Assembly (NCBI GenBank): GCA_964611805.1
Contig: CAZTBG010000001.1
Location: 1-63,564, forward strand
DNA length: 63,564 nucleotides
Direction of reading: 5' to 3'
Source of the DNA: an uncultured Dehalococcoidales bacterium
Lineage (GTDB): Bacteria; Chloroflexota; Dehalococcoidia; Dehalococcoidales; Fen-1064
Positions within the stretch are counted from its first letter, which is position 1, and each line of letters starts with the position of its first letter. Below are positions 1 through 63,564 of this stretch, in pieces. The notes under the pieces were generated by a model. It had not been told where the DNA came from and did no database searches. It saw nothing but the letters and a program-made list of their open reading frames with translations. The position numbers were made by a program, and so were the translations under genes.

Positions 1-683
1 TATATCTCAGGATAGCTGTCAAAAGTGCTACGCTCAAAGGCGTTGAACAGCATCGAAGGTTCCAGTTTGCCGCCAGCCCTGAGCACTGAAACCAGTCTAT
101 CTGTATACTGACCATTCGTATAGTCGCTCTCCTTCAACCCGGCATAGGCCCGCCCCGTTTTTCCCGACTCGCGGGGAACCGCCGGTACCACCAGAACAAC
201 CCAGCTTTGCGAGAGTGAAGGCAGTGGGGTCACAATCTCTCCCCTGCCTTCTATCAGAGCAGTGCCGCCACGAAGGAAAAAGACCACGTCCGAACCCAGC
301 TCCGCAGCCAGCCCGAGCAGCCTTTCCTGAGGCAGCTTCAACCCCCAGAGCCGGTCCAACCCGAGCAGAACAGCTGCGGCATCGCTGCTATCGCCGCCGA
401 GGCCGGAGAGTAAGGGAATATATTTATCGACCTCAATAACTACGCCGGTCATATAGCCGGTGGCCTCCCTGAGGAGATTAACTGCCTTCGATACCAGGCT
501 CTTCTCGGGGAGCCACCCCGGCATGCTGGACTTGAACCGGGTCCGGCTATTCTCTTGAAAACGAAGGGTATCGCACAGGTCTATTGTCTGAATAACGCTG
601 CGAATTTCATGGTAGCCGTCAGCGCGTTTGCCCAGCACCTCCAATGTCAGGTTCAGCTTAGCAGGCGCCCGAATTGTCAGCAT
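1..683 (-). CDS. ispE: 4-diphosphocytidyl-2-C-methyl-D-erythritol kinase (IspE), C-terminus beyond window edge
   Basis: Minus-strand translation from ATG at 683 gives MLTIRAPAKLNLTLEVLGKRADGYHEI. Further on is the GHMP-kinase motif PLLSGLGGDSSDAAAVLLGL. The frame is open to position 1, which is why it is absent from the ORF track. The start overlaps the rsmA stop. Confidence 0.8.
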   Translation of the reverse strand, partial: MLTIRAPAKLNLTLEVLGKRADGYHEIRSVIQTIDLCDTLRFQENSRTRFKSSMPGWLPEKSLVSKAVNLLREATGYMTGVVIEVDKYIPLLSGLGGDSSDAAAVLLGLDRLWGLKLPQERLLGLAAELGSDVVFFLRGGTALIEGRGEIVTPLPSLSQSWVVLVVPAVPRESGKTGRAYAGLKESDYTNGQYTDRLVSVLRAGGKLEPSMLFNAFERSTFDSYPEI

Positions 684-1564
684 TTTGCTTGCCCGCCTTC
701 GGTAAACACCTCCCATAGTCGCGCCCACTCGTCAAGAGACAGGGTCTCTGCCCGGCGTTGTGGTTGAATACCCGCCTTCTCCAGCAGGGGCAGTATCTCC
801 TCTCGCGACAACCCTAATCCCTGCGCCAGCGAATTCACCAGCTGCTTGCGGGCAGCGCTGAACCCGGCACGCACCAGGTCGAAGAAGCTATTTATATCGC
901 TGACAACCACCCTCGGCTCAGGATAGACATCTATCCTGAGCACCGCCGAATCGACCTCCGGCTCAGGGTAGAACGATGCGGCTGATACATAACCGACTAT
1001 CGTTGCTTCCCCGTAGAACTGCACGCTGACACTGAGCAGACTCATCCGGCCGGGCCGGGCGGTGATGGTCTCGGCGACCTCCTTCTGCATCATGATGACC
1101 ATAGTCTGTGGCCTGACCGTGGCCTCGAGGAAATGTCGCAGCACCGGCGAGGTAATGTAATAGGGCAGATTGGCCACCACCTTATATCGACCCTGTCCAC
1201 CTGATTCCTTAATCAAGACTGCCGGGTCGAAGTTTAGTATATCGCCATTAATAACTGTAACGTTATGCAAAGATACCAGTTCCTCTTGCAGGGCCGCCGC
1301 CAGACGGTCGTCCAGCTCGACAGTAATTACCCGGCCAGCCTGCCCGGCCAGCCCCCTGGTAAGGACACCAAGCCCCGGCCCCACCTCAATAACAATATCG
1401 CTGGCAGTTAATGCGGCGGCTTCCACGACAAGCCCCAGCACCTCACGGTCAATGAGGAAGTGCTGTCCCAGTCCTTTCCTGGCATGGAGACCGTAACGAT
1501 GCAATAGTCGCTTCGCCTCGGCCAGGAGTGGGTCGGTTTCCCCACGATTTCTACCGCGGGGCAT
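677..1564 (-). CDS. rsmA: 16S rRNA (adenine1518/1519-N6)-dimethyltransferase RsmA/KsgA
   Basis: 295-aa ORF with LGQHFL, SAM motif VIEVGPGLGVLT and VVANLPYYITSP. It overlaps its neighbours by 1-7 nt, indicating an operon. Confidence 0.95.
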   Translation of the reverse strand: MPRGRNRGETDPLLAEAKRLLHRYGLHARKGLGQHFLIDREVLGLVVEAAALTASDIVIEVGPGLGVLTRGLAGQAGRVITVELDDRLAAALQEELVSLHNVTVINGDILNFDPAVLIKESGGQGRYKVVANLPYYITSPVLRHFLEATVRPQTMVIMMQKEVAETITARPGRMSLLSVSVQFYGEATIVGYVSAASFYPEPEVDSAVLRIDVYPEPRVVVSDINSFFDLVRAGFSAARKQLVNSLAQGLGLSREEILPLLEKAGIQPQRRAETLSLDEWARLWEVFTEGGQAKC

Positions 1565-2169
1565 TATTTCCCCTCTGCTAACACGATATCTTCATGGTGC
1601 GGGCGGTACCACTCCCGCTTAACTTCCCACTCGGAGCGGAGTATACTCAAAAACCACTGGTCACGCCACTCACCCCGCTTGAAAACATGAGACCTCAACG
1701 TCCCGTCCACGGAAAAGCCATTCTTCTCCAGCACCTTGCGGCTGGCCACATTACTGGTGAACGCGGTCGCGTAAGCCCTGGCAGCATCGAGGTAAACAAA
1801 CGAGAAGTGGCAGACGAGCCGGACAGCTTCGGTCATGTATCCATTATTCCAGTAAGGGACGCCGAGCCAGTAGCCGATGTCTATCTGCTGGGGGTGAAGA
1901 CGAGGGCGGGCTCCAATACCGCCAATAAGTCCGGGTTTAGCCACCTCTTCTATGGCCAGGTTGTAGCTTTCGCCTGTCCTGAGTCGCTCCGCCATGCCCC
2001 GATATACCTCACGCTGCTCTTCAAGAAAAGCCAAACCCTCAGTGACGAGACGGGACAGCACACGGTCGTCCATGAAAAGTCGATAGGCATTCGTGGCATC
2101 ACCCTCCCGAATCGGACGAAGCCTGACTTTATCGCCAACCAGCTCAATGTGGCTAAATCCAGCAGGCAT
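1564..2169 (-). CDS. GNAT family N-acetyltransferase (RimJ/RimL-like)
   Basis: 201-aa ORF with the typical RimJ-type layout (VRLRP, GYWL, NxxSxxVLEKxGF). It is tightly packed between HerA and rsmA. Confidence 0.8.
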   Translation of the reverse strand: MPAGFSHIELVGDKVRLRPIREGDATNAYRLFMDDRVLSRLVTEGLAFLEEQREVYRGMAERLRTGESYNLAIEEVAKPGLIGGIGARPRLHPQQIDIGYWLGVPYWNNGYMTEAVRLVCHFSFVYLDAARAYATAFTSNVASRKVLEKNGFSVDGTLRSHVFKRGEWRDQWFLSILRSEWEVKREWYRPHHEDIVLAEGK

Positions 2170-3792
2170 TCAGTCCCAGAGCTCCTCGATGTCCTTTTTT
2201 GACTGCTGGCCAATCCCTGCTTCACCAACGAAGCTCTTATATGACTCCGCTGAGCCGTACTCCCTCGTCCTGATGGGCACGGGCATGGGTACGGCGTGGC
2301 CGAAGATGAGGGCCTGCTGCTTCGGCGCCAGCCTGGCCAGGACCGATTTCAACTCGCTCTTACCGGAGACACCGGCCAGAACGCTGTCGATATCCTTCTC
2401 GTTATCAAGCAGGCAGGTTATCTTGGTACCAAGCTGCGACATCACCTCTTCGTCGATACCGCTCGGTCTCTGGTCGATGACCAGCAGGCTAACGTTATAC
2501 TTGCGCATCTCGCGGGCAATCGTCCCGAAGATAGCCCGACTAGCCACCTCGGGATTGAGAAACTTATGGGCCTCCTCGATAGTTATCACCAGCGGGTTGG
2601 GCGGGGCGATATCCTCGCTCATCGAGCGCTCCATCCGCTCCTGATAGCGGGCATAGATGCGCCGGGCGAGCATATTGGCCACCAGTACATAGGCAGTGAT
2701 ATCCCGGTATCGACCGAACTCAAGGACGACATTCATGCCCTTATCGAGATAGCTCAGCAACGTATTCACGGCATCGACCGGCGCGTGCGGCTCAATGAAA
2801 GACAACCGGCTGATAGTCTGCAACCCTCGCCGCAGACTCTGGAAGGTGCTCTCGTGGATATTCATCTCTTTGAGCAATTCCTGCGTGTCCTCCGACTCCC
2901 CTACATCCAGTGTACGCTGAATCCACTGCCTGCCGAAGCGACGGCGCAGCTGGTATGAGGCCTCTACGGCCAGGTCGGTGATATTCAGTGTCTGGCGGAG
3001 CAGCACCATATCCTCCGGCTCGATTTCGTCATAGCCAATCTTCACCACGAAGTCGGTACTGACCCCACGGCGGCGTGAGTTCTCCTCGTCGAGGGTAAAG
3101 ACCGCCACCTTCTCGGGGAATAGCTGCTTTAATGCCTTAACCTTGCGCCCATCCGTTTCGCTCGTACCCATCCAGCCGTACTCGTTATGCATATCAAAAA
3201 TGAGGTTAACCGACTTACTTTTTTGAAGCATGCCGATAAGCAGAATCCGGGTAAGAAAAGTCTTGCCCGTGCCGCTCTTGCCAAAAATACCGTTGGAGCG
3301 CTTGACGAACTCCGGCAGGTCTAAGCAGAGCTTGGTCTCCATGTCCAGGGGGTTCCCGATAAAGAAGCGGTTCGCGTCTTCCTCACCGAAAACGAGGTTC
3401 ATGTCATCGTCCGAGGCCAGGCTGACCATGGAAAAGTGACTGGGGACGGTCTTTACCGGCTGTGGCCCCTCAATCAGACTGGTAACATCACCACCAATGG
3501 TCAGCATCGGCAGGACATGGATGGTGCCATAGGTGGCCGTGCCGTTGAGCACCTCAGAGAGGAAGGGGTCGGCGGTATCCGGGGGGTTGACAGTGAGCTG
3601 CGGGTCGGTGACCCCCAGGCTGATGTCGGTAATCATGCCGAAAAAGCGCCGCTGCCGGCCCTCAATGGTAACGTAGCGCCCGACTACCATGTCCTCGACC
3701 GAGGCTGAGCTGTCCAGTCTGACCTCGACCCCTTTATCCACGGAGCCGGAGACAACAATACCGAGCGGCTGTCTGGCGTTTTCACCAATCAT
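2170..3792 (-). CDS. HerA-like (FtsK-HerA superfamily, DUF87) hexameric ATPase
   Basis: 540 aa. N-terminal barrel-like segment LGIVVSGS..VGRYVTIEG..FFGMITDI, Walker A GIFGKSGTGKTF, Walker B/HerA signature VITIEEAHKF, and LLVIDQRPSGIDEEVMSQ. Confidence 0.85.
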   Translation of the reverse strand: MIGENARQPLGIVVSGSVDKGVEVRLDSSASVEDMVVGRYVTIEGRQRRFFGMITDISLGVTDPQLTVNPPDTADPFLSEVLNGTATYGTIHVLPMLTIGGDVTSLIEGPQPVKTVPSHFSMVSLASDDDMNLVFGEEDANRFFIGNPLDMETKLCLDLPEFVKRSNGIFGKSGTGKTFLTRILLIGMLQKSKSVNLIFDMHNEYGWMGTSETDGRKVKALKQLFPEKVAVFTLDEENSRRRGVSTDFVVKIGYDEIEPEDMVLLRQTLNITDLAVEASYQLRRRFGRQWIQRTLDVGESEDTQELLKEMNIHESTFQSLRRGLQTISRLSFIEPHAPVDAVNTLLSYLDKGMNVVLEFGRYRDITAYVLVANMLARRIYARYQERMERSMSEDIAPPNPLVITIEEAHKFLNPEVASRAIFGTIAREMRKYNVSLLVIDQRPSGIDEEVMSQLGTKITCLLDNEKDIDSVLAGVSGKSELKSVLARLAPKQQALIFGHAVPMPVPIRTREYGSAESYKSFVGEAGIGQQSKKDIEELWD

Positions 3793-4400
3793 AACCTGAG
3801 CCTCCCCAGAATAGCCCTGAGCTTGCTGAACTCGCTGCTGAGGAGCACCGCCAGTTCGCGACCGGCCGCCTTCAGAAAGGCCTGTCTGTCCTCGTGCGCC
3901 TGGCTCATCTGGCGCAGGGTAGCGGCGACAAGCTCCTCCACCGAGACAGGTAGCGAGGTATTGAGCAGAAGGTTAAGGAAATCGAAGGACCGGCTGAATT
4001 CTCTTACCCGCTCCGAAGGACATAGGTAAACAAAACTGTGGATTCGGGGCGGTTTTGGCGGTAGATACTGATAGATAGTCTCACCGTTACTATGCCCGAC
4101 CACCAGGGTGCTGAACTCGCTGCGCAGTAGCTTTTCAAGCTGCGGGCTTGATTTATATATTTCCTCTTCGGAAGCCTCGTCCTTGCCGCGTGCAATGGGA
4201 CGCCGTCCCGGCTCAACGCTGGCGGTGGTGGCGTGGTAGACGATGCCAAACGTCTCCAGAGACGTATCTCCGACGCTCACCAGACCGCCCAGCGGCGGCA
4301 ACTCGTAGAGCTGGTAGCACTCAGCGACGAAGTGGGTGGTGCTGGCCTCGATTACCTCGCCGACCCTGTCTGATAAATCAGGCATTTTTAAAAACCCCAT
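3789..4400 (-). CDS. hypothetical protein with HAS-barrel-like N-terminus, translationally coupled to HerA
   Basis: 203-aa ORF whose stop overlaps the HerA ATG (ATGA). Its N-terminus VGEVIEASTTHFVAECYQ..LGGLVSVGD..TFGIVYHATTAS resembles the N-terminal barrel pattern of the adjacent HerA. No ATPase motifs. Confidence 0.6.
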   Translation of the reverse strand: MGFLKMPDLSDRVGEVIEASTTHFVAECYQLYELPPLGGLVSVGDTSLETFGIVYHATTASVEPGRRPIARGKDEASEEEIYKSSPQLEKLLRSEFSTLVVGHSNGETIYQYLPPKPPRIHSFVYLCPSERVREFSRSFDFLNLLLNTSLPVSVEELVAATLRQMSQAHEDRQAFLKAAGRELAVLLSSEFSKLRAILGRLRL

Positions 4401-4485
4401 CCCCCTGTGTCCCCCTTCCCCTTAAAAAGGGGAAGGGGGAATAATTTTCCTAAGAGGGGCTTCGCCCCTCTTTAACTCCCCTATT
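4395..4485. repeat. family-1 double-hairpin repeat (GGGGAAGGGG hairpin + AGAGGGGC-N4-GCCCCTCT hairpin)
   Basis: Reads ccccttcccc-ttaaaaa-ggggaagggg followed by aagaggggc-ttcg-cccctctt, then aactcccctatt. The same architecture recurs at 4692, 7741, 24091, 36269 and 43901. Confidence 0.8.
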
Positions 4486-4603
4486 TCTTTTTGCCCTTTT
4501 CGGCCTTTTTGTCCTTCTGCTTGGGTTTTTTGATGTTTTTACGTCCCTTGGTACCCATTTTCAGCTCCTTCCAGCCACAGTTTGTATCCCGGCGACCCTA
4601 TCC

Positions 4604-4669
4604 CCTGCCCGCCGTCCCTCCGGCCTGCTCGCCGTACGACTTCGGCAGGCGAGGACTATGGCAGGCGGG
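4604..4669. repeat. family-2 GC-rich palindrome (CCTGCCCGCCGTCC...ACTATGGCAGGCGGG)
   Basis: cctgcccgcc...ggcaggcggg inverted repeat with an inner hairpin cctgctcgcc/ggcaggcgagg. The same core occurs at 27.2, 37.3 and 54.4 kb. Confidence 0.7.
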
Positions 4670-4691
4670 CCTTTATCCCCTTCAGGAAGAA

Positions 4692-4773
4692 CCCCTCAGG
4701 GTGAACCCTTCCCCTGAGAGGGGAAGGGGAGCTTTATGTAAGAGGGACTCCGCCCTTCTTCGACTCCCCTATT
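4692..4773. repeat. family-1 double-hairpin repeat
   Basis: cccttcccc-tgaga-ggggaagggg followed by aagagggac-tcc-gcccttctt, then cgactcccctatt. It is a degenerate copy of the 4395 element. Confidence 0.75.
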
Positions 4774-4838
4774 TGTATGCCGCATAAAGCGGATACACAC
4801 TAATTATTTCCTACACGTGCGCACAGAAAAAAGAGACT

Positions 4839-5138
4839 TCAGCGGTCTGTACGTTCTTTATTTATCTCTTCCTTCAATCTATAGCACTCTTCTAAGTCGA
4901 CATTAAACGCATTTGCCAATGCTATCACATAATACAAAACATCATAAAGCTCTTCTTCAATCGTACCTTTGATAGTCTTATTGCGGTCACCTCGGTATCT
5001 TTGATTATTCCTTACAACTTCGGCGAGCTCTCCTACTTCCTCTACCAGCTTCATAAAGTAGCCCTCTTTTAACTCGGGTTTAAAGTCCTTATCTTTGATG
5101 TATTGTTGCAGGTATTTAATCGTTATGTTATGTCTCAT
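4839..5138 (-). CDS. MazG-like nucleotide pyrophosphohydrolase
   Basis: EEVGELAEVV and EELYDVLYYVIALANAFNVDLEE are typical MazG helices. I prefer the start MRHNITIKYL (5138) over the ORF-track start 5207, which overlaps the upstream gene by 50 nt. The gene is visibly AT-richer than its flanks. Confidence 0.75.
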   Translation of the reverse strand: MRHNITIKYLQQYIKDKDFKPELKEGYFMKLVEEVGELAEVVRNNQRYRGDRNKTIKGTIEEELYDVLYYVIALANAFNVDLEECYRLKEEINKERTDR

Positions 5139-5157
5139 AGCCACCGTCTTTACTTTA

Positions 5158-5637
5158 CTATAGATATCCCTCCATAGTGTTGTAGGCTGCCCGGAGCCGG
5201 TCACCAAGCAGGCAGGCCAGCTTGTCCATCACCCTGAACCCGATTACCGGCTCTTTCTCTAGCGCCGCTCTGAGCCTGGCCCCCTCGATGATAATCAGTT
5301 CACTGGGCTGCCGGCAGACAGCCGAGGCCGTAGCGTATCTTGGCCCGTAGAGCAGTGCCGACCAGCCCATAGCCCTACCCCTACTTAAAAGCCCCAGGGG
5401 CCGGGTGGCTGTCTTGTCACCGAGATTAACCGTCCGCTGCAGGACCACCTGACCGCTAACAATAACATAAAGATTAGAGCTCAATTCCCCCTGGTCAAAA
5501 ACATGGTCGCCGGCCTGATATGATTCCATCTGGCAGCTATCCCCGAGCAGGCCGGTAATTACCTGCACCTCACTCTCATCCAGCGAGTCGAACAGCTCGC
5601 ACGTCCTCAGGTCCTTACAAATATTGCTAGCCGCCAT
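5158..5637 (-). CDS. stand-alone cyclic-nucleotide-binding (CAP effector) domain protein
   Basis: 159 aa. LFDSLDESEV..FDQGELSSNLYVIVSGQVVL..GRAMGWSALL matches the cNMP-binding beta-barrel pattern. No output domain. Confidence 0.8.
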   Translation of the reverse strand: MAASNICKDLRTCELFDSLDESEVQVITGLLGDSCQMESYQAGDHVFDQGELSSNLYVIVSGQVVLQRTVNLGDKTATRPLGLLSRGRAMGWSALLYGPRYATASAVCRQPSELIIIEGARLRAALEKEPVIGFRVMDKLACLLGDRLRAAYNTMEGYL

Positions 5638-5832
5638 GTTCCTCTCCTTCCTCCGAAGGCGATGTCTTACGGTTGTCTCGGTATTCTACAACTGCAATTC
5701 CACCTGGTCAATGTAATGAAACAAGTCATACTAGCTCTATCACCTACCAACTCTGTACATTTCACATGTTAAATTATGCACCCCGCCACCCCTCGTGTTT
5801 TCCATTCGGTAATCCTGTCCCCTCTTTTCCCC

Positions 5833-6387
5833 CTAGTCTTTAAGAATAATATCTATCTCACCTCTATTTTCAGTCTCTTCTTCAATATCTCTTTTATAAG
5901 TGTATATGAGTTCAAACCTTGTTGGGTCCCCACTCTCAGGGACTTCAAAAACCCAAAATGCCGTTGCGCCCTCCGTTATCTCGCTGGGACTCGTTATGTC
6001 GTGCGGGTCAGTGAATGTAATTCCCTTAAGGTTGGCAGCGATAGACTTATATGTCTGACCTGTGGTGTTCAATAAAGCCGTTTCCTCCTCGCCATAACCG
6101 AACGCATCAATCATGTGTACATTCTCAATACGGGTGACAGTCAGATAAATGCAGAAGAAATCATGCCCCGTAGCAGGTGCAGGCGGCTGGTAATGCGTTG
6201 TGGTCGAAAGGTCTTCGACTATGTCGGCAGGCATAACGCTGGCTCTCTCTATTTTGTCGATAACAATCGTGACGTTAGTGTCAGATGCTTCAATATTCTC
6301 CGAACCCGATTCGGAGCCGGATACTCCACCACAAGCACCGAGTAAGCTAACGCCAATTACTAGCATTGTTACTAATAGTCTTATCAT
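5833..6387 (-). CDS. lipoprotein (DUF4352-like beta-sandwich, tentative)
   Basis: Signal peptide plus lipobox MIRLLVTMLVIGVSLLGAC. The gene is AT-rich. The fold assignment is only a guess. Confidence 0.65.
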   Translation of the reverse strand: MIRLLVTMLVIGVSLLGACGGVSGSESGSENIEASDTNVTIVIDKIERASVMPADIVEDLSTTTHYQPPAPATGHDFFCIYLTVTRIENVHMIDAFGYGEEETALLNTTGQTYKSIAANLKGITFTDPHDITSPSEITEGATAFWVFEVPESGDPTRFELIYTYKRDIEEETENRGEIDIILKD

Positions 6388-6444
6388 TCTAACCTCTCTT
6401 TTCTACCCCGTGTGATGGGGACACAGGGGGTGAGATTACCGATA

Positions 6445-7635
6445 CTAGACCCACCTCGTCCGCTTGCTACGGCTCTTGGCCGAGCCCATAACGGGCAGGT
6501 GCTCCTCCACCAGGGATGCCTCTACCAGTCGCCAGAAGTTCTCGGCATCCGCCCCGGTTACGACCGCCTTCTCGTGGGCTTCGCTCAGGGCTACCGGATA
6601 GCCATGCCCCCGCCGACACTGGTCAAGGACAAGGGCATGGGTAAGGTTGAGCAGGTCTTCGTCGGCAGCCACCCACTGCGGTATCTCAATCCTGGCGACC
6701 TCGTCGTCTACCCTTAGATAAAAGAAGTGAACCAGGTGGACTCCATAACGCCGCTGGATATTGGAGGAACTGACAAAAAGTGCCGACCGTTCGCCGGGCT
6801 CGAGCAGACTGGCAAACAGCTCGCGGTCACGCACACCGGCCAGGGCATCACATTCTCGCGTCTCACACGCCGGACAGCGGTCGCTATCAACTACCTCCCG
6901 GGGACAAACAGCCACACGCAGCGCATTAACGACATCGGTGCTGCGAGGAAAGCTGATGTAACCGGCGAGAGCGAGCTTCCTCTCCTGACTCAGTTTCCTC
7001 AATTCTTCGAGGTATGGCAGGAAGCTTCTATCAAGCAGCTCTTCGGCAACGAAGTCGGCGTAGGCCTCCAGGTTCCAGAGAATCAGCGAGCCATCGAGCA
7101 GCGCCAGTGCCGGGCTATCTGCTGTCAATGCTGACGCCAGTTCCACCAGGTGCCGGCACTCGGCGACGCCACGCTTGAGACCCAGTAGAGCACCCTCTAT
7201 CGGTTGCTCACGGCCCCGCTGTCCCGGCTCTGCAATCACCAGGTCTTCATCCCCAGCGTAGAGACGGGGCAGGCTGTCGAGAATAGCCCCGGGGTTGGTT
7301 CCGTAGTGAAGAGTAACCGAGCCGATGTTTATCAGGTAGCAGCGCGTCGAGCGATGCCGGTCGACGTCAATATGAGAGCCATCACTGGCAATGACGGTGA
7401 AATCTGCCGGAACCGGTGGTGCCGGATAACATTGGGCAAGGCCATCCACCAGGCCGGCCACCAGCCAGGTCGTCCGGCTGGCATCAATTTTCCTCCGAAG
7501 CCGCTCTATGTCGTCCTGACGGTTGAGCACTGCCAGGGCATACTCAAGGTGTTCCTGTCTTTCCCGGCTGTCGGCCCTCAGTCTGGCCACCATAGCCGCC
7601 ACCTGCGAAACAATCTTGCTCAAGTCCAGGGCCAT
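6445..7635 (-). CDS. NurA-domain 5'-3' nuclease
   Basis: VIASDGSHIDVDRH, LALLDGSLILWNLE and C-terminal GHGYPVALSEAHEKAVV are the NurA signature blocks. I chose the start MALDLSK at 7635, which is preceded by GGGGAGAG. The ORF track extends to 7686. Confidence 0.8.
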   Translation of the reverse strand: MALDLSKIVSQVAAMVARLRADSRERQEHLEYALAVLNRQDDIERLRRKIDASRTTWLVAGLVDGLAQCYPAPPVPADFTVIASDGSHIDVDRHRSTRCYLINIGSVTLHYGTNPGAILDSLPRLYAGDEDLVIAEPGQRGREQPIEGALLGLKRGVAECRHLVELASALTADSPALALLDGSLILWNLEAYADFVAEELLDRSFLPYLEELRKLSQERKLALAGYISFPRSTDVVNALRVAVCPREVVDSDRCPACETRECDALAGVRDRELFASLLEPGERSALFVSSSNIQRRYGVHLVHFFYLRVDDEVARIEIPQWVAADEDLLNLTHALVLDQCRRGHGYPVALSEAHEKAVVTGADAENFWRLVEASLVEEHLPVMGSAKSRSKRTRWV

Positions 7636-7740
7636 ACTTCTCTCCCCACACCAGACTCCCTTACCCTGAAAGTATAGTGAATCCACGGAAGCAACTCAAG
7701 CTACTCTATCTCTTCCTCACCACCCAGTTTGATGGTGTTG

Positions 7741-7824
7741 GCCCCATCCCCTGTATCCCCTTCCCCGGTGGGGAAGGGGAATTTTATAAAAAAGAGGGGC
7801 TGCGCCCCTCTTAAACGCTCCCTT
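7741..7824. repeat. family-1 double-hairpin repeat
   Basis: gccccatcccctgtatccccttcccc-ggtg-gggaagggg followed by aagaggggc-tgcg-cccctctt. It is near-identical in layout to 4395 and 36269. Confidence 0.8.
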
Positions 7825-7863
7825 CAGCAGGTATGCTACAATCTTCAATGAGGTAGCACCAAA

Positions 7864-8475
7864 ATGATACCAGTTCTGTTAGGTGTCGCTGCAATCTCTC
7901 TAACCGGTGTGATGATGCCGGGGCCGATGTTTGCCGTTACCGTAGCCAAGAGCTACCGCAGCCCCTGGGCAGGAACCCAGATGGCCCTCGGGCACGCCGT
8001 GATAGAAGTGCCGCTGATACTGCTGATATATTTCGGCTTTGCCCGGTTCTTTGAGAACGTTACCCTGCAGCTGGTATTGAGCCTGCTGGGCGGCGGTATC
8101 ATTATCTGGCTAGGTTTCAGCATGTTTCGCGCCCGTGCTGAGGTAGTCCACGGAGAGAAAGACCTCTCTTACAACGCCACCACCGCCGGTATTATAACCA
8201 GCGGGCTCAACCCCTTTTTCCTGCTCTGGTGGGCAACCGTCGGCTTTGCACTTATTGAGCGGATTGATGACTATGGCGCCGCCGGGCTGACCGCCTTCGT
8301 CCTCGTCCACTGGTCATGTGACCTGGTCTGGCTATCGCTGATATCTGTAGTGATATACAAAACGCAGGCACTCTGGGATAAACGCCTCCAGGAAGGGTTG
8401 TTTATCATTTGCAGCCTGATTCTGGCGGGGTTCGGGGTGTGGTTCATTGTCTCCGGCGTCCAGCAGGCAGTTTAG
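7864..8475 (+). CDS. LysE/RhtB family amino-acid exporter
   Basis: 203 aa with six hydrophobic segments. N-terminal GPMFAVTV and overall LysE-type organisation. Confidence 0.75.
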   Translation: MIPVLLGVAAISLTGVMMPGPMFAVTVAKSYRSPWAGTQMALGHAVIEVPLILLIYFGFARFFENVTLQLVLSLLGGGIIIWLGFSMFRARAEVVHGEKDLSYNATTAGIITSGLNPFFLLWWATVGFALIERIDDYGAAGLTAFVLVHWSCDLVWLSLISVVIYKTQALWDKRLQEGLFIICSLILAGFGVWFIVSGVQQAV

Positions 8476-8476
8476 G

Positions 8477-9385
8477 TCACTCCTGGCGCAGGCTGCATTC
8501 GAGCACGTGGCAAACGTGGCACTCAATCTGGCAGGGCTCGACATGGATGGTAATACTGGTGTTGGTCAGCCTTTCCTCGATGTCTTTCTCCAGGTGGTCA
8601 CACATGTCGTGGGCCTCTTCAACACTGGCGTTCTTGGGCATTACCAGGTGCAGGTCAATAAAACGCTGGTTGCCAGACTTCCGGCCACGGATGGCATGGA
8701 AACCGGCCAGCTGGCCGCGGTGTTCATTAATGCAGTCGACCAGTATTTTCTGCTCTTCTTCAGGCAGACGGACATCGGTCAACTCTATGACCGACTGCCG
8801 GATGACGTCGTAAGCGGCTTTCAGTATCAAACCGGCCACTCCTAGGGCAATAATCGGGTCGACAATATCCCACCCGGTTATGCGTATCACAGCCATCGCC
8901 ACCAGCACACCTGCTGCGGAATAGACATCGGCACTGATGTTACGGGCGGACGCCTCCAGCGCCAGCGAACCGGTTGCCCGCGATACCCGGTGCAGGTGAC
9001 GGGCAAGGATGATACTGACCACCACTGAGAGCGCCATCACACCGATTCCGGCCTCGGTCAACTCTACCATGGCACCATTGATAATCCGGATAATTGCGGA
9101 ATAGACTATTATGGCGGCTGCCGTCAGAATCAGCACCGCCTGCCCGATGGCGGCGATACCCTCCACTTTGCCATGCCCGAAGGGGTGACCTTCATCAGCC
9201 GGCATCACTGACATACGGACGGCGAAAAGAGTAATGGTGATACCAAACAGGTCAAGAAAGCTGTCCACCGCCTGGGCGGTGATACTGAGACTCCCGGTTA
9301 TCCACGCCACCACTACCTTGACAATAATCAGGACAATGACGGCGGATAAAGCCAGCCGGGCAGCACCGGTCCTCGTTGAGAACAT
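8477..9385 (-). CDS. cation diffusion facilitator (CDF) family metal efflux transporter
   Basis: 302 aa. AVDSFLDLF, HPFGHGKVE and a C-terminal cytoplasmic domain ending in the Cys/His-rich tail HVEPCQIECHVCHVLEC. Confidence 0.85.
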   Translation of the reverse strand: MFSTRTGAARLALSAVIVLIIVKVVVAWITGSLSITAQAVDSFLDLFGITITLFAVRMSVMPADEGHPFGHGKVEGIAAIGQAVLILTAAAIIVYSAIIRIINGAMVELTEAGIGVMALSVVVSIILARHLHRVSRATGSLALEASARNISADVYSAAGVLVAMAVIRITGWDIVDPIIALGVAGLILKAAYDVIRQSVIELTDVRLPEEEQKILVDCINEHRGQLAGFHAIRGRKSGNQRFIDLHLVMPKNASVEEAHDMCDHLEKDIEERLTNTSITIHVEPCQIECHVCHVLECSLRQE

Positions 9386-9392
9386 CTGACCA

Positions 9393-10337
9393 TTACCCCC
9401 TCCGGGCTCCCCCGGTAGTCAGAGACGGCCAACGGATGAAGCTGAACCACCCGCCTTTTTCCCAGACCACCAGCAACAGAGGCGCCACGAAGAGTGAGCT
9501 GTAGGTTCCAGAGATAACGCCAATCAACAGAACAATGGCAAAATTCTGAATCGATGCGCCAACAAACAGCACCAGTGCTATTACCACCACCAGTGTGGTC
9601 AGGCTGGTGTTTAGCGACCGGCCCAGTGTCTCCACCAGGCTGGTGTTGACCACAACCTCAAAGTCGGCGCTTATCCCCTGACGCAGGTTCTCCCTTACCC
9701 GGTCAAAGACGACCACGGTATTATTCACACTGTAGCCGATAACGGCCAGGATACCGGTGATAAACATCAGGTTGACTTCCCAGTTCATTATGCCGCCGAG
9801 CAGAGAGAAAATCCCCAGCACCACCACCACATCATGAACCAAGGCAACTATGGCACAGGTACCATAGCGGAAGGGGCTGGGCATTCTGCGAAACGCCCAG
9901 GTGATATAAAGAAGTATACCTACAGTAGCCACTGCCACAGCAATACCAGCTACCCTTGCTGTCCCCGTAGATACTTCAGACGATACCAATCGGAACTCCG
10001 GCTCCTCCTTCAGGCTGCCGAAAGTACTTACCAGACCGTCCAGAAGATGCTGTTGTTCTTCTTCGCTTAATTCTTGCGTGCGAATAAGGAACCCATCCTC
10101 AGCCCCTTCTTCGGTAAGTATGGTCTGCACAATGGCGCCTTCATAGCCAAGGTTAGCAAGGGTCTCCACCAGTTGCCCGCTATCTACGTCTTCTTCAAAG
10201 TTCACCCTGACTTCCAAGCCGCTGCTGAACTCGATGCCGAGCTTCAGGCCAAATACCAGCAGGAAAATAACACAGGCAAGTATTACTAAGCCTGAAAGGC
10301 AAAAGAACCATACCCGCTTGCCGACAATATCAAACAT
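9393..10337 (-). CDS. secF: protein translocase subunit SecF
   Basis: 314 aa with LGIEFSSG and VVFDRVRE motifs. Overlaps the secD stop. Confidence 0.9.
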   Translation of the reverse strand: MFDIVGKRVWFFCLSGLVILACVIFLLVFGLKLGIEFSSGLEVRVNFEEDVDSGQLVETLANLGYEGAIVQTILTEEGAEDGFLIRTQELSEEEQQHLLDGLVSTFGSLKEEPEFRLVSSEVSTGTARVAGIAVAVATVGILLYITWAFRRMPSPFRYGTCAIVALVHDVVVVLGIFSLLGGIMNWEVNLMFITGILAVIGYSVNNTVVVFDRVRENLRQGISADFEVVVNTSLVETLGRSLNTSLTTLVVVIALVLFVGASIQNFAIVLLIGVISGTYSSLFVAPLLLVVWEKGGWFSFIRWPSLTTGGARRG

Positions 10338-11889
10338 TTTTCCTTCCTGAATACGGAGTGAAGAGTTCAGTCCGCCTTCCCAACCGGGTGCCGACGAACA
10401 TACGTAACAGGGTCCGTGTTACCACAATAGCGGTAAACATGCTCACTGCCACGCCAATAAAAAGGGTCAGTGCGAAACCCATGACGGGTTCTCCCGCCAC
10501 TATACTGGCACCAACCCAGTATAGAATGATGCAGACAATGAAGGTGGTAACATTACTGTCACGAATAGCCGTCCATGCCCGGCTGAATCCAGCCTCGACA
10601 GCAGCCCCCAGTGTCCGCCCCGTTCTAATCTCCTCCTTCATCCGCTCGAAGATGAGCACGTTGGCATCGACGGCCATACCCAGAGACAGAACAAAGCCAC
10701 CGATACCTGCCAGCGTCAGGGTGACCGGTATCAGCTTGAAAAGGGCCAGGACCACTACCCCGTAAAAGACCAGGGCCAGACTGGCCAGAAGACCGGGTAT
10801 ACGATAGTAGACAATCATAAAAAGCACAACGAGTATGGCGCCAATTAACCCCGCCTTTAGACCCATATCGACCGAGATATTCCCCCGTGCAGCTGATACC
10901 AGGTCTTCGTAGAGTGGCTCATCGCTCAGGGGCATGGGCAATGAACCGGACTCAAGCAGATTGGCCAGACGAATTGCTTCCTGTGCCGTGAAATTACCGG
11001 TTATCTCGCCCCTGCCTTCTGCATACTCTGGATAAAGAATCTGAGGTGCGGACAGGAGTTCTTTATCCAGAAAGATGCCTAGGCAACGCTGGGGAGAATC
11101 ATACGGGCCGGAATAATATATCTTTGCAGCTACCTCGTTGAAAAGGTTTCCACCCTCTTCAGTCCAGACAATTCCAATCGTCATTTGACCGCTGCTTTGG
11201 TTCAGATTAGCATTGGCCTCTGACAGGAAAGCGCCAGTAAGTACAGTACCATCCTCTCCTCTAGCAGGAATCCAGCTCCGAAGTTTTCCGGGAATCTGTT
11301 TCAGTTCCTCTACATCAACTGGAGCGCCGTCAATATCAACGTAGGACAGATTGCCTTCCTCATCTTTGACAAGGATGGCAGCCGGTATACCCTGATTATA
11401 ACCTTCCTCTGCGAAGATGCGAGTGCCACTCTCATTCTCATCAAAGAACGCCGGCTCTTCAAGCTCCAGATAGCTACTGAGATATACGGGATTACCCTCA
11501 TCATCCAGTTCTACCATCCTGAATTCCAGGAAGCCAGTCTGTTTTACCAGCTTCTTAGCCTCCTCAATGTCAGTGAAACCGGGTAGTTTCACCGAGATAC
11601 ACTCCTCTCCACCAATCTCCACTTTCTGAATGGTAGGTTCAGTGACACCATATCTATCGATTCGGGTCCGGATGACCTCAAGTGCTCTATCAATACCCTG
11701 TGCCCGCTCCTCAGCTGTGGTCCCTTCAGGAAACTCGGCCTTATATACCAGAGACACACCCCCGGCAAGGTCAAGCCCCAATTGCGTTCCCTTCTTACCC
11801 AGTATCCCTTCATCGAAGGGAAATACCACCAGCACCGCCAGAATGAAAACGATTATTATGCTGATGAAAATCCAGGTGTTCCTTCTCAT
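10330..11889 (-). CDS. secD: protein translocase subunit SecD
   Basis: 519 aa. LGLDLAGGVSLVY, large periplasmic domain, and C-terminal GFVLSLGMAVDANVLIFERMKEE. Confidence 0.9.
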   Translation of the reverse strand: MRRNTWIFISIIIVFILAVLVVFPFDEGILGKKGTQLGLDLAGGVSLVYKAEFPEGTTAEERAQGIDRALEVIRTRIDRYGVTEPTIQKVEIGGEECISVKLPGFTDIEEAKKLVKQTGFLEFRMVELDDEGNPVYLSSYLELEEPAFFDENESGTRIFAEEGYNQGIPAAILVKDEEGNLSYVDIDGAPVDVEELKQIPGKLRSWIPARGEDGTVLTGAFLSEANANLNQSSGQMTIGIVWTEEGGNLFNEVAAKIYYSGPYDSPQRCLGIFLDKELLSAPQILYPEYAEGRGEITGNFTAQEAIRLANLLESGSLPMPLSDEPLYEDLVSAARGNISVDMGLKAGLIGAILVVLFMIVYYRIPGLLASLALVFYGVVVLALFKLIPVTLTLAGIGGFVLSLGMAVDANVLIFERMKEEIRTGRTLGAAVEAGFSRAWTAIRDSNVTTFIVCIILYWVGASIVAGEPVMGFALTLFIGVAVSMFTAIVVTRTLLRMFVGTRLGRRTELFTPYSGRKNV

Positions 11890-13421
11890 GTATTTCCCTC
11901 GGTAGACAAGCGATTCCGGACATACTCCAGCGCCTCCTCCCGGCTGGTTATCTCGCCGACAGCCTGTGCCTCACGTACTGCCTCAAGGAGTTCTCCGAGG
12001 TCGGGGCCGGGGCTGAGCCCGAAGATATTAATCAGGTCATGCCCGTCAACCAGCTTCACGGGACGGACCTGCTTTTGCTGTTCGTAGTACTGCTTGAGAA
12101 CGTAATCAACGATGTGGGTATGCTCCTGCCAACCAGCCCGGTCGAGGTGCGGGCCTCTGGTCGCGAGGTGGTCAGCCATACTGAGAAAGAGGGTATCAAT
12201 ACCAGCCTCGCCGGCATCACGGAAGTAACGATAAATCGCCCGGTGGGTGGGCAACCCCTCCTGGCTCATCTGCATCGGCCTGAGATGATACTTCACCATG
12301 GTCTCGACCAGCCTGGTCTCTTTCGTACTGAATCTCAGCCTCTCCAGGACAGCAACCGCTATCGACGCTCCCTCCCGGGCATGTCCCAGGAAGCGCATCC
12401 GTCCGTCAGGTTCAATAGTCTTCGTCTGTGGTTTGGCGACGTCATGCAACAGTGCCGCCAGCCTGAGGAGTGCCCCTCCGGTGCTACCACTGCTTACCTC
12501 CCGCTCAAAATGTCGGGCGAGCCCGGCCGACCAGGGAACAGTCGCCAGCAACTCTCCGTCGGCATGCTCCCAGTCCCCCTGCTGGAGGAGAAAATCGACG
12601 GCCTGCACTGTCTTCAGAGAATGACCGAAGACATCCCAGAAGTGTTCCCTGGGCTGCTCAACACCCTTTAGCACTACCAACTCCGGGAGCACAGCCGTCA
12701 ACAGTCCCAACCTATCCAAATAGACAACAAACCGTCCGCTGCCAGGCAAGACAAGGAGACGGAGCAGTTCTTCCCTCACCCGCTCACCGGCAATACCGGA
12801 CACCAGATAAGCGTGCCGGCGAATCTGTGACTCAGTGTCACTGTCGACGCTGAAACCGAGTTCAGCGGCAAGGCGTACTGCCCGCAGGAGACGGACGGCA
12901 TCAGCCTCAAAAATTGCCTCACTGACACCCCGAACCAACCCCCGCTCAAGGTCTTCACAGCCGTTGTAAGGGTCAATCAGCCGTACGTTTCGTGAGTCTC
13001 TAATCAGGTGGCCTATATCAATTGCCATCGCATCTATCGTGAAATCGCGCCTCGCCAGGTCCTGCTCGATGTCGCCTTCGTAGGAAGAGAAATCTAGCTG
13101 CCAACGGCCCTCAGCCGCTTTCCCCTCAGCAAAAATTACCCTGGCTACCCCAAAAGCCTCGTCCAGCAGGACATATTTACCATTCAGGGCATCAGCCACC
13201 CGACGAGCAATTTCGAGTGCATCGGCGGCGACGGCGATATCAATGTCAGGTGTAGGCCGACCAAGCAGCGTGTCACGCACGAATCCACCAACGACATATC
13301 CCCGTACTCCGGACTCGCTGAGAAGCCCACTTATCCGGCTTAAGACTGGCATGGCACCGGACTCGGTTAAATTTCCTAAGAATTCCTTACTTACCTTTTT
13401 GGTTAAATCGAGTCCCATCAT
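11886..13421 (-). CDS. cca: CCA-adding tRNA nucleotidyltransferase with HD domain
   Basis: GGFVRDTLLGRPTPDIDIAV (pol-beta head) and LLHDVAKP (HD). The start is chosen at the MMGLDL methionines (13421). The ORF track extends to 13478. The 3' end overlaps the secD start by 4 nt. Confidence 0.85.
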   Translation of the reverse strand: MMGLDLTKKVSKEFLGNLTESGAMPVLSRISGLLSESGVRGYVVGGFVRDTLLGRPTPDIDIAVAADALEIARRVADALNGKYVLLDEAFGVARVIFAEGKAAEGRWQLDFSSYEGDIEQDLARRDFTIDAMAIDIGHLIRDSRNVRLIDPYNGCEDLERGLVRGVSEAIFEADAVRLLRAVRLAAELGFSVDSDTESQIRRHAYLVSGIAGERVREELLRLLVLPGSGRFVVYLDRLGLLTAVLPELVVLKGVEQPREHFWDVFGHSLKTVQAVDFLLQQGDWEHADGELLATVPWSAGLARHFEREVSSGSTGGALLRLAALLHDVAKPQTKTIEPDGRMRFLGHAREGASIAVAVLERLRFSTKETRLVETMVKYHLRPMQMSQEGLPTHRAIYRYFRDAGEAGIDTLFLSMADHLATRGPHLDRAGWQEHTHIVDYVLKQYYEQQKQVRPVKLVDGHDLINIFGLSPGPDLGELLEAVREAQAVGEITSREEALEYVRNRLSTEGNT

Positions 13422-13539
13422 CTTGTTTCCAACCCCTGTGAAAAAACAGGCCGCATGTTCCAAGCAGGCCCAGGTCAATCAACACTATACCCTTAGTCTG
13501 CCGATTTATCAAGGGGGTTAGACCCACTTTGATTTTCCC

Positions 13540-13569
13540 TTGATTTTACCGAATTGCGTGTGGTATACT
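13540..13569 (+). promoter_or_regulatory. candidate sigma70-type promoter of the nuo operon
   Basis: TTGATT, 18 nt, TATACT. GGGAGG lies 7 nt before the TTG start of nuoA. Confidence 0.35.
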
Positions 13570-13600
13570 TTTCTCTGGTTTGTGACCAGGGAGGCATTAG

Positions 13601-13972
13601 TTGCTAGCAAACTTCGGCTTCGTTGGACTGTTCATAATCGCTGCCATTGCCTTTAGCTGTTTACTCGTTATTATCCCGGTAGCTCTCAGGTTCCTCAAAC
13701 TGGTACCCCACAACCCCAATCCTATCAAGAATGCTTCCTTCGAATGCGGCATGGAGACGATTGGCAAGACGTGGGTGCAGTTCAACATCCACTACTACTT
13801 CTATGCCCTGATATTCCTTGCCCTGGATATCCTGGCGGTCTTCCTCTACCCATGGGCAGTCCAGCTGAGGGAACTGGGGACTTTTGGCCTCAGCGGCGTG
13901 GTCATTTTTATTGTCATCATCCTGGTTGCGTACGTCTATGCGTGGCAGAAGAAGGTCCTGGAATGGAAATAA
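13601..13972 (+). CDS. nuoA: NADH-quinone oxidoreductase subunit A
   Basis: 123 aa. SFECGME..YYFYALIFLALDILAVFLYPWA. Confidence 0.9.
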   Translation: MLANFGFVGLFIIAAIAFSCLLVIIPVALRFLKLVPHNPNPIKNASFECGMETIGKTWVQFNIHYYFYALIFLALDILAVFLYPWAVQLRELGTFGLSGVVIFIVIILVAYVYAWQKKVLEWK

Positions 13973-14586
13973 GCAGGGGCAGAGAACACTTATACTCGGA
14001 TGCAGAACTTGACCTGGTTGAAGGACAGATAATTGAGGACCTGAAGGCATCCAGTCAAGAACCAATCCCTGACCCTGATAGCTGGCTGGACGAAGAACTG
14101 AGCCAGAATGTCCTGCTAACCAAGCTGGACTGGATAATCAACTGGGGACGGCGTTCCTCGATGTGGCCGGTTATCTGCTTCCCGGCCTGCTGCGCCTTTG
14201 AGTTCATTTCCGTGATGGGCCCCCGCTTTGACATGGGACGCTTTGGCATGGAAGTCCTGCGCGCCTCGCCTCGCCAGGCAGACCTGCTAATTACCGCAGG
14301 CACGCTGACCTGGAAGATGGCACCCAATGTGAGGCGGATATACAACCAGATGGCTGAGCCGAAATGGGTTATCGCCATGGGTGCTTGTGGCATCAGTGGT
14401 GGCATCTTTCGTTCGTCGTATAACGTAGTCCCCGGATACAACCGCATTATTCCGGTCGACGTCTACGTACCCGGTTGTCCACCGCGTCCGGAAGCCCTGC
14501 TGCACGGCATACAGATGTTGCAGGAGAAAATTGCCAGAAGAAACAACTTCATCAGGAATAGCCAACCTCAAAATGATGGCGGATAA
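13963..14586 (+). CDS. nuoB: NADH-quinone oxidoreductase subunit B (about 45-aa N-terminal extension)
   Basis: SMWPVICFPACCAFEF, MGACGISGG and VPGCPPRPEAL are the N2 cluster ligand motifs. The start ATG at 13963 overlaps the nuoA stop. The 13744 start in the track lies inside nuoA. Confidence 0.9.
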   Translation: MEISRGREHLYSDAELDLVEGQIIEDLKASSQEPIPDPDSWLDEELSQNVLLTKLDWIINWGRRSSMWPVICFPACCAFEFISVMGPRFDMGRFGMEVLRASPRQADLLITAGTLTWKMAPNVRRIYNQMAEPKWVIAMGACGISGGIFRSSYNVVPGYNRIIPVDVYVPGCPPRPEALLHGIQMLQEKIARRNNFIRNSQPQNDGG

Positions 14587-14618
14587 TGTCGCTGAATCCC
14601 GAATAAGGAGTTAGACCA

Positions 14619-14813
14619 GTGACAAAGTTCAATGTAGGTGACAGAGTCAGGGTCCTCGATAGGCCGGGCTGGCCCGGGGGATATAAGATAGCCAACTGGG
14701 AGGGCCAGATTATCGAAGTGAAAGAGGACCCACTGGGTTACGTCATCATGCGGGCCGACAAGACCGGCTATGACATGGCATTCCCAGAGACCGAACTGGA
14801 GAAGATACAATAG
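14619..14813 (+). CDS. small SH3-like protein (PsaE/NdhS-like sequence pattern) inside the nuo operon
   Basis: 64 aa. The GTG start is preceded by AAGGAG at good spacing. Sequence is VGDRVRVLDRPGWP..WEGQIIEV..GYVIMRADKTGYDMAFPETELEKI. It sits between nuoB and nuoC on the same strand. Confidence 0.6.
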   Translation: MTKFNVGDRVRVLDRPGWPGGYKIANWEGQIIEVKEDPLGYVIMRADKTGYDMAFPETELEKIQ

Positions 14814-14833
14814 CTGCGGGCCAATAATAAAAA

Positions 14834-15271
14834 ATGACTACCTCTCTCTTAGCTTCAGAAGTTGCCAAGCAAATAAGCGAACGCCTGCCCGGTGCGGTTG
14901 TAGAAGCCAGCGATACCGCTATTCTGGTAGTCGGTAGTTCGCTATTAGATGTAGCTACTTTCCTCAAGGATACCGCCGGGCTTGACTTCGACTACCTGAC
15001 CACAATCACGGCGGTCGATTACTACCAGTATTTCGAGGTTATCTACCTGTTCGTCTCCATGGAGCATAACCACAACCTGTTTGTGAAAACCCGCTGCCCC
15101 CGAGAAAACCCCTCATTACCCTCGCTGGTCAGCCTGTGGCGCAGCGCTGACCACCAGGAACGGGAAATTTACGACCTTATGGGAATCACCTTTGAAGGTC
15201 ATCCGAATATGAAACGAATCGTCCTCTGGCCGGAGTTCCAGGGACATCCGCTACGGAAGGACTACCTGTAA
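14834..15271 (+). CDS. nuoC: NADH-quinone oxidoreductase subunit C
   Basis: 145 aa. HQEREIYDLMGITFEGHPNMKRIVLWPEFQGHPLRKDY. Confidence 0.9.
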   Translation: MTTSLLASEVAKQISERLPGAVVEASDTAILVVGSSLLDVATFLKDTAGLDFDYLTTITAVDYYQYFEVIYLFVSMEHNHNLFVKTRCPRENPSLPSLVSLWRSADHQEREIYDLMGITFEGHPNMKRIVLWPEFQGHPLRKDYL

Positions 15272-16375
15272 ATGCAGTTGAGAACCGAGCCGTTTGTCCT
15301 CAATATCGGGCCGGTGCACCCGAGCACCCATGGGGTGTTCCGCATGAGGGCCACCCTCGACGGGGAAGTCGTTGTTGACCTCGAACCGGTCTTCGGTTAC
15401 CTGCACCGCGGCATTGAAAAGCTGGCCGAGGAGCGTACTTATGGTGGGGTCATCCCGCTAACGGACCGGCTCGACTACGTGGCTTCGGTAACCAACAACC
15501 TGGGCTATGTCCTCGCCGTAGAGAAGCTTGCCGGTATTTCCGTGCCTGAGCGGGCCGAATACATCCGGGTTATCACCTCCGAAATGCAGCGTATAGCCGC
15601 CCACCTGGTATCGGTCGGTTCCTTCCTAAACGATGCCGGTGCCTACTTTACCCCATTCCTCTACATGTACCGCGAGCGGGAGAACATTGTAGACCTCTTT
15701 GACATGGTCTGCGGTCAGCGCCTTCTCTACAGCTACATGCGCATCGGCGGTGTCAGCCAGGACCTCCCTGATGAATTTTTGCCGGCCCTGCGTAAATTTA
15801 TCCCCCGCATGCGCTCACGCATTGACGAGTATGACTGGCTCCTCAAGGAGAATGAAATTCTACTGGCCCGCGCCAAGGGTGTGGGCGTACTGCCGCGAGA
15901 AACGGCGATTAACATCGGGGCCAGCGGACCGGTGCTCCGTGGTAGTGGGGTTAAATGGGACCTGCGCAAGGCAGACCCCTACTCCGTGTATGACCGCTTC
16001 GAGTTCGATATCCCAACCGGTGAGATTGGCGACTGCTACGACCGCTACCGGGTGAGGATCGAGGAGATGCGCCAGAGCCTGCGTATTATTGAGCAGGCAG
16101 TTAAGCAGATACCTCCCGGAGAGGTACGGAGCGAAGTGCCACATCTATTACGGCCACCGGCGGGTGAAGCCTATGCCCACGTGGAGGGAGCCACGGGAGA
16201 GGTAGGCTTTCATGTGGTCTCCGATGGCTCCATTGCCCCGTACCGGTGCCACATCCGGGCACCCAGTCTGATGAACCTGACAGCACTCAAAGATATGATT
16301 GTCGGCTGGAAGGTCCAGGACCTGATACTCATCTTCGGCAGCTTTGCTATCACCATGGGCGAGGTTGACAGATAA
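15272..16375 (+). CDS. nuoD: NADH-quinone oxidoreductase subunit D
   Basis: 367 aa. NIGPVHPSTHGVFR, YLHRGIEKLAE and C-terminal RAPSLMNL..GEVDR. Confidence 0.95.
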   Translation: MQLRTEPFVLNIGPVHPSTHGVFRMRATLDGEVVVDLEPVFGYLHRGIEKLAEERTYGGVIPLTDRLDYVASVTNNLGYVLAVEKLAGISVPERAEYIRVITSEMQRIAAHLVSVGSFLNDAGAYFTPFLYMYRERENIVDLFDMVCGQRLLYSYMRIGGVSQDLPDEFLPALRKFIPRMRSRIDEYDWLLKENEILLARAKGVGVLPRETAINIGASGPVLRGSGVKWDLRKADPYSVYDRFEFDIPTGEIGDCYDRYRVRIEEMRQSLRIIEQAVKQIPPGEVRSEVPHLLRPPAGEAYAHVEGATGEVGFHVVSDGSIAPYRCHIRAPSLMNLTALKDMIVGWKVQDLILIFGSFAITMGEVDR

Positions 16376-17499
16376 TGATAGTCCCGAATATCACGGTTGA
16401 TGCTTTACGCCACTTTGCACCCGTATCTCCGGACTGGCCGGGCAACGAGTGGTGGCACTGGCTGGTATTCACGGTCATCCTCATAGTATTTATCCTGGTG
16501 ATGGTCATCATCTTCATCTGGCTGGAACGCAGGATTATCGCATGGTTTGCAGCGAGAATCGGCCCCAACCGGACCGGCCCTTTCGGAATTTTTCAGAACA
16601 TCGCTGCCGCCCTCAAGCTGCTGCTCAAGGAGGGGATAAACCCGACAAACGCTGATATAATTATCTTCTGGCTGGCGCCGATAGTGGCCTTCGCCCCGGT
16701 AATCATCGTTCTTGCGGTGGTCCCCTTCCAGAATGGTGCCCTGCTGGCTGACCTGAACATAGGTATCCTCTTCGTTGTCGCAATCAGCTCGATTTCCACC
16801 ATCGGTATTTTTATGGCCGGCTGGAGCTCGAGCAATAAGTATTCGATGCTGGGCGCGATGCGTATGATAGCAGCCGTGGTCAGCTACGAGATTCCCGTAG
16901 TATTAGCCCTGGCCGGCGTCGTCCTGCTGGCCGGTTCGCTGTCGCTCAACGACATCGTAATAGCACAGGAGCGTGTGCCATTTATCGTGCTACAGCCTCT
17001 TGGCTTCCTGCTCCTCTTCGTTGGCGGCTGCGCCGAAATAAACCGCAGCCCCTTTGACCTGATGGAGGCGGACTCCGAGCTTGTGGCTGGTTTCCACACC
17101 GAGTATTCAGGTATAAAGTGGGCCATGTTTTTCCTGGGAGAGTTCGGCGAGATGGTGGTCATGTCAACCCTAATCGCCACACTGTTCCTCGGTGGCTGGC
17201 AGGGACCAGCTCTACCGCCGTGGCTTTGGTTGTTGATAAAGATATTCATAGTGGACTTTGTCATGATATGGACCCGGGCCACGCTGCCGCGTGTCCGGAT
17301 AGACCAGTTGATGGCACTGGCCTGGAAGTTCATGTTCCCGCTGGCCCTGGTGAACCTGATTATAACGGCGATACAGGTACTTGCCTGGCCGGATGCCCTG
17401 CCACTTTACGTGATACCGATTAACTGGGCTATTACAATCATACTGGTGCTGCTGGGAAGCAAGCTCTTTAAGGTAGGATGGGGTAGAGTTGAAGTTTGA
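16375..17499 (+). CDS. nuoH: NADH-quinone oxidoreductase subunit H
   Basis: 374 aa polytopic protein. GPFGIFQNIAAALKLL and CAEINRSPFDLMEADSELVAGFHTEYSG. It follows nuoD directly, so no nuoEFG is present. Confidence 0.95.
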   Translation: MIVPNITVDALRHFAPVSPDWPGNEWWHWLVFTVILIVFILVMVIIFIWLERRIIAWFAARIGPNRTGPFGIFQNIAAALKLLLKEGINPTNADIIIFWLAPIVAFAPVIIVLAVVPFQNGALLADLNIGILFVVAISSISTIGIFMAGWSSSNKYSMLGAMRMIAAVVSYEIPVVLALAGVVLLAGSLSLNDIVIAQERVPFIVLQPLGFLLLFVGGCAEINRSPFDLMEADSELVAGFHTEYSGIKWAMFFLGEFGEMVVMSTLIATLFLGGWQGPALPPWLWLLIKIFIVDFVMIWTRATLPRVRIDQLMALAWKFMFPLALVNLIITAIQVLAWPDALPLYVIPINWAITIILVLLGSKLFKVGWGRVEV

Positions 17500-17971
17500 A
17501 CGATACGGGATTGGCATTGCCAAGGGCCTCACGGTAACCATGAGGAACCTGCTGCGGCGCCGGATAACCACACAGTACCCGGAGCAGAGGCTAACGGTAT
17601 CGCGCCGCACCCGCGGCAATGAACTGGTCTGGAGCAAAGAAAAATGCACCGGCTGCGCTACCTGCGCCAGGACCTGCCCGCAAGGAGTAATCCATATAGT
17701 GACGTCCCCCGGCGAGGAGAACCGCTACAATGTTGAAGTATTCGAAGTAGACACCGGATACTGCATATCGTGTGGCCTGTGTGTTGAGGCCTGCCCCTAC
17801 GATGCCCTCTTCATGGGCTATGCCTTCGAACTGGCTAAGTACCGGCGCGGGGAACTGGTGCTTTCCCGAGATGATATGTTGATAGAGAATAAACAGGCAA
17901 GCGCCTATTTCCACCCCGAAAATGCCGAGGCCCTGCCCAAGCAAGAACTGTTAATAGACCGGAAGGAGTAA
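17489..17971 (+). CDS. nuoI: NADH-quinone oxidoreductase subunit I (2x[4Fe-4S])
   Basis: CTGCATCARTCP and CISCGLCVEACP. Confidence 0.9.
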   Translation: MKFERYGIGIAKGLTVTMRNLLRRRITTQYPEQRLTVSRRTRGNELVWSKEKCTGCATCARTCPQGVIHIVTSPGEENRYNVEVFEVDTGYCISCGLCVEACPYDALFMGYAFELAKYRRGELVLSRDDMLIENKQASAYFHPENAEALPKQELLIDRKE

Positions 17972-17978
17972 AAGAGCG

Positions 17979-18467
17979 ATGGCAATGGACTTCGCCTTCT
18001 GGCTGCTGGCCATCGTCAGTGTAGCCGCTGCACTGGCGGTAGTACTGCTGCGTGACGTCTTCCGGGCAGCGCTTGCGCTGGTACTGTGCTTTATCATGGT
18101 GGCCGGCCTCTATGTTACTCTAAGCGCCGATTTTCTGGCGGCGGTGCAGATTCTGGTCTACGTTGGTGCCATTTCAATACTGCTTATCCTGGGTATAATG
18201 CTCACGCGTGACGTCCAGCGTGGCAGTCCGCCCAACAAGCTGCGCTTCCCGGCCTTACTGGTAGCCCTGCTATTTATTGGAACGGCCATTTTTGCTGTGT
18301 TCAATACCCCGTGGGGAATATCGGCAGGGGCGCCGGTGGAGCCAACTACCGCCACATTAGCGGGTAAGCTTTTCGGTGAAAACGGCTATATCCTTACGGT
18401 AGAGATTGCCGCCGTCCTTCTGCTGGCGGCAATCATCGGGGCCATTGTTCTGGTGAGGGAGAAGTAA
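17979..18467 (+). CDS. nuoJ: NADH-quinone oxidoreductase subunit J
   Basis: 162-aa membrane protein. AVQILVYVGAISILLI. Operon position fits nuoJ. Confidence 0.85.
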   Translation: MAMDFAFWLLAIVSVAAALAVVLLRDVFRAALALVLCFIMVAGLYVTLSADFLAAVQILVYVGAISILLILGIMLTRDVQRGSPPNKLRFPALLVALLFIGTAIFAVFNTPWGISAGAPVEPTTATLAGKLFGENGYILTVEIAAVLLLAAIIGAIVLVREK

Positions 18468-18470
18468 AGT

Positions 18471-18782
18471 ATGTCGGTAGGTCTGGAACATTACCTCGTG
18501 CTCTCGGCTATCCTGTTCGCCATCGGCCTGTACGGGGCACTGTCCAAGCGCAACACAATCGCTATCTTGCTGTGCATTGAGATTATGCTCAATGCAGTTA
18601 ATATCGCCCTGGTCGCCTTCTCCCGGTTTGTCGCTCCTCAAATGCTGACAGGACAGGTCTTTGTCATTTTCATCATGGCCGTGGCGGCTGCCGAAGCAGC
18701 CGTGGGCCTGGCGATAATAATGGCGATATACAGGCGTAAAGGCACGGTTGACCCCACGGAAATAGACTCGATGAAACGGTAG
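18471..18782 (+). CDS. nuoK: NADH-quinone oxidoreductase subunit K
   Basis: 103 aa. [27 protein letters not shown]. Confidence 0.9.
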
Positions 18783-18983
18783 TTGACTATGTGGGTAGAG
18801 ATTAAGAAAACACCAAACCTGATGATGGCAGAGATGTGGAAGGAGTTCTTCGAAGGGGAGGGAATACCAACACGCATCATGCCAGAGTCCGGCCTGCCCA
18901 TCGGACAGGAACTAACCACCTATCGCATCCTGGTTCCCGAAGACAAAAGACACGTGACTGAAGAGGTACTGAGGAAACTGTAA
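18783..18983 (+). CDS. small DUF2007-like protein between nuoK and nuoL
   Basis: About 64-66 aa (TTG at 18783 or ATG at 18789). AEMWKEFFEGEGIPTRIM..YRILVPEDKRHVTEEVLRKL resembles the DUF2007 pattern. Its stop overlaps the nuoL ATG (TAATG). Confidence 0.55.
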   Translation: MTMWVEIKKTPNLMMAEMWKEFFEGEGIPTRIMPESGLPIGQELTTYRILVPEDKRHVTEEVLRKL

Positions 18984-20944
18984 TGTCAAGCCAAGCTTTC
19001 TGGCTAATCTTCCTGCTGCCAGTAATCTCCTTTGTGCTGATATCGGTGCTGGTCAAGCCCTTTACCAGGCGTGACTCACCGGTGGCAGGATACATCACCA
19101 TCATGGCCATCACCGGCTCAGTCATACTGTCTATCTGGACGCTGGTCGAGGTCATGGGTGCGCCGAACCATGAAATACACGTGCCCGATATCACCTGGGT
19201 GATTATCGGAGACTTCAGCATCAATCTGGGCATTATCATGGATGCCCTGACAGCCGTGATGGTGGTGGTGGTCTCGGTTGTCAGTCTCATGGTACAGATA
19301 TACTCCCTGGGCTATATGGAGCACTTCGTCCATAAGGAGGGAGACACTTATACGCGCTACTACGCCTGGATGTCGCTGTTCACTGCCTCGATGCTCGGTC
19401 TGGTAATCGCCGACAACCTCCTGCTGATGTTCGTCTTCTGGGAGATGGTGGGACTGTGCTCTTATCTCCTCATCGGGTACTGGTTCCACAAGCCGTCGGC
19501 GGCTAACGCTGCCAAGAAGGCCTTTATCGTCACCCGATTCGGCGACTTCGGCTTCCTGATAGCTATCCTAGTGCTTTATGCCAATACAGGCACATTTGAT
19601 ACTGCTCAAATAAGCGAGATGGCGGCGACTGGTTTTCTTGCCGGCGGGACACTTACCTGGGCATGCATCGGCATCTTCTCCGGCGCAATGGGCAAATCGG
19701 CGCAGTTCCCGCTCCATGTCTGGCTGCCTGACGCTATGGAAGGCCCAACCCCGGTCAGCGCCCTCATCCATTCGGCGACAATGGTCTCGGCAGGCGTTTT
19801 CCTCGTGGCCCGCACCTTTCCGATATTCGCTCACTCAATCGAGGCCGTTACACTGGTGGCTTCCATTGGAGGTTTTACTGCAATATTCGCCGCCTCGATG
19901 GGCCTGGTAATGAACGACATCAAGCGGGTGCTGGCTTACTCTACCATCAGCCAGCTTGGCTACATGATGCTGGCACTGGGAGCAGCCGGTATCGCACTTA
20001 ACCACGAGGGAAACATTACCATTGAGGCCGCCAAGGCGGCCGTTGCCATCGGTATCTTCCACCTGTTCACCCACGCTTTCTTCAAGTCATTGCTGTTTCT
20101 TGGCGCCGGTAGCGTCAATCACGCCACCGGTACATTCGACATGCGTATCATGGGAGGCCTACGTAAAGTGATGCCCTGGACGTATATTACATTCCTCCTC
20201 GGCTCGTTGAGTCTGGCTGGTATCTGGCCGCTGGCAGGCTTCTGGAGCAAGGACGAAATCCTCCTGACTGCCCTGGAAGGCAACCGTTTCCTGCACGCTC
20301 TGGCAATGATTACCGTCTTCATGACAGCCTTTTATATGTTCCGTGTAATATTTATGACCTTCCACGGGGAGTATCGCGGCGGTGAATCGAAGGAGTACAG
20401 CCATCCCCACGAATCATCGAAGGTTATGGTACTGCCGCTGGTATTTCTTGCTATCCTGGCAGTTGTGGCCGGGTGGTGGAATATCGGTGGAGACTTCAGC
20501 CAGTTCATGGGGCATGGTGAGCCGACATCGTTCGGGGCGAGATTTTTTGGAATTTTCGCCGAGTCACCATGGCCTATCATATCGTTGCTGCTGGCGTTGG
20601 CCGGTATCGGGCTTGCCTACCTGATGTACGGCTCGAAGCGGATTTCAGCAGAGCAAATCGGCGCCCGCTTCAAACTGCTCTACAACACCCTGATTAACAA
20701 GTACTGGTTCGATGAATTATACGAGAACATCATCGTGAAGAAGGCCCTGCTCGGCGGAATCTTCGCCAGATTCCAGGAAATGGACAGCAACGGCGTTGAT
20801 GGTGTGGTGAACGGCGTAGCCGGAGGCACCTTCGGCAGTGGTAATGTTATCCGACGACTGCAGACAGGACAGCTCCAGCTGTATGGGCTGTTTATCGGGC
20901 TGGGGGCAGCGGTGATTGCCATCGTCCTCTTTATCGTCGGATGA
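18983..20944 (+). CDS. nuoL: NADH-quinone oxidoreductase subunit L
   Basis: 653-aa antiporter-like subunit. WEMVGLCSYLLIGYW and KSAQFPLHVWLPDAMEGPTPVSALIHSATMV. Confidence 0.95.
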   Translation: MSSQAFWLIFLLPVISFVLISVLVKPFTRRDSPVAGYITIMAITGSVILSIWTLVEVMGAPNHEIHVPDITWVIIGDFSINLGIIMDALTAVMVVVVSVVSLMVQIYSLGYMEHFVHKEGDTYTRYYAWMSLFTASMLGLVIADNLLLMFVFWEMVGLCSYLLIGYWFHKPSAANAAKKAFIVTRFGDFGFLIAILVLYANTGTFDTAQISEMAATGFLAGGTLTWACIGIFSGAMGKSAQFPLHVWLPDAMEGPTPVSALIHSATMVSAGVFLVARTFPIFAHSIEAVTLVASIGGFTAIFAASMGLVMNDIKRVLAYSTISQLGYMMLALGAAGIALNHEGNITIEAAKAAVAIGIFHLFTHAFFKSLLFLGAGSVNHATGTFDMRIMGGLRKVMPWTYITFLLGSLSLAGIWPLAGFWSKDEILLTALEGNRFLHALAMITVFMTAFYMFRVIFMTFHGEYRGGESKEYSHPHESSKVMVLPLVFLAILAVVAGWWNIGGDFSQFMGHGEPTSFGARFFGIFAESPWPIISLLLALAGIGLAYLMYGSKRISAEQIGARFKLLYNTLINKYWFDELYENIIVKKALLGGIFARFQEMDSNGVDGVVNGVAGGTFGSGNVIRRLQTGQLQLYGLFIGLGAAVIAIVLFIVG

Positions 20945-21017
20945 ATAAGCTAAAAAGACCACGGGGCCAGGCCCCGTTCAATTGAGAATAATAGAAATCG
21001 GATAGGAGTTAAGAGGC

Positions 21018-22502
21018 TTGGATTCGGGTTGGCTGCTAGCCATCATCCTGCTACCGGTTGCGGGGTCGATACTGATTGCGTTTATACCCGGTCTCTCCGA
21101 GAGGCTCATCAGGTATATCGCCGCTCTCTTTACCCTGGCGTCTTTGATACTGGCGGTAGTTGTCTTCGCCGGTTTCGACCGGTCAATAGGTGGATATCAG
21201 TACGAGCTGAAGGCGTCGTGGATTCAGGCAATCAATGCCAACTTCCACCTGGGAGTGGATGGGCTGAGCCTGCCGCTGGTGCTGTTGACCGCCTTCCTCG
21301 GATTCATGGTGGTCCTCATTTCGTGGAAGATTCATGAGAGAGTACGTGAGTACTTCGCCTGGCTGCTCCTGCTGGAGACGAGTATCCTTGGCGTCTTCTG
21401 CTCGCTCGACCTGCTGCTCTTCTTCATCTTCTGGGAAATAGAGGTTATCCCGATGTACTTCCTCATCTCGATATGGGGAACGGGACGTCGCGAGTACTCG
21501 TCAATCAAGTACGTTCTCTATACCCTGTTCGGCAGCGCCTTCATGCTGGCCGGTATCCTCAGCCTCTACTTCACCACCGGCAGCCTCAGCATGGTGGATA
21601 TCTCCGAAGGCGGGCTGGCCATGGTACAGTCCATCATGCCGGCGTCAATCATCTTCTGGCTGCTCATTATCGGCTTTGCCGTCAAGCTACCGGTCTTTCC
21701 ACTGCACACCTGGTTGCCGGATGCCCATACCGATGCCCCGACCGCCGGCAGTGTTATGCTGGCCGGGGCGCTCATCAAGATGGGCGGCTACGGGATGATT
21801 CGTGTCTGCGTGAGTATCTTCCCCAATGTTGCCCAAGACTTTGCGCCGCTGTTGCTGACTCTGGCCGTCATCAGTGTGCTCTACGGAGCAGCCCTCACGC
21901 TGCGCCAGACCGACCTGAAACGGATGATTGCCTACAGCAGCGTCAGTCACATGGGCTTCGTGCTGCTGGGTATCTTTGCCCTGGGTGAGGTAAGCCTTAC
22001 CGGCGCCGGTCTTCAAATGGTCAGCCACGGTTTACTTACGGGACTGCTATTTGCCATGGCTGGCCTGACGATGCACAACGTTGAAGAACGTGACCTGAGA
22101 AAGCTCGGAGGACTGGCCCGGCAGATGCCGGTTATCGCTGTTGTCTTCTCAATTGCCGGACTCGGTTCACTGGGACTGCCGCTGACCAGCGGCTTTGCCG
22201 CCGAGTTCATCACCTTCTCTGGAGCCTTTTCCAGCACTGTCGTCGGCGGTGTCCAGGTCTATACACTGCTGGCAGTGCTGGGCGTGGTCCTGGCTGCCGG
22301 CTACATCCTGTGGATGCTACAGCGGACATTCTACGGGCCGGTGCTGGAGCAGTATAACGGGGTCAAGGACGCGGACAATCTGGAGAAGGTCTACATGTTC
22401 TCCTTTGTCATCCTGATTCTGCTGGTCGGGATTTACCCGGCAATACTGACCAATGTTATTAAGCTCGGCATTTCGCCGATAGCGAGTTTGATAGGTGGCT
22501 AG
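21018..22502 (+). CDS. nuoM: NADH-quinone oxidoreductase subunit M
   Basis: 494 aa. FWEIEVIPMYFLI and KLPVFPLHTWLPDAHTDAPTAGSVMLAG. Confidence 0.95.
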   Translation: MDSGWLLAIILLPVAGSILIAFIPGLSERLIRYIAALFTLASLILAVVVFAGFDRSIGGYQYELKASWIQAINANFHLGVDGLSLPLVLLTAFLGFMVVLISWKIHERVREYFAWLLLLETSILGVFCSLDLLLFFIFWEIEVIPMYFLISIWGTGRREYSSIKYVLYTLFGSAFMLAGILSLYFTTGSLSMVDISEGGLAMVQSIMPASIIFWLLIIGFAVKLPVFPLHTWLPDAHTDAPTAGSVMLAGALIKMGGYGMIRVCVSIFPNVAQDFAPLLLTLAVISVLYGAALTLRQTDLKRMIAYSSVSHMGFVLLGIFALGEVSLTGAGLQMVSHGLLTGLLFAMAGLTMHNVEERDLRKLGGLARQMPVIAVVFSIAGLGSLGLPLTSGFAAEFITFSGAFSSTVVGGVQVYTLLAVLGVVLAAGYILWMLQRTFYGPVLEQYNGVKDADNLEKVYMFSFVILILLVGIYPAILTNVIKLGISPIASLIGG

Positions 22503-22516
22503 CATAGGAGTAGACC

Positions 22517-23977
22517 TTGAACTTTGAGCTGTTAGCACCGGAAATTAGTTTGGTAGCAACGGCTGTGGCCGTAATCCTGCTGGACCTGTTTGTCCAGCGA
22601 AAGGGACTGCTGGCGATTGTCAGCATTATCGGTCTGGCAGTATCTGCCGGATTCACCATCGTCATGTACGGCGAGCCTTCACGTACCATCTTCAACAACA
22701 CTCTGGCAGTGGACAACTTTGCTCTATTCTTCAAGCTGCTCTTCCTGGGAATTACCGCCCTGGTAATTCTGGCCTCAGTCGATTATGTATCGAAGTTTGA
22801 GCGTTTCCGGGGTGAATACCATGCGCTGCTAGTGCTGTCGGCGCTGGGCATGCTGCTGATGGCGACTGCCACCGAGCTTATTACTATCTACGTCTCCCTG
22901 GAACTGGCAAGTATCTCGCTCTATATCCTGGCCGGTTTCCTCAAGAACCCCAAGTCGAGCGAGGCCTCGATGAAGTACCTGCTACTGGGTGCCACCGCCT
23001 CAGCGGTGCTCCTCTACGGAATGGCACTCGTCTTCGGCACCACCGGCACAACGCAACTGGGTGAAATCGCCCAGCGGGTCCAGACCCTCGGTGTACAGGG
23101 AGTCATCGATAATCCGGCCCTTATTCTGGGTATTGTCCTGCTGATAGCCGGTTTCGGATTCAAGATTGCCGCCGTGCCCTTCCAGATGTGGGTACCTGAC
23201 GTTTATGAAGGTGCCCCAACCCCGATAACTGCCTATCTTTCTGTAGCGAGTAAGGCGGCTGGCTTTGCCATCATTCTCCGCATTTTCAGTACTGCCTTCG
23301 GCCTCCCCAACTGGCTGAGCCTGGACTGGGGTGTTATCTTCGCGGTATTAGCGGCTATCGGTATGACGGTGGGTAATCTCTCGGCGTTGCCGCAGACCAA
23401 TATCAAGCGTATGTTCGGTTACTCCAGCATTGCCCAGGCGGGCTATCTTATGGTCGGGCTGGCAGCCATGGGCATGGCATCAGCCGGTGCAACCATCGGG
23501 CAGAGCACCATCCTCTTTTTCCTGCTGAGCTACGCGGTAGCCAACATGGGGGCCTTTATCGCCATCATCGCCATCACCAACAAGATTGACAGTGACCTCA
23601 TCCAAGACTTTTCCGGAATAGCCAAGCGGTCGCCGCTGATGGCGCTGGGGCTGACCGTCTGTCTGGTATCGCTGATAGGTATGCCACCGGCAGCGGGCTT
23701 CATGGCCAAGTTCTACATCTTCGGCGGGGCAGTACAGAACGGGCTGCTCTGGCTGGTCATCATCGCCGTGCTCAACAGCGTCATATCCGCCTTTTACTAT
23801 CTGCGCGTTGTCAAGGTGATGTGGCTCGGTGAACCGGCATCGACGGAGAAGGTGCCCTCCTCGGCAGCATTACGATTAGCCCTGACGCTCACCTCTCTCG
23901 GCGTCCTGGGACTGTTTATCTTTGCCGACCCCATCATAAAGGCAGCCGAAGCCGCCGCCAAGATGTTCGGGTCTTAG
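22517..23977 (+). CDS. nuoN: NADH-quinone oxidoreductase subunit N
   Basis: 486 aa. FKIAAVPFQMWVPDVYEGAPTPITAYLS. Last gene of the operon. Confidence 0.95.
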   Translation: MNFELLAPEISLVATAVAVILLDLFVQRKGLLAIVSIIGLAVSAGFTIVMYGEPSRTIFNNTLAVDNFALFFKLLFLGITALVILASVDYVSKFERFRGEYHALLVLSALGMLLMATATELITIYVSLELASISLYILAGFLKNPKSSEASMKYLLLGATASAVLLYGMALVFGTTGTTQLGEIAQRVQTLGVQGVIDNPALILGIVLLIAGFGFKIAAVPFQMWVPDVYEGAPTPITAYLSVASKAAGFAIILRIFSTAFGLPNWLSLDWGVIFAVLAAIGMTVGNLSALPQTNIKRMFGYSSIAQAGYLMVGLAAMGMASAGATIGQSTILFFLLSYAVANMGAFIAIIAITNKIDSDLIQDFSGIAKRSPLMALGLTVCLVSLIGMPPAAGFMAKFYIFGGAVQNGLLWLVIIAVLNSVISAFYYLRVVKVMWLGEPASTEKVPSSAALRLALTLTSLGVLGLFIFADPIIKAAEAAAKMFGS

Positions 23978-24090
23978 CCAAAGATTTTCTCCTTGAAACC
24001 TGCATAAACCTCTGTATATTCGTATGCCCAAATGCACGATGCTCGCAATATGGGATTTTTCTTATCTAACTCACCCCATATCTCACAAAT

Positions 24091-24188
24091 CCTCCCCCTC
24101 GGTCCCCTTCAGGGTGAACCCCTCCTTTGCTAAAGGAGGGGGAAGAAATAAGAAAAGAGGGGCTGGCGCCCCTCTTCAACACCCCGCT
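24091..24188. repeat. family-1-type double-hairpin repeat
   Basis: cccctcctttgc-taa-aggagggg hairpin, then aagaggggct-ggc-gcccctctt. It shares the cttcagggtgaaccc segment with the 4692 copy. Confidence 0.7.
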
Positions 24189-24305
24189 AATAAATTTCAA
24201 CTAAAGCCCCAGCCCTAACAGCGGGCACCTTTCAAGGTGCGAATGCCCCCTGCCAAAGAAATGGCCCCACACCGTTTTGGGGAGTCAAAGAGGGGTGAAA
24301 TCCAA

Positions 24306-24384
24306 ATCCCTCTCGGTCTCCCTTTGTTAAAGGGAGATGAAATGTGTGTTTCCCCCTTTGAAAAAGGGGGATTAAGGGGGATTT
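24306..24384. repeat. family-1b double-hairpin repeat (TCTCCCTTT..AAGGGAGA + TCCCCCTTT..AAAGGGGGA)
   Basis: atccctctcggtctcccttt-gtta-aagggaga...tttcccccttt-gaaaa-agggggattaagggggattt. A near-duplicate lies at 36490-36565. Confidence 0.8.
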
Positions 24385-24678
24385 AAACGAGGCATCCCCC
24401 TTTACAAGATTCCTGAAGCACCCGTCTAGCAGCATAATCGAACTCTTTCACAGAGACAGGTTAACCTTGTACAACTCATAAATTGTCATCCAAGGTCAAA
24501 ATGTGTTACATTCTGAAGAGAATGTGCAACCACCTGTGCAGAACAACACCACCAGCCATTTACCCACCGGATGGCGTGAGATTACCTCTGGTATTGGAAA
24601 AGCTAAATGTTGAGCAATGAGCAATTTTGCTGGAGTCAGCAAGGCAGAGAAAATAAATTACACTGAAAGGAGTTTGGT

Positions 24679-25914
24679 ATGGTCTCAAAGGAAGCAGAGA
24701 ATTTAGAAGCACTGAGAGAAGAGGTTCGGGCATTTCTACGTGAGAACCTGCCCGAGAAGTGGGGAACACCGGCATATGAGGCACCGGAACAGGGTAGCGA
24801 GGAAGCAATTGCCCTGAGCAAATCTTTTACTAGGAAGCTGTATGACGCCGGCTATACCGGATTCGGCGTTCCCGCCGCGTACGGTGGCGTAGAACGACCA
24901 CGAGAGGAGATAGCAGTCATCCGCGAGGAGCTCAGACGCCAGGGGATACCAATGCCATTCGTTGGTCTCGGACGAGTGGTCGTCGACACACTACTACAGT
25001 GGGGTACGGAGGAGCAAAAGAAACGCTTCATCCCCGGGATACTGAGTGGCGAAGTCCACTGGATTGAGGGTTTGTCCGAACCCAACGCCGGTTCTGACCT
25101 GGCCGGTGTCCAGACCACCGCTGTCAGGGACGGCGATGAGTGGGTGATAAACGGGCAGAAGGTCTGGACCAGTGGCTGGGACTATGGGGAATGGGGCTTC
25201 TTGTTGTGCAGAACAGACGTGAATGCCCCGCGGCACCGCAACCTGAGCTTCCTTCTCTTTGACTGTTCTACGCCCGGCTTCAGTCGAAGGCCATTGCTCC
25301 AGATGACTGGTGAAGCCCATGCCCAGTACGGCGAACTGTTCTTCGACGACATGCGCGTCCCCCACGAGAACATGGTAGGGGAAGAAGGCAGAGGCTGGTA
25401 TGTCACTATGACGACCCTGATTGCGGAGAGGGGTGGAGGCCAGGTATCCGCAGCCTCCGGCGAGACTGGTGGAATGGGTATGGGCCTGTTTGGTGCAAGG
25501 ACCATAGGTGGTGTTGACAGTCTGATTGAGCTCGCCAGGAAGACCAAGCACTATGGTCAGACGGCCTGGGACGATGTCAGTTTCCGCAGGAGAATAGCCC
25601 AGCTCGCCATTGAGAACGAGGCTATGAGGGCTTATGGTATGCGCCTCGGCAAGATGATTATGAGTGGGTCCGCCTCCGGAAATGAAGCCTCGATGGCGAA
25701 ATTGACCTGGACCGAACAGGGCAAACGGCGGGGAGACATGGTGTGTGAAATCATTGGGGCTTACTCCCAGTTGATGAGGGGTGACCCAAGGGCAGTAGAT
25801 AATGGTGACCTTGTTTTCAGTATGCTCATGTCACGGGGTACCACTATATTCATGGGGACCTCGGAGATATGCCGCAATATTCTCGCCGAGAGGATACTGG
25901 GGCTACCCAGATGA
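24679..25914 (+). CDS. acyl-CoA dehydrogenase family protein
   Basis: 411 aa. LSEPNAGSDLAGVQTTA, INGQKVWTSG and C-terminal IFMGTSEICRNILAERILGLP. AAAGGAG RBS. Confidence 0.9.
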   Translation: MVSKEAENLEALREEVRAFLRENLPEKWGTPAYEAPEQGSEEAIALSKSFTRKLYDAGYTGFGVPAAYGGVERPREEIAVIREELRRQGIPMPFVGLGRVVVDTLLQWGTEEQKKRFIPGILSGEVHWIEGLSEPNAGSDLAGVQTTAVRDGDEWVINGQKVWTSGWDYGEWGFLLCRTDVNAPRHRNLSFLLFDCSTPGFSRRPLLQMTGEAHAQYGELFFDDMRVPHENMVGEEGRGWYVTMTTLIAERGGGQVSAASGETGGMGMGLFGARTIGGVDSLIELARKTKHYGQTAWDDVSFRRRIAQLAIENEAMRAYGMRLGKMIMSGSASGNEASMAKLTWTEQGKRRGDMVCEIIGAYSQLMRGDPRAVDNGDLVFSMLMSRGTTIFMGTSEICRNILAERILGLPR

Positions 25915-25975
25915 TAGTCTGGTGAGATAAAGGGTACAGAATATTGGTCAAGAAGGAATGTAAGGAGCACTAGCT

Positions 25976-27130
25976 ATGGCGATAGAACTCGGTCTCAATG
26001 AAGAACAGTCAATGTTAAAGACGATGGCAAGAGATTTCCTGGCCGCCGAGGCCCCGAAGACGTTTGTACGAGAGATGATGGATGATGAGGTAGGGCATTC
26101 TTCAGAACTGTGGAAAAAGATGGCCGAACTCGGGTGGCAGGGTCTCGTCTTCCCAGAGGAATACGGGGGGGCAGCAATGAATTTTAGAGACCTGACCATA
26201 CTCTGCGAGGAGATGGGGAGGGCCGTAATGCCTGGCCCCTTCTACTCAACCGTGATTCTCGTCGGGCTGCCTATTCTCGATTTCGGTACTGATGAACAAA
26301 AAGCGGAATTCCTCCCCAAAATAGCTAATGGTGAGATTGTCTGCACTCTCGCTGCTCTCGAGGAAAGCGGCGACCTGTGGGCGGATGATTTGCATCTCAG
26401 AGCACTACCCCGTGGCGATGGGTATGTCCTCAGTGGCACCAAGTTGTTTGTTACCGATGCTAAGGCTGCGGATTACATGCTTGTTGCTGCCCGTACCAAG
26501 CGCACCCAGAACCCTGAAGAGGGCATCACTCTTTTCATGGTCAAAGCTAAGGAGTGGGGAATATACATAGACAATATGGCTGTCATGGACCTGACCCGGA
26601 AGCAATATGAAGTGGTTTTCACCGATGTACCGGTATCTGCCAGTAGTATCATCGGTGAACTGCATGGAGGCTGGCCCATCCTGCAGCAGATTGCCCTCAA
26701 GGCATCGGCGGTACTGAGTGCCGAGATGGTCGGAGTGGGTGAGATGGCAATGGAAATGACCGTAGCTTACCTGAAGGACAGGATGGCGTTCGGTGTGGTT
26801 ATCGGTTCATTCCAGGCACTCAAGCACAAAGCAGCCGATATGTATGCCGCGATGGAGTACTCGCGCTCATTAATGGAATGGGCAGCCGAGTGTGTCAAAG
26901 AGAATGACCAGGATGCCCCAATGGCTGTCGCCATGGCCAAGAGCCACTGCGGCGATGCGGTCAAGTTTGTCACTGACGCCGGCGTCCAGTTACATGGTGG
27001 CATAGGCTTCACCTGGGACCATGATATGCACCTGTACTTCAAGAGGGGCAGGTACAACGACACCGCCTTCGGTGACAGCAACTATCAAAAAGAGTGGATA
27101 GCCAGGAAACTCGAAGCAAACCTTATGTAA
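25976..27130 (+). CDS. acyl-CoA dehydrogenase family protein (possibly a non-catalytic partner subunit)
   Basis: 384 aa. FPEEYGG, LSGTKLFVTDA and QLHGGIGFTWDHDMHLYFKR. AAGGAG RBS. Confidence 0.85.
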   Translation: MAIELGLNEEQSMLKTMARDFLAAEAPKTFVREMMDDEVGHSSELWKKMAELGWQGLVFPEEYGGAAMNFRDLTILCEEMGRAVMPGPFYSTVILVGLPILDFGTDEQKAEFLPKIANGEIVCTLAALEESGDLWADDLHLRALPRGDGYVLSGTKLFVTDAKAADYMLVAARTKRTQNPEEGITLFMVKAKEWGIYIDNMAVMDLTRKQYEVVFTDVPVSASSIIGELHGGWPILQQIALKASAVLSAEMVGVGEMAMEMTVAYLKDRMAFGVVIGSFQALKHKAADMYAAMEYSRSLMEWAAECVKENDQDAPMAVAMAKSHCGDAVKFVTDAGVQLHGGIGFTWDHDMHLYFKRGRYNDTAFGDSNYQKEWIARKLEANLM

Positions 27131-27352
27131 ACGGGACTCTACGACACGTGTCATTCGTCAACCGGATGGGTGCGCCAGACAACGTCTGGGCTAGTCCTGA
27201 GAACGGCTGAGCAGGCAGACGGGAGGCAGGTTGTTACCGTGGCTGCTGACAGGTTCGTAAAGGACCTGCCCGCCGTCCCTCTATACCATTTGCCCGGGGG
27301 TGTATAATAAGTGTCAATAAACTGACACTATCAAGCCTATTCGGAGACCAAA

Positions 27353-28306
27353 ATGGAAATATTTGTCATCATTTTGCTGGCGATAGTAGTCCTCTTTCTA
27401 ATCTGGAATCAGCTCTGGCAGGAAAAAAGGTGGCGTGACCAGAGCGATACTCTTTCGAAAGCCGTCGGGGAGAGGCTCGAAGGGAGCCTGGGGGTCTTCG
27501 GTGAGGTCAACAAGAGCCTGGGCAAGCTGGAAGAAGGCACCAGGCAGATTGAGGCAGTCGGCCGTGACATCGCCAGTCTCCAGGAGGTGCTGCGCGCCCC
27601 CAAGTTCCGTGGTGGCCTCGGGGAGCTAATGCTGGAGCGGTTACTCGACGACATCCTGCCCCATCAGAACTACAAGCTCCAGTACCACTTCCGGAGCGGT
27701 GAGGCGGTCGATGCCGTCATCCAAATTGGCGATAACCTGGTACCAATCGACTCGAAATTCCCTCTTGAGGACTTTCAACGCGTACTGGCGGCTGACTCCG
27801 ACCGCGAACGGGAGTCGCTGCGGCGGCAGTTTACCCGCACGGTGAAGAAGCACATTGACAACGTCACCAAGTACATCCTGCCTGACGAGGGCACCTTTGA
27901 CTTCGCCCTGATGTATATACCCGCCGAGAACGTCTACTACGAGACGATACTGCGTGACGGCGCTGAGGGCAGCGAGGTATATTCCTATGCCCTCCAGAAG
28001 AGGGTAATCCCGGTCTCGCCCAACAGCTTCTATGCCTACCTCCAGGTCATCATCCTTGGTCTCAAAGGGCTGCACATCGAGCACACGGCCGGTGAGATAC
28101 TGCGGCACCTGTCCAGGCTGCAAGGCGAGTTCGAAGGCTTCCAGGAAGACTATGATACCCTGGGAGGCCACATCCGCCATGCCGCTACCAAGTATGACGA
28201 CGCTGGCAGAAAGCTTGCCAGGTTTGAGGACAAGCTGAGGATTGCGGCAGAGACCCCGGTCGAAAAGCTACCGGAGGGCAAAGAAACGGCTGATGATGCC
28301 GATTAA
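27353..28306 (+). CDS. rmuC: DNA recombination protein RmuC
   Basis: 317 aa. N-terminal TM helix, coiled region, VPIDSKFPLEDF and FALMYIPAENVYYE. Confidence 0.85.
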   Translation: MEIFVIILLAIVVLFLIWNQLWQEKRWRDQSDTLSKAVGERLEGSLGVFGEVNKSLGKLEEGTRQIEAVGRDIASLQEVLRAPKFRGGLGELMLERLLDDILPHQNYKLQYHFRSGEAVDAVIQIGDNLVPIDSKFPLEDFQRVLAADSDRERESLRRQFTRTVKKHIDNVTKYILPDEGTFDFALMYIPAENVYYETILRDGAEGSEVYSYALQKRVIPVSPNSFYAYLQVIILGLKGLHIEHTAGEILRHLSRLQGEFEGFQEDYDTLGGHIRHAATKYDDAGRKLARFEDKLRIAAETPVEKLPEGKETADDAD

Positions 28307-28327
28307 GCCTCCACACTCGCCTGCCAG

Positions 28328-28357
28328 TTGACATCCCCAGGGTTGCCAGGCTATACT
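28328..28357 (+). promoter_or_regulatory. candidate sigma70-type promoter for the riboswitch-tupABC-moaA unit
   Basis: TTGACA, 18 nt, TATACT. It lies about 30 nt upstream of the candidate Moco aptamer. Confidence 0.45.
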
Positions 28358-28385
28358 AGTCGTGGTTTATTAATAATTCAATACG

Positions 28386-28484
28386 GATCTCCGAGTTGCT
28401 GTCTCTAAGGGCGCCCGCCTACGAGAGGCAAACGATAGGGTGTGAGGGGAAACCCTCTCGCCTCCCGTGTTTGGAAAGGAGAGC
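28386..28484 (+). promoter_or_regulatory. candidate Moco/W-co (molybdenum/tungsten cofactor) riboswitch aptamer
   Basis: 5' CTCCGAG ... GCCTCCC ... TGGAAAGGAG 3'. CTCC (28389-28392) can pair with GGAG (28478-28481). These blocks match my memory of the Moco RNA motif. The location upstream of tungstate-transport and moaA genes fits. Confidence 0.5.
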
Positions 28485-28650
28485 TGCTATGAATCTAGAA
28501 GTACGTGCGCGCCCTATTATCCACCATTATCTTTCTCCCGCCTGTCGCCGTCTCCACTGCAGCCTGAGTCACCCCACCTGATAGGTCCACTAAAGGCACG
28601 GAGGCGGTAACTTACATTGAAACTACCAAATATAGAAAGGATATTTCGTC

Positions 28651-29553
28651 GTGCATATCAACACTAACCGCATGAAGATAATTATCAGCACTCTAGCCGT
28701 TTTACTGCTGGTACTTGGCTCCCTGGGAGTGTTTACAGCCTGCGAGGAGTCGACGGCGGGCACAGTAGCCCCGAAGAAAGCCGTGCCGAGACTTAAGGTA
28801 GCGACCACCACCAGTCTCTACGATACCGGTCTCTGGGGATATCTGGAGCCTATGTTTGAGGAAGAGTATGGTGTCGGCATGGATATCCTGTACGCCGGTA
28901 CCGGCAAGGCGCTGGAATACGGGCGGAGAGGGGACGTAGACGTTATTACGGTCCATGCCAAAGCCCAAGAGGAGCAGTTCGTTGCCGATGGCTACGGCGT
29001 GGAACGGGTACCCTTTGCCTACAATTATTTCCTTATCGTTGGTCCGCAGGATGACCCGGCCGGCATCAAAGGCCTTACCCCTGAAGCAGCCTTCCAGAAG
29101 CTGATGGAAAACGGAAGTGGCACATTTGTTTCGCGGGGAGACGGTTCCGGGACGCATATCATGGAACAAAATATCTGGGCAGCCGCCGGCTATGATTACG
29201 AGGAGGTAAGGAACGCCGGTACCTGGTATGTCGAGGGTGGTCTGGGCATGGGGCCAACCCTGACGATGGCCAACGAGTTGGAGGCTTATACCCTGTCCGA
29301 CATGGGCACCTATCTCACTTACAAGGGCGATATTGACCTGGTGCCGATTGTAACCGAGGGCGATATACTGCTCAATGTTTATTCTGTGATTGCCGTAAAC
29401 CCGGAAAATGTACCCGTTACCAACTTGGAGATGGCTAACAATCTGATAGCCTTCCTCACCTCAGCGGAGATACAGGAGCTTATGGGTAAATACGGTGTCG
29501 AGGAATACGGGCTGCAGCTGTTCACTCCCTGCGCCGGTAACGAGCCTGAATAG
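28651..29553 (+). CDS. tupA: tungstate ABC transporter substrate-binding lipoprotein TupA
   Basis: Signal peptide plus lipobox LGSLGVFTAC. VATTTSLYDTGLWGYLEP and VSRGDGSGTH are TupA-type anion-binding motifs. GTG start with GAAAGGA RBS, or ATG at 28675. Confidence 0.85.
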   Translation: MHINTNRMKIIISTLAVLLLVLGSLGVFTACEESTAGTVAPKKAVPRLKVATTTSLYDTGLWGYLEPMFEEEYGVGMDILYAGTGKALEYGRRGDVDVITVHAKAQEEQFVADGYGVERVPFAYNYFLIVGPQDDPAGIKGLTPEAAFQKLMENGSGTFVSRGDGSGTHIMEQNIWAAAGYDYEEVRNAGTWYVEGGLGMGPTLTMANELEAYTLSDMGTYLTYKGDIDLVPIVTEGDILLNVYSVIAVNPENVPVTNLEMANNLIAFLTSAEIQELMGKYGVEEYGLQLFTPCAGNEPE

Positions 29554-29600
29554 TTCAAGGCTGAACCTTCAAGCAGAGTATCCCCTCCTGACCGGGGAAA

Positions 29601-29635
29601 GTCCGAAGGGGAATCAGCCCCTTGCCCCTTCGGAC
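29601..29635. repeat. perfect 11-bp-stem hairpin in the tupA-tupB spacer
   Basis: gtccgaagggg-13 nt-ccccttcggac, flanked by tcccctcc segments. It is related in composition to the family-1 repeats. Confidence 0.6.
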
Positions 29636-29667
29636 ATGATTCCCCTCCCTTTATCAAATGGTAAGGG

Positions 29668-30399
29668 GTGACCTTCAGGAAGCAACGATTAAACGATATA
29701 AGGAGCCGAAAGCTGACCGAACTCTGGAACGGTTTCACCAGGGCAATAGAACTGATTATATCCCTTGACCCGGAGGTAATGCAGATAGCCGGGAGGTCGC
29801 TGGGATTTGCGGCGTCTTCCTGTGCCATTGCCACTCTCATCTCTATACCTTTAGGCAGTGTCATTCACTTTAACAGCTTTCATGGCAAGAGGCTGCTCGT
29901 CAACATCATACAGACATTCTACAGCGTGCCAACCGTGGTTGTTGGCCTTTTTGTCTTTGTATTCATTTCCCGGGCGGGTCCGCTCGGTAGCCTGGGACTC
30001 ATTTTCACACCGGCGGCTATCGTTATCGGGCAGGTGCTGCTGGTATTACCGATAATGATGGGGCTCACCATTTCCGCACTGCGCGGTGTGGATGTGACAT
30101 TAACCGATACCGCCATTTCGCTGGGGGCTAACAGGTTCCAAACGGCATCCCTGGTCATCAAAGAAGCCCGTTTTGCCATGCTGGGTGCGGTGATAATGGG
30201 GTTCGGGAGAGCAATATCGGAAGTGGGACTGTCGTTGATGGTGGGGGGTAACATCAGAGGCTTTACCAGAACCCTGACCACGGCGATTTCGCTGGAAACA
30301 TCGAAGGGTGAAATTGAACTATCAATAGCCCTGGGCATAATCCTGTTGTTCATTGCCCTGGTGGTGAATATCGTCCTTAACAGGCTGCAGCAGAGGTGA
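29668..30399 (+). CDS. tupB: tungstate ABC transporter permease TupB
   Basis: 243 aa, five to six TM segments. LIISLDPEVMQIAGRSL and the EAA-loop-like ISLGANRFQTASLVIKEARFA. Confidence 0.85.
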   Translation: MTFRKQRLNDIRSRKLTELWNGFTRAIELIISLDPEVMQIAGRSLGFAASSCAIATLISIPLGSVIHFNSFHGKRLLVNIIQTFYSVPTVVVGLFVFVFISRAGPLGSLGLIFTPAAIVIGQVLLVLPIMMGLTISALRGVDVTLTDTAISLGANRFQTASLVIKEARFAMLGAVIMGFGRAISEVGLSLMVGGNIRGFTRTLTTAISLETSKGEIELSIALGIILLFIALVVNIVLNRLQQR

Positions 30400-31493
30400 A
30401 AGTGTCCGTCAGCGAATCTATTATTGAGACCACAGACCTGGGACAGAGGCTCAACGGGCGGGATATTCTGAGGAACATCAACCTCAGGATAGACCGGGGG
30501 GAGGTCTTTGCCCTTATCGGTCCGACCGGCTCCGGCAAGACGACGCTCCTGCGGGTGCTGGACCTGATTGACTCACCCAGTCAGGGCAAAGTCTACTTTA
30601 ACGGCACCGACGTTACCGAAGCGGCCGGGCAACGACTGGAGGCACGGCGTCGGATGGCCTTTGTCCTCCAGAAGCCGGTGGTGTTCAACGCCAGCGTCTA
30701 TGATAACGTAGCCTATGGCCTGAAGTGGCGCAGGATGAGCCGGGGCGATATCCGTAAGCGGGTTGATGAGGTCCTGGAGATGGTCGGGTTAGTCGATTTC
30801 CGCAAGAGAAATGCACGGATGCTCTCCGGAGGCGAAACACAGAGAGTGGCCATTGCCCGGGCTATCGCGACCGAGCCGGAGGTGCTGTTACTTGATGAAC
30901 CGACCGCCAACCTCGACCCCGTTTCGACAATGAAGATTGAGGAACTGATAACCGACATCATCCAGCGGTACTACACGACAATCGTTATTGCCACCCATGA
31001 CATGGCCCAGGGTCAACGGCTGGCCGGAAGGGTAGGCATGCTGCAAAACGGTGAAATCCTGCAGACGGGGGGCTGGCACGAAGCATTTAACTCCCCGCGT
31101 AACCGGGAGATGGCCAACTTCGTCGGCATCGAGAATATCATCGACGGCGTGGTACTCACCAGTGAGGACAATGTAGTCACCATCGGTACCGACCACAGTG
31201 TTATCGAAGCGGTGTCAGACTGCGCCGTGGGCGATAGAATTCACGCCTGCATCCGGTCGGAGGAGGTGACCTTAGCCCTTGCCCGTCTCACCAGCAGCGC
31301 CAGAAATACATTCACCGGAGAGATTACCCGACTAACCATCACGGGACCGGTCGCCCGTGTCGAAATCGACTGCGGTTTCCGGCTTGTCGCCCTGGTAACC
31401 AGACGTTCCGTCGAAGAAATGCCCCTGGACAAGGGTAGGCAAGTCTACGCGTCTTTCAAAGCAACGGCCGTTCATGTAATAAAGCAGGATTGA
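30396..31493 (+). CDS. tupC: tungstate ABC transporter ATP-binding protein TupC with C-terminal TOBE/Mop-like domain
   Basis: GPTGSGKTT, LSGGETQRVAIARA and LLLDEPT. A roughly 120-aa C-terminal beta domain follows. Overlaps the tupB stop. Confidence 0.85.
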   Translation: MKVSVSESIIETTDLGQRLNGRDILRNINLRIDRGEVFALIGPTGSGKTTLLRVLDLIDSPSQGKVYFNGTDVTEAAGQRLEARRRMAFVLQKPVVFNASVYDNVAYGLKWRRMSRGDIRKRVDEVLEMVGLVDFRKRNARMLSGGETQRVAIARAIATEPEVLLLDEPTANLDPVSTMKIEELITDIIQRYYTTIVIATHDMAQGQRLAGRVGMLQNGEILQTGGWHEAFNSPRNREMANFVGIENIIDGVVLTSEDNVVTIGTDHSVIEAVSDCAVGDRIHACIRSEEVTLALARLTSSARNTFTGEITRLTITGPVARVEIDCGFRLVALVTRRSVEEMPLDKGRQVYASFKATAVHVIKQD

Positions 31494-31548
31494 GATAGCC
31501 GGGGTAAAAGACGGACTGAAGGGTTTGTGATAAGATGGAGATAGAAAA

Positions 31549-32529
31549 ATGACAGACCTGATTGACTCCTTCAGCCGACGCATCAACTACATGCGTATCT
31601 CGGTCACAGACCGCTGCGACCTGCGTTGTATCTACTGCACCGACCGTTTTGACCCTGACTTGAGCCATGATGATATCCTGCGCTATGAGGAGATTCACCG
31701 GATAGTGCAGGCGGCGGCCGGACTGGGCGTGAAGAAGCTACGTCTCACCGGCGGCGAGGCCCTGCTGCGACTGGATTTATACCGGCTTGTCGAGATGCTG
31801 GCCCATACCGACGGCATTGATGAGGTATCGCTGACCACTAACGGGACGCAGCTTGCCCGGCACGCCGATGAGCTCAAGGCAGCAGGGCTCAGCCGGGTCA
31901 ATGTCAGCCTGGACTCCCTGAAACCAGACAGGTTCGAGCGTATCACCGGCAGCAACCGCATCAAGGATGTACTCGAAGGCATAGAGGCGGCCAAGAAAGC
32001 CGGACTCAATCCCGTCAAGATAAACATGGTGGTCCTTAAAGACGTGAACGACGACGAGGTTCTAGACTTTGCCCGAAAGACACTCACTGACGGCTGGCAT
32101 GTCAGGTTCATCGAGCAAATGCCTTTTGTCAACGGAAACGGTGCAGATGGGGTAGTTCCCGTTCGTGATATTATGTCATCTATTGAGCAGTCCCTCGGCA
32201 AGCTCAGCCCTCACCTGCCGACATCCGGTAACGGCCCGGCCAGATACTACAAGCTGCCAGATTCCTCCGGAACGCTGGGTTTCATCGGTGCCGTGACCGA
32301 GTGTTTCTGTGCCGAGTGTAACCGTTTCCGCCTCACCGCCGACGGTCACCTCCGACCGTGTCTCCTCGATGACGACGAGATAGACCTTAAAGAGCCGTTA
32401 CGTCGTGGTGCCGACATCACCGAACTGGAACGCCTGATATTGGAAGCGGCCACCCACAAGCAGCAACAGCACCACCTCGGTGAGAACGGTGTTCCCGAAA
32501 AGCGGCAGATGCGGCAGATTGGCGGCTAG
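31549..32529 (+). CDS. moaA: GTP 3',8-cyclase MoaA (radical SAM)
   Basis: RISVTDRCDLRCIYC, LRLTGGEALLR, C-terminal CFCAECNRFRLTADGHLRPCL and terminal GG. Confidence 0.95.
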   Translation: MTDLIDSFSRRINYMRISVTDRCDLRCIYCTDRFDPDLSHDDILRYEEIHRIVQAAAGLGVKKLRLTGGEALLRLDLYRLVEMLAHTDGIDEVSLTTNGTQLARHADELKAAGLSRVNVSLDSLKPDRFERITGSNRIKDVLEGIEAAKKAGLNPVKINMVVLKDVNDDEVLDFARKTLTDGWHVRFIEQMPFVNGNGADGVVPVRDIMSSIEQSLGKLSPHLPTSGNGPARYYKLPDSSGTLGFIGAVTECFCAECNRFRLTADGHLRPCLLDDDEIDLKEPLRRGADITELERLILEAATHKQQQHHLGENGVPEKRQMRQIGG

Positions 32530-33362
32530 TGACCCATTGACTCAAGCCAGGGTCGGGTCGTTTCCAGGTTCTCCGCAGCAATTCTCGTACGGGCAATGCC
32601 GCCCTTTTCATCACGAAGCCGCTCCCTGTCCCGAAACTCAAGAAAGAGAAACTGGCTCTCGTAATTGGCCTCAATCTCCGTGGTAAATCCCATGGCATCC
32701 TGCATATGGTTGACAGCAAATTTGACCATGCGCAGGCCTGACGGGTTGGTGAAGTAATTATCAGCCACGCGCCCGGCATAGGCCAGCGTTTCCTCTTCGA
32801 GCTTCTCCGGAGGGAAGACCCGATTGACCAGGCCGTACCGACAGGCCTCCCAGGCAGTCATAAAGCGGTGCTCGAATAATATCTCCTTGGTCCGGCGCGG
32901 CCCGATATCCCACGGCACCGAGAAGTACTGCAACAGTGAGGGCAGAAACAGGGCATTCTCCGCGGCAAAGATGATATCCATTGCGGAGGCGAATATTATC
33001 CCACCAAAAATACAATTACCGTGCACCATGGCGATGGTCGGCTTGAGTACATTACGCCACCGCAGGCTGTTCTCCATGCAGGTGGCACGGTTACGCTTAT
33101 AGCGACCGAACGGGGTCGCAGGAAATCCTCTTTCCTCACGTTCAGCCATCTCCTCCGGCGTCCCCAGGTCATGTCCGCTGGAGAAATGCTTGCCCTCCCC
33201 GGACAGGACAATAACACCCACCTCGTCATCCTCGGCTGCCCGGGAAAAGGCGTCGTCCATCTCTTCACGCATCAGCCGACTCTGGGCGTTGTAGTAGCGC
33301 GGTCGGTTGAGTATTATGCGGGCTACCTTACCCGGTTTGTAGATAATATGCTTATATTCCAT
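32526..33362 (-). CDS. enoyl-CoA hydratase/isomerase (crotonase) family protein
   Basis: 278 aa. VARIILNRPRYYNA, VIVLSGEGKHFSSGHDLG and AMVHGNCIFGG. Confidence 0.85.
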   Translation of the reverse strand: MEYKHIIYKPGKVARIILNRPRYYNAQSRLMREEMDDAFSRAAEDDEVGVIVLSGEGKHFSSGHDLGTPEEMAEREERGFPATPFGRYKRNRATCMENSLRWRNVLKPTIAMVHGNCIFGGIIFASAMDIIFAAENALFLPSLLQYFSVPWDIGPRRTKEILFEHRFMTAWEACRYGLVNRVFPPEKLEEETLAYAGRVADNYFTNPSGLRMVKFAVNHMQDAMGFTTEIEANYESQFLFLEFRDRERLRDEKGGIARTRIAAENLETTRPWLESMGH

Positions 33363-33511
33363 GGCAAATACCCCCTTACTTATTCATAGTCGCCGGGATA
33401 TGATAGCAATGTTAAGACCCCACCCAAAGGGTGTCAAGCTTTTTCAATTGGCAAACCGACAATGTTCTGTTAGTATGGGAAATCACTATTCCACTCCCAC
33501 AGGAGGAAGCC

Positions 33512-34042
33512 ATGAAGTGGCAGCAACTCATCACCGACCTTTTCTTACGAATATCACAGGAGCTGGAGACAGTGCTGGAGGGACTGACCGTTGATGACCT
33601 CAATCAACAGCCCCACCCCGACAGCAACAGCATCGGCTGGCTTGCCTGGCATCTGACGCGCAGCCACGACAGAAACATGTCGGAGATTGCGGGGGAAGAA
33701 CAGCTCTGGATAAAAGACGAGTGGTACCATAAATTTAACCGCGCCCCCGACCCCAGCGAGACGGGTGTCCACCACAGCCCGGAAGAGACCGCTGCCTTTC
33801 GCTCGCCAGACAGCGCGACTATCCTGGAATACCACCGGGCGGTCGTCGAGCGTATAAAAAACTACATCGACAGGAGGCTTTCAGAAAGCGAGCTCGAACG
33901 GGAGTCACACAGTCCGACACTTGGTACGACCCGACCGGTTGAGGCGCGTTTGATCGGTGTTATCAACGAAGGCTTTCAGCATGTCGGTCAGGCAGCCTAT
34001 GTACGCGGTTTGCTGAAAGGCAAAGGCTGGTCGGATAGATAG
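33512..34042 (+). CDS. DinB-family (DUF664-like) four-helix-bundle protein
   Basis: ATG at 33512 is preceded by AGGAGGA. SIGWLAWHLTRSHD and GFQHVGQAAYVRGL are DinB-type His motifs. The track start at 33431 is unlikely. Confidence 0.7.
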   Translation: MKWQQLITDLFLRISQELETVLEGLTVDDLNQQPHPDSNSIGWLAWHLTRSHDRNMSEIAGEEQLWIKDEWYHKFNRAPDPSETGVHHSPEETAAFRSPDSATILEYHRAVVERIKNYIDRRLSESELERESHSPTLGTTRPVEARLIGVINEGFQHVGQAAYVRGLLKGKGWSDR

Positions 34043-34049
34043 TCGCCAG

Positions 34050-34499
34050 CTACAGAAACTTTCCTGATTTAAGAGCCGACTGAAACTCCTGAATCTTCTC
34101 TGGGAGACCCTGAAGCTGCCCTGACGAGTCTACAGACAGCCCCCAGCACTTCTGCAGCCCCTCAAGGCATTCCTTGCGCTCGAGGCCGGGCTGCCATTCC
34201 CGGCAGACCTCGGGCCTGATGGGGTGAATGAGGCATGAGAATACCCGGTTGTCTTCGGTCTCAGCCAGAAAAATGCAGGCCCCGTCCTGGGTATCGAGGA
34301 GGTAGTACCCCGGCTCAAACCAGGAGTCGTCTACGTACCTCTCCAGGAATGCTTCAAGGGAGAGCCCTAAAGAGTCAGCGATATGCTCGGCTTCCGCAGC
34401 AGTCACCCTCGGCGAATACTTCATGCAGCAGACCCCGCAGCGAAAACAGGGTATCTCCATTCTTTCCGGCGCATCTTCATCAGTGCAGGGTTCTTCCAT
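34050..34499 (-). CDS. YkgJ-family zinc/iron-chelating Cys-cluster protein
   Basis: CFRCGVCC..C..C pattern (CxxCxxCC family). The start is uncertain (34499 or 34550). The 5' part of the track ORF runs through a family-2 repeat. Confidence 0.65.
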   Translation of the reverse strand: MEEPCTDEDAPERMEIPCFRCGVCCMKYSPRVTAAEAEHIADSLGLSLEAFLERYVDDSWFEPGYYLLDTQDGACIFLAETEDNRVFSCLIHPIRPEVCREWQPGLERKECLEGLQKCWGLSVDSSGQLQGLPEKIQEFQSALKSGKFL

Positions 34500-34545
34500 G
34501 CCACCATTATAGCCAAAAAGGTACCATTTGGCATTAGTCGTAGAC

Positions 34546-34625
34546 GTCATTGCGCGGGGACTAAAGCCCCCGCGGCAATCGCATTTCTCCACCTGACGAG
34601 AATGCTTCGTTTCACTCGCAATGAC
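34546..34625. repeat. family-2 palindromic repeat (GTCATTGCG ... CGCAATGAC arms)
   Basis: gtcattgcg-cggggactaaagcccccg-cggcaatcgc ... atgcttcgtttcactcgcaatgac. It has terminal inverted arms and an inner hairpin. Confidence 0.65.
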
Positions 34626-34732
34626 ATGACAATCAAATAGAATCATTAGAAGCGGTGGGTGACGCTTCCGCTGTGATTTGATATACTTGCCCTATATAAG
34701 TCCCCGCAGCCAGCTGCGTGAGGAGGCAGACG

Positions 34733-35212
34733 ATGACCGAGCTCAGTCATGTTAACTCAGACGGGGAAGCCCGGATGGTTGATGTCAGCCAGAAGGCGGA
34801 TACCATGCGTGAAGCCATTGCCAGAGGCAAAGTGCTCATGAAGCCGGAGACCCTGAAGCTGGTCAAGGCCAACGAGATAAAGAAGGGTGATGTCCTTGCC
34901 GTGGCGCGGGTGGCCGGCATCACCGCCGCCAAGAGAACACCCGACCTGATACCGCTCTGCCATACGCTCCTGCTTGATAATGTCAGCGTCGACTTTGACC
35001 TTTCCGGTGACGACTGCATAGAAATTACCGCCCGGGCGAAGAGTACCGGCAAGACCGGCGTGGAGATGGAGGCACTGGTGGCTGCCTCAGTCAGTGCCCT
35101 GACCATCTATGATATGTGCAAGGCGGTCGACAGAGGGATGACGCTCAACGAGATATACCTGGAGAGCAAGACCGGCGGTAAGAGTGGCACGTACCGCCGG
35201 AAAGAGCGTTAG
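34733..35212 (+). CDS. moaC: cyclic pyranopterin monophosphate synthase MoaC
   Basis: ATG at 34733 after [16 protein letters not shown] and [29 protein letters not shown]. Confidence 0.95.
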
Positions 35213-35215
35213 GCC

Positions 35216-35695
35216 GTGTCAATAGAGATAGTAGAGGCAAAGGACTCCAACGTCCCCGATATGGTAGAACTCTGGAGAGAGTTCATGGACCACCACAAGG
35301 ACATCGACCCACGGTTCCCTATGCGAGAGGATGCTCACGTCAGCTTTGAGCAGCACCTCAGAGAACTAATGAGAGCAGAGAACACACTCATCCTGGTCGC
35401 CCTGGACGAGAGTCGGGCGGTTGGTTTCTCAATTTCGCAGGCGAATGAGTACCCTCCGATATGGGTAGAGCGCGAGAAGTACGGATTTATCGATACTATG
35501 GCAATCACAGCTGACCACCGCAGGCAGGGTATCGGAGAGCAGATGCTGGACAGGATGTTCGAGTGGTTCGCCTTACATGGCATAGATAGAATCGAGCTAA
35601 CCGTGGCCGCCAGAAATCAGGTAGGCTACTCCTTCTGGAGGAAACACGACTTCCACGACTTTGCACACCGATTGTACATGCAGAGGGGACGATAG
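35216..35695 (+). CDS. GNAT family N-acetyltransferase
   Basis: 159 aa. AITADHRRQGIGEQML and the following helix are the acetyl-CoA binding motif A. Confidence 0.8.
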   Translation: MSIEIVEAKDSNVPDMVELWREFMDHHKDIDPRFPMREDAHVSFEQHLRELMRAENTLILVALDESRAVGFSISQANEYPPIWVEREKYGFIDTMAITADHRRQGIGEQMLDRMFEWFALHGIDRIELTVAARNQVGYSFWRKHDFHDFAHRLYMQRGR

Positions 35696-35697
35696 CT

Positions 35698-36201
35698 CTA
35701 CCGTGTTGCTTCCCTGACCAAGTGCCCTATCTCTGGCAGAATAATTTTATCCATGGCCAGGGTAGCCGCGTTAAGCGAGCCGGGGAAGCATAGAATAACC
35801 TTACCGCTGATGATTCCACCCACCGTCCGGCTGAGAATGCTGCCGGTACCTATCTCCTGATAGCTCAGGTAGCGGAAAAGCTCCCCGAAGCCTTCGAGGC
35901 GCTTCTCCAGCATCGGTTCGATGGTGTCCACGGTGACATCACGGTGACTCGCCCCGGTGCCGCCGCTGGTGATAATGACCTGAAGCCCCTCATGCCCCAC
36001 GAGTTCCTCTATCTTCGCCCGGATAGCGTCACCATCGTTCTTCAGGATGCAATAATAGAGCACGTGGTGCCCGTGAGCGGTCAGCCGCTGCTTGATGAGC
36101 TTGCCCGATTCGTCGTCCTGCTCGGTGCGGCTGTCGGAGACGATGATAACAGCGCAGTTAACGCTCTTTAGTGCAGCATGTTTATGTTCGTGATAGCCCA
36201 T
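35698..36201 (-). CDS. moaB: molybdenum cofactor biosynthesis protein B (MoaB/MogA family)
   Basis: AVIIVSDSR and VIITSGGTGASHRDVTVD. The start is chosen at MGYHEHK (36201). The track extends to 36249. Confidence 0.85.
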   Translation of the reverse strand: MGYHEHKHAALKSVNCAVIIVSDSRTEQDDESGKLIKQRLTAHGHHVLYYCILKNDGDAIRAKIEELVGHEGLQVIITSGGTGASHRDVTVDTIEPMLEKRLEGFGELFRYLSYQEIGTGSILSRTVGGIISGKVILCFPGSLNAATLAMDKIILPEIGHLVREATR

Positions 36202-36268
36202 GTCCCTATAATCCTTCCCGGTCTTTCTTGATGGCGATAGTGACCTCACACCTTGTTTGGTAGCGTAG

Positions 36269-36350
36269 GCCCCATCCCCTTAATCCCCTTCCCCAGAGGG
36301 GAAGGGGAAGATTTAGTAAGAGGGGCTGCGCCCCTCTTTAACTCTCCTCC
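36269..36350. repeat. family-1 double-hairpin repeat
   Basis: ggccccatccccttaatccccttcccc-agag-gggaagggg followed by aagaggggc-tgcg-cccctctt, then aactctcc. Confidence 0.8.
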
Positions 36351-36489
36351 AAATTATTCCGAGACGGCGCTTACCTCACAATCCTTCGTGACAGTGTTTA
36401 ACAACAGCGTCGCTTCTGACCTCTCCTCTCTGTGTCAACTGCTGTGGTTACAACCCCTTATCCCCTCTTGTGGAGTCCGGAGTGGTTGA

Positions 36490-36565
36490 ATCCCTCTCAA
36501 TCTCCCTTTAACAAAGGGAGAGGCTTCGTGTTCCCCCTTTAAAAAGGGGAACCAAGGGGATTTCA
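36490..36565. repeat. family-1b double-hairpin repeat
   Basis: atccctctcaatctcccttt-aaca-aagggaga...ttcccccttt-aaaa-aggggaaccaaggggattt. Matches 24306-24384. Confidence 0.8.
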
Positions 36566-36572
36566 CAAGGCC

Positions 36573-37145
36573 CTAAAAATGCGGTTTGCAGAGAATCTCT
36601 CTGACCTTCAGGTCAAAGAAGTTATTGGTGTTTACCGGCTTGAGGACCACGGCTGTATCCGCTCCCCGGCCGGTACCGGCGATGGCAATAATATCCTCAC
36701 CCGTCTGCACTAGGCCGGCATCGGCCGCCATCAGCGTAATCTCACAGACTACCTTCATTCCCTGTCCGAAGATGCGCAGCGTACTGGCAATCACGTCTCC
36801 CAGGAGGTACATATTGAACTTCTTACGCATCGCAGCATCGATACCCATAAAGGCGTGTGTCGTCGTCAGGACAATACCACCCTTACTCTCGAATTTCTTC
36901 CGGTTTTCGTCGGTTAACTCCTGAAAGTTGGCCCCTCTCATGCCGGTAAAGTGGGTGACGGCAATTACCCTCATCCCCTCGAAGACCTCGACACTCTTCG
37001 TTGCCGTACCCCCGACCGTGGTGGCCACCACGACCGTCTTTATCCCCAGTTCGTCGGCACGCTCTTTGGCGATACGCAGGGTCTCATCAGTGTTGGCCTC
37101 TCCCGGACTGTCAAAATATACTGTCCTTCCTTCCATTGCTGGCAT
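36573..37145 (-). CDS. pyruvate kinase alpha/beta (C-terminal) domain-like protein
   Basis: 190 aa. The VVATTVGGTA..VIAVTH..IIAIAGTGRGADTAVV Rossmann-like pattern is recalled from stand-alone PK_C-like proteins of archaea and Dehalococcoidia. Confidence 0.6.
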   Translation of the reverse strand: MPAMEGRTVYFDSPGEANTDETLRIAKERADELGIKTVVVATTVGGTATKSVEVFEGMRVIAVTHFTGMRGANFQELTDENRKKFESKGGIVLTTTHAFMGIDAAMRKKFNMYLLGDVIASTLRIFGQGMKVVCEITLMAADAGLVQTGEDIIAIAGTGRGADTAVVLKPVNTNNFFDLKVREILCKPHF

Positions 37146-37236
37146 CTACCCCCTTCTGTACCCTGTCCGCTTCTCTGCCTGATAGATTAACGCCAAACGA
37201 AGGTAAAGTCAAAGGCAATGCCGAGCCCGGACCGAT

Positions 37237-37398
37237 GAGATTGCTTCGTCGCTGGCGCTCCTCGCAATGACACGGTTGGGGCTGGTTGTTACTCATCACA
37301 ATGACATGGCCAGGGCCGCCCGTTACCCCCCACTGTCATTGCGAGCGGCCCGCCTGCCATAGTCCTGAAGGGACGGCGGGCAGGAGCGAAGCAATCTC
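37237..37398. repeat. family-2 nested palindromic repeat
   Basis: Left arm gagattgcttcgtcgctggcgctcctcgcaatgaca. Right arm tgtcattgcgagcg[gcccgcctgccatagtcctgaagggacggcgggc]aggagcgaagcaatctc. The bracketed insert is itself a hairpin. Confidence 0.8.
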
Positions 37399-37488
37399 CC
37401 TCAGGTAATAGATTTGACACCCTATGACGCCGATGCTACACTGCATCTATCCTCACCAGTGAACACGCTCATTACTGAAATTACGTGT

Positions 37489-38334
37489 ATGACTGTGAAA
37501 AAGATTGGCATTATCTTTCACCCCCTGAATGATGCCGCCTGTAACCTGGCCAGAGAGCTGGAGGAGTTCCTCGGCACCAGGGGTGTCTCTACCTGGCTCT
37601 GTTCTGCCTGGGAAGGAGAGTCCGCCAGTGCCCAGGTGGACGGTACCGACCTGGTACTCAGCATCGGCGGTGACGGCACAATACTCCGCGCCGCTCAGGC
37701 AGTTTTACCGAGACCAGTACCTATTACGGGCATTAATCTGGGTAACCTCGGCTTTATGACCGAACTCGGTGTCGCTGAGGTCCGGGAGAAGCTTACCTCT
37801 CTGCTAGCCGGAGGAGGCTGGGTAGACGAGCGTTCGGTGCTCGAAGTTAAGCTCCCGGTTACCGGGGAGTCATCCGAGCCAAAGACATTCTACGCCCTTA
37901 ATGATGTCGTCATTGCCCACGGGGAAGTTGCCCGCGTCATCTACGTGGAGGCAAGCATTGATGGTGAGCCACTCACCACCTACAAGGCGGACGGCGTAAT
38001 TGTGTCAACCGCTACCGGCAGCACCGGATACTCGCTGGCAGCCGGTGGCCCGATATTGCACCCGCAGGCAAGAGAAATGCTGCTGCTGCCAATAGTGCCT
38101 CACCTCAGCGCCAGCTACAAGCTGGTGCTACCGCCCACGTCCACCATAGAGCTACGCGTCAGTACCCTCCACTCGGCAGTACTGACGGTTGATGGACACA
38201 TCAGCACGCCGCTATCGAGTGGTACCGCCGTCACTGTAACACGCAGCGAAAACACTGTTCGTTTTCTCAGAATTCACCCCGACACCTCACTCTGGGGCTC
38301 TCTGGAGAAACGTCTCAAGGGGAAGCAGGTATAA
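37489..38334 (+). CDS. nadK: NAD(+) kinase
   Basis: GGDGTILRAA, NDVV and ADGVIVSTATGSTGYSLAAGGPILHP. The start is chosen at MTVKKIGIIFHP. The track start at 37414 is less likely. Confidence 0.9.
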   Translation: MTVKKIGIIFHPLNDAACNLARELEEFLGTRGVSTWLCSAWEGESASAQVDGTDLVLSIGGDGTILRAAQAVLPRPVPITGINLGNLGFMTELGVAEVREKLTSLLAGGGWVDERSVLEVKLPVTGESSEPKTFYALNDVVIAHGEVARVIYVEASIDGEPLTTYKADGVIVSTATGSTGYSLAAGGPILHPQAREMLLLPIVPHLSASYKLVLPPTSTIELRVSTLHSAVLTVDGHISTPLSSGTAVTVTRSENTVRFLRIHPDTSLWGSLEKRLKGKQV

Positions 38335-38336
38335 AG

Positions 38337-38816
38337 ATGGAGTTATCAGTAGAAAAAGCTACTATCAGCGATGCCGAGGAAATGCACCAGCTTATCAACT
38401 ACTTTGCCGACAGGGATGAGATGCTGCCGAGGGCGCTGAGCGATATATACGAGAATATCCGTGACTACTTCGTCGTCAGGGAAGGTGGACGGGTGACCGG
38501 CTGTGCCGCCCTGCACGTCATGTGGTCCGACCTGGCCGAGGTAAAGTCGGTGGCGGTAGCTGAAGACAGCCAGCGACGGGGTATCGGTTCCGGTCTGGTG
38601 GAGGCCTGTCTCAAGGAAGCCCGAACACTCGGCCTCCCCACCGTCTTCTGCCTGACCTATAAGCCCGCCTTCTTCCAGAAGTTCGGTTTCGCGGAAATTG
38701 ACAAAATGCAGCTACCGCGCAAAGTCTGGACAGAATGCTATCACTGCTCCAAGTTCCCGGACTGCGAAGAGGTGGCCCTCATCTGTAACTTTGAGAATTC
38801 GATGGCAAAAGAGTAA
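38337..38816 (+). CDS. GNAT family N-acetyltransferase (ArgA-C-terminal-like)
   Basis: 159 aa. VAVAEDSQRRGIGSGLVEACL..FGF. Confidence 0.8.
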   Translation: MELSVEKATISDAEEMHQLINYFADRDEMLPRALSDIYENIRDYFVVREGGRVTGCAALHVMWSDLAEVKSVAVAEDSQRRGIGSGLVEACLKEARTLGLPTVFCLTYKPAFFQKFGFAEIDKMQLPRKVWTECYHCSKFPDCEEVALICNFENSMAKE

Positions 38817-38839
38817 CTCCCGGGCAGCGGAGGTCTGAT

Positions 38840-39388
38840 TTGACCGAAGAGGAAACCCTGTCTACACGTGTGGTCTTTGACGGGCGGGCGGTCAAGCTGC
38901 GAATTGACACTGTAAAAACAGCCGACGGCCGGGAGTCCACCCGGGAAATCGTTGAACACAGCGATTGCATTGCCGTAATTGCGGTTGACGAGAATGATAA
39001 CGTCCTGCTGGAAAGGCAGTACCGCAAGGCCATTGAGAAAGAGCTTCTGGAGATACCAGCCGGTGGCATCGACCCCGGCGAGGATGCGGAGACAGCCGTC
39101 CGCCGTGAGATGCAGGAGGAGACGGGATATCTGCCGGGAAGGGTGGAGAGGTTGGGAGGATTCTACTCGACACCGGGCTACTGCACCGAGTACCTTCACC
39201 TTTACCTGGCCACCGAGATCACCCCCAGTCAGCTCTACGCCGAGGACACGGCCGGCATCAGCCTCGTCCGCGTGCCGGTGAAAGATATCCCCGGCCTGCT
39301 TGCCTCCGGCAAAATCGAGGACGCCAAGAGCATCGCCGGGTTGCATATGTACCTGGAGCACTTGAAGACCGGCAAACAGGGGGCATAG
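38840..39388 (+). CDS. NUDIX hydrolase (ADP-ribose pyrophosphatase-like)
   Basis: Nudix box GGIDPGEDAETAVRREMQEETG. TTG start after GGAGG. Confidence 0.85.
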   Translation: MTEEETLSTRVVFDGRAVKLRIDTVKTADGRESTREIVEHSDCIAVIAVDENDNVLLERQYRKAIEKELLEIPAGGIDPGEDAETAVRREMQEETGYLPGRVERLGGFYSTPGYCTEYLHLYLATEITPSQLYAEDTAGISLVRVPVKDIPGLLASGKIEDAKSIAGLHMYLEHLKTGKQGA

Positions 39389-39443
39389 ACATGGTCGTTG
39401 TTTCAACGGCCATCCTCAAATAAGGATTGACTGGGGGAGAAAT

Positions 39444-40343
39444 ATGTTGACCGGAGTCCACTTTCTTCTGACCTATACGTGCGGCTTTGAATGTGACCAC
39501 TGCTTCGTATACAGCAGCCCACAGGCAAAGGGGACTTTTACCCTGGAGCAGATTGAAAGTGTCTTTGATGAGCTGGCCAAGATGGAGACGGTGAAGCGGG
39601 TGTATTTCGAAGGCGGTGAGGCGTTCCTTTTCTACCCACTAATGGTCGAGGGTATCAGAATCGCCCGCGAGCGAGGCCTAGAAGTAGGCATAGTCACTAA
39701 CTCATACTGGGCAACAACCGATAAGGATGCCGAGCTCTGGCTAAAGCCTCTGTGTGAGATGGGGATTGCCGACCTCAGCCTGAGTGATGATTCTTTTCAC
39801 TCCGAGGACGATAAGGAAAGCCCGGCCAGTCATGCTATAGCGGCGGCTAAGAGAATGGGTATACCTGTTAGCGTGATTTCCATAGAGAAGCCCAGTGTTG
39901 AGATAAGCGAAGGCGAGGAACAAGAACGGGGAGAGCCTGTCGTCGGCGGCAGCACCATGTTCAGAGGCAGGGCGGTCGATAAGCTGCTGGATGGTCTGCC
40001 GACAAGACCGTGGCAGGAGTTCACAGAGTGCCCTCACGAGGACCTGAGAAACCCCAAGAGGGTCCACATTGACCCGTACGGTAATGTCCATCTATGCCAG
40101 GGACTGAGCATGGGTAATATGTGGCAGACTCCCCTGTCCGAGCTTGTCAAAGCCTATGATTACGCTTCACATCCAATCTGCCGACCCCTGGTAGAGGGTG
40201 GCCCGGCCCTTCTGGCGACAGAATACGGGGTCGAACACGAAGATAGATACGTGGACGCCTGCCACTTTTGTTACGCTCTCCGACGGGCGCTTCTGGACAG
40301 GTTTCCGGAATACCTGGCACCAAAACAGGTCTACGGGTTATGA
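39444..40343 (+). CDS. radical SAM protein with C-terminal Cys-rich auxiliary region
   Basis: CGFECDHC (CX3CX2C) at residues 13-20. [11 protein letters not shown]-terminal Cys residues (CPHED, HLCQG, DACHFC). GGGGGAG RBS. Confidence 0.8.
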
Positions 40344-40353
40344 TTACAGGCAG

Positions 40354-40845
40354 ATGGCGATAGCAGTTAACCGGCACGGCATTGCCCTCCTTGAATACAG
40401 ACAGATACCGGAAACCGAACTTGCATCGGACGTCTACAGGCCGCTGCTTATCACGTTTATGGTCATCAGGCACAACCTGGATTTCTTACTCGTTCACCAC
40501 CGTCAGAGACAGACCTGGGAGCTGCCCGGCGGCCACATCGAGCCGGGAGAAAGCGCCCGCGACTGTGCTATCCGGGAGCTATTCGAAGAGACAGGCCAGA
40601 GAGTCGACCGTCTTGATTTCAGGGCAGTCTTGAAGTACCGCAGCGAGTCAGAGAACCATCCGTATTACGGCATTACGGGATACTATTATGGCACACTCTA
40701 CTCGGGTGAACTGCCCTCCCCAGCCCCCTTCCGCGAAAACGAGGAGATATCACAGATAACGTTCTGGGATGGAGAGAAGAACATCGGCTACATCGACGAG
40801 ATAGACAGGACGGTAATAAAGCTAATTCAGGACGGTAGTATCTAG
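40354..40845 (+). CDS. NUDIX hydrolase
   Basis: Nudix box [23 protein letters not shown]. The start is chosen at MAIAVNRHG, 10 nt after the radical SAM stop. The track start at 40198 overlaps the upstream gene. Confidence 0.8.
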
Positions 40846-41291
40846 CCCGTTGTTATATTCAGGACTTTGTCATAGGTCCGGTCGAAGACATTCCCACCAC
40901 CCACATAGCCGCTTCTGGTCTTCTTGAACCGCTTCTGGACTTCCTCAGGGGTGAACCGGTAGAAGATGAAGTCGCTGGCGACGCCCTCCGGCCTCAGCCG
41001 ACAGTTCGGCCCCAGCACGACAATCAGCTCGTCGAAATCAAACGGCTCGGCCAGGCGTACCGGAGTACCCACCGGGCAGTTGTTGAGCCTGACGGCGACA
41101 CAGGACTTGCCGATTTTGCCGTCGTAGCCGGTGGGCTTTCTTCCCTTCGGTACTTTCAGGCCGTAGACAAGCGTGCAGATGTAGCGGCCAATATCGCCGA
41201 TGTAGTCCCGCGACCTGATAATGCCAAGCTCGCTGAGGCCTTTCTGGGCAGAAAAGAACTTTTTCAGTGAATCGGCCACTTCGCGTTCCAT
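40842..41291 (-). CDS. hypothetical protein
   Basis: 149-aa ORF with no recognisable family. [22 protein letters not shown] loosely recalls small PD-(D/E)xK-like proteins, but the catalytic pattern is not intact. Confidence 0.5.
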
Positions 41292-41321
41292 TTCATATAC
41301 CCTACCCCTGCCACTCCTGAT

Positions 41322-41663
41322 CTAACCGAGCACACCGGCCAGCTGGCGGCCCCCGAGGAGATGCATGTGAAGGTGCTGCACCAGCTGTCCCCCCTGCCGA
41401 CCGCAGTTTATCACCACCCGGTACCCGCTCTCCGAGATACCTTCTCTCCGGGCCAGCCGGTTGGCTACGTCTACCATGTGTCCCACCAGCACCGCTTTCT
41501 CTTCCGGGAGGTCGGCCAGGGTGGCAATGTGCTCCCCGGGGATAATAAGCACGTGCACCGGTGCCTGGGGATTAAGGTCACGGAAGGCGACTATCTCTTC
41601 GTCGGTGTAAATAATATCGGCCGGTGTCTCCCCGGCAGCAATCTTGCAGAAAATGCAGTCCAT
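41322..41663 (-). CDS. histidine triad (HIT) family nucleotide hydrolase
   Basis: CIFCKI and the HLHMHLLGG triad. Confidence 0.9.
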   Translation of the reverse strand: MDCIFCKIAAGETPADIIYTDEEIVAFRDLNPQAPVHVLIIPGEHIATLADLPEEKAVLVGHMVDVANRLARREGISESGYRVVINCGRQGGQLVQHLHMHLLGGRQLAGVLG

Positions 41664-41665
41664 TC

Positions 41666-42229
41666 TTACCTCCCCCGGCGGTACTCGGCCTTGCCCTGCT
41701 CAAACAGGTCACCGCCATGGGCATCGTTAGCCACGATAGCCGGAAAGCCCTCAACGGTCAGTCGTCTGATAGCCTCGGGACCGAGGTCTTCGTAGGCAAC
41801 CACCTCCGCCTGCTTAATTGAGCGTGCTATCAGGGCGGCGGCGCCACCCACAGCGACCAGGTAGACTCCTCTGTATTGTACGAGTGCCTCCCTCACCGCC
41901 TCAGAACGGTTACCTTTACCAATCATGGCACGGAGACCGTAAGCCAGCAGGCGTGGAGTATAGGCGTCCATACGGCTGCTGGTGGTAGGGCCAACCGAGC
42001 CAATAACCTGTCCCGGCCGTGCCGGTGAAGGCCCAGCATAGTAGATAGTCTGCCCTCGCGGGTCGAAGAGTAGCTCCTCACCGCTGTCCAACGACTCGAT
42101 AATCCTTTTGTGAGCGGCGTCACGGGCAGTATAGATGACGCCGGAAATCAGCACCCGCATCCCGGCTGTCAGCTTTTCGATTACATCAGGCTCGATTGGT
42201 GACTTTATGTTAAGTGTGTCTTGCATCAT
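41666..42229 (-). CDS. class I fumarate hydratase (or L(+)-tartrate dehydratase) beta subunit
   Basis: 187 aa. ISGVIYTARDAAHKR, YYAGPSPA and GPTTSSRMD. Confidence 0.85.
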   Translation of the reverse strand: MMQDTLNIKSPIEPDVIEKLTAGMRVLISGVIYTARDAAHKRIIESLDSGEELLFDPRGQTIYYAGPSPARPGQVIGSVGPTTSSRMDAYTPRLLAYGLRAMIGKGNRSEAVREALVQYRGVYLVAVGGAAALIARSIKQAEVVAYEDLGPEAIRRLTVEGFPAIVANDAHGGDLFEQGKAEYRRGR

Positions 42230-42297
42230 TACTAACCCGCCTCATCCAGTAAGTCTATATTCAGGCAAATTCTAACAGCATCACTAATCAGGCGCAA

Positions 42298-43011
42298 TCA
42301 GCGGCCACAGAGCGAATCAATCTTCTCCCGGAACTCGTGCCAGCTCCTCACTTCCAGGTATTCACCGTCTATCTCACGCGGTTTGTTTTCTGGATTATAC
42401 CAGACAGGGTACAGGCCGTAATCGATTGCTCCCCTGATATCGTACTCCAGCTTATCCCCGACAAACCAGATATCCTGCGGCTCCAGATTCATCTTCCTGA
42501 CGGCAATCTGGAAAAGACGCTTGTGGGGTTTCCGGAACCCGTAATCAATACTTGATATCAGGAAAGCGAACCGATGGGCCAGGTCATGCTTGGCAAGTTC
42601 TTCCTTAAGGACATCCCCGGTGAAGGACGAGTTGCTGATGATGCCCGTTTTTATCTGGTGCTTGTCCAGCATGTCCAGCACGTCATAAATCCCTTCGGAG
42701 GGTGAATAAATTACAGCGGCATTCCAGAACTCCTGCTCCATTTCCTGATAGCTTATACTGAAAGAAATGCCCAGATGCTCGTACAGTAACCTGTGAAAAC
42801 TCTGGCACCCGACCTCAACCATTGATTCGTCCCGAACCAGCTGAACATCTTCGTTAATCTCATTGGCAATGAGCTGGATTTCTTCAGCGGTCAGTTCAGG
42901 AGTACTCTCAGCGAATTCAAGCAGCCGCTCACCACCAGCCACAAAACTGAGCCATTCCTGGTGCAGGATGGTACCGCCCAAATCAAAGATTATACCAGCG
43001 GGCCTTTTCAT
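42298..43011 (-). CDS. HAD superfamily hydrolase
   Basis: IIFDLGGT (DxG variant of motif I), ISNS (motif II) and VGDKLEYDIRGA (motif IV). Confidence 0.75.
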   Translation of the reverse strand: MKRPAGIIFDLGGTILHQEWLSFVAGGERLLEFAESTPELTAEEIQLIANEINEDVQLVRDESMVEVGCQSFHRLLYEHLGISFSISYQEMEQEFWNAAVIYSPSEGIYDVLDMLDKHQIKTGIISNSSFTGDVLKEELAKHDLAHRFAFLISSIDYGFRKPHKRLFQIAVRKMNLEPQDIWFVGDKLEYDIRGAIDYGLYPVWYNPENKPREIDGEYLEVRSWHEFREKIDSLCGR

Positions 43012-43038
43012 TCTCCCCCCATGTCGAATTGGAATAGC

Positions 43039-43884
43039 CTACAAAACGGCTTCCCGGTGACGGGCACTGTGGCACTGGAAATTTATCGCGAGCGGCAGAC
43101 TGGCAATGTGGGCCGGCATCACTTCGGCATGGACAGCCAGGGCAGTCGTCCGGCCGCCAAGACCCATCGGCCCGATACCCAGGTCATTAACGCGTTCCAA
43201 AATTTCTCGCTCAAGCTCAGCAATCTCCGGGTCGGGGCTCGACTGTCCTAGCGGGCGAAGTAGCGACTTCTTGGCAAGCAACATTGTCATCTCGGCAGTG
43301 CCACCGATTCCCAGTCCAATAATTAAAGGTGGACAGGGCATGCCCCCCGCCTCGTCAACGGCCGTGACCACCGTCTCGATGATGCCATCCCTGCCCTGGG
43401 CTGGTTTGAGCATAGCCAGTCGGCTCATATTCTCAGCCCCGCCACCCTTCGACATAACCGTAATCCTGAGCCGGTCACCGGGCACTATTTCGGTATGGAG
43501 CACTACCGGGGTATTGTCGCCGGTGTTTATCCGAGCAGAGAAAGGCTGCCGGACCATGGATTTTCGCAGGTAGCCCTGAGTGTAGCCCTGTCTCACTCCT
43601 TCCTCAACGGCCGCATACAGTTCGCCTCCGACAATCTGAACGCCCTGTCCGACCTCAAGAAAAACAACTGCGGCTCCACAGTCCTGACAGAGCGGAAAGA
43701 GGCCTTCTCGTGCAATCTGTGCGTTCTCAAGCAACTCCCCGAGGACGGCACGGCCCAATGGCGACTCCTCGATCTGCTCCGCCTGTTTTAAGGCAGCCAG
43801 AACATCATCGCCCAGTTCATAATTGGCCTCCTGGCAGAGTCGGGCAACCGCTTCGGTGATTTTACTGGCTTCTATTTCTCTCAT
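43039..43884 (-). CDS. class I fumarate hydratase (or tartrate dehydratase) alpha subunit
   Basis: 281 aa. PLCQDCG, GGGAENMS, GIGGTAE and LAINFQCH. Confidence 0.85.
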   Translation of the reverse strand: MREIEASKITEAVARLCQEANYELGDDVLAALKQAEQIEESPLGRAVLGELLENAQIAREGLFPLCQDCGAAVVFLEVGQGVQIVGGELYAAVEEGVRQGYTQGYLRKSMVRQPFSARINTGDNTPVVLHTEIVPGDRLRITVMSKGGGAENMSRLAMLKPAQGRDGIIETVVTAVDEAGGMPCPPLIIGLGIGGTAEMTMLLAKKSLLRPLGQSSPDPEIAELEREILERVNDLGIGPMGLGGRTTALAVHAEVMPAHIASLPLAINFQCHSARHREAVL

Positions 43885-43900
43885 CTTTAAATAAGGGAAC

Positions 43901-43984
43901 CCTCCCCCTCGGTCGCCCTCCCTTTGTCAAGGGAGGGCGAAGATTATCCTTTATAGGGGCTGCACCCCTCCAAGACTCCCGCTT
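43901..43984. repeat. family-1-type double-hairpin repeat
   Basis: cgccctcccttt-gtca-agggagggcg hairpin, then ataggggc-tgca-cccctc. The leader cctccccctcggtc is shared with 24091. Confidence 0.7.
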
Positions 43985-44032
43985 TATTATTTCGCTAAGA
44001 GCAAACTGAGATATCCTCGCGCCGTTGCTCAG

Positions 44033-44049
44033 TTGCGCAATTACGTAAT
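44033..44049. repeat. 8-bp iteron site A (AGTTGCGC AATTACGT)
   Basis: In-phase octamers of consensus AWTTRCGY, located just downstream of the hydrolase gene. Confidence 0.7.
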
Positions 44050-44056
44050 AAAGAAC

Positions 44057-44986
44057 CTATTGTTCCAGTGCCTCAATTCTCCTTTGTAGCCACGCTGAGA
44101 CTATCTCCAGGATACGCCTATCAACTGGCTGCCGTGTCTGCTTTTTATAAGTCGATATGGTAGGCTCACCCTCCTCAACCCTGAGGATATGGGTGACATT
44201 CGGTAGTTCATGAGATTCGAAATCCCCTTTTATCAGCTCTCCCATTCGTATCAGGTCAGCCGGGTCAACCTGTATATCCTTCGACCCTGTTATCGCCAGC
44301 ACAGGCACATTTATTTTGGCTAAATCTGGACCCGGGTCATACTCCAGAAATTCTCGCATCCATTTTGCGTTTATCTTTGCAATAAGCTGTACGCGATACC
44401 AGTCCTTTGAAGAACGCCTTATTTTGTCGATTTGCTTCTGTTGAGATTTCAGCACGTTGATTCGGAATAACTTGATAATCCATTTGTTGAGGCCTCTCAA
44501 TCCCTTCACCACCTGCTCAGCCTGCCATTTCAGTGTCTCCTCACCCCGCTTGGCGGCACCGGCAATCAGTATCACTCCAGCGACATCAGCACCTTCACCT
44601 GCCAGCCTGATAGAAATCATTGCCCCTTCGCTGTGTCCCAGCAGAAACACCAATCCAGATTTAACCGCTACATGAGCCTTGAGCTGACCCAAAATAGCCA
44701 ATGCATCAGTCGCATTGTCGTAGAAACCGGTCGCCCAATAGTTGCCCTCACTAGCGCCAACACCCCTCTTGTCATACCTGAGCGTAGCAATACCCTGTCT
44801 AGCTAGATATTCGGCAATCTCTCGGAAGGCATTTATGGCCAGTTTCTTGTGATTCTCGTTCCTGTCAACTTGTCCTGAACCGGGTATCAAGAGAACCGCT
44901 GGGAAAGGCCCCCCTGAATCAGGCATTGCCAGTGTGGCCGAAAGAGTGAGTGTTTCAGAGACTAACTTGACGTCTTCTTCTACCAC
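44057..44986 (-). CDS. alpha/beta hydrolase
   Basis: 309 aa. Nucleophile elbow GHSEGA. C-terminal H in NVTHIL. Confidence 0.8.
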   Translation of the reverse strand: MVEEDVKLVSETLTLSATLAMPDSGGPFPAVLLIPGSGQVDRNENHKKLAINAFREIAEYLARQGIATLRYDKRGVGASEGNYWATGFYDNATDALAILGQLKAHVAVKSGLVFLLGHSEGAMISIRLAGEGADVAGVILIAGAAKRGEETLKWQAEQVVKGLRGLNKWIIKLFRINVLKSQQKQIDKIRRSSKDWYRVQLIAKINAKWMREFLEYDPGPDLAKINVPVLAITGSKDIQVDPADLIRMGELIKGDFESHELPNVTHILRVEEGEPTISTYKKQTRQPVDRRILEIVSAWLQRRIEALEQ

Positions 44987-45071
44987 TAGAGACCTTTCTG
45001 GTTGCTAGATTTCTATTACAGCAAGGGGAGAGGAAATTACTAGGCCAGCTAACATATTTACCCTAATGCTC

Positions 45072-45090
45072 AATTGCGCAACTACGTATT
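45072..45090. repeat. 8-bp iteron site B (AATTGCGC AACTACGT ATT)
   Basis: Shares GCTCAnTTGCGCAAnTACGTA with site A, so the hydrolase gene is flanked by about 22-nt direct repeats. Confidence 0.7.
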
Positions 45091-45180
45091 TACTCATAGG
45101 TCCGAAAAGCGCAGACCCAGTCCAGTCTCATCACCCCTATCAGCTCCAGCACCGCATGAGAGCCATCCCAAGAATGAGCA

Positions 45181-46293
45181 TTATAAAAACGGGAAGTCAT
45201 ATCCGGTAAGTCCTAGTTCCTCAACCAGTTGTCTAATGTCGTTTTGCACAGATTCATTGACCGGGACTCCCTTATCCTTTCGGTCCAACCATGCCAGATA
45301 TTCCTTCTCACCAGCGGTGTAGATTCGCTCGCAACCAGGGGCTTTCTTTGACTCACGGATTGTCCTCAGGATTTCCCCGGTGGTCTTCTTAAATGTCTCC
45401 AACTCCGTGAATTCGGCAATGTTAATGGCTATGAAGAAATGCCCCAAGTGGTAAGGTTGACGTTTGCCATCACGGTCGAAGCCCGACAGTCCCTTTAAAA
45501 AAGCGCCTGACTGGAGTGCTGCAGAGAGGATTTCGACAATAGTTGCGTAACCATAGCCTTTGTAACCAGCGAGACTTTCTCCAATACCACCCAAAGGCGT
45601 CAGCGCAGCGGTACCTTTAACCAGGTCGACGAGTACTTGATGGGAGTCTGTTTTAGGCTTACCATCCTCCCCTATTACCCATCCTTCGGGCAGCTCCTTG
45701 CCAACCCGGGCATAGACTTCGATTTTACCCCTCTGGGTGATTGATGTGGCGCAATCCAGCACAAAAGGAAACTCCTCATCAGTTGGTATGCCAAAGGTAA
45801 GCGGATTGGTACCCAGCATATTTTCGACCCCGAATGTTGGAGCTATGGAGGGTCGAGCATTGGAACCAGTAATGCCTATCATGCCGGCCTCGATAGCCAT
45901 CAGAGCATAATAGCCAGCGATACCGTAGTGAGTAGAGTTGCGAACGGTGACCATCCCCAAGCCATATTCCCTCGCCTTCTCTATAGCCATTGTCATGGCT
46001 CTTTTTGAAATAACATGTCCCATGCCGTCATGACCATCTATCACTGCCGTAGTACGCCCTTCCCGGACAATTTCGAAATTGGTAATCGGATTTTGAATGC
46101 CTATCTTTATACGGTCATAGTAGATGGGCTTCAAACGACTGATGCCGTGGGAGTCTATACCCCTTTTATCTGAAGTAATCAACACTTCCGCGCAGATTCT
46201 AGCATCTTGTTCAGGGACCCCAACGCCTTTAAAAACATCCACCATAAAATTTTCCATGGTGTCAAAACTAATCCAGCAAATTTGATCACTCAT
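45181..46293 (-). CDS. Ldh2-family (malate/L-lactate/sulfolactate dehydrogenase family 2) oxidoreductase
   Basis: 370 aa. KRGIDSHGISRL, NSTHYGIAGYY and GYKGYG. Confidence 0.8.
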   Translation of the reverse strand: MSDQICWISFDTMENFMVDVFKGVGVPEQDARICAEVLITSDKRGIDSHGISRLKPIYYDRIKIGIQNPITNFEIVREGRTTAVIDGHDGMGHVISKRAMTMAIEKAREYGLGMVTVRNSTHYGIAGYYALMAIEAGMIGITGSNARPSIAPTFGVENMLGTNPLTFGIPTDEEFPFVLDCATSITQRGKIEVYARVGKELPEGWVIGEDGKPKTDSHQVLVDLVKGTAALTPLGGIGESLAGYKGYGYATIVEILSAALQSGAFLKGLSGFDRDGKRQPYHLGHFFIAINIAEFTELETFKKTTGEILRTIRESKKAPGCERIYTAGEKEYLAWLDRKDKGVPVNESVQNDIRQLVEELGLTGYDFPFL

Positions 46294-46459
46294 CGCAAAA
46301 CCCCATCCGAATTCGTTATGAACGTTTCAATTCTACTGCTTTTACCGGAGTTCAGCAATACCCTAATGGGCAGGAGGCACCGGACACCAGTGCAATTACC
46401 ACATCCTGATAATAGGGGAAAGCGTGACGGCGCGACCTGGCATGAGTATTTCCTCATTA

Positions 46460-46486
46460 GCGCATCTACGCAATTACGCATATAAT
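46460..46486. repeat. 8-bp iteron site C (ATTAGCGC ATCTACGC AATTACGC)
   Basis: Three in-phase units in the ldh2/fur divergent spacer. Confidence 0.65.
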
Positions 46487-46551
46487 ACTTTACGGACAAC
46501 GGTTCTCCAAGCAACGTCTGCTTGACATTTCCATCTTATCTATACTAGAGT

Positions 46552-46576
46552 GTAATTGATAATATTTTTCAATTAC
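46552..46576. promoter_or_regulatory. Fur-box-like operator immediately upstream of the fur-family gene
   Basis: Perfect 8-9-8 palindrome GTAATTGA-N9-TCAATTAC. It contains TGATAATATTTTTCA, a 12/14 match to the 7-1-7 Fur box TGATAATnATTATCA. It ends 8 nt before the ATG. Confidence 0.55.
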
Positions 46577-46584
46577 CATAAGAG

Positions 46585-47043
46585 ATGAGACCTTCGGTTA
46601 AAGGCATCTACATCACCCTCAGGCGGCACGGTTACAAGCTTACCCCGCAGCGGCGTGCCGTGGTTCTCGCCATCACCTCCAGCCAGGACCACCTCACTCC
46701 GGCGGCCATATTTAAGAAGGTCAAACAGTCCTACCCTGGCATTGGGCTGGTGACCGTCTACCGAACCCTCAAGCTACTGGCAGAACTGAACCTAATCTGT
46801 GAACTGCACACCGGTGACAACTGTCCCAGCTACATTGCAGGAACGTCACAACACCACCACCACCTCGTCTGCTCCGGCTGCGGAAAGGTTGTTGACTTTG
46901 CCAGCCCCCGCCTCATTGAGCACGATGTCGCTGAACTCGAAGGAAGGCTCAGCCGTGAGAGCGGTTTCCGCATAGACGACCACCTGCTCGAATTCACCGG
47001 TCTCTGTAAGCTCTGCCAGAAAGCTCAGGCGTCATCGGTATAA
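46585..47043 (+). CDS. Fur family transcriptional regulator (Fur/Zur/PerR type)
   Basis: 152 aa. Winged-helix LTPQRRAVV..VYRTL. HHHHLVCSGCGKV and CKLCQ are the structural Zn CxxC pairs. Confidence 0.9.
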   Translation: MRPSVKGIYITLRRHGYKLTPQRRAVVLAITSSQDHLTPAAIFKKVKQSYPGIGLVTVYRTLKLLAELNLICELHTGDNCPSYIAGTSQHHHHLVCSGCGKVVDFASPRLIEHDVAELEGRLSRESGFRIDDHLLEFTGLCKLCQKAQASSV

Positions 47044-47052
47044 GCAAGAGAG

Positions 47053-47676
47053 ATGTTCAAGCGCATTGTCACTGAACTAAGACACCACATTCCCTTCACC
47101 GGTCTTGGCGCAATTACCGGCATTATAGGTGCCGTTATTATCGTGGCAATCGGGGCACTTCCTTCAGTGAGTCAAGCTTCAGAGACGGTTTTTTACGTGC
47201 TGCATCCGCTCCACGTGGTACTCAGCGCCGCTGTTACCACCGCCATGTACCGCAAATATACACACGGGCAGCTCTTTCCAGCAATTCTGGTGGGCTACTT
47301 TGGTTCAGTTGGCATAGCCACCCTGAGCGACTCGGTGGTCCCCTACATCGGGGAACTGCTCCTCAACCTCCCTCACGCCGAAGCCCACATCGGCTTCATC
47401 GAGGAGTGGCAGATAGTGAACCCGGCGGCGTTTCTCGGTATCGCTATCGGTTTTTGGAGGTCCAACACCAAATTCCCGCATGCCGGACACGTACTCGTCA
47501 GCACCTGGGCATCGCTTTTTCACATCATAATGGCACTCGGTGAAACGGTGGCATGGATTCAGTTCCTGCCCATCTTCATCTTCCTCTTCCTGGCCGTGTG
47601 GCTGCCGTGCTGCCTGAGCGACATAGTCTTCCCGCTGTTGTTTACAAAGGGGAATGTACCCATCGAAGAAGGCTAA
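47053..47676 (+). CDS. His-rich polytopic membrane protein, putative metal transporter
   Basis: 207 aa, about six TM segments with membrane-embedded His (LHPLHVV, HAEAHIG, HAGHV, FHII). It lies 10 nt after the fur-family gene. The function is inferred from context only. Confidence 0.5.
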   Translation: MFKRIVTELRHHIPFTGLGAITGIIGAVIIVAIGALPSVSQASETVFYVLHPLHVVLSAAVTTAMYRKYTHGQLFPAILVGYFGSVGIATLSDSVVPYIGELLLNLPHAEAHIGFIEEWQIVNPAAFLGIAIGFWRSNTKFPHAGHVLVSTWASLFHIIMALGETVAWIQFLPIFIFLFLAVWLPCCLSDIVFPLLFTKGNVPIEEG

Positions 47677-47938
47677 ATGCCCACTCGAGACCAGGTAGAT
47701 ACTACGCAGGCCGCACTGTAGAGATGCCAATTATTGATTGGGCAGTAGGAAGAGATTCCTGGTAAACAAAAGGGCGTTAAAAATCGATTCTGAGCGTTCT
47801 CAGGGGTATTGAATAAACAAACCCGGCCAACAATATCCGCCATTCGACTCGTTTTTCACTTCGCGCAGTATCCCGCCAGGAAACCGGAGCAGAGGCTTGA
47901 ATTACTACCATCCGGTTAGTGTGTATCAGCGTATTTAC

Positions 47939-48277
47939 TTATTTACGCAATTGCGTAATTACTCTATTAAGGAGTTCCTCATCGGTCTTGACACCCCGCA
48001 CATCCAGTCCGCTGGTCCGGAAAGCCTTGACCATTGCCTCGATAAGCTTGGTCTTGCTCAGTTTCTTGCCACCACTGAACTTGGCTGTGGATGCCAGAGA
48101 CTCCAGGTATGCGTCCTCACCACGGTTAAGGAAGACGGAGAGCTTGATTCGGTTTGTCTCCGGCTCCGGGACCGTCTCTTCCCTTTCCGGTGGAGTCCGT
48201 GCCGGCCGTTCCGAGCCAGTGAGACGGTCCAATGCACCCCCATATGCAAGCTCCTCAGTAATGCGAACTCTCTTCAT
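47939..48277 (-). CDS. small RHH-like DNA-binding protein, putative ParA partner (ParG/omega-type)
   Basis: 112 aa. Basic N-terminus MKRVRITEE, a Pro/Glu-rich linker, then the beta-strand/helix/helix pattern IKLSVFLNRGEDAYLESLA..KTKLIEAMVKAF. The start overlaps the parA stop by 4 nt. Confidence 0.55.
   Translation of the reverse strand: MKRVRITEELAYGGALDRLTGSERPARTPPEREETVPEPETNRIKLSVFLNRGEDAYLESLASTAKFSGGKKLSKTKLIEAMVKAFRTSGLDVRGVKTDEELLNRVITQLRK
47943..47962. repeat. 8-bp iteron site D (ATTTACGC AATTGCGT AATTAC); perfect 16-bp palindrome TTACGCAATTGCGTAA
   Basis: Overlaps the last codons and stop of the RHH-like gene. Confidence 0.75.
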
Positions 48278-49050
48278 TTCATCACCTCTTCTACCAGTAG
48301 CCTGTAGGCGTTGGCTCCGTCCGACTTCGGGGCATACGTCAGGATTGACTCTCCGGCTGCCGGGGCCTCCTTGAAACGAACACTTGTGGGAATCGTAGCC
48401 TCAAATATTTTTACCCTGCTGCCAAAAGCCTTCCGGGTAACCTCACTGACCTCGCGGCTATGCAGGGTACGGGAACTGGTCATAGTAAGCAGTATTCCAG
48501 AAACCTCTAAGGTCGGGTTTAGCTTCTCTTTCACCCGATTAATCGTGTTGAACAGCAGCCCAACCCCTTTCATCGCCAGGAAATCGGCCTGTAAGGGAAT
48601 AATCACGCGGTCGGCTGCGGCCAGGGCATTGATTGTCATCAAGCCGAGGCTGGGCAGGCAGTCTATCAGAATAAAGTCATAATGGAACCGCACCGGCTGG
48701 AGCATGTCTCTTAGCATTATCTCCCGGGTGAATGCCCCAACAAGGTCGAGCTCAGCCTGCGACAGCTCTATGTTGGCCGGAACCAGGTCAATAAGCGGGT
48801 TGCTCGTATGAATGATGACGTCACGCACTGTGAGACTACCGTCACCCCTGATGATGCTCGCCAGGGCATCGTAGCCGGTACGTTCCAGACGCTCCGGGTT
48901 ATGCCCCACACTGATGGTAAGGCTGCCCTGCGGGTCCCAATCAACCAGAAGCACCCGCTTGCCATGCTCGCTCAGGCCCTGGGCCAGTGCCGCCGCCGTG
49001 GTCGTCTTACCGACCCCGCCTTTCTGGTTGGCGATACAGATGACAGGCAT
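48274..49050 (-). CDS. parA: Soj/ParA-type partition ATPase
   Basis: Deviant Walker A NQKGGVGKTTT, LLVDWDPQGS, ILIDCLPSLG and IPTSVRFKEAPAAGESILTY. The start is chosen at MPVICIANQ (49050). The longer track ORF (to 49128) runs through iteron site E. Confidence 0.9.
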   Translation of the reverse strand: MPVICIANQKGGVGKTTTAAALAQGLSEHGKRVLLVDWDPQGSLTISVGHNPERLERTGYDALASIIRGDGSLTVRDVIIHTSNPLIDLVPANIELSQAELDLVGAFTREIMLRDMLQPVRFHYDFILIDCLPSLGLMTINALAAADRVIIPLQADFLAMKGVGLLFNTINRVKEKLNPTLEVSGILLTMTSSRTLHSREVSEVTRKAFGSRVKIFEATIPTSVRFKEAPAAGESILTYAPKSDGANAYRLLVEEVMK

Positions 49051-49086
49051 GTTTTCGATTTCCCTCTGGGCGGATTCTGCACCATT

Positions 49087-49110
49087 GTAACGCAATTGCG
49101 CAATTACGTC
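49087..49110. repeat. 8-bp iteron site E (GTAACGC AATTGCGC AATTACGT)
   Basis: Located 37-60 nt upstream of the preferred parA start, in the parA/pyrD divergent spacer. Confidence 0.75.
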
Positions 49111-49143
49111 AATACTCACTTGCGCCATTTTCTCTCAAGGCAT

Positions 49144-49172
49144 TGACCTGAGCAGCCAGTCCACGTACAATA
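49144..49172 (+). promoter_or_regulatory. candidate sigma70-type promoter of pyrD
   Basis: TTGACC, 17 nt, TACAAT. AAGGAG lies 5 nt before the TTG start. Confidence 0.4.
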
Positions 49173-49205
49173 GTCCTGACACGCAAATCCCGATAAGGAG
49201 TCACC

Positions 49206-50126
49206 TTGAATCTATCAGTCCAGCTCGCCCCCGGGAATGCTAAAGGCCTGCTCCTGGCCAATCCGGTGATGACTGCCTCCGGCACCTTCGGCTACGGCAT
49301 TGAGTATGAGAACCTGTTTGATATCCAGAGGCTGGGGGCTATCGTCTGCAAAGGGACCACCCTTGCGCCCAGAGAAGGTAATCCCCAGCCCCGAATCGTG
49401 GAGACTGCCAGCGGTGTCCTTAATTCCATCGGGCTGCAGAATATCGGTGTTGACGCCCTGATAGCCGAAAAGGCGCCTATCTGGGCAGGCTGGCGCGTGC
49501 CGGTCATCGTCAACATCGCCGGTGAGACGGTTGATGACTACGCCAGTCTGGCCAAGCGGCTGGACGGTGTGGCCGGAATCAGCGGCCTGGAGGTGAACAT
49601 CAGCTGCCCCAATATCAGGGCAGGCGGGGCCGAGTTCGGTGCCAGTCCTGACACCGCCGCCGCTGTAACCGCCGTCGTAAAAAAGACGACCTCTCTGCCT
49701 ATCATGGTCAAGCTCACCCCCAACACCGGTGACATCGTGGCTGTGGCTGTAGCTGTGGCCGGGGCGGGTGCCGATGCAATCTCACTGATAAACACGCTTA
49801 AAGGCATGGCGATAGACATCAGGACACGTAGGCCGATACTGGGCAACATATATGGTGGTCTGTCCGGTCCGGCTGTCAAGCCGGTGGCACTCCACATGGT
49901 CTACCAGGTAGCTGGAGCCGTGGACGTGCCCGTCATCGGTTCCGTCGGTATTCGCACCGCTGACGATGCCATCGAGTTCATCATGGCTGGTGCCAGCGCC
50001 GTCCAGGTAGGAAGTGCCAATCTGACCAGCCCACGGGCAGCTCTCGATGTCCTCGAGGGAATCGAGCGGTTCATGCAGGATGAGAGGATAGGGGACATCA
50101 CCGAGCTTATCGGGTCAGCAAGGTAG
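49206..50126 (+). CDS. pyrD: dihydroorotate dehydrogenase, class 1 catalytic subunit
   Basis: 306 aa. NPVMTASGTFG, GLEVNISCPN, PIMVKLTPN and IGSVGI. Confidence 0.9.
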   Translation: MNLSVQLAPGNAKGLLLANPVMTASGTFGYGIEYENLFDIQRLGAIVCKGTTLAPREGNPQPRIVETASGVLNSIGLQNIGVDALIAEKAPIWAGWRVPVIVNIAGETVDDYASLAKRLDGVAGISGLEVNISCPNIRAGGAEFGASPDTAAAVTAVVKKTTSLPIMVKLTPNTGDIVAVAVAVAGAGADAISLINTLKGMAIDIRTRRPILGNIYGGLSGPAVKPVALHMVYQVAGAVDVPVIGSVGIRTADDAIEFIMAGASAVQVGSANLTSPRAALDVLEGIERFMQDERIGDITELIGSAR

Positions 50127-50152
50127 TAATTGCGCATTTGCGCATATGAGCA
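50126..50152. repeat. 8-bp iteron site F (AATTGCGC ATTTGCGC ATATGAGC)
   Basis: Located at the pyrD stop. Paralogous to site G, exactly 1200 nt downstream. Confidence 0.75.
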
Positions 50153-50182
50153 GATACTCTAATTCCCAATCCTGAGTTTTAT

Positions 50183-50300
50183 ATGGTCACAAGACTTTCT
50201 CAATCGCTGGTAGATACCCACGCTTACCCGGAAGTGAGAGAGTTTGACGCTGCCACAGTTGAGGTGATTACACAGGTTTGTAATCCCGACATTCGCATCC
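50183..50300 (+). pseudogene. decayed duplicate of the tatD 5' end
   Basis: Translation MVTRLSQSLVDTHAYPEVREFDAATVEVITQ parallels the intact TatD MTTETAGLLVDTHAHLDAGEFDADRDEVITR. The HxH metal motif is lost (HAY) and there is no TatD similarity further on. Confidence 0.75.
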
Positions 50301-50521
50301 AAAGTGTATTCGGCGTTCCTAAAAGAACGGATTGTGTTAATTTTAATTCGCGTGCTATAATTACATCGCCGCTGTTTATTACCGTAGGTCGTTTCGCATA
50401 TCATTCCTGTAGTCGTCGAAAAGCACAGGGCAAGCAGGGCCGGTATGACATGATTCAAAACATGATTAGTCTTGTGTAGTAGGATTATTTTACACTGAAT
50501 ATCAATACAGGGAGGTTCACG

Positions 50522-51235
50522 ATGAAAAAATGGGTATCTCTGGTCGCGGTAATGTCCTTGCTAATGCTGTCTTGCTCGAGTTTGGCTGCCTGCGGTGGCG
50601 AGAAAGCTGTGGGTGAGCAGGAAGAGGAGGAAGAAGAAGAAGAGGAGGAGGAGGAGGAGGAAGAAGAGGAGGAGGAAGAAGAAGAGGAGGAAGAAACACT
50701 ATCTGACATCCTGGCTCTGGGAATCAATCTACCCGCCGTACAATACGACCAGAGCATCACTGCTCCCGGGCAGGCAACGGTTGCAATGACAGTTTTCATG
50801 GAGGGGTCGAAGCTTCGGATTGAAATGGTTGCTGGAGGACAGACAACGATTCAGCTGATAGACTACGACGCTATGGTAATGTATATGTACATGCCAGCAC
50901 AGAGCATGGCGATGGAAATGGACATGAGCAGCTTTGGAGGGGTTGGCAGCAAAGCGGCTCAGGACATCGAACAGTATCATCCAACGGTTCTCGGTACCGA
51001 GACTCTGGACGGGAAGAGCTGCCTTGTCGTTAGATACACCTACTCCACCGCTCAAGGAACAGTAACCGTGAAGCAGTGGATATGGAAAGAGCACGGCTTT
51101 CCAATCCGTACTGAGACAACAGTCCAGGGCCAGTTAACGGTAATGGAGATAACAAATATAGTGTTTGGCGATATCCCGAACAGCATATTCGAGTTACCGG
51201 CAGGTGTCCAGATAATGGAGATGCCTGGCTCATGA
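50522..51235 (+). CDS. lipoprotein with a 25-residue poly-Glu linker and a LolA-like/DUF4367-like C-terminal domain (tentative)
   Basis: GGGAGG RBS. Signal peptide plus lipobox LSCSSLAAC. 25 consecutive GAR codons at 50621-50695. The beta-rich C-terminal domain ends FELPAGVQIMEMPG. The gene is AT-richer than its flanks. Confidence 0.75.
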   Translation: MKKWVSLVAVMSLLMLSCSSLAACGGEKAVGEQEEEEEEEEEEEEEEEEEEEEEEEEETLSDILALGINLPAVQYDQSITAPGQATVAMTVFMEGSKLRIEMVAGGQTTIQLIDYDAMVMYMYMPAQSMAMEMDMSSFGGVGSKAAQDIEQYHPTVLGTETLDGKSCLVVRYTYSTAQGTVTVKQWIWKEHGFPIRTETTVQGQLTVMEITNIVFGDIPNSIFELPAGVQIMEMPGS

Positions 51236-51280
51236 TGTAAAAGCTAGGCTACTCGAGAAAGAGGTAACTACACGAGATAA

Positions 51281-51500
51281 GAGGGGATAGGGGATATCAC
51301 CGAGCTTATCGGGTCAGCAAAGTAGTAACTGCGTAATTGCGCATATGAGCATCTGCTCTAAATCACAAATACTGAGTGCTAGATGACTACGGAGACTGCT
51401 GGTTTACTGGTAGATACCCACGCTCACCTGGATGCAGGCGAGTTCGACGCCGACCGTGACGAGGTGATTACCCGGGCACGTGATGCCAGCGTCAGTACAA
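51281..51500 (+). repeat. direct repeat copy 2 of the pyrD-3'/spacer/tatD-5' junction
   Basis: 51281-51326 is a remnant of the pyrD 3' end (GAGGGGATAGGGGATATCACCCGAGCTTATCGGGTCAGCAAAGTAG) with one extra C relative to the intact gene. The rest is the functional tatD 5' region. Confidence 0.85.
51326..51352. repeat. 8-bp iteron site G (AACTGCGT AATTGCGC ATATGAGC)
   Basis: Located 31 nt upstream of the tatD start. Confidence 0.75.
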
Positions 51501-52180
51501 TTATCACCGTCGGTACTGGCGTTGAGTCAGGCCACCGCTCAACCGAACTGGCGGAGCAGTACCAGGGCATCCTGGCAGTCATCGGTATTCACCCCCATGC
51601 CGCCAGCACCGCCACCGAGGCAGATATCACCGCTATTGCCCGGCTGGCCAAACATCCTAAAGTAGTCGCCATCGGTGAAATCGGGCTGGACTTTTACCGG
51701 AACTACTCACCCCGTGATAGCCAGTTCAGGACCCTGAAGTGGCAGCTCGACCTGGCAGCCCGGCTGGGCCTGCCGGTGGTCATCCACTGCCGACAGGCTC
51801 ACGAAGAGATGTTGAATGTCCTGCGCGACTGGACCGCCCGGCATAAAGAACGACAATCGCCCGGCGTTATCCACTGCTTCCAGGGCGATACCCGAACCAC
51901 CCGACAGTACCTGGAGATGGGATTCTACCTCTCCCTAGGCGGCTACATTACCTACCCCGCCAACAGCAACGCCCACGATGTTATCAGGAGCATTCCGGCA
52001 GACAGGTTGATAGTCGAGACCGACTGCCCATACCTGGCACCACAACATTACCGCGGTCGGCGTAACGAGCCAGCCTACGTGCGGTACACCGCCGAGGAAT
52101 TAGCCAGAATCAGGGGCGTCCCTTTCGAGACAATTGCACAAGAGACCACCGAGAACGCCCGCCGCCTCTTCGGCTGGTAG
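51383..52180 (+). CDS. tatD: TatD family metal-dependent deoxyribonuclease/hydrolase
   Basis: 265 aa. VDTHAHLD, IGEIGLDF, VVIHCR and IVETDCPYLAP. Confidence 0.9.
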   Translation: MTTETAGLLVDTHAHLDAGEFDADRDEVITRARDASVSTIITVGTGVESGHRSTELAEQYQGILAVIGIHPHAASTATEADITAIARLAKHPKVVAIGEIGLDFYRNYSPRDSQFRTLKWQLDLAARLGLPVVIHCRQAHEEMLNVLRDWTARHKERQSPGVIHCFQGDTRTTRQYLEMGFYLSLGGYITYPANSNAHDVIRSIPADRLIVETDCPYLAPQHYRGRRNEPAYVRYTAEELARIRGVPFETIAQETTENARRLFGW

Positions 52181-52189
52181 GGAACAATC

Positions 52190-52471
52190 ATGTCTATAGA
52201 AAAATCTGCCAGAATCACCGTCCGCGTCCAGCCAAACGCGAAGCGAAATGAGATAGTCCGCCTTGAGGATAACGTCCTCTACCTGCGCATCGCGGCGCCG
52301 CCGGTGAAGGGTAAGGCGAACGCGGCTTTGCTCGCCTTCCTCAGCGATATCCTGGGAGTGAGCAAGTCCCACCTGTCAATCGAAAAGGGCGCTACCAGTC
52401 GCATGAAGGCAATTGCCGTTGAGGGATTGACTCAGAAAGAGGTTATAGCATCGCTCGATAGTTTGTGTTGA
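52190..52471 (+). CDS. DUF167 (YggU) family protein
   Basis: 93 aa. VQPNAKRNEI..IAAPPVKGKANAALLAFLSDILGVSKSHLSIEKGATSRMK. Confidence 0.8.
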   Translation: MSIEKSARITVRVQPNAKRNEIVRLEDNVLYLRIAAPPVKGKANAALLAFLSDILGVSKSHLSIEKGATSRMKAIAVEGLTQKEVIASLDSLC

Positions 52472-52542
52472 TGGGCAGCATGGCTCATTGTTCAGTACTT
52501 TTAAGTAAGAGTTGGGCCCTGGTACGAGTCTTGATGGCAACT

Positions 52543-53241
52543 CTAAGTCCAGCCCTCTCCTGTGAGCTTATCGTGCAGTTCGTCAGGATGGTGGCGACAT
52601 CGGTATTCCAAACGGCTTGACTCGGTATGAGCTTTACTATAGGGCCACCCTTTGGCCATTCGATTTCGCTCGTGAAGTTCGTGTAGCAGCACATAACCAC
52701 GCTCCGATTCGACTATGGCATCATCAATCCAGACTTCATTTTCAGGCACGAATTCGTAAACATAATCGTGGCCGCCTTCTGTAAAGTCGATATCAAATAC
52801 GCTGCGCACCAGACTCCCATTAACAATCCAGACGCTTACGCCGTTCTCCAGCTTCTTCCAAAGCCTCTCGTGTACATCTCTCCCATCCGGCAATCTTTGC
52901 CCACGGTGGGTCAAGCGGACTACGTCTCCAGCGCGGCGGCGCTCCTTCCTTTCCTCCTGATCAGCCTTCGGTAAAGCCCTTTCGTACGGCATGCCTTCCG
53001 CCATGAGGCGGTACTCCATCAGAAGATGGTCAATGAAGAATTGCCGCTCATCATGCTGGGCTTCGTGGTCAATCCAAAGCTCGTTCACTGGAATATAAGG
53101 GTAGCGATAATGTTGACCGAAGTTAGTGAATTCTTCATCGATGTGGCTACGAATGTAAGTCCCGTCCACAATCCAGACTTGGAGATCGCCACGTTCCTCC
53201 ACCTTTTCGATGTAAGCCGGTTTTAGCGATGCAGTCATCAT
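52543..53241 (-). CDS. hypothetical protein with an internal tandem domain duplication; HExxH in the second copy only
   Basis: 232 aa. Residues about 20-105 and 135-225 align (VWIVDGTYIRS..ELWIDHE..FIDHLLMEY..GMPYERA versus VWIVNGSLVRS..EVWIDDA..LLHELHERN..GWPYSKAH). Confidence 0.6.
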   Translation of the reverse strand: MMTASLKPAYIEKVEERGDLQVWIVDGTYIRSHIDEEFTNFGQHYRYPYIPVNELWIDHEAQHDERQFFIDHLLMEYRLMAEGMPYERALPKADQEERKERRRAGDVVRLTHRGQRLPDGRDVHERLWKKLENGVSVWIVNGSLVRSVFDIDFTEGGHDYVYEFVPENEVWIDDAIVESERGYVLLHELHERNRMAKGWPYSKAHTESSRLEYRCRHHPDELHDKLTGEGWT

Positions 53242-53418
53242 TCATTCCCCTTCACCGTCCGCGTCTCATACATAGTCTAGATTATCACAACAATAACCTA
53301 TCACGAGGAAGCATATCACCTTAACTGCTGACGAATCAAACTGCATACGTGAATAGGCTGTTTCGCCACAATGCCATCCATCCAGCATTAAAATGCAGAG
53401 GTAACAAAATGAGTGTTG

Positions 53419-54222
53419 CTAAAGGCCATTCACATAGCTGAGAAATGTCCTTACCACCATGTGGAACTTAGGGTCGGGCACGGCTGTCAGGTGGTCTTTA
53501 CCCTCAATCTGAAAATGACACCCGTTGGGAACCATCATGGCCAGACTGGCCCTGTCGCCACGGACTAAATCGTCATTCCCGATAACCGTCATCAACGGCA
53601 CCGAGATAGAGCGGAGCTTTTGCTCCAGGGTATCCCTGTCCATCTCGGCAACGGGCCACTTATTTTTCTCTGAGCCCATTCTGATAGCCGCCAGTGCCTT
53701 CAGGTCGGCCTGATTTTCTTCGGCAACCCTGCGGAACTCTCGTCCTAATCGATTGCGCGGGTCGATTTCATCCATACTATCAGCCATAAGCGCCTCAAGT
53801 ATACGCTGACCCCGCCGGGCCTCGCGCTCTGCCTCGTCGGGGTCTCGCAGGCCAAAACCACCGAGAATCACCGACCTGACCCGTTCAGGATGAGTTAACA
53901 CCATGTTCAGGGAGATACTTGACCCCATAGAGTAGCCAAGGATGTTGGCCTTCTCGATTCCCAGATGGTCCATCAGGCCGATAACATCATCGAGCATCTT
54001 GGCACCGTACATTTCGGGTTCATAAGGTTTATCGCTTTCCCCATGCCCCCGGCAGTCTATCATGACACAGCGGTTTTCCGTCTTAAGGGCGTCTGTCATT
54101 CCCGGACGTTTCCAGTTACCCTCAAAGCTAGACTCAAAGCCATGAATCATGACTACCTCTGGTCCGTTCCCCTCGACCTCATAATGAATACTGAGTCCGT
54201 CTTGGCTCTTAAAATACGGCAT
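53419..54222 (-). CDS. alpha/beta hydrolase
   Basis: HGFESS oxyanion region, GYSMGS nucleophile elbow and C-terminal DH. The start is chosen at MPYFKSQDG after GAAGGAAAG. The track extends to 54240. Confidence 0.85.
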   Translation of the reverse strand: MPYFKSQDGLSIHYEVEGNGPEVVMIHGFESSFEGNWKRPGMTDALKTENRCVMIDCRGHGESDKPYEPEMYGAKMLDDVIGLMDHLGIEKANILGYSMGSSISLNMVLTHPERVRSVILGGFGLRDPDEAEREARRGQRILEALMADSMDEIDPRNRLGREFRRVAEENQADLKALAAIRMGSEKNKWPVAEMDRDTLEQKLRSISVPLMTVIGNDDLVRGDRASLAMMVPNGCHFQIEGKDHLTAVPDPKFHMVVRTFLSYVNGL

Positions 54223-54350
54223 CCGTTCTTTCCTTCTCATTCATTTTTCCGTCATCATGGCACAGGACACCACGGACGTCAACATTCATGTGGATAGATA
54301 TCTGTTGGCGATGCTAGTGAAGGTGCGAGTGTATGTTACGGTTTACATAC

Positions 54351-54456
54351 GTCATTGCGAGGAACATAGTGACGAAGCAATCTTGCCTATTAGGTTGCTT
54401 CGTCTCCTGCCCGCTGTCCATCCGGGACTATGGCAGGCGGGTCGGCTCGCAATGAC
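54351..54456. repeat. family-2 nested palindromic repeat
   Basis: gtcattgcgagg..acgaagcaatc / gttgcttcgt..[cctgcccgctgtccatccgggactatggcaggcggg]..ctcgcaatgac. It has the same arms and inner hairpin as 37237-37398. Confidence 0.8.
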
Positions 54457-54553
54457 AGAAGAGGAAATGCCATATCACCAGCCAATCGAAGGAGCCAACA
54501 GGTTTGCACACAACGCATGCTGGTGATAAGATTGGGTAACATCATCAACTTTT

Positions 54554-55879
54554 TTGTCTTCACAGCTTACTGTGCCTAAAAGTCTAAGCCCAGGTTCACC
54601 GGAATCAGGCCACGGCGCTGGACAGGATGCCAATCAGAAACACTCAAGAGTGTTCTACGGCTGGTACCTTGTGGGTGCCTGCGTATTCATCATACTCTAT
54701 ACGGGCGGTGTCGTTAGCTTCGGATTTACCGCTGTTTTTGAACCCATAGCCGATGAGTTTGGCTGGAGCTATGCCCAAATCTCGCTCGCCTCTTCGCTAC
54801 GCGGCCTTGAAATGGGCCTTCTGGCGCCTCTCATGGGGCTCCTCGTCGACCGCCTGGGCCCGAGAAGACTAATCTTTTCGGGCGGCATTTTAATGAGCCT
54901 GGGCTTTCTATTGCTGAGCCGCGTCTCCTCTATTGCCACTTTCTATGGAGCCTTTGCTCTGTTATCAATTGGCATGAGTACGTGTACCGGAACCGTGCTC
55001 ATGACGGCGGTGAACAACTGGTTTCGCCGGAAGGCCGGAGTGGCCACGGGCATTGTCGCCAGTGGATTCGGTCTCGGAGGCCTCCTCATTCCTGCAGTTA
55101 CCAGCCTGGCTGACGCATTTCAGTGGCGAGCGGCCATGCTTATTATCGGCCTCGGTATACTGGCCATAGTTTTGCCACTGTCACTGGTGGTCCGGCACAA
55201 GCCCGAGCATTACGGCTACCAACTCGACGGTGAGGCAATTAGCCCCATGGAGTCGGGGGAGACTCATGTCACACCAGCAATTGCGGAAATCAATGTCTCC
55301 GCCAGGCAAGCACTCATTGGCAGGGCTTTCTGGCACGTGGCAATTGCCTCCATGTGCCACTCATTTGTGATAGGTTCTGTAGTGACACACATGATGCCGT
55401 ATCTCAGCAGTCTCGGAATCACCAGGTCTACCTCCAGTATGGTGGCCCTTGTTCTACCGGTTGCCAGCATCGGAGGTCGTCTTGGCAGCGGTTGGCTCAG
55501 TGACAGGCTGGGCAGGAGATATATATTCGCCGCCAGCTTTGCACTGATGACGGCAGGACTACTCTTTTTCAGCCAGGTTACAGCGGGAATGATGTGGCTG
55601 GTAGTGCCTTTTGTCATTACTTTTAGCCTGGGGTGGGGATGCAGTGTCACTTCAAGAATAGCCGTACTGCGGGAATACTTCGGCAGGGGCAGTTTCGGTG
55701 CAATTCTCGGCTTTACATCAGGCATAATGATGCTGGGGAACATAGCCGGTGCTCCGCTGGCCGGGTGGATATATGATACCTGGGGTAGCTATCAGGGCGC
55801 ATGGCTGAGCTTTGGTGCCCTTACCCTTATGGGAATGGTGCTGATACTTACCACCCCCTCTCCCGGCCATGCTGCCTGA
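54554..55879 (+). CDS. MFS transporter (oxalate/formate antiporter-like)
   Basis: 441 aa, 12 predicted TM segments. GLLVDRLGPRR between TM2 and TM3. TTG start, which is uncertain. Confidence 0.8.
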   Translation: MSSQLTVPKSLSPGSPESGHGAGQDANQKHSRVFYGWYLVGACVFIILYTGGVVSFGFTAVFEPIADEFGWSYAQISLASSLRGLEMGLLAPLMGLLVDRLGPRRLIFSGGILMSLGFLLLSRVSSIATFYGAFALLSIGMSTCTGTVLMTAVNNWFRRKAGVATGIVASGFGLGGLLIPAVTSLADAFQWRAAMLIIGLGILAIVLPLSLVVRHKPEHYGYQLDGEAISPMESGETHVTPAIAEINVSARQALIGRAFWHVAIASMCHSFVIGSVVTHMMPYLSSLGITRSTSSMVALVLPVASIGGRLGSGWLSDRLGRRYIFAASFALMTAGLLFFSQVTAGMMWLVVPFVITFSLGWGCSVTSRIAVLREYFGRGSFGAILGFTSGIMMLGNIAGAPLAGWIYDTWGSYQGAWLSFGALTLMGMVLILTTPSPGHAA

Positions 55880-56002
55880 CATAAACCGTGAAGACTCCCG
55901 CCAACCGGCGGTAAGCAATGGCGGTCTTTGATTTATCAACCAACAAAATGTATGATACATCCACACAAGGAAGAAATCAGTCGTAGCGAAGGGAGGCGAG
56001 AA

Positions 56003-57094
56003 ATGGAAGAGAAGACGTCAGATTTCGAAGAACAAGAAGAGCCCGAAGAACAAAACACCAGCATCATTAAAATTGAGGAAATGAGCCTGGAAGATACACA
56101 GGTAGCCGAGCAGCTTTATAACAGTGCGGGGCTGGACCCGGTGGTGGACGCCGGACTGAAAGACTACGACAAACGTATCCAGGCAGAAAACAAGCTGATT
56201 AACAAGGTATTTGGTACCCGGGGGAGTGACATCAGGGGCTACGGCGAAGCGGTCGCCAAGAGGGTCGCCCTGGCCATATATGACCAGCTAAACCGCCAGT
56301 ACGGCGGCAAGATGGGCGACCTGCGGTCATACTTAATGTCACTGGAGGAAGACCGCGACCGGGCAAATATCAGGTACGACGAGCTTATGGGGAGGGTAAT
56401 CGGGATACTGGGCGATGAGTATAAGTCCCTGAGGACCGACTCCAACGCCTTCATGGAGAAACTGACCACATTAATCGGAGAGGACAAGGAGGCAGCCAAG
56501 ATTGACCAGAAGGCGCTTGCTGAGAGACTGGCCGATATCGATGGGCTGAGAGCGCAGATACAGGCCCTCGACGAGGAAAAGAAGCAGCAACAGGGAAGCT
56601 ACGAGGCGCAGCTGGCCGAGCAGAAAAAAGAGCATACCAGCGAACTGGCGAAGCTACAGGAACAGATTACAAGGCTGGAAACGAAAATTGAAAGACTGGA
56701 AGCGGAGAAGTCCGCCCTGAACCAGAAGAACAACGAGGAGCAGAAGGAGCTGAAAGCGCAGATATCCAGTCTGGATACCAAGACCGGAAAACTCGACGCG
56801 GAGAAGACTGCCCTGACGGCTGACCTCAAGGCATTGAGGGAGGAACACAAGCAGCTAATCACGGCAATGTCGAAACTGGTCAGTAGCGTACCCAGCGAAG
56901 AGATTGGTAAAAAGATGGGCGAGGAGCTGTACGGCTTTATTCTCAAGGACTCCAAGGTACCGGACATGGTGATAGAGGGCGTGGGCAAGTTTATCGACTT
57001 CAAGAAATATCTGGGGGAGGCGGTCGAGAGGGGGGCCAGAGAAGTTACCAGACGCGTGGAGGAGACTCTGAAGACGGCCCCGGAGGGCAAGTAG
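56003..57094 (+). CDS. acidic coiled-coil protein of unknown function
   Basis: ATG at 56003 after GGGAGG. Acidic N-terminus EEQEEPEEQ. A long heptad-like region runs about residues 190-300 (LRAQIQALDEEKKQQ..LETKIERLEAEKSAL..LDAEKTALTADLKALREEHKQL). Confidence 0.6.
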   Translation: MEEKTSDFEEQEEPEEQNTSIIKIEEMSLEDTQVAEQLYNSAGLDPVVDAGLKDYDKRIQAENKLINKVFGTRGSDIRGYGEAVAKRVALAIYDQLNRQYGGKMGDLRSYLMSLEEDRDRANIRYDELMGRVIGILGDEYKSLRTDSNAFMEKLTTLIGEDKEAAKIDQKALAERLADIDGLRAQIQALDEEKKQQQGSYEAQLAEQKKEHTSELAKLQEQITRLETKIERLEAEKSALNQKNNEEQKELKAQISSLDTKTGKLDAEKTALTADLKALREEHKQLITAMSKLVSSVPSEEIGKKMGEELYGFILKDSKVPDMVIEGVGKFIDFKKYLGEAVERGAREVTRRVEETLKTAPEGK

Positions 57095-57171
57095 TTTTTG
57101 GCCGGAGATTTCCGCGCATAAACGTAGTTGCTCGACAATCGGTAGGGAACTCCCTGACCAAGGAGGCAATT

Positions 57172-58014
57172 ATGTCAGCGCAGACACCACGGGACCAGTA
57201 TATCAAGGTCGGTGATATCAACACCCGCTTCTGGACATCCGGTAGCGAAGGGACAGCAGTCATCCTGATACATGGCATAGGGGACGCTGTGGAAACCTGG
57301 CGGTCCAACATCAATGTCCTGGCAGAACACCATCGCGTATACGCCCTGGACATAGTGGGCTTTGGGCACTCCGATAAGCCACCTATCCAGCCTTCATTAT
57401 CTTTTGGAGCCCAGTTTGTCAGCGATTTCATGGAGACGCAGCATATTGAGCGTGCCAGCGTAATAGGTAACTCGATGGGTGGTGGCATAAGCCTGCAATT
57501 CGCCATTCAGTTCCCTGATAAGCTGGAGAAGCTGGTAGTGGAGAGCGGGGCAGCACTGGGAAAAGGATTAGCTACTTTCTTTCACCTGTTCTCGATACCC
57601 ATCATCGGTGAACTCCTGACCCGACCAAGCCGCTGGGGAACGGCCTGGCTCCTGAGACGGGTGGCATATGACCCTGCTCTGATAACAGACGAGTTGGTCG
57701 AGCTTTACTACCAGCTTTGCAAACTCCCCGGGGCGCAGAGGTCCTTCCTGTCAACCCTGCGTGTCGGTGTGAACTTCTCCGGCCAGCGCCCCCGCTTCGT
57801 TCGTCCCATTGTGGACAACCTCGACAAAATCACCTGTCCCACCCTGATTATCTGGGGGAAACAGGACCGCGTTATACCGGTAGCGCACGCCCAGATAGCC
57901 AAAAATGGAATCCCAAACGCTGAGCTCCACATACTTGACCCCTGCGGCCACGAACCCCACTTCGAACGCCCCAATGATTTCAACAGGCTCGTGCTGGACT
58001 TTCTGGCCGGATAG
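57172..58014 (+). CDS. alpha/beta hydrolase (meta-cleavage-product hydrolase-like)
   Basis: HGIGD, GNSMGG, CGHEPHFE. AAGGAGG RBS. Confidence 0.85.
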   Translation: MSAQTPRDQYIKVGDINTRFWTSGSEGTAVILIHGIGDAVETWRSNINVLAEHHRVYALDIVGFGHSDKPPIQPSLSFGAQFVSDFMETQHIERASVIGNSMGGGISLQFAIQFPDKLEKLVVESGAALGKGLATFFHLFSIPIIGELLTRPSRWGTAWLLRRVAYDPALITDELVELYYQLCKLPGAQRSFLSTLRVGVNFSGQRPRFVRPIVDNLDKITCPTLIIWGKQDRVIPVAHAQIAKNGIPNAELHILDPCGHEPHFERPNDFNRLVLDFLAG

Positions 58015-58078
58015 ATTGCACAGACTGCGGGAATAAGAGGATAAGGGATGTATTGCGGGCTTTCAGGCGTGACTAGAA

Positions 58079-58936
58079 ATGCACCCTCTGGCTCTTCAGC
58101 AAAAAGGGGAAATTAATGTGCCTGAGCTGATAGTTGCGACCAAACAAAACATCGAAAAAGTCTTTGATGATAACGCAAAGGCATATGACCGTGTCGGTCC
58201 AGCCATTTATCAGCACTTCGGGTCGCGCCTGGTTAACTGGATGTCACTTGAGCCAGGTACAAAGATACTGGACATTGCCACAGGTACAGGCGCGGTGCTG
58301 TTACCTGCCGCCCGACTTCTGGCGTCTAATGGACATGTAACTGGCATTGACCTATCCGGTGGATTGCTGCAGGAGGCTGACCTCTCAGTGCAACAAGAAA
58401 ACCTGACCAATGTAACATTACGCAAGATGGATGCTGAGCACCTTGAGTTTCCGGATAAGACATTTGATTGTGTCACATGTGCCTTCTCGCTTTTCTTTTT
58501 CCCGCACATCGAATACGCAATGCGTGAGATGTACCGCGTCTGTAAGCCAGGTGGCCGTGTTGCTGTGACTGTATTCGACCAGGCATTACCTCCATTCGAC
58601 CCGATTTTTCCAGTCCTGTTACAGCAGCTTGGTACTTATCAGGGAGAAGTGCGGATACCACCCCATGGCATGTCCTTTTCTCCAGACGAAATAGAGACTC
58701 TACTCAAACAATATGGATTCCACTCAATTCAGACACTTAGCGAAACGGAAGACTTTATCTATAAGCATGAAGAAGATGTTTGGGAATTCTTGCCGTTACG
58801 CTTGGCACTATTGGGTACGGACGAGACAACAGATACGCAATTCATGCAGGAATTACTTGCCAAATTACGTCCGCTGTTCCGCCCGGCTGGTCTGCACGTG
58901 TCTGTTGCGGCTATTTATGCGATGGGTCAACGTTAG
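58079..58936 (+). CDS. class I SAM-dependent methyltransferase
   Basis: Motif I ILDIATGTGAV. Motif post-I IDLS. CKPGGRVAV. Confidence 0.85.
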   Translation: MHPLALQQKGEINVPELIVATKQNIEKVFDDNAKAYDRVGPAIYQHFGSRLVNWMSLEPGTKILDIATGTGAVLLPAARLLASNGHVTGIDLSGGLLQEADLSVQQENLTNVTLRKMDAEHLEFPDKTFDCVTCAFSLFFFPHIEYAMREMYRVCKPGGRVAVTVFDQALPPFDPIFPVLLQQLGTYQGEVRIPPHGMSFSPDEIETLLKQYGFHSIQTLSETEDFIYKHEEDVWEFLPLRLALLGTDETTDTQFMQELLAKLRPLFRPAGLHVSVAAIYAMGQR

Positions 58937-58976
58937 ACAACAGATGTGTTCCAAGACCGCGCGTGATGAAGATGCA

Positions 58977-59027
58977 GCCTTCACTGGAGAGGGTGCTGAA
59001 ACATAAGAAAATACAGAGTGCGTAGGC
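58977..59027. repeat. direct repeat flanking the 59055-59915 hydrolase gene (copy 1)
   Basis: gccttcaCTGGAGAGGGTGCTGAaacataagaaaatac... aligns with 60011-60062. The 16-nt core is identical. Confidence 0.65.
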
Positions 59028-59054
59028 TCGTCCTGTTTAAGAGAAGGAGGCATA

Positions 59055-59915
59055 ATGCCAACGGCGAATATTAATGACTTCATAATGTACTACGAAACGA
59101 GAGGTGAAGGTTTCCCACTTGTTTATGTTCACGGTGGCTTTGGCGGTATGGGCACAGGTCTTCAACCCGAAACCCCCGCATGGGTGGAAGAATTTGCGAA
59201 GTATTTCCAGATAGTCACTTATGACCGTCGTGCCGCCGGGCGTTCAAGCTACCCGGAAGACGGCTTTACCATGCAGAATTTTGCCAGGGACATACGAGAA
59301 CTGCTACGACATCTTGGATACGAGCGTGCTCACATCTGGGGTACATCAGCAGGTGGTCAGATAACACTTGCCTTTGGGCTGCATTACCCCGAGGCAGCAG
59401 CCTCCCTGGTTATTACTGATTCAGCACCATGGCTATCATTAGATGAAGAACTCAAAGATAAGCTGAGGGAACGTATCAAAGTGCTTAATGAAAAAGGGGC
59501 TGAAGCAGCTTATGAAGCTAGAGCTACTGGAGGAACCGTAGGACTGAACCTCTTTGTCGGGAGACCAGCAGCTAGTGAGGAGGAGCAGAAACAACGAGAA
59601 GTGGCTATGGAGCGAACCAGAGAACAACTCCGTGCCATACCACGCGATGAGAGAATTGCCAAGTACGCTGGTGAACTCCGTAACTATTCAGCTTATCTGG
59701 ACTGGGATGCTACCCCTCAACTGAAAGATATAAAACCTCCGACACTGGTCCTCTATGGTACCGAAGACAGTGTCTTCCCACCTAAAGGCTCTCTTAATAT
59801 GACCAGACTCATCCCGAATGTAGAATACAAAGCTTTTCAAGGGGCCGAGCATGGAGTCACCAGATTTCCAGAGGCCCTGGAACTGGCACTGTCATTCCTT
59901 CAACGACATACCTGA
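59055..59915 (+). CDS. alpha/beta hydrolase
   Basis: HGGFGG, GTSAGG nucleophile elbow and C-terminal GAEHG. AAGGAGG RBS. AT-richer than the window average. Confidence 0.85.
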   Translation: MPTANINDFIMYYETRGEGFPLVYVHGGFGGMGTGLQPETPAWVEEFAKYFQIVTYDRRAAGRSSYPEDGFTMQNFARDIRELLRHLGYERAHIWGTSAGGQITLAFGLHYPEAAASLVITDSAPWLSLDEELKDKLRERIKVLNEKGAEAAYEARATGGTVGLNLFVGRPAASEEEQKQREVAMERTREQLRAIPRDERIAKYAGELRNYSAYLDWDATPQLKDIKPPTLVLYGTEDSVFPPKGSLNMTRLIPNVEYKAFQGAEHGVTRFPEALELALSFLQRHT

Positions 59916-60010
59916 TGGAATTGATACCCGATAGATTATAAGCTTGAAACCTGTACCTCTCCCACATGCATATTTTGTGTCAGATAAGACTGTACCTCAT
60001 TAATGTAGTA

Positions 60011-60062
60011 GCCCTCGCTGGAGAGGGTGCTGAGGCACAAGGAGATACTGGGGGCTTAAGGG
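60011..60062. repeat. direct repeat flanking the 59055-59915 hydrolase gene (copy 2)
   Basis: gccctcgCTGGAGAGGGTGCTGAggcacaaggagatac... Confidence 0.65.
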
Positions 60063-60065
60063 TGC

Positions 60066-60794
60066 TTATAACCCCTGTAATCGTCTGAGCTCTCGCTCCA
60101 CCTCGTCATTCACCACATATCCCGAGATATGCATTAGCGTGTCGCCCGTGGGTTCCATCTGCATGGACGCCAGGCAGGGGTAATGATGGGCATGCAGGCC
60201 CGCCTGTGGAACCGCCTCCGCAACCGGTACACCGACCAGCTTCTCGGCAACATAGTGGGTAGAGCCGCAGGGAGCGCTTCGCTCCACTTCAACCCGCACT
60301 ATTCTGTTACCCGACGCATCGACCTCTATTCTGAGCCTGGGTCTGCCAAAGTATTTAGCGAAGGCAGCAATACACCCACTGTAATATGTTTCAACATCGT
60401 CGCCGTAGCCGGTGGTCTTCTCAGTCAGTGTGCAGAAAGTCCTGGGGAAAACGGCAACAATTCCCATCCCGGCGAGCTCCCGTTGTAACTGGTTTTTCAG
60501 ACCCAGAGGCAGCCAGGCCGAATTATCGATGGGCATAATGACCGCTTTCACCCCTGAGAGCCTGGCAATCGCCGACACGAGCTGGGCTGTTTCCGGCGAC
60601 TCACTCAAGGCCAGTAGAAGGTCAGCCTGTGGTATGTCTGAAGGCAGAAACTCCTCGGGGTCATCTATGATAGCGGGCAGCACGCGGGGCGGAACGATAA
60701 CCTCAAGCACCCAGTCCCCCGGGGCCGACTTCCTGATGTGCTCGACTATCCTCTCACCGTAATGCCCCTGGTGCAGTGCCAGAATACGTATCAT
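60066..60794 (-). CDS. DUF166-family protein
   Basis: 242 aa. N-terminal MIRILALHQGHYGERIVEHIRK and conserved Cys (APCGSTHY, HYPCLASM) match my recollection of DUF166. Unverified. Confidence 0.5.
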   Translation of the reverse strand: MIRILALHQGHYGERIVEHIRKSAPGDWVLEVIVPPRVLPAIIDDPEEFLPSDIPQADLLLALSESPETAQLVSAIARLSGVKAVIMPIDNSAWLPLGLKNQLQRELAGMGIVAVFPRTFCTLTEKTTGYGDDVETYYSGCIAAFAKYFGRPRLRIEVDASGNRIVRVEVERSAPCGSTHYVAEKLVGVPVAEAVPQAGLHAHHYPCLASMQMEPTGDTLMHISGYVVNDEVERELRRLQGL

Positions 60795-62251
60795 ACCCTC
60801 CGCTCAGCTAACTTCTGGCTGTTCTTGTGTGCCTGCTGCTTGATTTTCTCCGCATTGACCTCGGTTACCCAGCGGTCTCGGAGCAGAGCATCGGTGTGCC
60901 TGACGACCTGGTTAACATAATATTCACGGCTGGGGTACAGCTTCTTGAGGAGGGTGTCATCAAATGGGATAACTTTGCCGTTCCAGGTATAGGTGGCCAT
61001 GGGCACATCAACATAGGGAGTACGGACACCGCCCCTGATGTTGCCAAACTCATCGAGTTCAAAGGCGACGTCCGGATACTCACCGGTGGTGGCGAGTCTC
61101 TCGGCCCGCGGCGGCGGTACCCCCTCCCGCACCCAAAGGTCGAGGTTGGCGAAAGCACTATTCATGATATACTGCAGCGGGAACTCGTGCTCCGGCACCG
61201 CAAAAGGCCCCGTCCAGATTCCTTTAGCAGCGGCCACGTCCTCCTCACACGGGTTGGAGAGAAGGCAATACTGGATGCCGATATAGGAGCCGGCGACCTC
61301 GTACAGCCGAAACTGCTTCCCCGGCCCATCGCTGTCCGGTTGACGGTACACCCACGACCAGTCCGGATGAAAACCCCTGCCTAAAATATCGCCCTGGGTC
61401 ACCACACGGATTACCGGGACGTCAACATACAGCTGGCAGCGCGGGTCATCGGGCGGCATTCTTGGTTCGCTCTGGTTGATGCTACCGGGAACGCCGGTGC
61501 ATTTAATGAGATAGCCATCATAGATGGGTCTGCCGTTGTCCAGCATAGCCAGCGGATGTATGGCACTGACATAGGCCGAGAGGTCGCCACCGGTGGCGCC
61601 GGCTGCATAGACATACTCGACCCTGTATCCGGCCATCGGGCTGGCCGAATCATGGCTCTTCATGATTGCGCCCACATGACTGATGATATCCCAGATTAGC
61701 CCGTTTTCAGTCAAGGGAGAGGAAGGGCCGGGATACGCACCAGAGTCTGGAGGTCTCTCATCGGGTGGCAGGGGGTTGGCAAACGATAGGGGAGCGTACC
61801 GCTCTGGATTAAAATTCTTCAACCCTATCACATTGGCCGGCCTCACGGTGATACCAGCCCAGGCATCACCATGTGCAAGGAAGTATTCGTAGGACTCCGC
61901 CCAGCCACCCCAGGGATTGTCATAGTTCCTCGCCCAGTTGAATATCTCTACAATTACATTGCCACTGAACCGTGTCGGGTCTGCCGGACGCCGTAACAGA
62001 AAGCGGGTGGTATACGGAGCGTCAGGCGTCCGGACCGTAGCCGGGCTGGTACCACTATCGTACCACTGGTAGACATTGGCCAGGCCACTCACAAAGAACT
62101 CCTCTTCGACGTACCCATACGAAGTCAGGTCAATCGGGACGTACTGCCGGTTGGCCGCATTAAACGGGTACGAGTCCTCTGTGACCGGTATCGGCCCGGT
62201 TATTTTGGGAGACGCACCTTTATAGTTGATATTTACGGCTTTACCGTCCAT
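60791..62251 (-). CDS. uncharacterised protein, possibly an alpha/beta-hydrolase-domain (Abhydrolase_10-like) family member
   Basis: 486 aa from MDGKAVNINY (62251). The longer track ORF would overlap the upstream gene. ITGPIPVTEDSYPF and GYVEEEFFVSGLANVY resemble proteins annotated this way. From memory only. Confidence 0.45.
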   Translation of the reverse strand: MDGKAVNINYKGASPKITGPIPVTEDSYPFNAANRQYVPIDLTSYGYVEEEFFVSGLANVYQWYDSGTSPATVRTPDAPYTTRFLLRRPADPTRFSGNVIVEIFNWARNYDNPWGGWAESYEYFLAHGDAWAGITVRPANVIGLKNFNPERYAPLSFANPLPPDERPPDSGAYPGPSSPLTENGLIWDIISHVGAIMKSHDSASPMAGYRVEYVYAAGATGGDLSAYVSAIHPLAMLDNGRPIYDGYLIKCTGVPGSINQSEPRMPPDDPRCQLYVDVPVIRVVTQGDILGRGFHPDWSWVYRQPDSDGPGKQFRLYEVAGSYIGIQYCLLSNPCEEDVAAAKGIWTGPFAVPEHEFPLQYIMNSAFANLDLWVREGVPPPRAERLATTGEYPDVAFELDEFGNIRGGVRTPYVDVPMATYTWNGKVIPFDDTLLKKLYPSREYYVNQVVRHTDALLRDRWVTEVNAEKIKQQAHKNSQKLAERRV

Positions 62252-62261
62252 TTTCCAATGG

Positions 62262-62834
62262 TCACTTCCCCACCAGCCGCTGCCCCGCTTCATAGGCCTG
62301 CTTAAGGGCATCGGGGTGCTTTTTAATCGCCCCTTTTTCGTCAATCCCTTTAAACAGCAACTCCCCGGCATACTCGATGTTCAAGATGTGGAACCAGGTC
62401 TTCACCACCGCCAGCGAAGGCTCAAACATATTCTTCAGCCTCGTCCCGCCGACGGAGATAAAGAAACCCTTTCTCACTCGCTCGTCGCCCAGAGGCGGGA
62501 CTTTGAGCACGTATTTACGCACCCAGAGACACTGGCAGCGGTCAATCATCGCCTTTAGCTGGGCGGTCGGCCCCGCGAACTGCACCGGAGATGCCACCAC
62601 GATACGGTCGGCCTGTTCCAGTTCACGGTACACCTCCTGCATGTCGTCCTTTACCACACAATTGCCAGTCTTGAGGCAGCCGTCACAGTGACGGCAGGTC
62701 TCAAACTTGAGGCTCCTTAGCTCGATTATCTTTGTCTCGGCCCCCTGGCTGGCAGCACCCTTCATTAACTCCGCCAGCAGCAGGTCCGTATTGCCGCCCC
62801 GCCTCGGGCTGCCAGCAATACCGAGTACCCTCAC
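62262..62834 (-). CDS. flavodoxin-like FMN reductase / iron-sulfur flavoprotein family
   Basis: MRVLGIAGSPRRGGNT, a Cys cluster CRHCDGCLKTGNC, and VVASPVQFAGP. Confidence 0.8.
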   Translation of the reverse strand: MRVLGIAGSPRRGGNTDLLLAELMKGAASQGAETKIIELRSLKFETCRHCDGCLKTGNCVVKDDMQEVYRELEQADRIVVASPVQFAGPTAQLKAMIDRCQCLWVRKYVLKVPPLGDERVRKGFFISVGGTRLKNMFEPSLAVVKTWFHILNIEYAGELLFKGIDEKGAIKKHPDALKQAYEAGQRLVGK

Positions 62835-63304
62835 CAGCCGTTCTCCTCGATTAGCTCCAGGATTTCCGCCTCTCTCGCCCTCATACGCTGTTCCGGTTCC
62901 GGCGCATCATGGTCATAACCAAGGAGATGAAGCACACCATGAATAACAAGTAAGGCTACCTCCTTCTTCACGGGGTGCCGGTGCTCCTCGGCCTGCATGA
63001 AAGCCTGGGGGAAAGAGACAATCACCTCGCCGAGGTGGACAGCCCCGTCAGGAGGTGTCACGAAGTCAGGCATATCCGAGTCCTCTTCGGGAGTCATGGG
63101 GAAGGCAAGTACATCGGTCGGTGCATCAATGCCAAGATGAACCAGGTTAAGCTCCTGAATCTTCTCCTGGCCGGTAATTACCAGTCCGAGTTCCGCCGTA
63201 GGGTTAGTACCCTCGACAACAAGCACCTGCTCGGCAACACCTCGCAGCCAGTCAGCCTCGAGCTCACCCTCGAATTCCTCGTCAATGAGAACGTTTACTT
63301 CCAT
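62831..63304 (-). CDS. ybeY: rRNA maturation endoribonuclease YbeY
   Basis: 157 aa. HGVLHLLGYDH zinc motif. Confidence 0.9.
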   Translation of the reverse strand: MEVNVLIDEEFEGELEADWLRGVAEQVLVVEGTNPTAELGLVITGQEKIQELNLVHLGIDAPTDVLAFPMTPEEDSDMPDFVTPPDGAVHLGEVIVSFPQAFMQAEEHRHPVKKEVALLVIHGVLHLLGYDHDAPEPEQRMRAREAEILELIEENGW

Positions 63305-63415
63305 CTCCGCAATGATAGCATAAGACGGTTGACATTGTCGTCAAGGCGATGGTAGCGTAGGACAAATGGCATCTTTCAACGTAAAGTAGTAAAATATGTT
63401 AAGTAACAAAGTGCT

Positions 63416-63508
63416 GGAGGGGTCGCATAGTTGGTCTAGTGCGGGCGCCTGCTAAGCGCTTGCCCTGGGAAACCGGGGTCGTGGGTTCGAATCCCACTCC
63501 CTCCGCCA
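63416..63508 (+). tRNA. tRNA-Ser (anticodon GCU), CCA encoded
   Basis: Acceptor GGAGGGG/TCCCTCC. Anticodon stem GGCGC/GCGCT with loop CTGCTAA. Long variable arm TGCCCTGGGAAACCGGGGTC. T-arm GTGGG-TTCGAAT-CCCAC. Discriminator G plus CCA. Confidence 0.9.
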
Positions 63509-63564
63509 GCCTGCGCTAAAGCTTCGGGTGGCAAGCAGCATACCCCCGGAAAAAGGGTGTGTTT

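Follow-up and report, generated by a model that had tools for sequence, protein, structure and literature searches.

Locus organization

NurA and HerA are partner enzymes whose characterised homologues work together: the HerA hexamer translocates duplex DNA into a toroidal NurA dimer, and NurA, docked at the N-terminal HAS-barrel collar of HerA, digests the strands and so produces a recombinogenic 3′ tail. The DNA analysed here (the window) is the 63,564-nt contig CAZTBG010000001.1 of assembly GCA_964611805.1, from an uncultured Dehalococcoidales bacterium (Fen-1064). In it both genes lie on the same strand, as had been noted in the original prediction; this is the minus strand, and they are separated by 2.65 kb containing other genes and repeats (Table 1). 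The likely reading, on the whole, is an inherited DNA-end-processing locus of three proteins, NurA, HerA and a free HAS-barrel protein of 203 aa (X203), in which the spacer has been invaded.

Table 1. Features of the nurA-herA region, with positions in the window
Feature	Coordinates	Strand	Remarks
ispE, truncated by contig end	3..683	-	ORF leaves window start; rsmA-ispE order also in relatives
rsmA, 16S rRNA dimethyladenosine transferase	677..1564	-	PF00398, E 1.6e-53
GNAT (Acetyltransf_3)	1564..2169	-	PF13302, E 4.9e-26; abuts herA stop
herA, HerA/FtsK-type hexameric ATPase with its own HAS barrel	2170..3792	-	DUF87 + HAS-barrel
X203, stand-alone HAS-barrel protein, 203 aa	3789..4400	-	198 aa from ATG 4385; candidate third subunit
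REP-like double-hairpin module 1	4413..4471	.	between microprotein gene and X203 gene
25-aa lysine-rich microprotein gene	4481..4558	-	sequence reading; MGTKGRKNIKKPKQKDKKAEKGKKK
REP-like double-hairpin module 2, degenerate copy	4706..4759	.	weaker fold
MazG-like NTP pyrophosphohydrolase, 99 aa, putative passenger gene	4839..5138	-	ATG 5138; ORF from TTG 5207; PF03819, E 5.9e-8
Stand-alone cyclic-nucleotide-binding-domain (cNMP_binding) protein, 159 aa	5158..5637	-	PF00027, E 1.7e-12
Promoter-like site 5′ of cNMP gene, TTGACC-17-TAGAAT	5683..5711	-	10/12, best consensus match of the region; pattern only
184-aa lipobox protein, putative passenger gene	5833..6387	-	without family match
nurA, NurA nuclease	6445..7635	-	PF09376; 396 aa from ATG 7635; longest ORF from GTG 7686
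Promoter-like site 5′ of nurA, TTGAGT-17-TATACT	7671..7699	-	consensus scan 9/12; pattern match only
REP-like double-hairpin module 3	7758..7811	.	intergenic region of divergent nurA and LysE-type exporter genes; regex census and RNA fold

The genes from X203 onwards are tightly chained. Read base by base, the X203 stop and the herA start share an ATGA, the TGA of herA is followed directly by the ATG of GNAT (TGAATG), the GNAT/rsmA junction is TAATG, and rsmA overlaps ispE by 8 nt, which confirms the packing predicted for herA-GNAT-rsmA-ispE. The placing of herA in a housekeeping operon holds for this genome but belongs to the family level; more distant members of the order carry other genes after herA.

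The NurA and HerA proteins

The long NurA reading frame matches PF09376 over almost the entire profile (E 4e-31, positions 2–254 of 254); the likely start is the internal ATG at 7635, in agreement with the end coordinate of the original prediction, and homologue alignments begin at residues 13–18 of the long frame. The AF2 model of NurA (pLDDT 80.3) has the NurA structures 2ygk, 7f6d_G and 1zup as its best Foldseek matches, which confirms the fold. Across 73 homologues, conservation reaches 97% or more at D102, E176, D198, Y363 and H371 (413-aa numbering). HerA matches DUF87 (E 5e-31) and the HAS-barrel profile (E 1e-10), presents 63–94% identity across the order, and has its Walker A, Walker B, R427 and DQRP conserved across 85 homologues. 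Both enzymes keep their catalytic residues. The motifs first quoted for HerA (GKSGTGKT at 171, IEEAH at 405, DQRP at 440) and NurA (SDGSHID at 101, LLDGSL at 196, GYPVALSEAH at 362) are all present and at least 97% conserved over the 85 and 73 homologues, respectively. In phmmer searches, NurA matched no NurA in the PDB, and HerA matched PDB HerA chains over its C-terminal third only.

The free HAS-barrel protein X203

X203 is annotated as 'hypothetical protein' in all sources shown. The original prediction gave this gene too little weight; it is the most interesting part of the locus. X203 itself falls below Pfam detection, and the HAS-barrel family PF09378 was seen through its homologues, 33 of 79 diverse sequences matching (best E 2e-9). 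The AF2 model (pLDDT 95.9, pTM 0.90) retrieved, among the 50 PDB fold matches listed, only HerA-family chains (HerA or TdpA; best E 4.5e-7), with SsoHerA (4d2i) as the best. With confidence, X203 is the N-terminal HAS-barrel domain of HerA plus a small helical domain, with no ATPase.

Among 201 sampled genomes of the phylum, X203 was found in 87 and nurA in 133; all 87 genomes with X203 have nurA, and X203 is missing from every one of the 68 nurA-negative genomes. A remote branch of this family, homologous to X203 by profile comparison (hhalign 96.7%, E 3.6e-10), is found in mre11-rad50-nurA-X-herA clusters and bears the precomputed tag PF26500.1, a catalogued family for which no description was found in the literature, as far as searched. 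X203 is translationally coupled to herA and found only in nurA-bearing genomes, and it is probably a third subunit of the NurA-HerA machine, a role for which the literature searched gave no description.

Synteny among relatives

The three genes are each present in 17 of 17 high-quality genomes of the order and thus belong to its core, which supports the predicted partnership of NurA and HerA. Throughout 20 + 80 Dehalococcoidales loci the genes share a strand and follow one another as nurA, X, herA. The X-to-herA gap is at most 35 bp in 59 of 74 loci of the order. The nurA-to-X gap in this order is always variable (251–5334 bp in 50 loci, median about 1.5 kb; about 2 kb here). In 17 loci of other Chloroflexota it measures 10–194 bp and X usually abuts herA; in one relative (G032) nurA is 59 bp from the X203 gene, which abuts herA. 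A compact arrangement where the insert is missing had been proposed as a check, and these loci present it. The separated arrangement of nurA and herA is the derived one.

X203 lies away from nurA in about 10 of the 87 phylum genomes, and several have herA at another place, so tight operon linkage is not obligatory. Where herA has moved away X203 remains beside nurA, and where nurA has moved it remains beside herA. According to a 2026 review, bacterial nurA has no stable synteny (PMC13748450); the Chloroflexota data presented here contradict this statement.

Contents of the spacer

The MazG-like gene (GC 0.377, GC3 0.42) and the lipoprotein gene (GC 0.450, GC3 0.443) are AT-richer, as their first reading suggested, than nurA, X203, herA and the downstream genes (GC 0.55–0.60, GC3 0.62–0.74). 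The GC content of the genome is 0.525, and genomic windows at or below 0.40 and 0.45 make up about 2% and 7%, respectively. The MazG-like gene, whose product also matches the PHROG MazG, occurs in only 3 of 41 relatives, all congeneric and always at this locus. The lipoprotein gene, likewise restricted to the genus, occurs in only 2 of 41, in the same place, and its product has no match in Pfam, NCBIfam, PADLOC or PHROGs. Composition and distribution suggest that both are recently acquired passengers.

The cNMP gene is not AT-rich (GC 0.571, GC3 0.675). It is not a recent insert: an orthologue with 62–92% identity immediately follows nurA in nine genomes from four genera. The gene is an older, long-standing neighbour of nurA. 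Gap cargo in other genomes is unrelated (DUF7670, 23S_rRNA_IVP, GNAT, LOG, transglutaminase-like).

The microprotein gene was absent from the gene list of the original prediction. It is conserved: a Shine-Dalgarno site, an unvarying N-terminal peptide and freely varying third codon positions are seen in 51 of 81 loci. The gene is single-copy, and of 16 strict matches 14 fall between nurA and the X203 gene.

Each hairpin module is formed by a GGGGAAGGGG-type hairpin and a AGAGGGGC...GCCCCTCT hairpin. Module 1 has perfect stems of 14 bp and 9 bp (-44.1 kcal/mol, z -3.71), module 2 folds less stably (z -1.78), and the RNA fold of module 3 reaches -37.9 kcal/mol (z -3.15). The two hairpin families are dispersed (47 and 22 copies per genome), and a shuffled genome contained neither. 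Three hairpin repeats had been placed at 4395–4773. They resolve into the two composite modules 1 and 2; the reported third copy (4828–4863) is only 61% alike and overlaps the 3′ end of the MazG-like gene, and the true third module lies upstream of nurA rather than in the spacer. In a genome of the same genus (G001) the hairpins are absent, and roughly 10 nt separate the microprotein stop from the start of the barrel gene.

Alternative explanations

A function in anti-phage or foreign-DNA defence, with HerA as motor, NurA as effector, and the cNMP-binding and MazG-like proteins as sensor or modulator of a nucleotide signal, had been suggested for this locus and we consider it very improbable. 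HerA-family ATPases do pair with nuclease or NADase effectors, and in Sir2-HerA (Nezha), DUF4297-HerA and TdpAB, whose structures are among the X203 fold matches listed, a HerA-type hexamer carries the effector on its HAS-barrel face. The 2026 review also holds that bacterial NurA-HerA acts mainly against foreign DNA, degrading it (PMC13748450). HerA matches the PADLOC HerA models (best E 4e-32), but mainly over the generic C-terminal ATPase part and with no system-specific matches, and no PADLOC model was matched by NurA, X203, MazG or the lipoprotein. The cNMP domain gives a weak match to the sensor domain of a Pycsar TIR effector (20 bits, E 5e-5), but there is no cyclase here, nor a Sir2, DUF4297, TIR or TdpB effector. 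The trio is core genome rather than island-borne, with a fixed position among conserved housekeeping neighbours; in some Chloroflexota relatives the trio lies behind mre11-rad50; and X203 has no homologue in 72,556 plasmids and 50,697 phages. The MazG-like and lipoprotein genes, given their rarity among relatives, are not parts of a conserved system.

Two further explanations retain a DNA-processing function. The genes could be functionally uncoupled, X203-HerA being a translocase with another partner such as RecJ, and NurA and the cNMP-binding protein acting independently. The promoter-like site of nurA, further such sites and stable hairpins in the spacer agree with this, as do nurA-X pairs without a nearby herA in other Chloroflexota and a HerA-RecJ interaction reported in Deinococcus (PMC4663267). 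The assemblies of genus g7 and of a few further genomes place nurA on one contig and X-herA on another, but many such cases involve short metagenomic contigs. Every good genome of the order retains all three genes, X203 is confined to nurA-positive genomes, and its moving with either partner fits a bridging subunit better, so that uncoupling seems unlikely. Somewhat less likely still, X203 could act as a decoy or regulator, competing with the HerA barrel for NurA so that the nuclease stays inactive until DNA is damaged. It shares the fold of the NurA-docking domain, has no ATPase, and few of its residues are invariant across the family (P35, G38, L113, P114, P117, A179 and L194); the ATGA overlap with herA, on the other hand, suggests equimolar synthesis, typical of complex partners.

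Closest systems and proposed role

The closest bacterial systems are NurA-HerA of Deinococcus radiodurans (PDB 7F6D, 7WRW; PMC9960219) and HepA/NurA of Thermus (PMC5448004). They share the RNase H-like fold of NurA (7f6d_G being the second-best fold match) and a HerA with HAS barrel and DUF87 ATPase, and their hosts, like this genome, have RecJ and lack AddAB/RecBCD. They differ in that they are described as two-component systems, whereas here a free HAS-barrel gene lies between the two and nurA is displaced by putative passenger genes; the proteins are also very distant. The archaeal Mre11-Rad50-HerA-NurA operon (Sulfolobus, Pyrococcus, Thermococcus) has the same two enzymes, with SsoNurA (2ygk) and SsoHerA (4d2i) as best fold matches, and in some Chloroflexota the trio likewise follows mre11-rad50. 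This genome differs by having no such linkage, an extra barrel subunit as proposed here, and a host from a mesophilic or sediment bacterial lineage. A Mre11/SbcD-like gene is present, and tblastn, which detected it, found no Rad50 in this genome. recJ occurs in 21 of 21 relatives, whereas this genome and 12 of 20 relatives lack the PDDEXK_1 nuclease domain found in AddAB/RecB.

We propose that the locus is chromosomal and vertically inherited, and that the ancestral Chloroflexota layout would have been a compact nurA-X-herA operon. In the Dehalococcoidales the nurA-to-X spacer probably became a permissive landing site, which here received the older cNMP gene, the two low-GC recent genes, the microprotein gene and the REP-like double hairpins. 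Because of this accumulation, nurA and X-herA are now probably separate predicted transcription units, X-herA being chained to GNAT-rsmA-ispE within this bacterial family.

NurA docks on the HAS barrel of HerA (PMC9960219), and X203 may be a stoichiometric third subunit touching NurA, the HerA collar or both, and serving as adaptor, additional collar or loader. What bacterial NurA-HerA does in vivo is a matter of dispute, with modest or mixed deletion phenotypes in Deinococcus and Thermus (PMC9960219). For this organism, the cellular role of the trio is likely DNA end resection and recombinational repair beside RecJ, in a cell without AddAB/RecBCD.

Organization of the nurA–herA region

All the relevant genes are transcribed from the minus strand. 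The dense packing noted downstream of herA proved exact at each junction: X203, the gene of a 203-aa protein, and herA overlap in an ATGA; the ATG of the GNAT gene directly follows the herA TGA; GNAT and rsmA meet in a TAATG; and rsmA and ispE overlap by 8 nt. The housekeeping operon of the original prediction stands only in part. The X203-herA-GNAT-rsmA-ispE chain is real here and recurs within this bacterial family and at a few further loci, but it is not a conserved functional unit. Since more distant members of the Dehalococcoidales carry different genes after herA, the herA-GNAT-rsmA-ispE arrangement is taken as a lineage-specific juxtaposition. The linkage to GNAT-rsmA-ispE probably gives X203-herA a constitutive co-expression.

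Features of the nurA–herA locus and related repeat modules, in order of transcription
Feature	Coordinates	Strand	Remarks
REP-like composite module	36286-36337		two hairpin families
REP-like composite module	7758-7811		two hairpin families
nurA	7635..6445	-	longest ORF starts at GTG 7686; Pfam NurA, E 4e-31
Lipobox protein, 184 aa	6387..5833	-	no Pfam match
Stand-alone cNMP-binding protein, 159 aa	5637..5158	-	Pfam cNMP_binding
MazG-like protein	5138..4839	-	Pfam MazG
REP-like double-hairpin module	4706-4759		two hairpin families; between MazG-like and 25-aa genes
25-aa lysine-rich microprotein	4558..4481	-	
Second REP-like double-hairpin module	4413-4471		two hairpin families; between 25-aa gene and X203
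X203, 203 aa	4400/4385..3789	-	no Pfam match
herA	3792..2170	-	DUF87, E 5e-31; HAS-barrel, E 1e-10
GNAT gene	2169..1564	-	Pfam Acetyltransf_3
rsmA	1564..677	-	Pfam RrnaAD
ispE	683..3	-	truncated by contig end

The description of the intervening genes as AT-richer applies to two of the three, the MazG-like gene (GC 0.377, GC3 0.42) and the lipoprotein gene (GC 0.450, GC3 0.44), but not to the cNMP-binding gene (GC 0.571, GC3 0.675). The values for nurA, X203, herA, GNAT, rsmA and ispE range from 0.55 to 0.60 for GC and from 0.62 to 0.74 for GC3. The mean GC of the genome is 0.525, and about 2% of its windows have a GC of 0.40 or less and about 7% of 0.45 or less.

Identity of NurA and HerA

The motifs by which NurA and HerA had been recognized are present and conserved. 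NurA matches PF09376 along the whole profile (E 4e-31, 108.9 bits against a cut-off of 21, positions 2–254 of 254), and its AF2 model (pLDDT 80.3) presents the RNase H-like NurA fold. The top three Foldseek matches of this model were 2ygk (E 3.3e-8), 7f6d_G (E 1.7e-7) and 1zup (E 3.3e-4), namely SsoNurA, DrNurA from its complex with HerA, and TmNurA. Residues D102-G-S, E176, D198-G, Y363-P and H371 are kept in at least 97% of 73 homologues; by comparison with published NurA work, D102, E176, D198, Y363 and H371 would be catalytic. The phmmer searches of NurA and X203 against PDB sequences returned nothing useful. In this NurA clade cysteines C244, C254 and C262 are invariant, with a fourth at either 251 or 257 (396-aa numbering); they lie in a loop that the model predicts with low confidence (residues 244–262, window ~6850–6906). 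This cluster may be a metal-binding insertion, absent from the NurA papers examined.

The HerA protein comprises a HAS-barrel (PF09378, E 1.1e-10, residues 11–103) followed by the ATPase domain (PF01935, E 5.3e-31, residues 144–379), with conserved Walker A (G171–K177) and Walker B (E406–H409) motifs. It belongs to no curated NCBIfam equivalog, with 85 bits for helicase_HerA (cut-off 970) and 79 for HerA_antiphage (cut-off 800), scores far below every HerA equivalog cut-off; it represents a divergent clade of the HerA family. HerA identity among relatives is 63–94%. Close homologues carry the label of Dehalococcoidia or Dehalococcoidales MAGs. The genes herA, nurA and X203 are core genes, each found in 35–36 of 41 relatives and in all 17 high-quality genomes of the order.

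X203, a free HAS-barrel protein

The X203 family includes 3044 homologues in 781 clusters at 50% identity, and every named one is annotated as ‘hypothetical protein’. X203 itself has no match to the PF09378 profile, which is matched by 33 of 79 diverse family members (best E 2e-9), and hhalign aligned the family weakly with a single sequence, that of herA (E 0.056), so the homology to the HAS barrel rests on the Pfam matches and on the fold. The AF2 model, built with an alignment of the 79 diverse members (pLDDT 95.9, pTM 0.90), presents a beta-barrel at residues 12–126 and then a helical domain; the protein has no P-loop. In the fold search, the 50 PDB matches listed were all chains of the HerA family (HerA or TdpA; best E 4.5e-7; 125–214 aligned columns), and they span repair HerA from archaea and bacteria, HerA from defence systems and TdpA.

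The occurrence of X203 is confined to genomes with nurA. Among 201 Chloroflexota genomes, 87 have X203, all of them nurA-positive, and X203 is found in none of the 68 nurA-negative ones. In about 77 of the 87, as read from coordinate tables, nurA lies within 2.5 kb of X203 on the same contig. Where herA is elsewhere, X203 remains with nurA, and where nurA is displaced, as here, X203 remains with herA. Outside Chloroflexota, homologues come from only a few labelled non-Chloroflexota MAGs, which may be mis-binned. The protein P0209 was considered as a NurA-X203 fusion; it joins a C-terminal fragment of NurA, unrelated low-complexity sequence and X203 sequence, probably through a frameshift or a run-on in gene calling, and was not counted as Rosetta-stone evidence.

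The nurA-positive genomes that lack X203 have mre11-rad50-nurA clusters. Two genomes without X203 (G170 and G073) have a gene of 195–198 aa between nurA and herA, whose family proved homologous to that of X203 in a profile comparison (96.7%, E 3.6e-10, 169 columns). This distant barrel branch carries the precomputed Pfam tag PF26500.1 (proteins P0341–P0405, relatives of the gene at 8712-9308 of locus L136), and PF26500 is cited in no paper of the searchable literature. In other Chloroflexota the order is mre11-rad50-nurA, the 195–198-aa barrel-family gene and herA (L136:2517-12506, with extra genes ahead of herA, and L140:5323-12979), which ties the trio to the classical archaeal gene set for double-strand break repair.

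Gene order in relatives and origin of the split

Twenty relatives and 80 named Dehalococcoidales loci keep the order nurA > X203 > herA on one strand, and the gap from X203 to herA is 35 bp or less in 59 of 74 loci. The spacer from nurA to X203 in named Dehalococcoidales loci varies from 251 to 5334 bp (median ~1.5 kb, n = 50), is 59 and 122 bp in G032 and G034, cultivable-type members of the order, and is 10–194 bp in 17 loci of other Chloroflexota classes. Since spacers are short in other Chloroflexota and the gene order is kept, the ancestral layout is a compact nurA-X-herA operon and the split a derived condition. In Dehalococcoidales the nurA-X203 junction became a landing site. The idea that nurA and herA were split by insertions is thus upheld, as two of the intervening genes are of low GC and genus-restricted and the spacing is compact in other Chloroflexota.

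The cargo of the spacer varies by lineage without a common theme, and includes DUF7670 membrane proteins, 23S-rRNA-IVS proteins, GNATs, a LOG-family protein and transglutaminase-like proteins. Three relatives of the same genus (L014:5895-12380, L015:5270-11643 and L016:4262-7052) have 2.8–6.5 kb of cargo between X203 and herA, including an AraC/GyrI regulator, a radical-SAM/SPASM enzyme, a transglutaminase-like protein, a small GNAT and DUF6886; here this cargo is missing, and the ATGA overlap is found instead. In several genera, a GNAT-like ORF of 152–178 aa (MNDFRFNDYG...) is located between the barrel gene and herA (L018:6132-6637, L019:4738-5245 and L020:6114-6637). It differs from the GNAT described here, which has 201 aa and follows herA.

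The MazG-like and lipoprotein genes are present in 3 and 2 of 41 relatives, respectively, both confined to the genus and to the same locus, and this restriction together with their low GC marks them as recent passengers. The MazG-like protein matches only positions 7–46 of the 74 of PF03819 (E 5.9e-8, 33.3 bits, cut-off 22) and has PHROG MazG matches. The cNMP gene, on the other hand, is no recent insert: its orthologues (62–92% identity) sit immediately behind nurA in nine genomes belonging to four genera, and in this family it has long accompanied nurA. The lipoprotein gene, which here lies between the two, was inserted there. Ahead of the cNMP gene there is a good match to a promoter-like pattern, TTGACC-17-TAGAAT. 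As genome dynamics the split is ordinary; it tells the core genes (nurA, the barrel gene and herA) from the passengers, and shows the barrel gene keeping to herA once nurA is displaced.

A microprotein gene and REP-like hairpin modules

The spacer also contains a 25-aa lysine-rich microprotein gene (MGTKGRKNIKKPK...; MGTKGRKNIKKPKQKDKKAEKGKKK) with a Shine-Dalgarno site. Across 51 of 81 Dehalococcoidales loci the N-terminal 13 residues hardly change, while third codon positions vary freely (e.g., four Gly codons and six Arg codons). Of the strict matches to this single-copy gene in relatives, 14 of 16 fall in the nurA-X203 spacer. It is a real gene, found mostly though not invariably at this locus.

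Three hairpin repeats had been reported at 4395-4773. The spacer has in fact two composite modules, each with two stable hairpins, and a third module lies upstream of nurA. The better spacer module folds at -44.1 kcal/mol (z -3.7), and another module has z -3.2. Each module combines a hairpin of the family AGAGGGGC-loop-GCCCCTCT, which has 47 copies in the genome, with one of the family CCCTTCCCC-loop-GGGGAAGGG, which has 22. There are 14 paired modules in the 2.09-Mb genome, a shuffled genome had no copy of either family, and three of the 14 cluster in a 3.4-kb stretch at the nurA-X203 locus. The candidate of a known riboswitch or sRNA was rejected, as Rfam returned no RNA family at positions 1–12000. 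Intrinsic terminators were likewise discarded: the hairpins are not followed by T-runs on the coding strand, for which reason they are treated as REP-like elements, short and stable palindromes dispersed in many intergenic copies.

Defence or DNA repair

The original prediction left open a role in phage defence or nucleotide signalling. This reading gained no support, the genes being core, fixed in position and without a cyclase or effector. PADLOC returned nothing for NurA, X203, the MazG-like protein, the lipoprotein or GNAT, only generic matches for HerA, and a 20-bit match for the cNMP protein restricted to the sensor domain. No cognate effector or cyclase gene (Sir2-HerA, DUF4297-HerA, Pycsar/CBASS) was found beside HerA or the sensor; the trio is flanked by a block of LysE-type exporter, CDF transporter and secDF and, in this family, by GNAT-rsmA-ispE. 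A patchy, island-like or mobile distribution was not seen, with presence in 17/17 genomes at a fixed locus. X203 has no homologues in 72,556 plasmids and 50,697 phages, and in these collections NurA matched only one haloarchaeal megaplasmid. A 2026 review denies stable synteny for bacterial nurA and assigns it mainly to defence (PMC13748450); these statements are based on Deinococcus/Thermus and do not describe Chloroflexota.

HerA is a hexameric dsDNA translocase, and NurA forms a toroidal dimer carrying a pair of RNase H-like sites. NurA binds HerA on its HAS-barrel face, and together they carry out DNA end resection (PMC9960219). In this order RecJ is found in 21 of 21 genomes examined, and this genome and most relatives lack the PD-(D/E)xK domain of AddAB/RecB type, as do Deinococcus-Thermus. 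In the whole-genome search, the recJ match (G000:C37:15935-17518) has one in-frame TAG, which could be an assembly error or indicate a pseudogene. A Mre11/SbcD-like phosphoesterase of 419 aa (G000:C27:4216-5475) has no adjacent Rad50/SbcC gene, and when this 97%-complete genome was searched by tblastn with Chloroflexota Rad50, no match to Rad50 came up.

Since X203 is a stand-alone version of the domain on which NurA docks, and its synthesis is coupled to that of HerA, we propose that it would be a third subunit contacting NurA and/or the HerA collar. It could act as an adaptor ring, as part of a mixed collar or as a decoy regulator. A more elaborate and rather doubtful version is that X203, as a ring or intercalated in the HerA collar, would lie between hexameric HerA and dimeric NurA in a three-tier translocase-adaptor-nuclease machine, with the cNMP protein gating the nuclease through a cyclic nucleotide. 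To our knowledge, such a three-tier arrangement is absent from all solved HerA complexes.

In the literature NurA-HerA is a two-protein machine, and we know of bacterial NurA-HerA studies only in Deinococcus and Thermus. Chloroflexota present a stable nurA-barrel-herA trio, sometimes behind mre11-rad50, which is the opposite of what the 2026 review states (PMC13748450). X203 copies the exact domain on which NurA docks, and a barrel-only third partner of the bacterial NurA-HerA machine is apparently undescribed. The conserved microprotein gene and the nurA-linked cNMP-binding protein are also of note. Should X203 prove to be a subunit, end resection in Chloroflexota, a large and environmentally dominant phylum that includes the organohalide-respiring Dehalococcoidia, would depart from the textbook model in both architecture and regulation.

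Follow-up and report, generated by a model that had tools for sequence, protein, structure and literature searches.

In a Dehalococcoidales bacterium, a nuo operon with 11 nuo genes carries, between nuoB and nuoC, an additional gene for a small protein (hereafter, the mini-protein) that is a credible candidate for a supernumerary subunit or helper of complex I. The gene is located in a stretch of 63,564 nucleotides, the whole of which was analyzed and is referred to here as the window. Our preferred reading, to which we give slightly less than an even chance, is that the mini-protein is a lineage-specific accessory protein (a subunit or stabilizer) of the peripheral arm of this 11-gene complex I, with which it would associate.

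The mini-protein gene occupies positions 14619–14813 of the plus strand (64 codons and a stop, with a GTG start) in the list of open reading frames (ORFs), and its 64-aa translation is MTKFNVGDRVRVLDRPGWPGGYKIANWEGQIIEVKEDPLGYVIMRADKTGYDMAFPETELEKIQ. Direct reading of the sequence places a Shine-Dalgarno motif, AAGGAG, at 14605–14610 on the same strand, 8 nt 5′ of the GTG start, so that coordinates and sequence confirm the first-pass annotation in its description of a 64-aa ORF with an AAGGAG ribosome-binding site on the operon strand. A search of 5.8 billion proteins retrieved 210 clusters of homologues with 52–97% identity, nearly all of them 63 aa long, annotated solely as "hypothetical protein" and originating from metagenome-assembled genomes of Dehalococcoidales/Dehalococcoidia and from sediment and groundwater metagenomes. 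The dN/dS values are 0.012 and 0.062 (dS approximately 0.56) against the two closest relatives, the pairs for which the ratio is usable, synonymous sites being saturated in more distant ones. Given these values, the region is protein-coding, and a non-coding explanation is ruled out; no Rfam match was found in the region of the ORF. The ORF is thus a genuine gene on which purifying selection acts strongly.

Three blocks of the mini-protein are invariant or nearly so, namely GD+V+V-DRP, W-EG-x-I/V-EVK-x-DP-x-G and KTGY-x-MAFPE-x-ELEK. In a divergent clade with 59-aa versions, the WPGGYKIA loop is replaced by YTLS and the C-terminal half is nearly unaltered. The protein is small (approximately 7 kDa), soluble and free of cofactor motifs, and the family is mildly acidic, with a median net charge of −1 and a median pI of 5.3. 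No paralogue was found in the window by tblastn.

All genes of the operon lie on the plus strand. The operon begins with nuoA (13601–13972; Pfam Oxidored_q4, E = 6.5e-31) and nuoB (13963–14586; Pfam Oxidored_q6, E = 1.9e-27, and the NCBIfam NuoB models), the latter encoding 207 aa and sharing its first 10 nt with the 3′ end of nuoA if translation starts at the conserved MEISRG. The mini-protein ORF starts 32 nt downstream of the end of nuoB and ends 20 nt upstream of nuoC, with no terminator-like site on the plus strand between the three genes. It is followed by a short, 145-aa form of nuoC (14834–15271; Pfam Complex1_30kDa, E = 1.2e-41), nuoD (15272–16375; Pfam Complex1_49kDa, E = 5.8e-95, and NCBIfam NuoD) and nuoH (16375–17499). 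The stretch from nuoH through nuoI, nuoJ, nuoK, a second small ORF, nuoL and nuoM to nuoN (16375–23977) was assigned from the ORF list and from Pfam and gene calls in the collinear relative L001, with NuoI recognized by NCBIfam. The second small gene, in the nuoK–nuoL gap (18789–18983, plus strand), encodes 64 aa from an ATG and resembles DUF2007 at a level below the curated cut-off (Pfam E = 1.4e-4); a 64-aa counterpart with 59–94% identity is present at the same site in L001, L003 and L005. Upstream of nuoA, a promoter-like site (13540–13569, plus strand; TTGATT, 18 nt, TATACT, with a TG extension) was picked out by a consensus scan alone and is not evidence of function.

Altogether, the operon comprises 11 nuo genes, with nuoD followed directly by nuoH. 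The two overlap by one base, and nuoEFG, the genes of the NADH module, are therefore not in the operon; nor did nuoE, nuoF or nuoG have a Pfam match among 30 of the larger ORFs outside the operon within the window. The junction sequence and Pfam thus bear out the nuoD–nuoH adjacency and the absence of nuoEFG from the operon that had been remarked on previously. No ferredoxin gene linked to the operon was found in the window (ORF list and Pfam on 30 of the larger ORFs), and photosystem genes were found neither in the window nor at the related loci.

Across relatives, nuoB–nuoC is by far the commonest neighborhood of the mini-protein gene and the sole deeply conserved one. The order nuoB–ORF–nuoC was found at 32 of 47 loci in a species-level survey (each GTDB species represented by a single genome; the labels are almost all Dehalococcoidia or Chloroflexota) and at 47 of the best 80 of 238 metagenome loci. 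A reverse survey seeded with 7 NuoC homologues of 68–81% identity, which reached gene-carrying operons alone, revealed an orthologue of 63–65 aa between nuoB and nuoC in 8 of 8 loci. The first-pass annotation had proposed surveying this spacer in related operons, and the ORF proved to be kept there at the majority of loci in two data sets and at all loci of the third. The genes are closely spaced: L003 has a 4-nt overlap of nuoB with the ORF, and in L005 the genes are separated by gaps of 3 nt. The nuoB–nuoC position is kept even in relatives whose NuoA shares no more than 43–50% identity with that of the window. Mini-protein and core subunits diverge from their window counterparts to similar degrees: in the clade with 59-aa versions, identity amounts to 52–62% for the mini-protein, 43–49% for NuoA, 57–70% for NuoB, 49–62% for NuoC and 65–74% for NuoD. 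In a neighbor-joining tree, which is based on 63 residues and is of low resolution, all of the deepest branches consist of nuo-linked copies, and relocated genes appear at various places between operon-linked ones, which suggests that the operon position is ancestral and was followed by several relocations. Like supernumerary subunits of complex I, the mini-protein is thus encoded with core subunits in conserved synteny.

The remaining 15 of the 47 species-level loci and the other 33 of the best 80 of 238 metagenome loci carry the gene away from nuo genes, an observation that counts against an accessory role in complex I. Each genome of the species-level survey showed one copy, and the off-operon mini-proteins have nearly the same sequence as those from the operon. 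Clustering and annotation of the neighbors showed that the off-operon contexts are each lineage-specific and of a housekeeping type. The ORF follows hsp20 at 13–20 loci from one lineage, aspS–tig–clpP at 8 loci, and an M50 peptidase gene plus a greA-like gene at 3 loci, and it adjoins a CCA-enzyme gene on the opposite strand at 5 loci; other neighbors encode a VWA-domain protein, a SWEET transporter, a sugar nucleotidyltransferase, a DUF1847 protein with a thiolase, and a DksA-type zinc finger protein. In the window, the same CCA-enzyme gene is found upstream of nuoA; at the CCA-linked loci the ORF therefore seems to have stayed in place while the nuo genes were lost or relocated. A second conserved partner at the non-nuo loci was considered and rejected, as no single alternative partner was present among the clustered neighbors. 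Since the relocated proteins are almost unaltered, they probably keep the same partner as the operon copies, to judge from their sequences.

An AlphaFold2 model built from a 34-sequence alignment (pLDDT 88.5, pTM 0.73) has five strands (residues 9–12, 28–36, 39–46, 52–56 and 60–62) in SH3-like order, and the mini-protein is thus confidently predicted to be an SH3-like five-stranded barrel. A Foldseek search of the PDB gave no match with E ≤ 1e-3. The top 50 matches are uniformly small SH3-like barrels (KOW, NdhS, SH3, PWWP and Tudor-like), headed by KOW domains of NusG/Spt5 (E from 2e-3, TM approximately 0.73). NdhS is represented by 6khi_S, 6a7k and 3c4s at ranks 10, 11 and 15 (E-values of 6e-3 to 2e-2; whole-chain TM of 0.66–0.77, with 0.72/0.76 for 6khi_S), and neither PsaE nor R67 dihydrofolate reductase (DHFR) is found in the top 50. 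The SH3-type fold anticipated in the first-pass annotation is supported by both the AlphaFold model and Foldseek. The Foldseek comparison with PsaE and NdhS suggested there did place NdhS among the best full-length matches, but PsaE lies outside the top 50 and the E-values are weak.

At the sequence level, Pfam searches with 34 members of the family yielded sub-threshold matches alone, all to families with an SH3-like fold (DHFR_2, NHase_beta_C, PsaE, SH3_15, SH3_2, SH3_3 and KOW2_Spt5). The mini-protein has no match in NCBIfam, and a PDB sequence search with it likewise returned sub-threshold matches only; over these searches together, thiocyanate hydrolase alpha was a further sub-threshold match. 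Profile–profile comparisons were carried out with hhalign, using 100 column-shuffled controls per family, a 32-member NdhS alignment, and verified reference sequences of NdhS (from the PDB), PsaE and R67 DHFR (against PDB entry 1vie). The mini-protein had been described as PsaE/NdhS-like from a sequence pattern. For NdhS, the score of 12.6 is no better than that of the shuffles (11.1 ± 3.1; reached by 21 of 100; HH 0.4–0.7%), and PF11623 has no match in the 34 members even at E ≤ 10; NdhS homology was accordingly rejected, and membership of that family is not borne out. The PsaE score of 25.2 clearly exceeds the shuffles (10.0 ± 2.4, maximum 17.3; reached by 0 of 100; HH 50–53%), and the alignment covers 54 columns with pairwise E-values of 1.4e-4 to 1.7e-4, below the thresholds for family membership; PF02427 matched 1 of the 34 members, with E = 0.15, and membership of the PsaE family is not reached either.

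The best match among characterized families is R67 DHFR, with a score of 30.8 against 10.1 ± 2.4 for shuffles (reached by 0 of 100; HH 81–85%), E of approximately 1e-5 and 33% identity over 54 columns. PF06442 matches 12 of the 34 members at sub-threshold level (best E = 0.0025), and the window protein scores 12.5 bits against a gathering cut-off of 25. As R67 DHFR beats PsaE, the likeness is to the whole SH3-like group rather than to ferredoxin-docking barrels specifically; the proposed PsaE-like pattern is thus genuine but non-specific. The active-site pore residues of R67 DHFR, K32, Q67, I68 and Y69, align to V12, M53, A54 and F55 of the mini-protein. PsaE, R67 DHFR and nitrile hydratase beta belong to one SCOP SH3-like superfamily, b.34.4, and it is in this group that the weak sequence signals of the mini-protein cluster, in agreement with an SH3-like fold.

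Exhaustive searching of 1.84 billion protein representatives with an HMM gave 67 matches in all. The only significant relatives other than orthologues are proteins of 65–80 aa and C-terminal domains of approximately 460-aa MaoC/FAS1-DH hot-dog hydratases (E of about 1e-14 to 1e-6; 4.7e-14 for P0131 and 3e-12 for P0135). They have the N-terminal half in common with the mini-protein (VGDRV+IKDRPDWPGxY+LAxSEG) and differ in the C-terminal half, and one stand-alone relative is encoded immediately 3′ of a hydratase gene. Such fusion and adjacency suggest that the SH3-like domain family began as, or also serves as, a hydratase partner module. That the significant relatives are hydratase partners or domains and not electron-transport proteins also counts against an accessory role in complex I. 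No hydratase neighbor was found at the window copy or at the 32 operon-linked species copies; a MaoC gene approximately 2.5 kb downstream was seen in L008 and L009 alone, the L008 exception being possibly coincidental.

On this comparative evidence, operon position is the main clue to the function of the mini-protein, although small ORFs embedded in operons are not always subunits, as exemplified by the URFs of the Paracoccus nqo cluster. If the mini-protein is an accessory protein of complex I, as we tentatively propose, it would be made together with NuoB, NuoC and NuoD and would act as a small interaction module attached to the cytoplasmic peripheral arm, perhaps where NuoE, NuoF and NuoG shield its surfaces in enzymes with 14 subunits. 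Once bound, it would stabilize the arm or help to shape the electron-input end, with a putative link to the donor. A bolder form of the proposal, which we consider unlikely, envisages a Dehalococcoidales 13-gene complex I-like enzyme with the SH3-like and DUF2007-like proteins built in, the former being a functional analogue of NdhS, recruited independently to the bare NuoI/NuoC/NuoD surface and helping to dock a low-potential donor. If this is true, electron input would for the first time become approachable in an 11-subunit complex I outside photosynthetic organisms.

The off-operon copies bear on two other explanations. One is a general cellular role apart from complex I, with the mini-protein acting as an SH3/KOW/Tudor-like adaptor in proteostasis or in transcription/translation. 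The approximately 32–41% of loci outside nuo, with Hsp20, trigger factor plus ClpP, the CCA-adding enzyme, M50/GreA-like and DksA-type proteins as neighbors, are consistent with such a role, and the near-identity of relocated and operon copies points to a partner shared by the two kinds of genome. The best-ranked Foldseek matches, to NusG/Spt5 KOW domains, and the nearest significant relatives, which partner hydratases and not respiratory enzymes, fit it as well. The alternative contexts, however, differ from one another and each mark one lineage, whereas the operon position is common, deep and apparently ancestral and was found at 8 of 8 NuoC-seeded loci; furthermore, neither a Pfam KOW match nor any nucleic-acid-binding family above threshold was obtained. 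We therefore regard a general role as somewhat unlikely. The proximity of relocated copies to hsp20, tig–clpP and M50 peptidase genes could also reflect a factor for assembly or quality control of the peripheral arm, which would hold NuoB, NuoC and NuoD together while Fe-S insertion or docking takes place and would then be absent from the mature complex. A gene located exactly between the first peripheral-arm genes, with a small, soluble product devoid of cofactor motifs, would suit this function. Nevertheless, the chaperone neighborhoods each come from single lineages, Pfam and NCBIfam revealed no similarity to known assembly factors, and conservation as high as that of the core subunit NuoB fits a permanent interface better; we consider an assembly factor unlikely.

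The remaining explanations turn on the family comparisons. The mini-protein had been suggested to be a PsaE/NdhS-type subunit for the putative docking of ferredoxin, marking ferredoxin as the donor. A predicted SH3-like fold, for which NdhS ranks among the closest structures, the real though weak similarity to the PsaE profile (25.2 against 10.0 ± 2.4) and an operon without nuoEFG are compatible with this suggestion. Yet the similarity to the NdhS profile is at shuffle level and PF11623 was never matched, the higher score of R67 DHFR shows that the signal extends beyond ferredoxin-binding families, and no operon-linked ferredoxin gene was found in the window. Acidic ferredoxins normally dock at basic sites, whereas the mini-protein family has a median net charge of −1 and a pI of 5.3 and lacks an NdhS-like Lys-rich tail. 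Even NdhS itself lies approximately 25 Å from ferredoxin in the Fd-NDH-1L structure, making no contact with it and providing a foothold for NdhV (PMC7021789). With an acidic protein devoid of that tail, this distance in the NdhS complex and approximately a third of orthologues off the operon, the step from "PsaE/NdhS-like" to a ferredoxin donor is weak, and we consider a ferredoxin dock quite improbable. The R67 DHFR match itself could be taken to indicate an R67-like homo-oligomer with putative NAD(P)H or nucleotide binding in a central pore, i.e., a minimal input module. This would account for the best characterized-family match (81–85%, 0 of 100 shuffles) and for the sub-threshold PF06442 matches in 12 of 34 members, but the pore residues are replaced by V12, M53, A54 and F55, the 12.5 bits in Pfam are far under the cut-off of 25, and R67 is outside the Foldseek top 50, so that an oligomer of this kind is hardly to be expected.

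A 2024 study still treats what feeds electrons into complex I-like enzymes of 11 subunits, donor and input architecture alike, as an open question; in it, the nuo operon of Desulfitobacterium hafniense is a plain nuoABCDHIJKLMN and the Dehalococcoides enzyme is described as similar (PMC11238625). Targeted full-text literature searching found no mention of the mini-protein family, and the Pfam and NCBIfam libraries searched contain no family model for it. It thus represents an unannotated protein family, the closest characterized sequence relative of which is the evolutionarily isolated R67 DHFR, and a conserved, constrained, operon-encoded small protein of this kind is a concrete candidate in an abundant sediment lineage. 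Considering that homology to NdhS or PsaE is not demonstrable, that features attracting ferredoxin are lacking and that the gene is often encoded elsewhere, the mini-protein is a lead on the architecture of complex I and not evidence for a given donor.

Lineage-specific supernumerary subunits of complex I include Nqo15 and Nqo16 of Thermus and the NDUFS4, NDUFS6 and NDUFA12 homologues of Paracoccus, the association of which has been shown experimentally. These are small, soluble, lineage-specific additions to the peripheral arm, as the mini-protein might be; their folds differ from the one predicted here, and the mini-protein is a candidate for such a subunit. The hydratase-associated domains either form one polypeptide with a 420–460-aa hydratase or are encoded immediately behind it; apart from the possibly coincidental case of L008, the mini-protein and its orthologues are not. 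R67 DHFR has the GDRVR, W-x-G-Q-I, EGY and LE+I elements in common with the mini-protein but not the catalytic pore residues, and, as a plasmid-borne resistance enzyme, it belongs to quite another setting. PsaE, subunit IV of photosystem I, shares the SH3-like barrel, with the GxxVRV start, the YVIMRADKTGY strand and the acidic ELE end aligned; its long loop is missing in the mini-protein, the neighbors of which are nuo and not photosystem genes, and Dehalococcoidia are non-phototrophic. NdhS, of approximately 60 aa, resembles the mini-protein in its SH3-like barrel (predicted for the latter) and in its association (proposed for the latter) with a complex I-type enzyme without NuoE, NuoF and NuoG. 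It differs in having a Lys-rich C-terminal tail (...PKEKAKAKK), where the mildly acidic mini-protein ends after the last strand (ELEKIQ), and the two have no detectable sequence kinship. NdhS sits in the NdhI groove of the peripheral arm (PMC7021789) and does, in cyanobacterial NDH-1, a job comparable to the one proposed for the mini-protein, to which kinship is not demonstrable; the mini-protein, by contrast, is encoded within the nuo operon itself, in non-photosynthetic Dehalococcoidia.

The nuo operon of the window contains a further small gene between nuoK and nuoL (18789-18983, + strand), which encodes 64 aa when counted from the ATG, or 66 aa if translation starts at an upstream TTG at 18783. 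The gene abuts nuoK and overlaps the start of nuoL, and the related loci L001, L003 and L005 carry a 64-aa gene with 59-94% identity at the same site. Its match to DUF2007 was weak (E = 1.4e-4, under the Pfam cut-off), and a search of NCBIfam yielded no match. With small genes both here and between nuoB and nuoC (the mini-protein gene, 14619-14813), the operon therefore comprises 13 genes rather than 11. Directly after nuoN lie 2 acyl-CoA dehydrogenase-like genes (24679-27130, + strand; 411 and 384 aa from their translations), and an enoyl-CoA hydratase gene is found on the opposite strand (32526-33362, -).

In the divergent clade with a 59-aa mini-protein, a gene for a B12-binding radical SAM protein of 575 aa is inserted between nuoC and nuoD (positions 4676-6403 of locus L044; also in L039 and L042-L055). 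It is a member of the B12_SAM_Ta0216 family, TIGR04190 (E = 1.5e-207). We know of no reason for the presence of a B12-binding radical SAM enzyme inside a nuo operon.

Mini-protein genes are also encoded away from nuo genes. In one abundant sediment lineage, the gene is located approximately 90 nt 3' of hsp20, which encodes a small heat-shock protein, on the same strand (loci L074, L076, L080, L081, L084, L090, L091, L098, L112, L118, L121, L128, and L131). In another lineage, it follows tig-clpP, a site frequently occupied by clpX. A proteostasis neighbourhood, be it hsp20 or tig-clpP, is recurrent among the relocated genes. A third setting involves the gene for the CCA-adding enzyme, which in the window is divergent and upstream of nuoA. 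In L030 and L032 (also L085, L126 and L140), this gene lies immediately beside the one for the mini-protein, and nuo genes are absent from the surroundings; it looks as if the operon had been deleted or moved, with the mini-protein gene alone kept in place.

The wider domain family of the mini-protein occurs in 2 forms (L057, 3728-5210; proteins P0131, P0151, P0154 and P0178), either fused to the C-terminal end of MaoC/FAS1-DH hot-dog proteins approximately 460 aa in length, or encoded by a separate 69-aa gene directly after a 419-aa hot-dog gene. This fusion/fission pair implies that the hydratase and an SH3-like small subunit would form a complex, one that appears to be so far undescribed.

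The mini-protein homologue P0106 carries the precomputed Pfam label PF26460.1, a model that gave no match in our Pfam scans of the family; a newer Pfam release may already include a model for it. Among characterised proteins, the best match of the family is the plasmid-borne R67 (type II) DHFR, an enzyme of obscure evolutionary origin (hhalign, 81-85% with family alignment A1). The two share 33% identity across 54 columns, the catalytic residues of R67 DHFR not being common to the mini-protein family.

Follow-up and report, generated by a model that had tools for sequence, protein, structure and literature searches.

The window, that is, the whole stretch of 63,564 nt from an uncultured Dehalococcoidales bacterium that was analyzed, carries a nuo operon, pyrD, fumarase genes, ybeY and a tRNA, and the orthologous locus lies on chromosomes of 1.1-2.3 Mb. 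Between 44.0 and 51.4 kb it contains seven repeat arrays clustered around an operon of parA and a small gene encoding a 112-aa protein (Table 1). The original prediction had placed seven sites in a single 7.3-kb stretch. All seven are present where it located them and no array occurs elsewhere in the 63.5-kb window. It had likewise correctly described 47943-47958 as a perfect palindrome, TTACGCAATTGCGTAA, and one site as lying 37-60 nt upstream of parA, counted from the conserved start codon at 49050. The predicted tandem, in-phase 8-bp repetition was confirmed, with a correction of length from two or three units per site to four or five. Of the proposed unit AWTTRCGY the 8-bp period holds, while its make-up is captured better by a 4-bp AT-rich spacer and a 4-bp box, the latter being RCGY, GAGT/ACTC or GAGC/GCTC.

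Table 1 Coordinates of the arrays, genes, promoters and duplicated segments in the cluster.
Feature	Position	Strand	Description
Array 1	44015..44046	.	4 units: GCGC, GCTC, GCGC, ACGT; 10 nt past the alpha/beta-hydrolase gene stop codon, ~130 nt upstream of fumA
Array 2	45064..45095	.	4 units: GCTC, GCGC, ACGT, ACTC; between Ldh_2 gene end and hydrolase gene start
Array 3	46440..46479	.	5 units: GAGT, CCTC, GCGC, ACGC, ACGC; divergent Ldh_2/fur intergenic region, distinct from fur promoter and Fur box
Array 4	47925..47964	.	5 units, one degenerate; includes palindrome 47943-47958; over the small gene's last 8 codons and stop codon, at convergent gene ends
Small gene	47939..48277	-	112-aa candidate centromere/operator-binding protein
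parA	48274..49050	-	258-aa Soj-type Walker ATPase; stop overlaps small gene's start
parA promoter	49084..49112	-	TTGACG, 17-nt spacer made of array units, TACAAT
Array 5	49086..49125	.	5 units: ACGC, GCGC, ACGT, ACTC, GCGC; overlaps parA promoter
Divergent pyrD promoter	49143-49171		-35 hexamer starts 18 nt past end of array 5
Duplication, left copy	50090..50260	+	pyrD 3' end, array, tatD 5' stub
Array 6	50128..50159	.	4 units: GCGC, GCGC, GAGC, ACTC; 2 nt past pyrD stop codon
Duplication, right copy	51285..51455	+	pyrD 3' remnant, array, true tatD start
Array 7	51327..51358	.	4 units: GCGT, GCGC, GAGC, GCTC; end 25 nt upstream of tatD

Searching the window for TTRCGYAATTRCGYAA with up to three mismatches gave 13 matches, every one of them inside the seven sites, compared with 1.20 ± 1.02 in shuffles. 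With AWTTRCGYAWTTRCGY and the same threshold we obtained 46 matches (shuffles: 7.9 ± 3.0), 39 of them inside the sites; the remaining seven each carry three mismatches. Strict runs of at least three units were observed six times against 0.10 expected, with none elsewhere in the window. An artefact of chance or low complexity, for which only the AT-richness of intergenic DNA speaks, is refuted and has practically no probability left, as strict runs of at least four units number 5 versus 0.005 expected, again all within the sites, and the arrays are kept at orthologous positions. Arrays 6 and 7 are copies within a duplication of ~170 bp (85% column identity), array 7 being the paralogue of array 6, so the window holds six independent sites rather than seven. 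As a single-copy ortholog, array 6 is conserved in two relatives (L006 and L007).

Conservation of the arrays among Dehalococcoidia

The comparison set comprised loci rather than whole genomes, namely 897 kb around the parA/small-gene operon from 80 Dehalococcoidia genomes. These loci contain 69 promoter arrays, 41 arrays at the 3' end of the small gene and 35 others, where 1.6 would be expected. The motif was thus found beside orthologous gene pairs in relatives, a search suggested together with the original prediction. In approximately 70 of the 80 genomes the parA promoter has an array lodged between its -35 and -10 hexamers, in the form TTGACG-CAATTGCGCAATTGCGC-TATAAT. An alignment of 74 promoters gave the consensus TrCGyAAnaGAGtATTGACGcAnTTgCGCAATTgCGcTATAAT, in which the positions of the -35/-10 spacer hardly vary, even though identity among the small proteins is only 66-94%. 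The start of parA, MPVICIANQKGGVGKT, is conserved as well. Judged by this position, the promoter array is a well-supported candidate operator.

Array 4, which overlies the 3' end of the small gene, leaves its mark on codon choice. Among 60 homologues the codons AGA GTA ATT GCG CAA TTG CGY lying under it are used at 70-100%, compared with 4-35% elsewhere in the gene. For valine, GTA accounts for 93% at the array (19% elsewhere), for alanine GCG for 88% (17%), for glutamine CAA for 80% (22%) and for leucine TTG for 37 of 53 codons (4%). This extreme synonymous-codon bias maintains the array, as evidenced by the codon counts, and reflects selection at the level of the DNA.

Additional arrays are mostly intergenic (29 of 33) and stand beside functionally unrelated genes. 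One array, 3-6 nt past a hydrolase stop codon, is conserved in seven genomes while its flank diverges. Similarly, when aligned with L006-L008, array 3 is a conserved island, with 25 of 38 columns invariant versus 5 of 41 in the flank, and it is the array that is conserved, not its TATAAT-like hexamer. Array 4, array 3 and the post-hydrolase array all lie at sites where a promoter is not needed. We found no array in 153 kb of control DNA around nuoD from close relatives, a region that is operon-rich and has fewer intergenic gaps. Among the operon and nuoD regions compared, further arrays are confined to the vicinity of the operon.

One or two arrays are all that most Dehalococcoidia have, which means that a large multi-site centromere is no general requirement, and the cluster of five to seven arrays is, by this comparison of loci, a genus-specific expansion rather than a general property. 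The claim that every gene block is bracketed by a site holds here and in three close relatives, but not for most of the class. Only 2 of the 80 loci (L019 and L042) have dnaA within 5 kb of the operon.

ParA and its putative 112-aa partner

The ATPase matches the Pfam family AAA_31 (1.7e-58). Its best matches among solved structures are chromosomal Soj/ParA proteins (6e-58 to 6e-46), including 8ray (6e-58) and the Soj proteins of T. thermophilus (8e-49) and H. pylori (5e-47). The delta ATPase was recovered at 5e-15 only and ParF was not recovered at 1e-10. With 258 aa the protein is short, lacks an N-terminal domain and groups with chromosomal Soj proteins. The original prediction had likened the site upstream of parA to the centromere/operator of type Ib partition loci, and the type Ib label does not suit the ATPase. 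Of the features of type Ib plasmid systems, tandem repeats do occur at the operon promoter, in the form of the parA array, with a second array downstream of the operon; the ATPase is not of the Ib clade and the locus is not carried on a plasmid.

The 112-aa protein belongs to a family with 1546 homologues. Alignment divides it into a conserved N-terminal peptide (residues 1-21), a variable Pro-rich linker (22-43) and a conserved C-terminal domain (44-112). The family shares an invariant ribbon segment, IKLSVFL, with alternating hydrophobic and polar residues, as well as a helix start of the form 'LSKTxLIxA'. The AlphaFold2 model (pLDDT 87.8) displays an extended segment followed by three helices, with low confidence over the N-terminal peptide and linker. 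The protein itself has no match in Pfam or NCBIfam, and Pfam RHH families weakly match just 2 of 88 relatives. Foldseek of the model against the PDB and BFVD returned nothing significant (no E below 0.6), and hhalign comparisons of the family profile with ParG and with omega were not significant either. Weak matches were obtained to TTHA0139, the best among solved structures (E=0.025), and to phrog_1725, annotated 'DNA binding protein' (E=0.005). By the model and the alignment a ribbon-helix-helix (RHH) fold of the C-terminal domain is plausible, even likely, but unproven.

We rejected the protein as a ParB, as searches of Pfam and NCBIfam revealed no ParB_N/CTPase or HTH_ParB domain. Neither the window nor the 80 loci, to which this search was confined, contain the GERRxRA motif in any reading frame. 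The 112-aa protein seems to take the place that a ParB centromere-binding protein usually has. Remote family members whose gene likewise comes after a ParA carry an N-terminal motif, SLEKGRGISILF, that is ParB-like. In such a distant gene pair, from the L090 lineage, the region upstream of their parA has TCTC/GAGA boxes, different in sequence but in the identical 4+4 register.

Comparison with known partition systems

In ParABS (Soj-Spo0J-parS) the ATPase is of the same clade and the partner gene likewise lies directly downstream of parA. However, the partner here is without the ParB domains, and tandem box arrays stand in place of single 16-bp palindromes; the 16-bp parS palindrome TGTTNCACGTGAAACA has no match in the window with up to three mismatches. 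Archaeal SegAB, too, is a chromosomal operon that pairs a ParA-like ATPase with a small RHH protein of site-specific binding (putatively RHH in our case), and the sites bound are grouped around that very operon (bioRxiv 10.1101/2025.02.07.637068). It differs in being archaeal and in its motif, a 13-bp palindrome (TCTAGA-S-TCTAGA) that is mostly intragenic and occurs at dozens of sites chromosome-wide. SegA is a distant relative of the ParA described here (7dut, E=3e-16), and a search of solved structures with the 112-aa family profile, taken up to E = 10, did not bring up any SegB chain. The resemblance is limited to function and architecture.

On plasmid pSM19035, the promoters bound by omega are the parS sites, so several separate promoter-region arrays serve as operators and centromeres, and the protein that recruits the Walker ATPase is small, of the RHH type and equipped with an N-terminal tail (PMC2441792). 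The arrangement proposed here is similar, with a putative RHH protein. In contrast, that system is plasmid-borne, the repeats for omega are heptads of 7 bp without spacers, the delta ATPase and our ParA are no more than distant relatives (E=5e-15), the 112-aa protein has no detected similarity to omega and some arrays of the window lie outside promoters.

ParF-ParG-parH/OF of plasmid TP228 shares the design of the sites themselves. ParG binds ACTC boxes with one dimer on each, AT-rich spacers of 4 bp lie between the boxes, its operator doubles as centromere, and its flexible N-terminal tail acts on the ATPase (PMC3130281). Degenerate 4-bp boxes, 4-bp AT-rich spacers, the 8-bp period and mixed orientation all recur in the window, where some boxes are literally ACTC/GAGT. 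The candidate operator also overlaps the operon promoter and may double as centromere, and the small partner has a comparable tail as far as its sequence indicates. The two systems differ in that TP228 is a plasmid and the present locus chromosomal, in that the ATPase is Soj-type instead of ParF-like, and in the dominant box, which here is palindromic RCGY. TP228 has 8-12 boxes per array; here there are 4-5, with the arrays dispersed over kilobases. Between the 112-aa protein and ParG no similarity was detectable in sequence or profile, and the model of the 112-aa protein has an extra C-terminal helix.

A candidate partition module and its alternatives

The core of the original prediction, that the arrays are the operator and centromere of ParA and the small protein, is strongly supported by comparative evidence: the promoter array in ~70 of 80 genomes, the codon-maintained 3' array, the enrichment near the operon with none at the control loci, and the distant pair with its 4+4 register. 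The arrays are most likely docking sites of the 112-aa protein encoded beside parA. We favor, with somewhat better than even confidence, an autoregulated chromosomal partition module in which the 112-aa protein is the binder and the operator arrays double as a dispersed centromere, a role we infer from these comparisons. In such a module, dimers of the protein would recognize the 4-bp boxes, which recur at 8-bp intervals, in the manner of ParG on TP228, and each array would be coated over 32-40 bp. The array at the parA promoter spans the -35 hexamer and the spacer and extends onto the edge of the -10 hexamer, so binding would make the operon self-repressing. The coated promoter and 3'-end arrays would together form a composite centromere, which in this genus would gain four or five arrays in neighboring intergenic DNA over 7.3 kb. 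The conserved N-terminal peptide, held on its flexible Pro-rich linker, may contact nucleoid-bound ParA-ATP and stimulate its ATPase; the conservation of residues 1-21 next to a variable linker is consistent with such a tail. The chromosome region around the arrays would then be moved by the usual ParA ratchet.

Alternatively, the small protein could be a local repressor whose arrays co-regulate parA with fur, the malate dehydrogenase gene, pyrD, tatD and fumA, ParA itself being unrelated to the sites. The best-conserved array is unquestionably within a promoter, several others can be read as weak sigma-70 promoters (TTGCGC-17-GATACT at array 6, TAGCGC-17-TATAAT at array 3), and global repression is a further role of RHH-type centromere-binding proteins such as omega. 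Nevertheless, we consider regulation alone unlikely: arrays 4 and 1 and the conserved post-hydrolase array are at convergent gene ends or inside coding sequence, array 3 is conserved but its promoter-like hexamer is not, and the neighboring genes vary between genomes and have no common function, yet the arrays stay. Moreover, an N-terminal peptide with flexible linker is typical of ParA partners and would be superfluous for a simple repressor.

The turnover of neighboring genes might instead suggest that arrays are cassette boundaries, that is, sites or hot spots of gene-block exchange, integron-like or repeat-mediated. Homology to the closest genomes is interrupted at arrays 3 and 1, between which lie Ldh_2 and a hydrolase here versus an Ldh_1 MDH there; array 1 is the exact point where homology with L007 resumes, and a short match of array 2 to the L008 array region is the sole homology in the variable segment. 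In addition, a 1.2-kb insertion has duplicated array-containing segments on both flanks. This explanation is very improbable in our view. Neither a recombinase nor a transposase gene lies in the cluster or next to it, the flanking genes scanned have no integrase or transposase domain, and the duplication at arrays 6 and 7 does not have its edge at the array but reaches 45-70 nt past it in both directions; an integron-like or site-specific cassette array was rejected on these grounds. Breakpoints must be intergenic, and intergenic DNA here nearly always has an array, while the class-wide promoter array and the codon-maintained array would be left unexplained. Finally, another factor might bind the arrays, be it a nucleoid protein, ParA itself or a roadblock or insulator protein, and their tie to the 112-aa protein be coincidental. 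Assignment of the sites to the small protein is indirect, and arrays 1, 4 and 6 as well as the post-hydrolase array abut stop codons, as would suit a transcription roadblock. We give this little probability, as the arrays co-occur with the gene pair across 80 genomes and flank exactly the parA/small-gene operon, and in the L090 lineage the box sequence has changed together with the ribbon residues of the small protein.

Tandem arrays around the parA operon

Direct reading of 43.8-51.6 kb confirmed tandem arrays at all seven places where the original prediction had put them. They are built of in-phase 8-bp units as proposed, but slicing in 8-bp steps gives four to five consecutive units per site rather than two to three. 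Within a unit, a 4-bp box comes after an AT-rich spacer of the same length that mostly reads AATT. The box is RCGY as a rule; GAGT/ACTC or GAGC/GCTC are frequent at array edges. Searched for as a palindrome, TTRCGYAATTRCGYAA, the motif matched the window 13 times at up to three mismatches, compared with 1.2 +/- 1.0 times in dinucleotide shuffles, and all 13 matches lie inside the seven sites. The register originally proposed, AWTTRCGYAWTTRCGY, gave 46 matches against 7.9 +/- 3.0, 39 of them within the sites; each of the seven outside has three mismatches. Using the spacer-and-box definition, we counted five runs of at least four units where 0.005 were expected, which excludes a chance origin. 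Outside the sites there is no run of three or more units in the 63.5-kb window, in accordance with the predicted confinement to one stretch. Rfam and tRNA scans of 43.8-51.6 kb returned nothing that would favor an RNA explanation of the arrays.

Although all seven arrays are real, only six are independent, as arrays 6 and 7 are paralogous and lie within a duplicated segment of about 170 bp (85% identity) that runs from the final 44 nt of pyrD across the array and about 70 nt into tatD. Between the two copies sits a ~1.2-kb insertion coding for a DUF4412/LolA-like lipoprotein, and the left copy has left a tatD-derived stub ORF. This insertion is shared with L008, one of the three closest relatives of the window, and absent in the other two, L006 and L007. 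Arrays 1, 4 and 6 start 0-10 nt from a stop codon or overlap one. This may simply be a consequence of short intergenic regions; a protein acting as roadblock or insulator at gene ends would fit the placement as well. A GC-rich hairpin found in the fumA leader, between the start codon and array 1, is not terminator-like, since no T-run follows it on the fumA strand. The window is chromosomal, with the nuo operon, ybeY and a tRNA, and derives from an uncultured Dehalococcoidia bacterium.

Coordinates of arrays, genes and other features in the window
Feature	Position	Strand	Remarks
Molybdenum/tungsten cofactor riboswitch	28377-28497	+	Rfam RF01055, 76 bits; upstream of ORF 28651-29553
Fumarase alpha (fumA)	43039-43884	-	
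GC-rich hairpin	43917-43942		CGCCCTCCCTTTGTCAAGGGAGGGCG
Array 1	44015-44046
Alpha/beta hydrolase	44057-44986	-
Array 2	45064-45095
Ldh_2-type dehydrogenase	45181-46293	-
Array 3	46440-46479
Fur-box-like inverted repeat	46553-46575		TAATTGATAATATTTTTCAATTA; just 5' of the Fur-family gene
Fur-family regulator	46585-47043	+
Membrane protein	47053-47676	+
Array 4	47925-47964
112-aa protein	47939-48277	-	no Pfam or NCBIfam match
ParA	48274-49050	-	AAA_31, 1.7e-58
parA promoter	49112-49084	-	TTGACG, 17 nt, TACAAT
Array 5	49086-49125
pyrD	49206-50126	+
Duplicated segment, left copy	50090-50260
Array 6	50128-50159
tatD-derived stub ORF	50183-50479
Insert between the copies	50261-51284
DUF4412/LolA-like lipoprotein	50522-51235	+	long poly-Glu tract, about 50620-50700
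Duplicated segment, right copy	51285-51455
Array 7	51327-51358
tatD	51383-52180	+
tRNA-Ser(GCT)	63416-63508

ParA and its candidate adaptor

The ParA is nearest to chromosomal Soj-type ATPases (8ray, 6e-58; T. thermophilus Soj, 8e-49; H. pylori Soj, 5e-47) and distant from plasmid delta (5e-15) and type Ia ParAs. Automatic calls let it begin with an ATG at 49128, for a length of 284 aa. Conservation places the start at 49050 (MPVICIANQKGGVGKT), and the longer call is probably wrong because the conserved promoter and array fall inside the additional stretch of the ORF (49051-49128).

The 112-aa protein encoded directly downstream opens with a strongly conserved peptide (residues 1-21, MKRARITEELAYGSALDRLTG), followed by a variable, proline-rich linker (22-43) and a conserved domain (44-112) that begins with the invariant IKLSVFL. 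Here hydrophobic and polar residues alternate as in ribbon-helix-helix (RHH) ribbons; helices come next, the second starting LSKTKLIEA. AlphaFold2 was unusable on a shallow alignment of 21 sequences (pLDDT 53), while an alignment of 88 sequences gave a pLDDT of 87.8, with an extended segment at 43-50 and helices at 52-67, 75-89 and 99-111. The predicted model thus has the RHH order of elements plus one extra helix. Foldseek searches of this model against PDB and BFVD found nothing significant, nor did hhalign of the protein's profile against ParG and omega. One hmmsearch against solved structures returned nothing and another a single weak match, TTHA0139 (E=0.025, over the strand-helix-helix part), for which a Pfam scan of the fragment gave no match and a literature search no paper. 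PHROGs adds a weak match to a 'DNA binding protein' (E=0.005). An RHH fold is likely but unproven, as no sequence, profile or structure search confirmed it.

The protein has 1546 homologues. An exhaustive search with 50% clustering resolved a single tight full-length family and about 130 distant relatives of 75-110 aa that share only the C-domain and mostly lack an adjacent ParA. Since three of these relatives (P0132, P0140 and P0146) have no neighboring ParA, the C-domain alone is not diagnostic of partition. Another, P0137, follows a ParA with 46% identity to that of the window. Its N-terminus, GKRASLEKGRGISILF, resembles LG(R/K)GLxALL, the conserved motif by which chromosomal ParBs bind ParA. 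[quoted passage not shown] P0137 differs in its ribbon residues (LKSAVFL), and the boxes upstream of its parA are TCTC/GAGA, arranged in the same 4+4-bp register in 32- and 40-bp repeats that overlap the promoter. In this single comparison protein and box sequence change together while the geometry stays constant, as expected if the small protein reads the boxes.

At L090:199-2280 a homologous pair of ParA and small protein lies beside a canonical ParB gene (ParB_N/HTH_ParB) in convergent orientation. A ParB-like motif, SLEKGRGISILF, is present at the N-terminus of the small protein, and the N-terminus of the ParB (MGAKKSFRKAKIPPLS...) has no obvious LG(R/K)GL motif. It may be that in this lineage the ParA-activating peptide was transferred from ParB to the small protein.

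Conservation and clustering of the arrays across Dehalococcoidia

From the 132 loci of a genome scan we took the best 80 for comparison. All 80 come from metagenome-assembled genomes of Dehalococcoidia or Chloroflexota, and in every one the small gene directly follows parA. Alignment of 74 upstream regions gave the consensus TrCGyAAnaGAGtATTGACGcAnTTgCGCAATTgCGcTATAAT, which contains a sigma-70-type promoter (TTGACG, 17 nt, TATAAT). Five array units make up the promoter spacer, the -35 hexamer and the 20 bp upstream of it. The spacer positions are nearly invariant in the 74 loci, though ordinary promoters leave the spacer unconstrained. Judged by its position, the promoter array has the classic layout of an autoregulatory operator.

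A second array is encoded in the last codons of the small gene (...AGA GTA ATT GCG CAA TTG CGY...) and often runs past the stop codon. The codons used here are AGA for Arg (70% against 15% elsewhere in the small gene), GTA for Val (93% against 19%), GCG for Ala (88% against 17%), CAA for Gln (80% against 22%) and TTG for Leu (37 of 53 against 4%). This choice is far from that in the rest of the gene and therefore shows that the DNA sequence itself is under purifying selection. The 3'-end array is missing from one subclade, whose small proteins end in a different C-terminal tail.

Clustering around the par genes, on which the original prediction depended, was borne out in the regions compared. 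Within 897 kb around the operon in the best 80 of the 132 loci we counted 69 arrays in the promoter, 41 at the 3' end of the small gene and 35 in other places, where chance predicts about 1.6. As control, 153 kb around nuoD in close relatives, an operon-rich region with fewer intergenic gaps, contained no array and no 16-mer match, compared with about five arrays expected at the density of the par flanks. A second control of 280 kb from distant organisms likewise contained neither.

Of the extra arrays, 29 of 33 are intergenic, and they neighbor functionally unrelated housekeeping genes (hydrolases, an MFS transporter, a ComM-like ATPase, methyltransferases, RsmE). One clade has an array where two genes converge, 3-6 nt behind a hydrolase stop codon, and keeps it in seven of seven genomes (L018, L025, L051, L055, L056, L064 and L071) even as the sequence next to it has diverged. 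Strict arrays number one in 32 loci, two in 32 and three in 6. Only L006-L008 have five or six among the compared loci, so the multi-array cluster is an expansion at genus level. Aligned with these three genomes, the arrays of the window form conserved islands in diverged intergenic DNA, as evidenced by array 3, in which 25 of 38 columns are invariant compared with 5 of 41 in its flank; a TATAAT-like hexamer beside it is not conserved. The pyrD-tatD array is also conserved among the closest relatives. The Fur-box-like repeat, distinct from array 3, is kept in L006-L008.

The interval between fur and fumA differs in content. In the window (44057-46293) it encodes an Ldh_2-family malate/lactate dehydrogenase and an alpha/beta hydrolase, and in the three closest genomes a canonical Ldh_1-family malate dehydrogenase (L006:9858-10886, L007:9903-10847, L008:9939-10910), a case of non-orthologous gene displacement.

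A candidate partition system and its alternatives

The promoter array, the selection on DNA and the clustering around the operon uphold the originally predicted role of the arrays as operators and cognate sites, and the centromere role is an inference that is well motivated. We infer that dimers of the small protein would each occupy one box and coat the 32-40 bp of an array. On the promoter this would block RNA polymerase and autorepress the operon; such complexes, at the promoter too, would recruit and activate nucleoid-bound ParA-ATP via the N-terminal peptide, whereby the arrays would act as centromere. We tentatively propose, as a possibility worth pursuing, that Dehalococcoidia Soj-type ParAs have had the CTP-dependent ParB clamp replaced by a ~110-aa adaptor from a family not described before, in which a ParB-like ParA-activating peptide is joined to a probable RHH domain reading ParG-style arrays. 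Dispersed arrays, up to seven over 7 kb in this genus, would then stand in for ParB spreading. Because the small protein is not expected to spread like the ParB CTP clamp, several arrays may build a larger partition complex; such a substitute route is speculative, and in most lineages two arrays about 1.1 kb apart suffice.

The main competing explanation, a regulon in which the arrays are operators only, seems rather unlikely. Some arrays are found where genes converge or within coding sequence, the genes beside the arrays are functionally unrelated, and the arrays stay in place even where intervening genes have been exchanged, all of which suggests that they are more than operators. It is improbable that the arrays are bound by another factor or act as roadblocks, a role with which the abutment of several arrays on stop codons is consistent. 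Somewhat less probable still are recombination boundaries: homology with L006-L008 does break at the flanking arrays 3 and 1, with the non-orthologous malate dehydrogenase between, and the pyrD-tatD insertion is bordered by array-bearing duplicates, but the scanned flanking genes include no recombinase, the duplication reaches past the array and breakpoints must be intergenic in any case.

Compared with known systems, the proposed partition locus is closest in site architecture to ParF-ParG of plasmid TP228, where ParG recognizes ACTC boxes set apart by AT-rich spacers of 4 bp, each box taking one dimer, and where the operator also serves as centromere (PMC3130281). In logic it is closest to delta-omega of pSM19035, whose several promoter-embedded repeat arrays are operators and parS sites at once (PMC2441792). 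The closest chromosomal analogue is archaeal SegAB, a ParA-like ATPase and a small RHH protein with sites clustered around their own operon (bioRxiv 10.1101/2025.02.07.637068). The locus falls outside all three because the ATPase is of the Soj type, the setting is a bacterial chromosome, and no homology between the small protein and ParG, omega or SegB could be detected. Nor is it canonical ParABS, as the small protein has no ParB domain, the GERRxRA motif is absent from the window and the 80 loci, and the window contains no canonical parS. The predicted type Ib likeness holds for the repeat arrays and not for membership; we classify the locus as a hybrid of chromosomal Soj-type ParA, a putatively type-Ib-style adaptor and repeat arrays.

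Our literature search found no paper on this arrangement or on any described Dehalococcoidia par system. According to current reviews, the centromere-binding proteins of bacterial chromosomes are without exception HTH ParBs (PMC5002424). Recent work places the CTP-driven clamp and spreading of ParB at the center of ParA activation (PMC12462528). If true, the proposed system would be the first on a bacterial chromosome with a non-HTH, non-spreading centromere-binding protein and a bacterial counterpart of SegAB. The locus points to a whole bacterial class that combines a Soj-type ParA, a small adaptor without ParB CTPase domain and plasmid-style arrays, which would show that ATPases and adaptors can be exchanged between 'chromosomal' and 'type Ib plasmid' designs, and would serve as a natural experiment on whether ParB spreading can be substituted by numerous separate arrays. 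As it is compact (two genes and 32-40-bp sites), the system is directly testable in vitro or by heterologous plasmid stability, which matters for organisms that are hard to grow. The family of the 112-aa protein counts >1500 members, is covered by neither Pfam nor NCBIfam and deserves annotation.

GC skew of the window tracks gene orientation and gives no usable replication-origin signal; the window has a single DnaA-box match and no dnaA. Of the 80 loci, only L019 and L042 have dnaA within 5 kb of the operon, in both some 4.5 kb away on the downstream side of the small gene, hinting that the operon is origin-proximal in some lineages.
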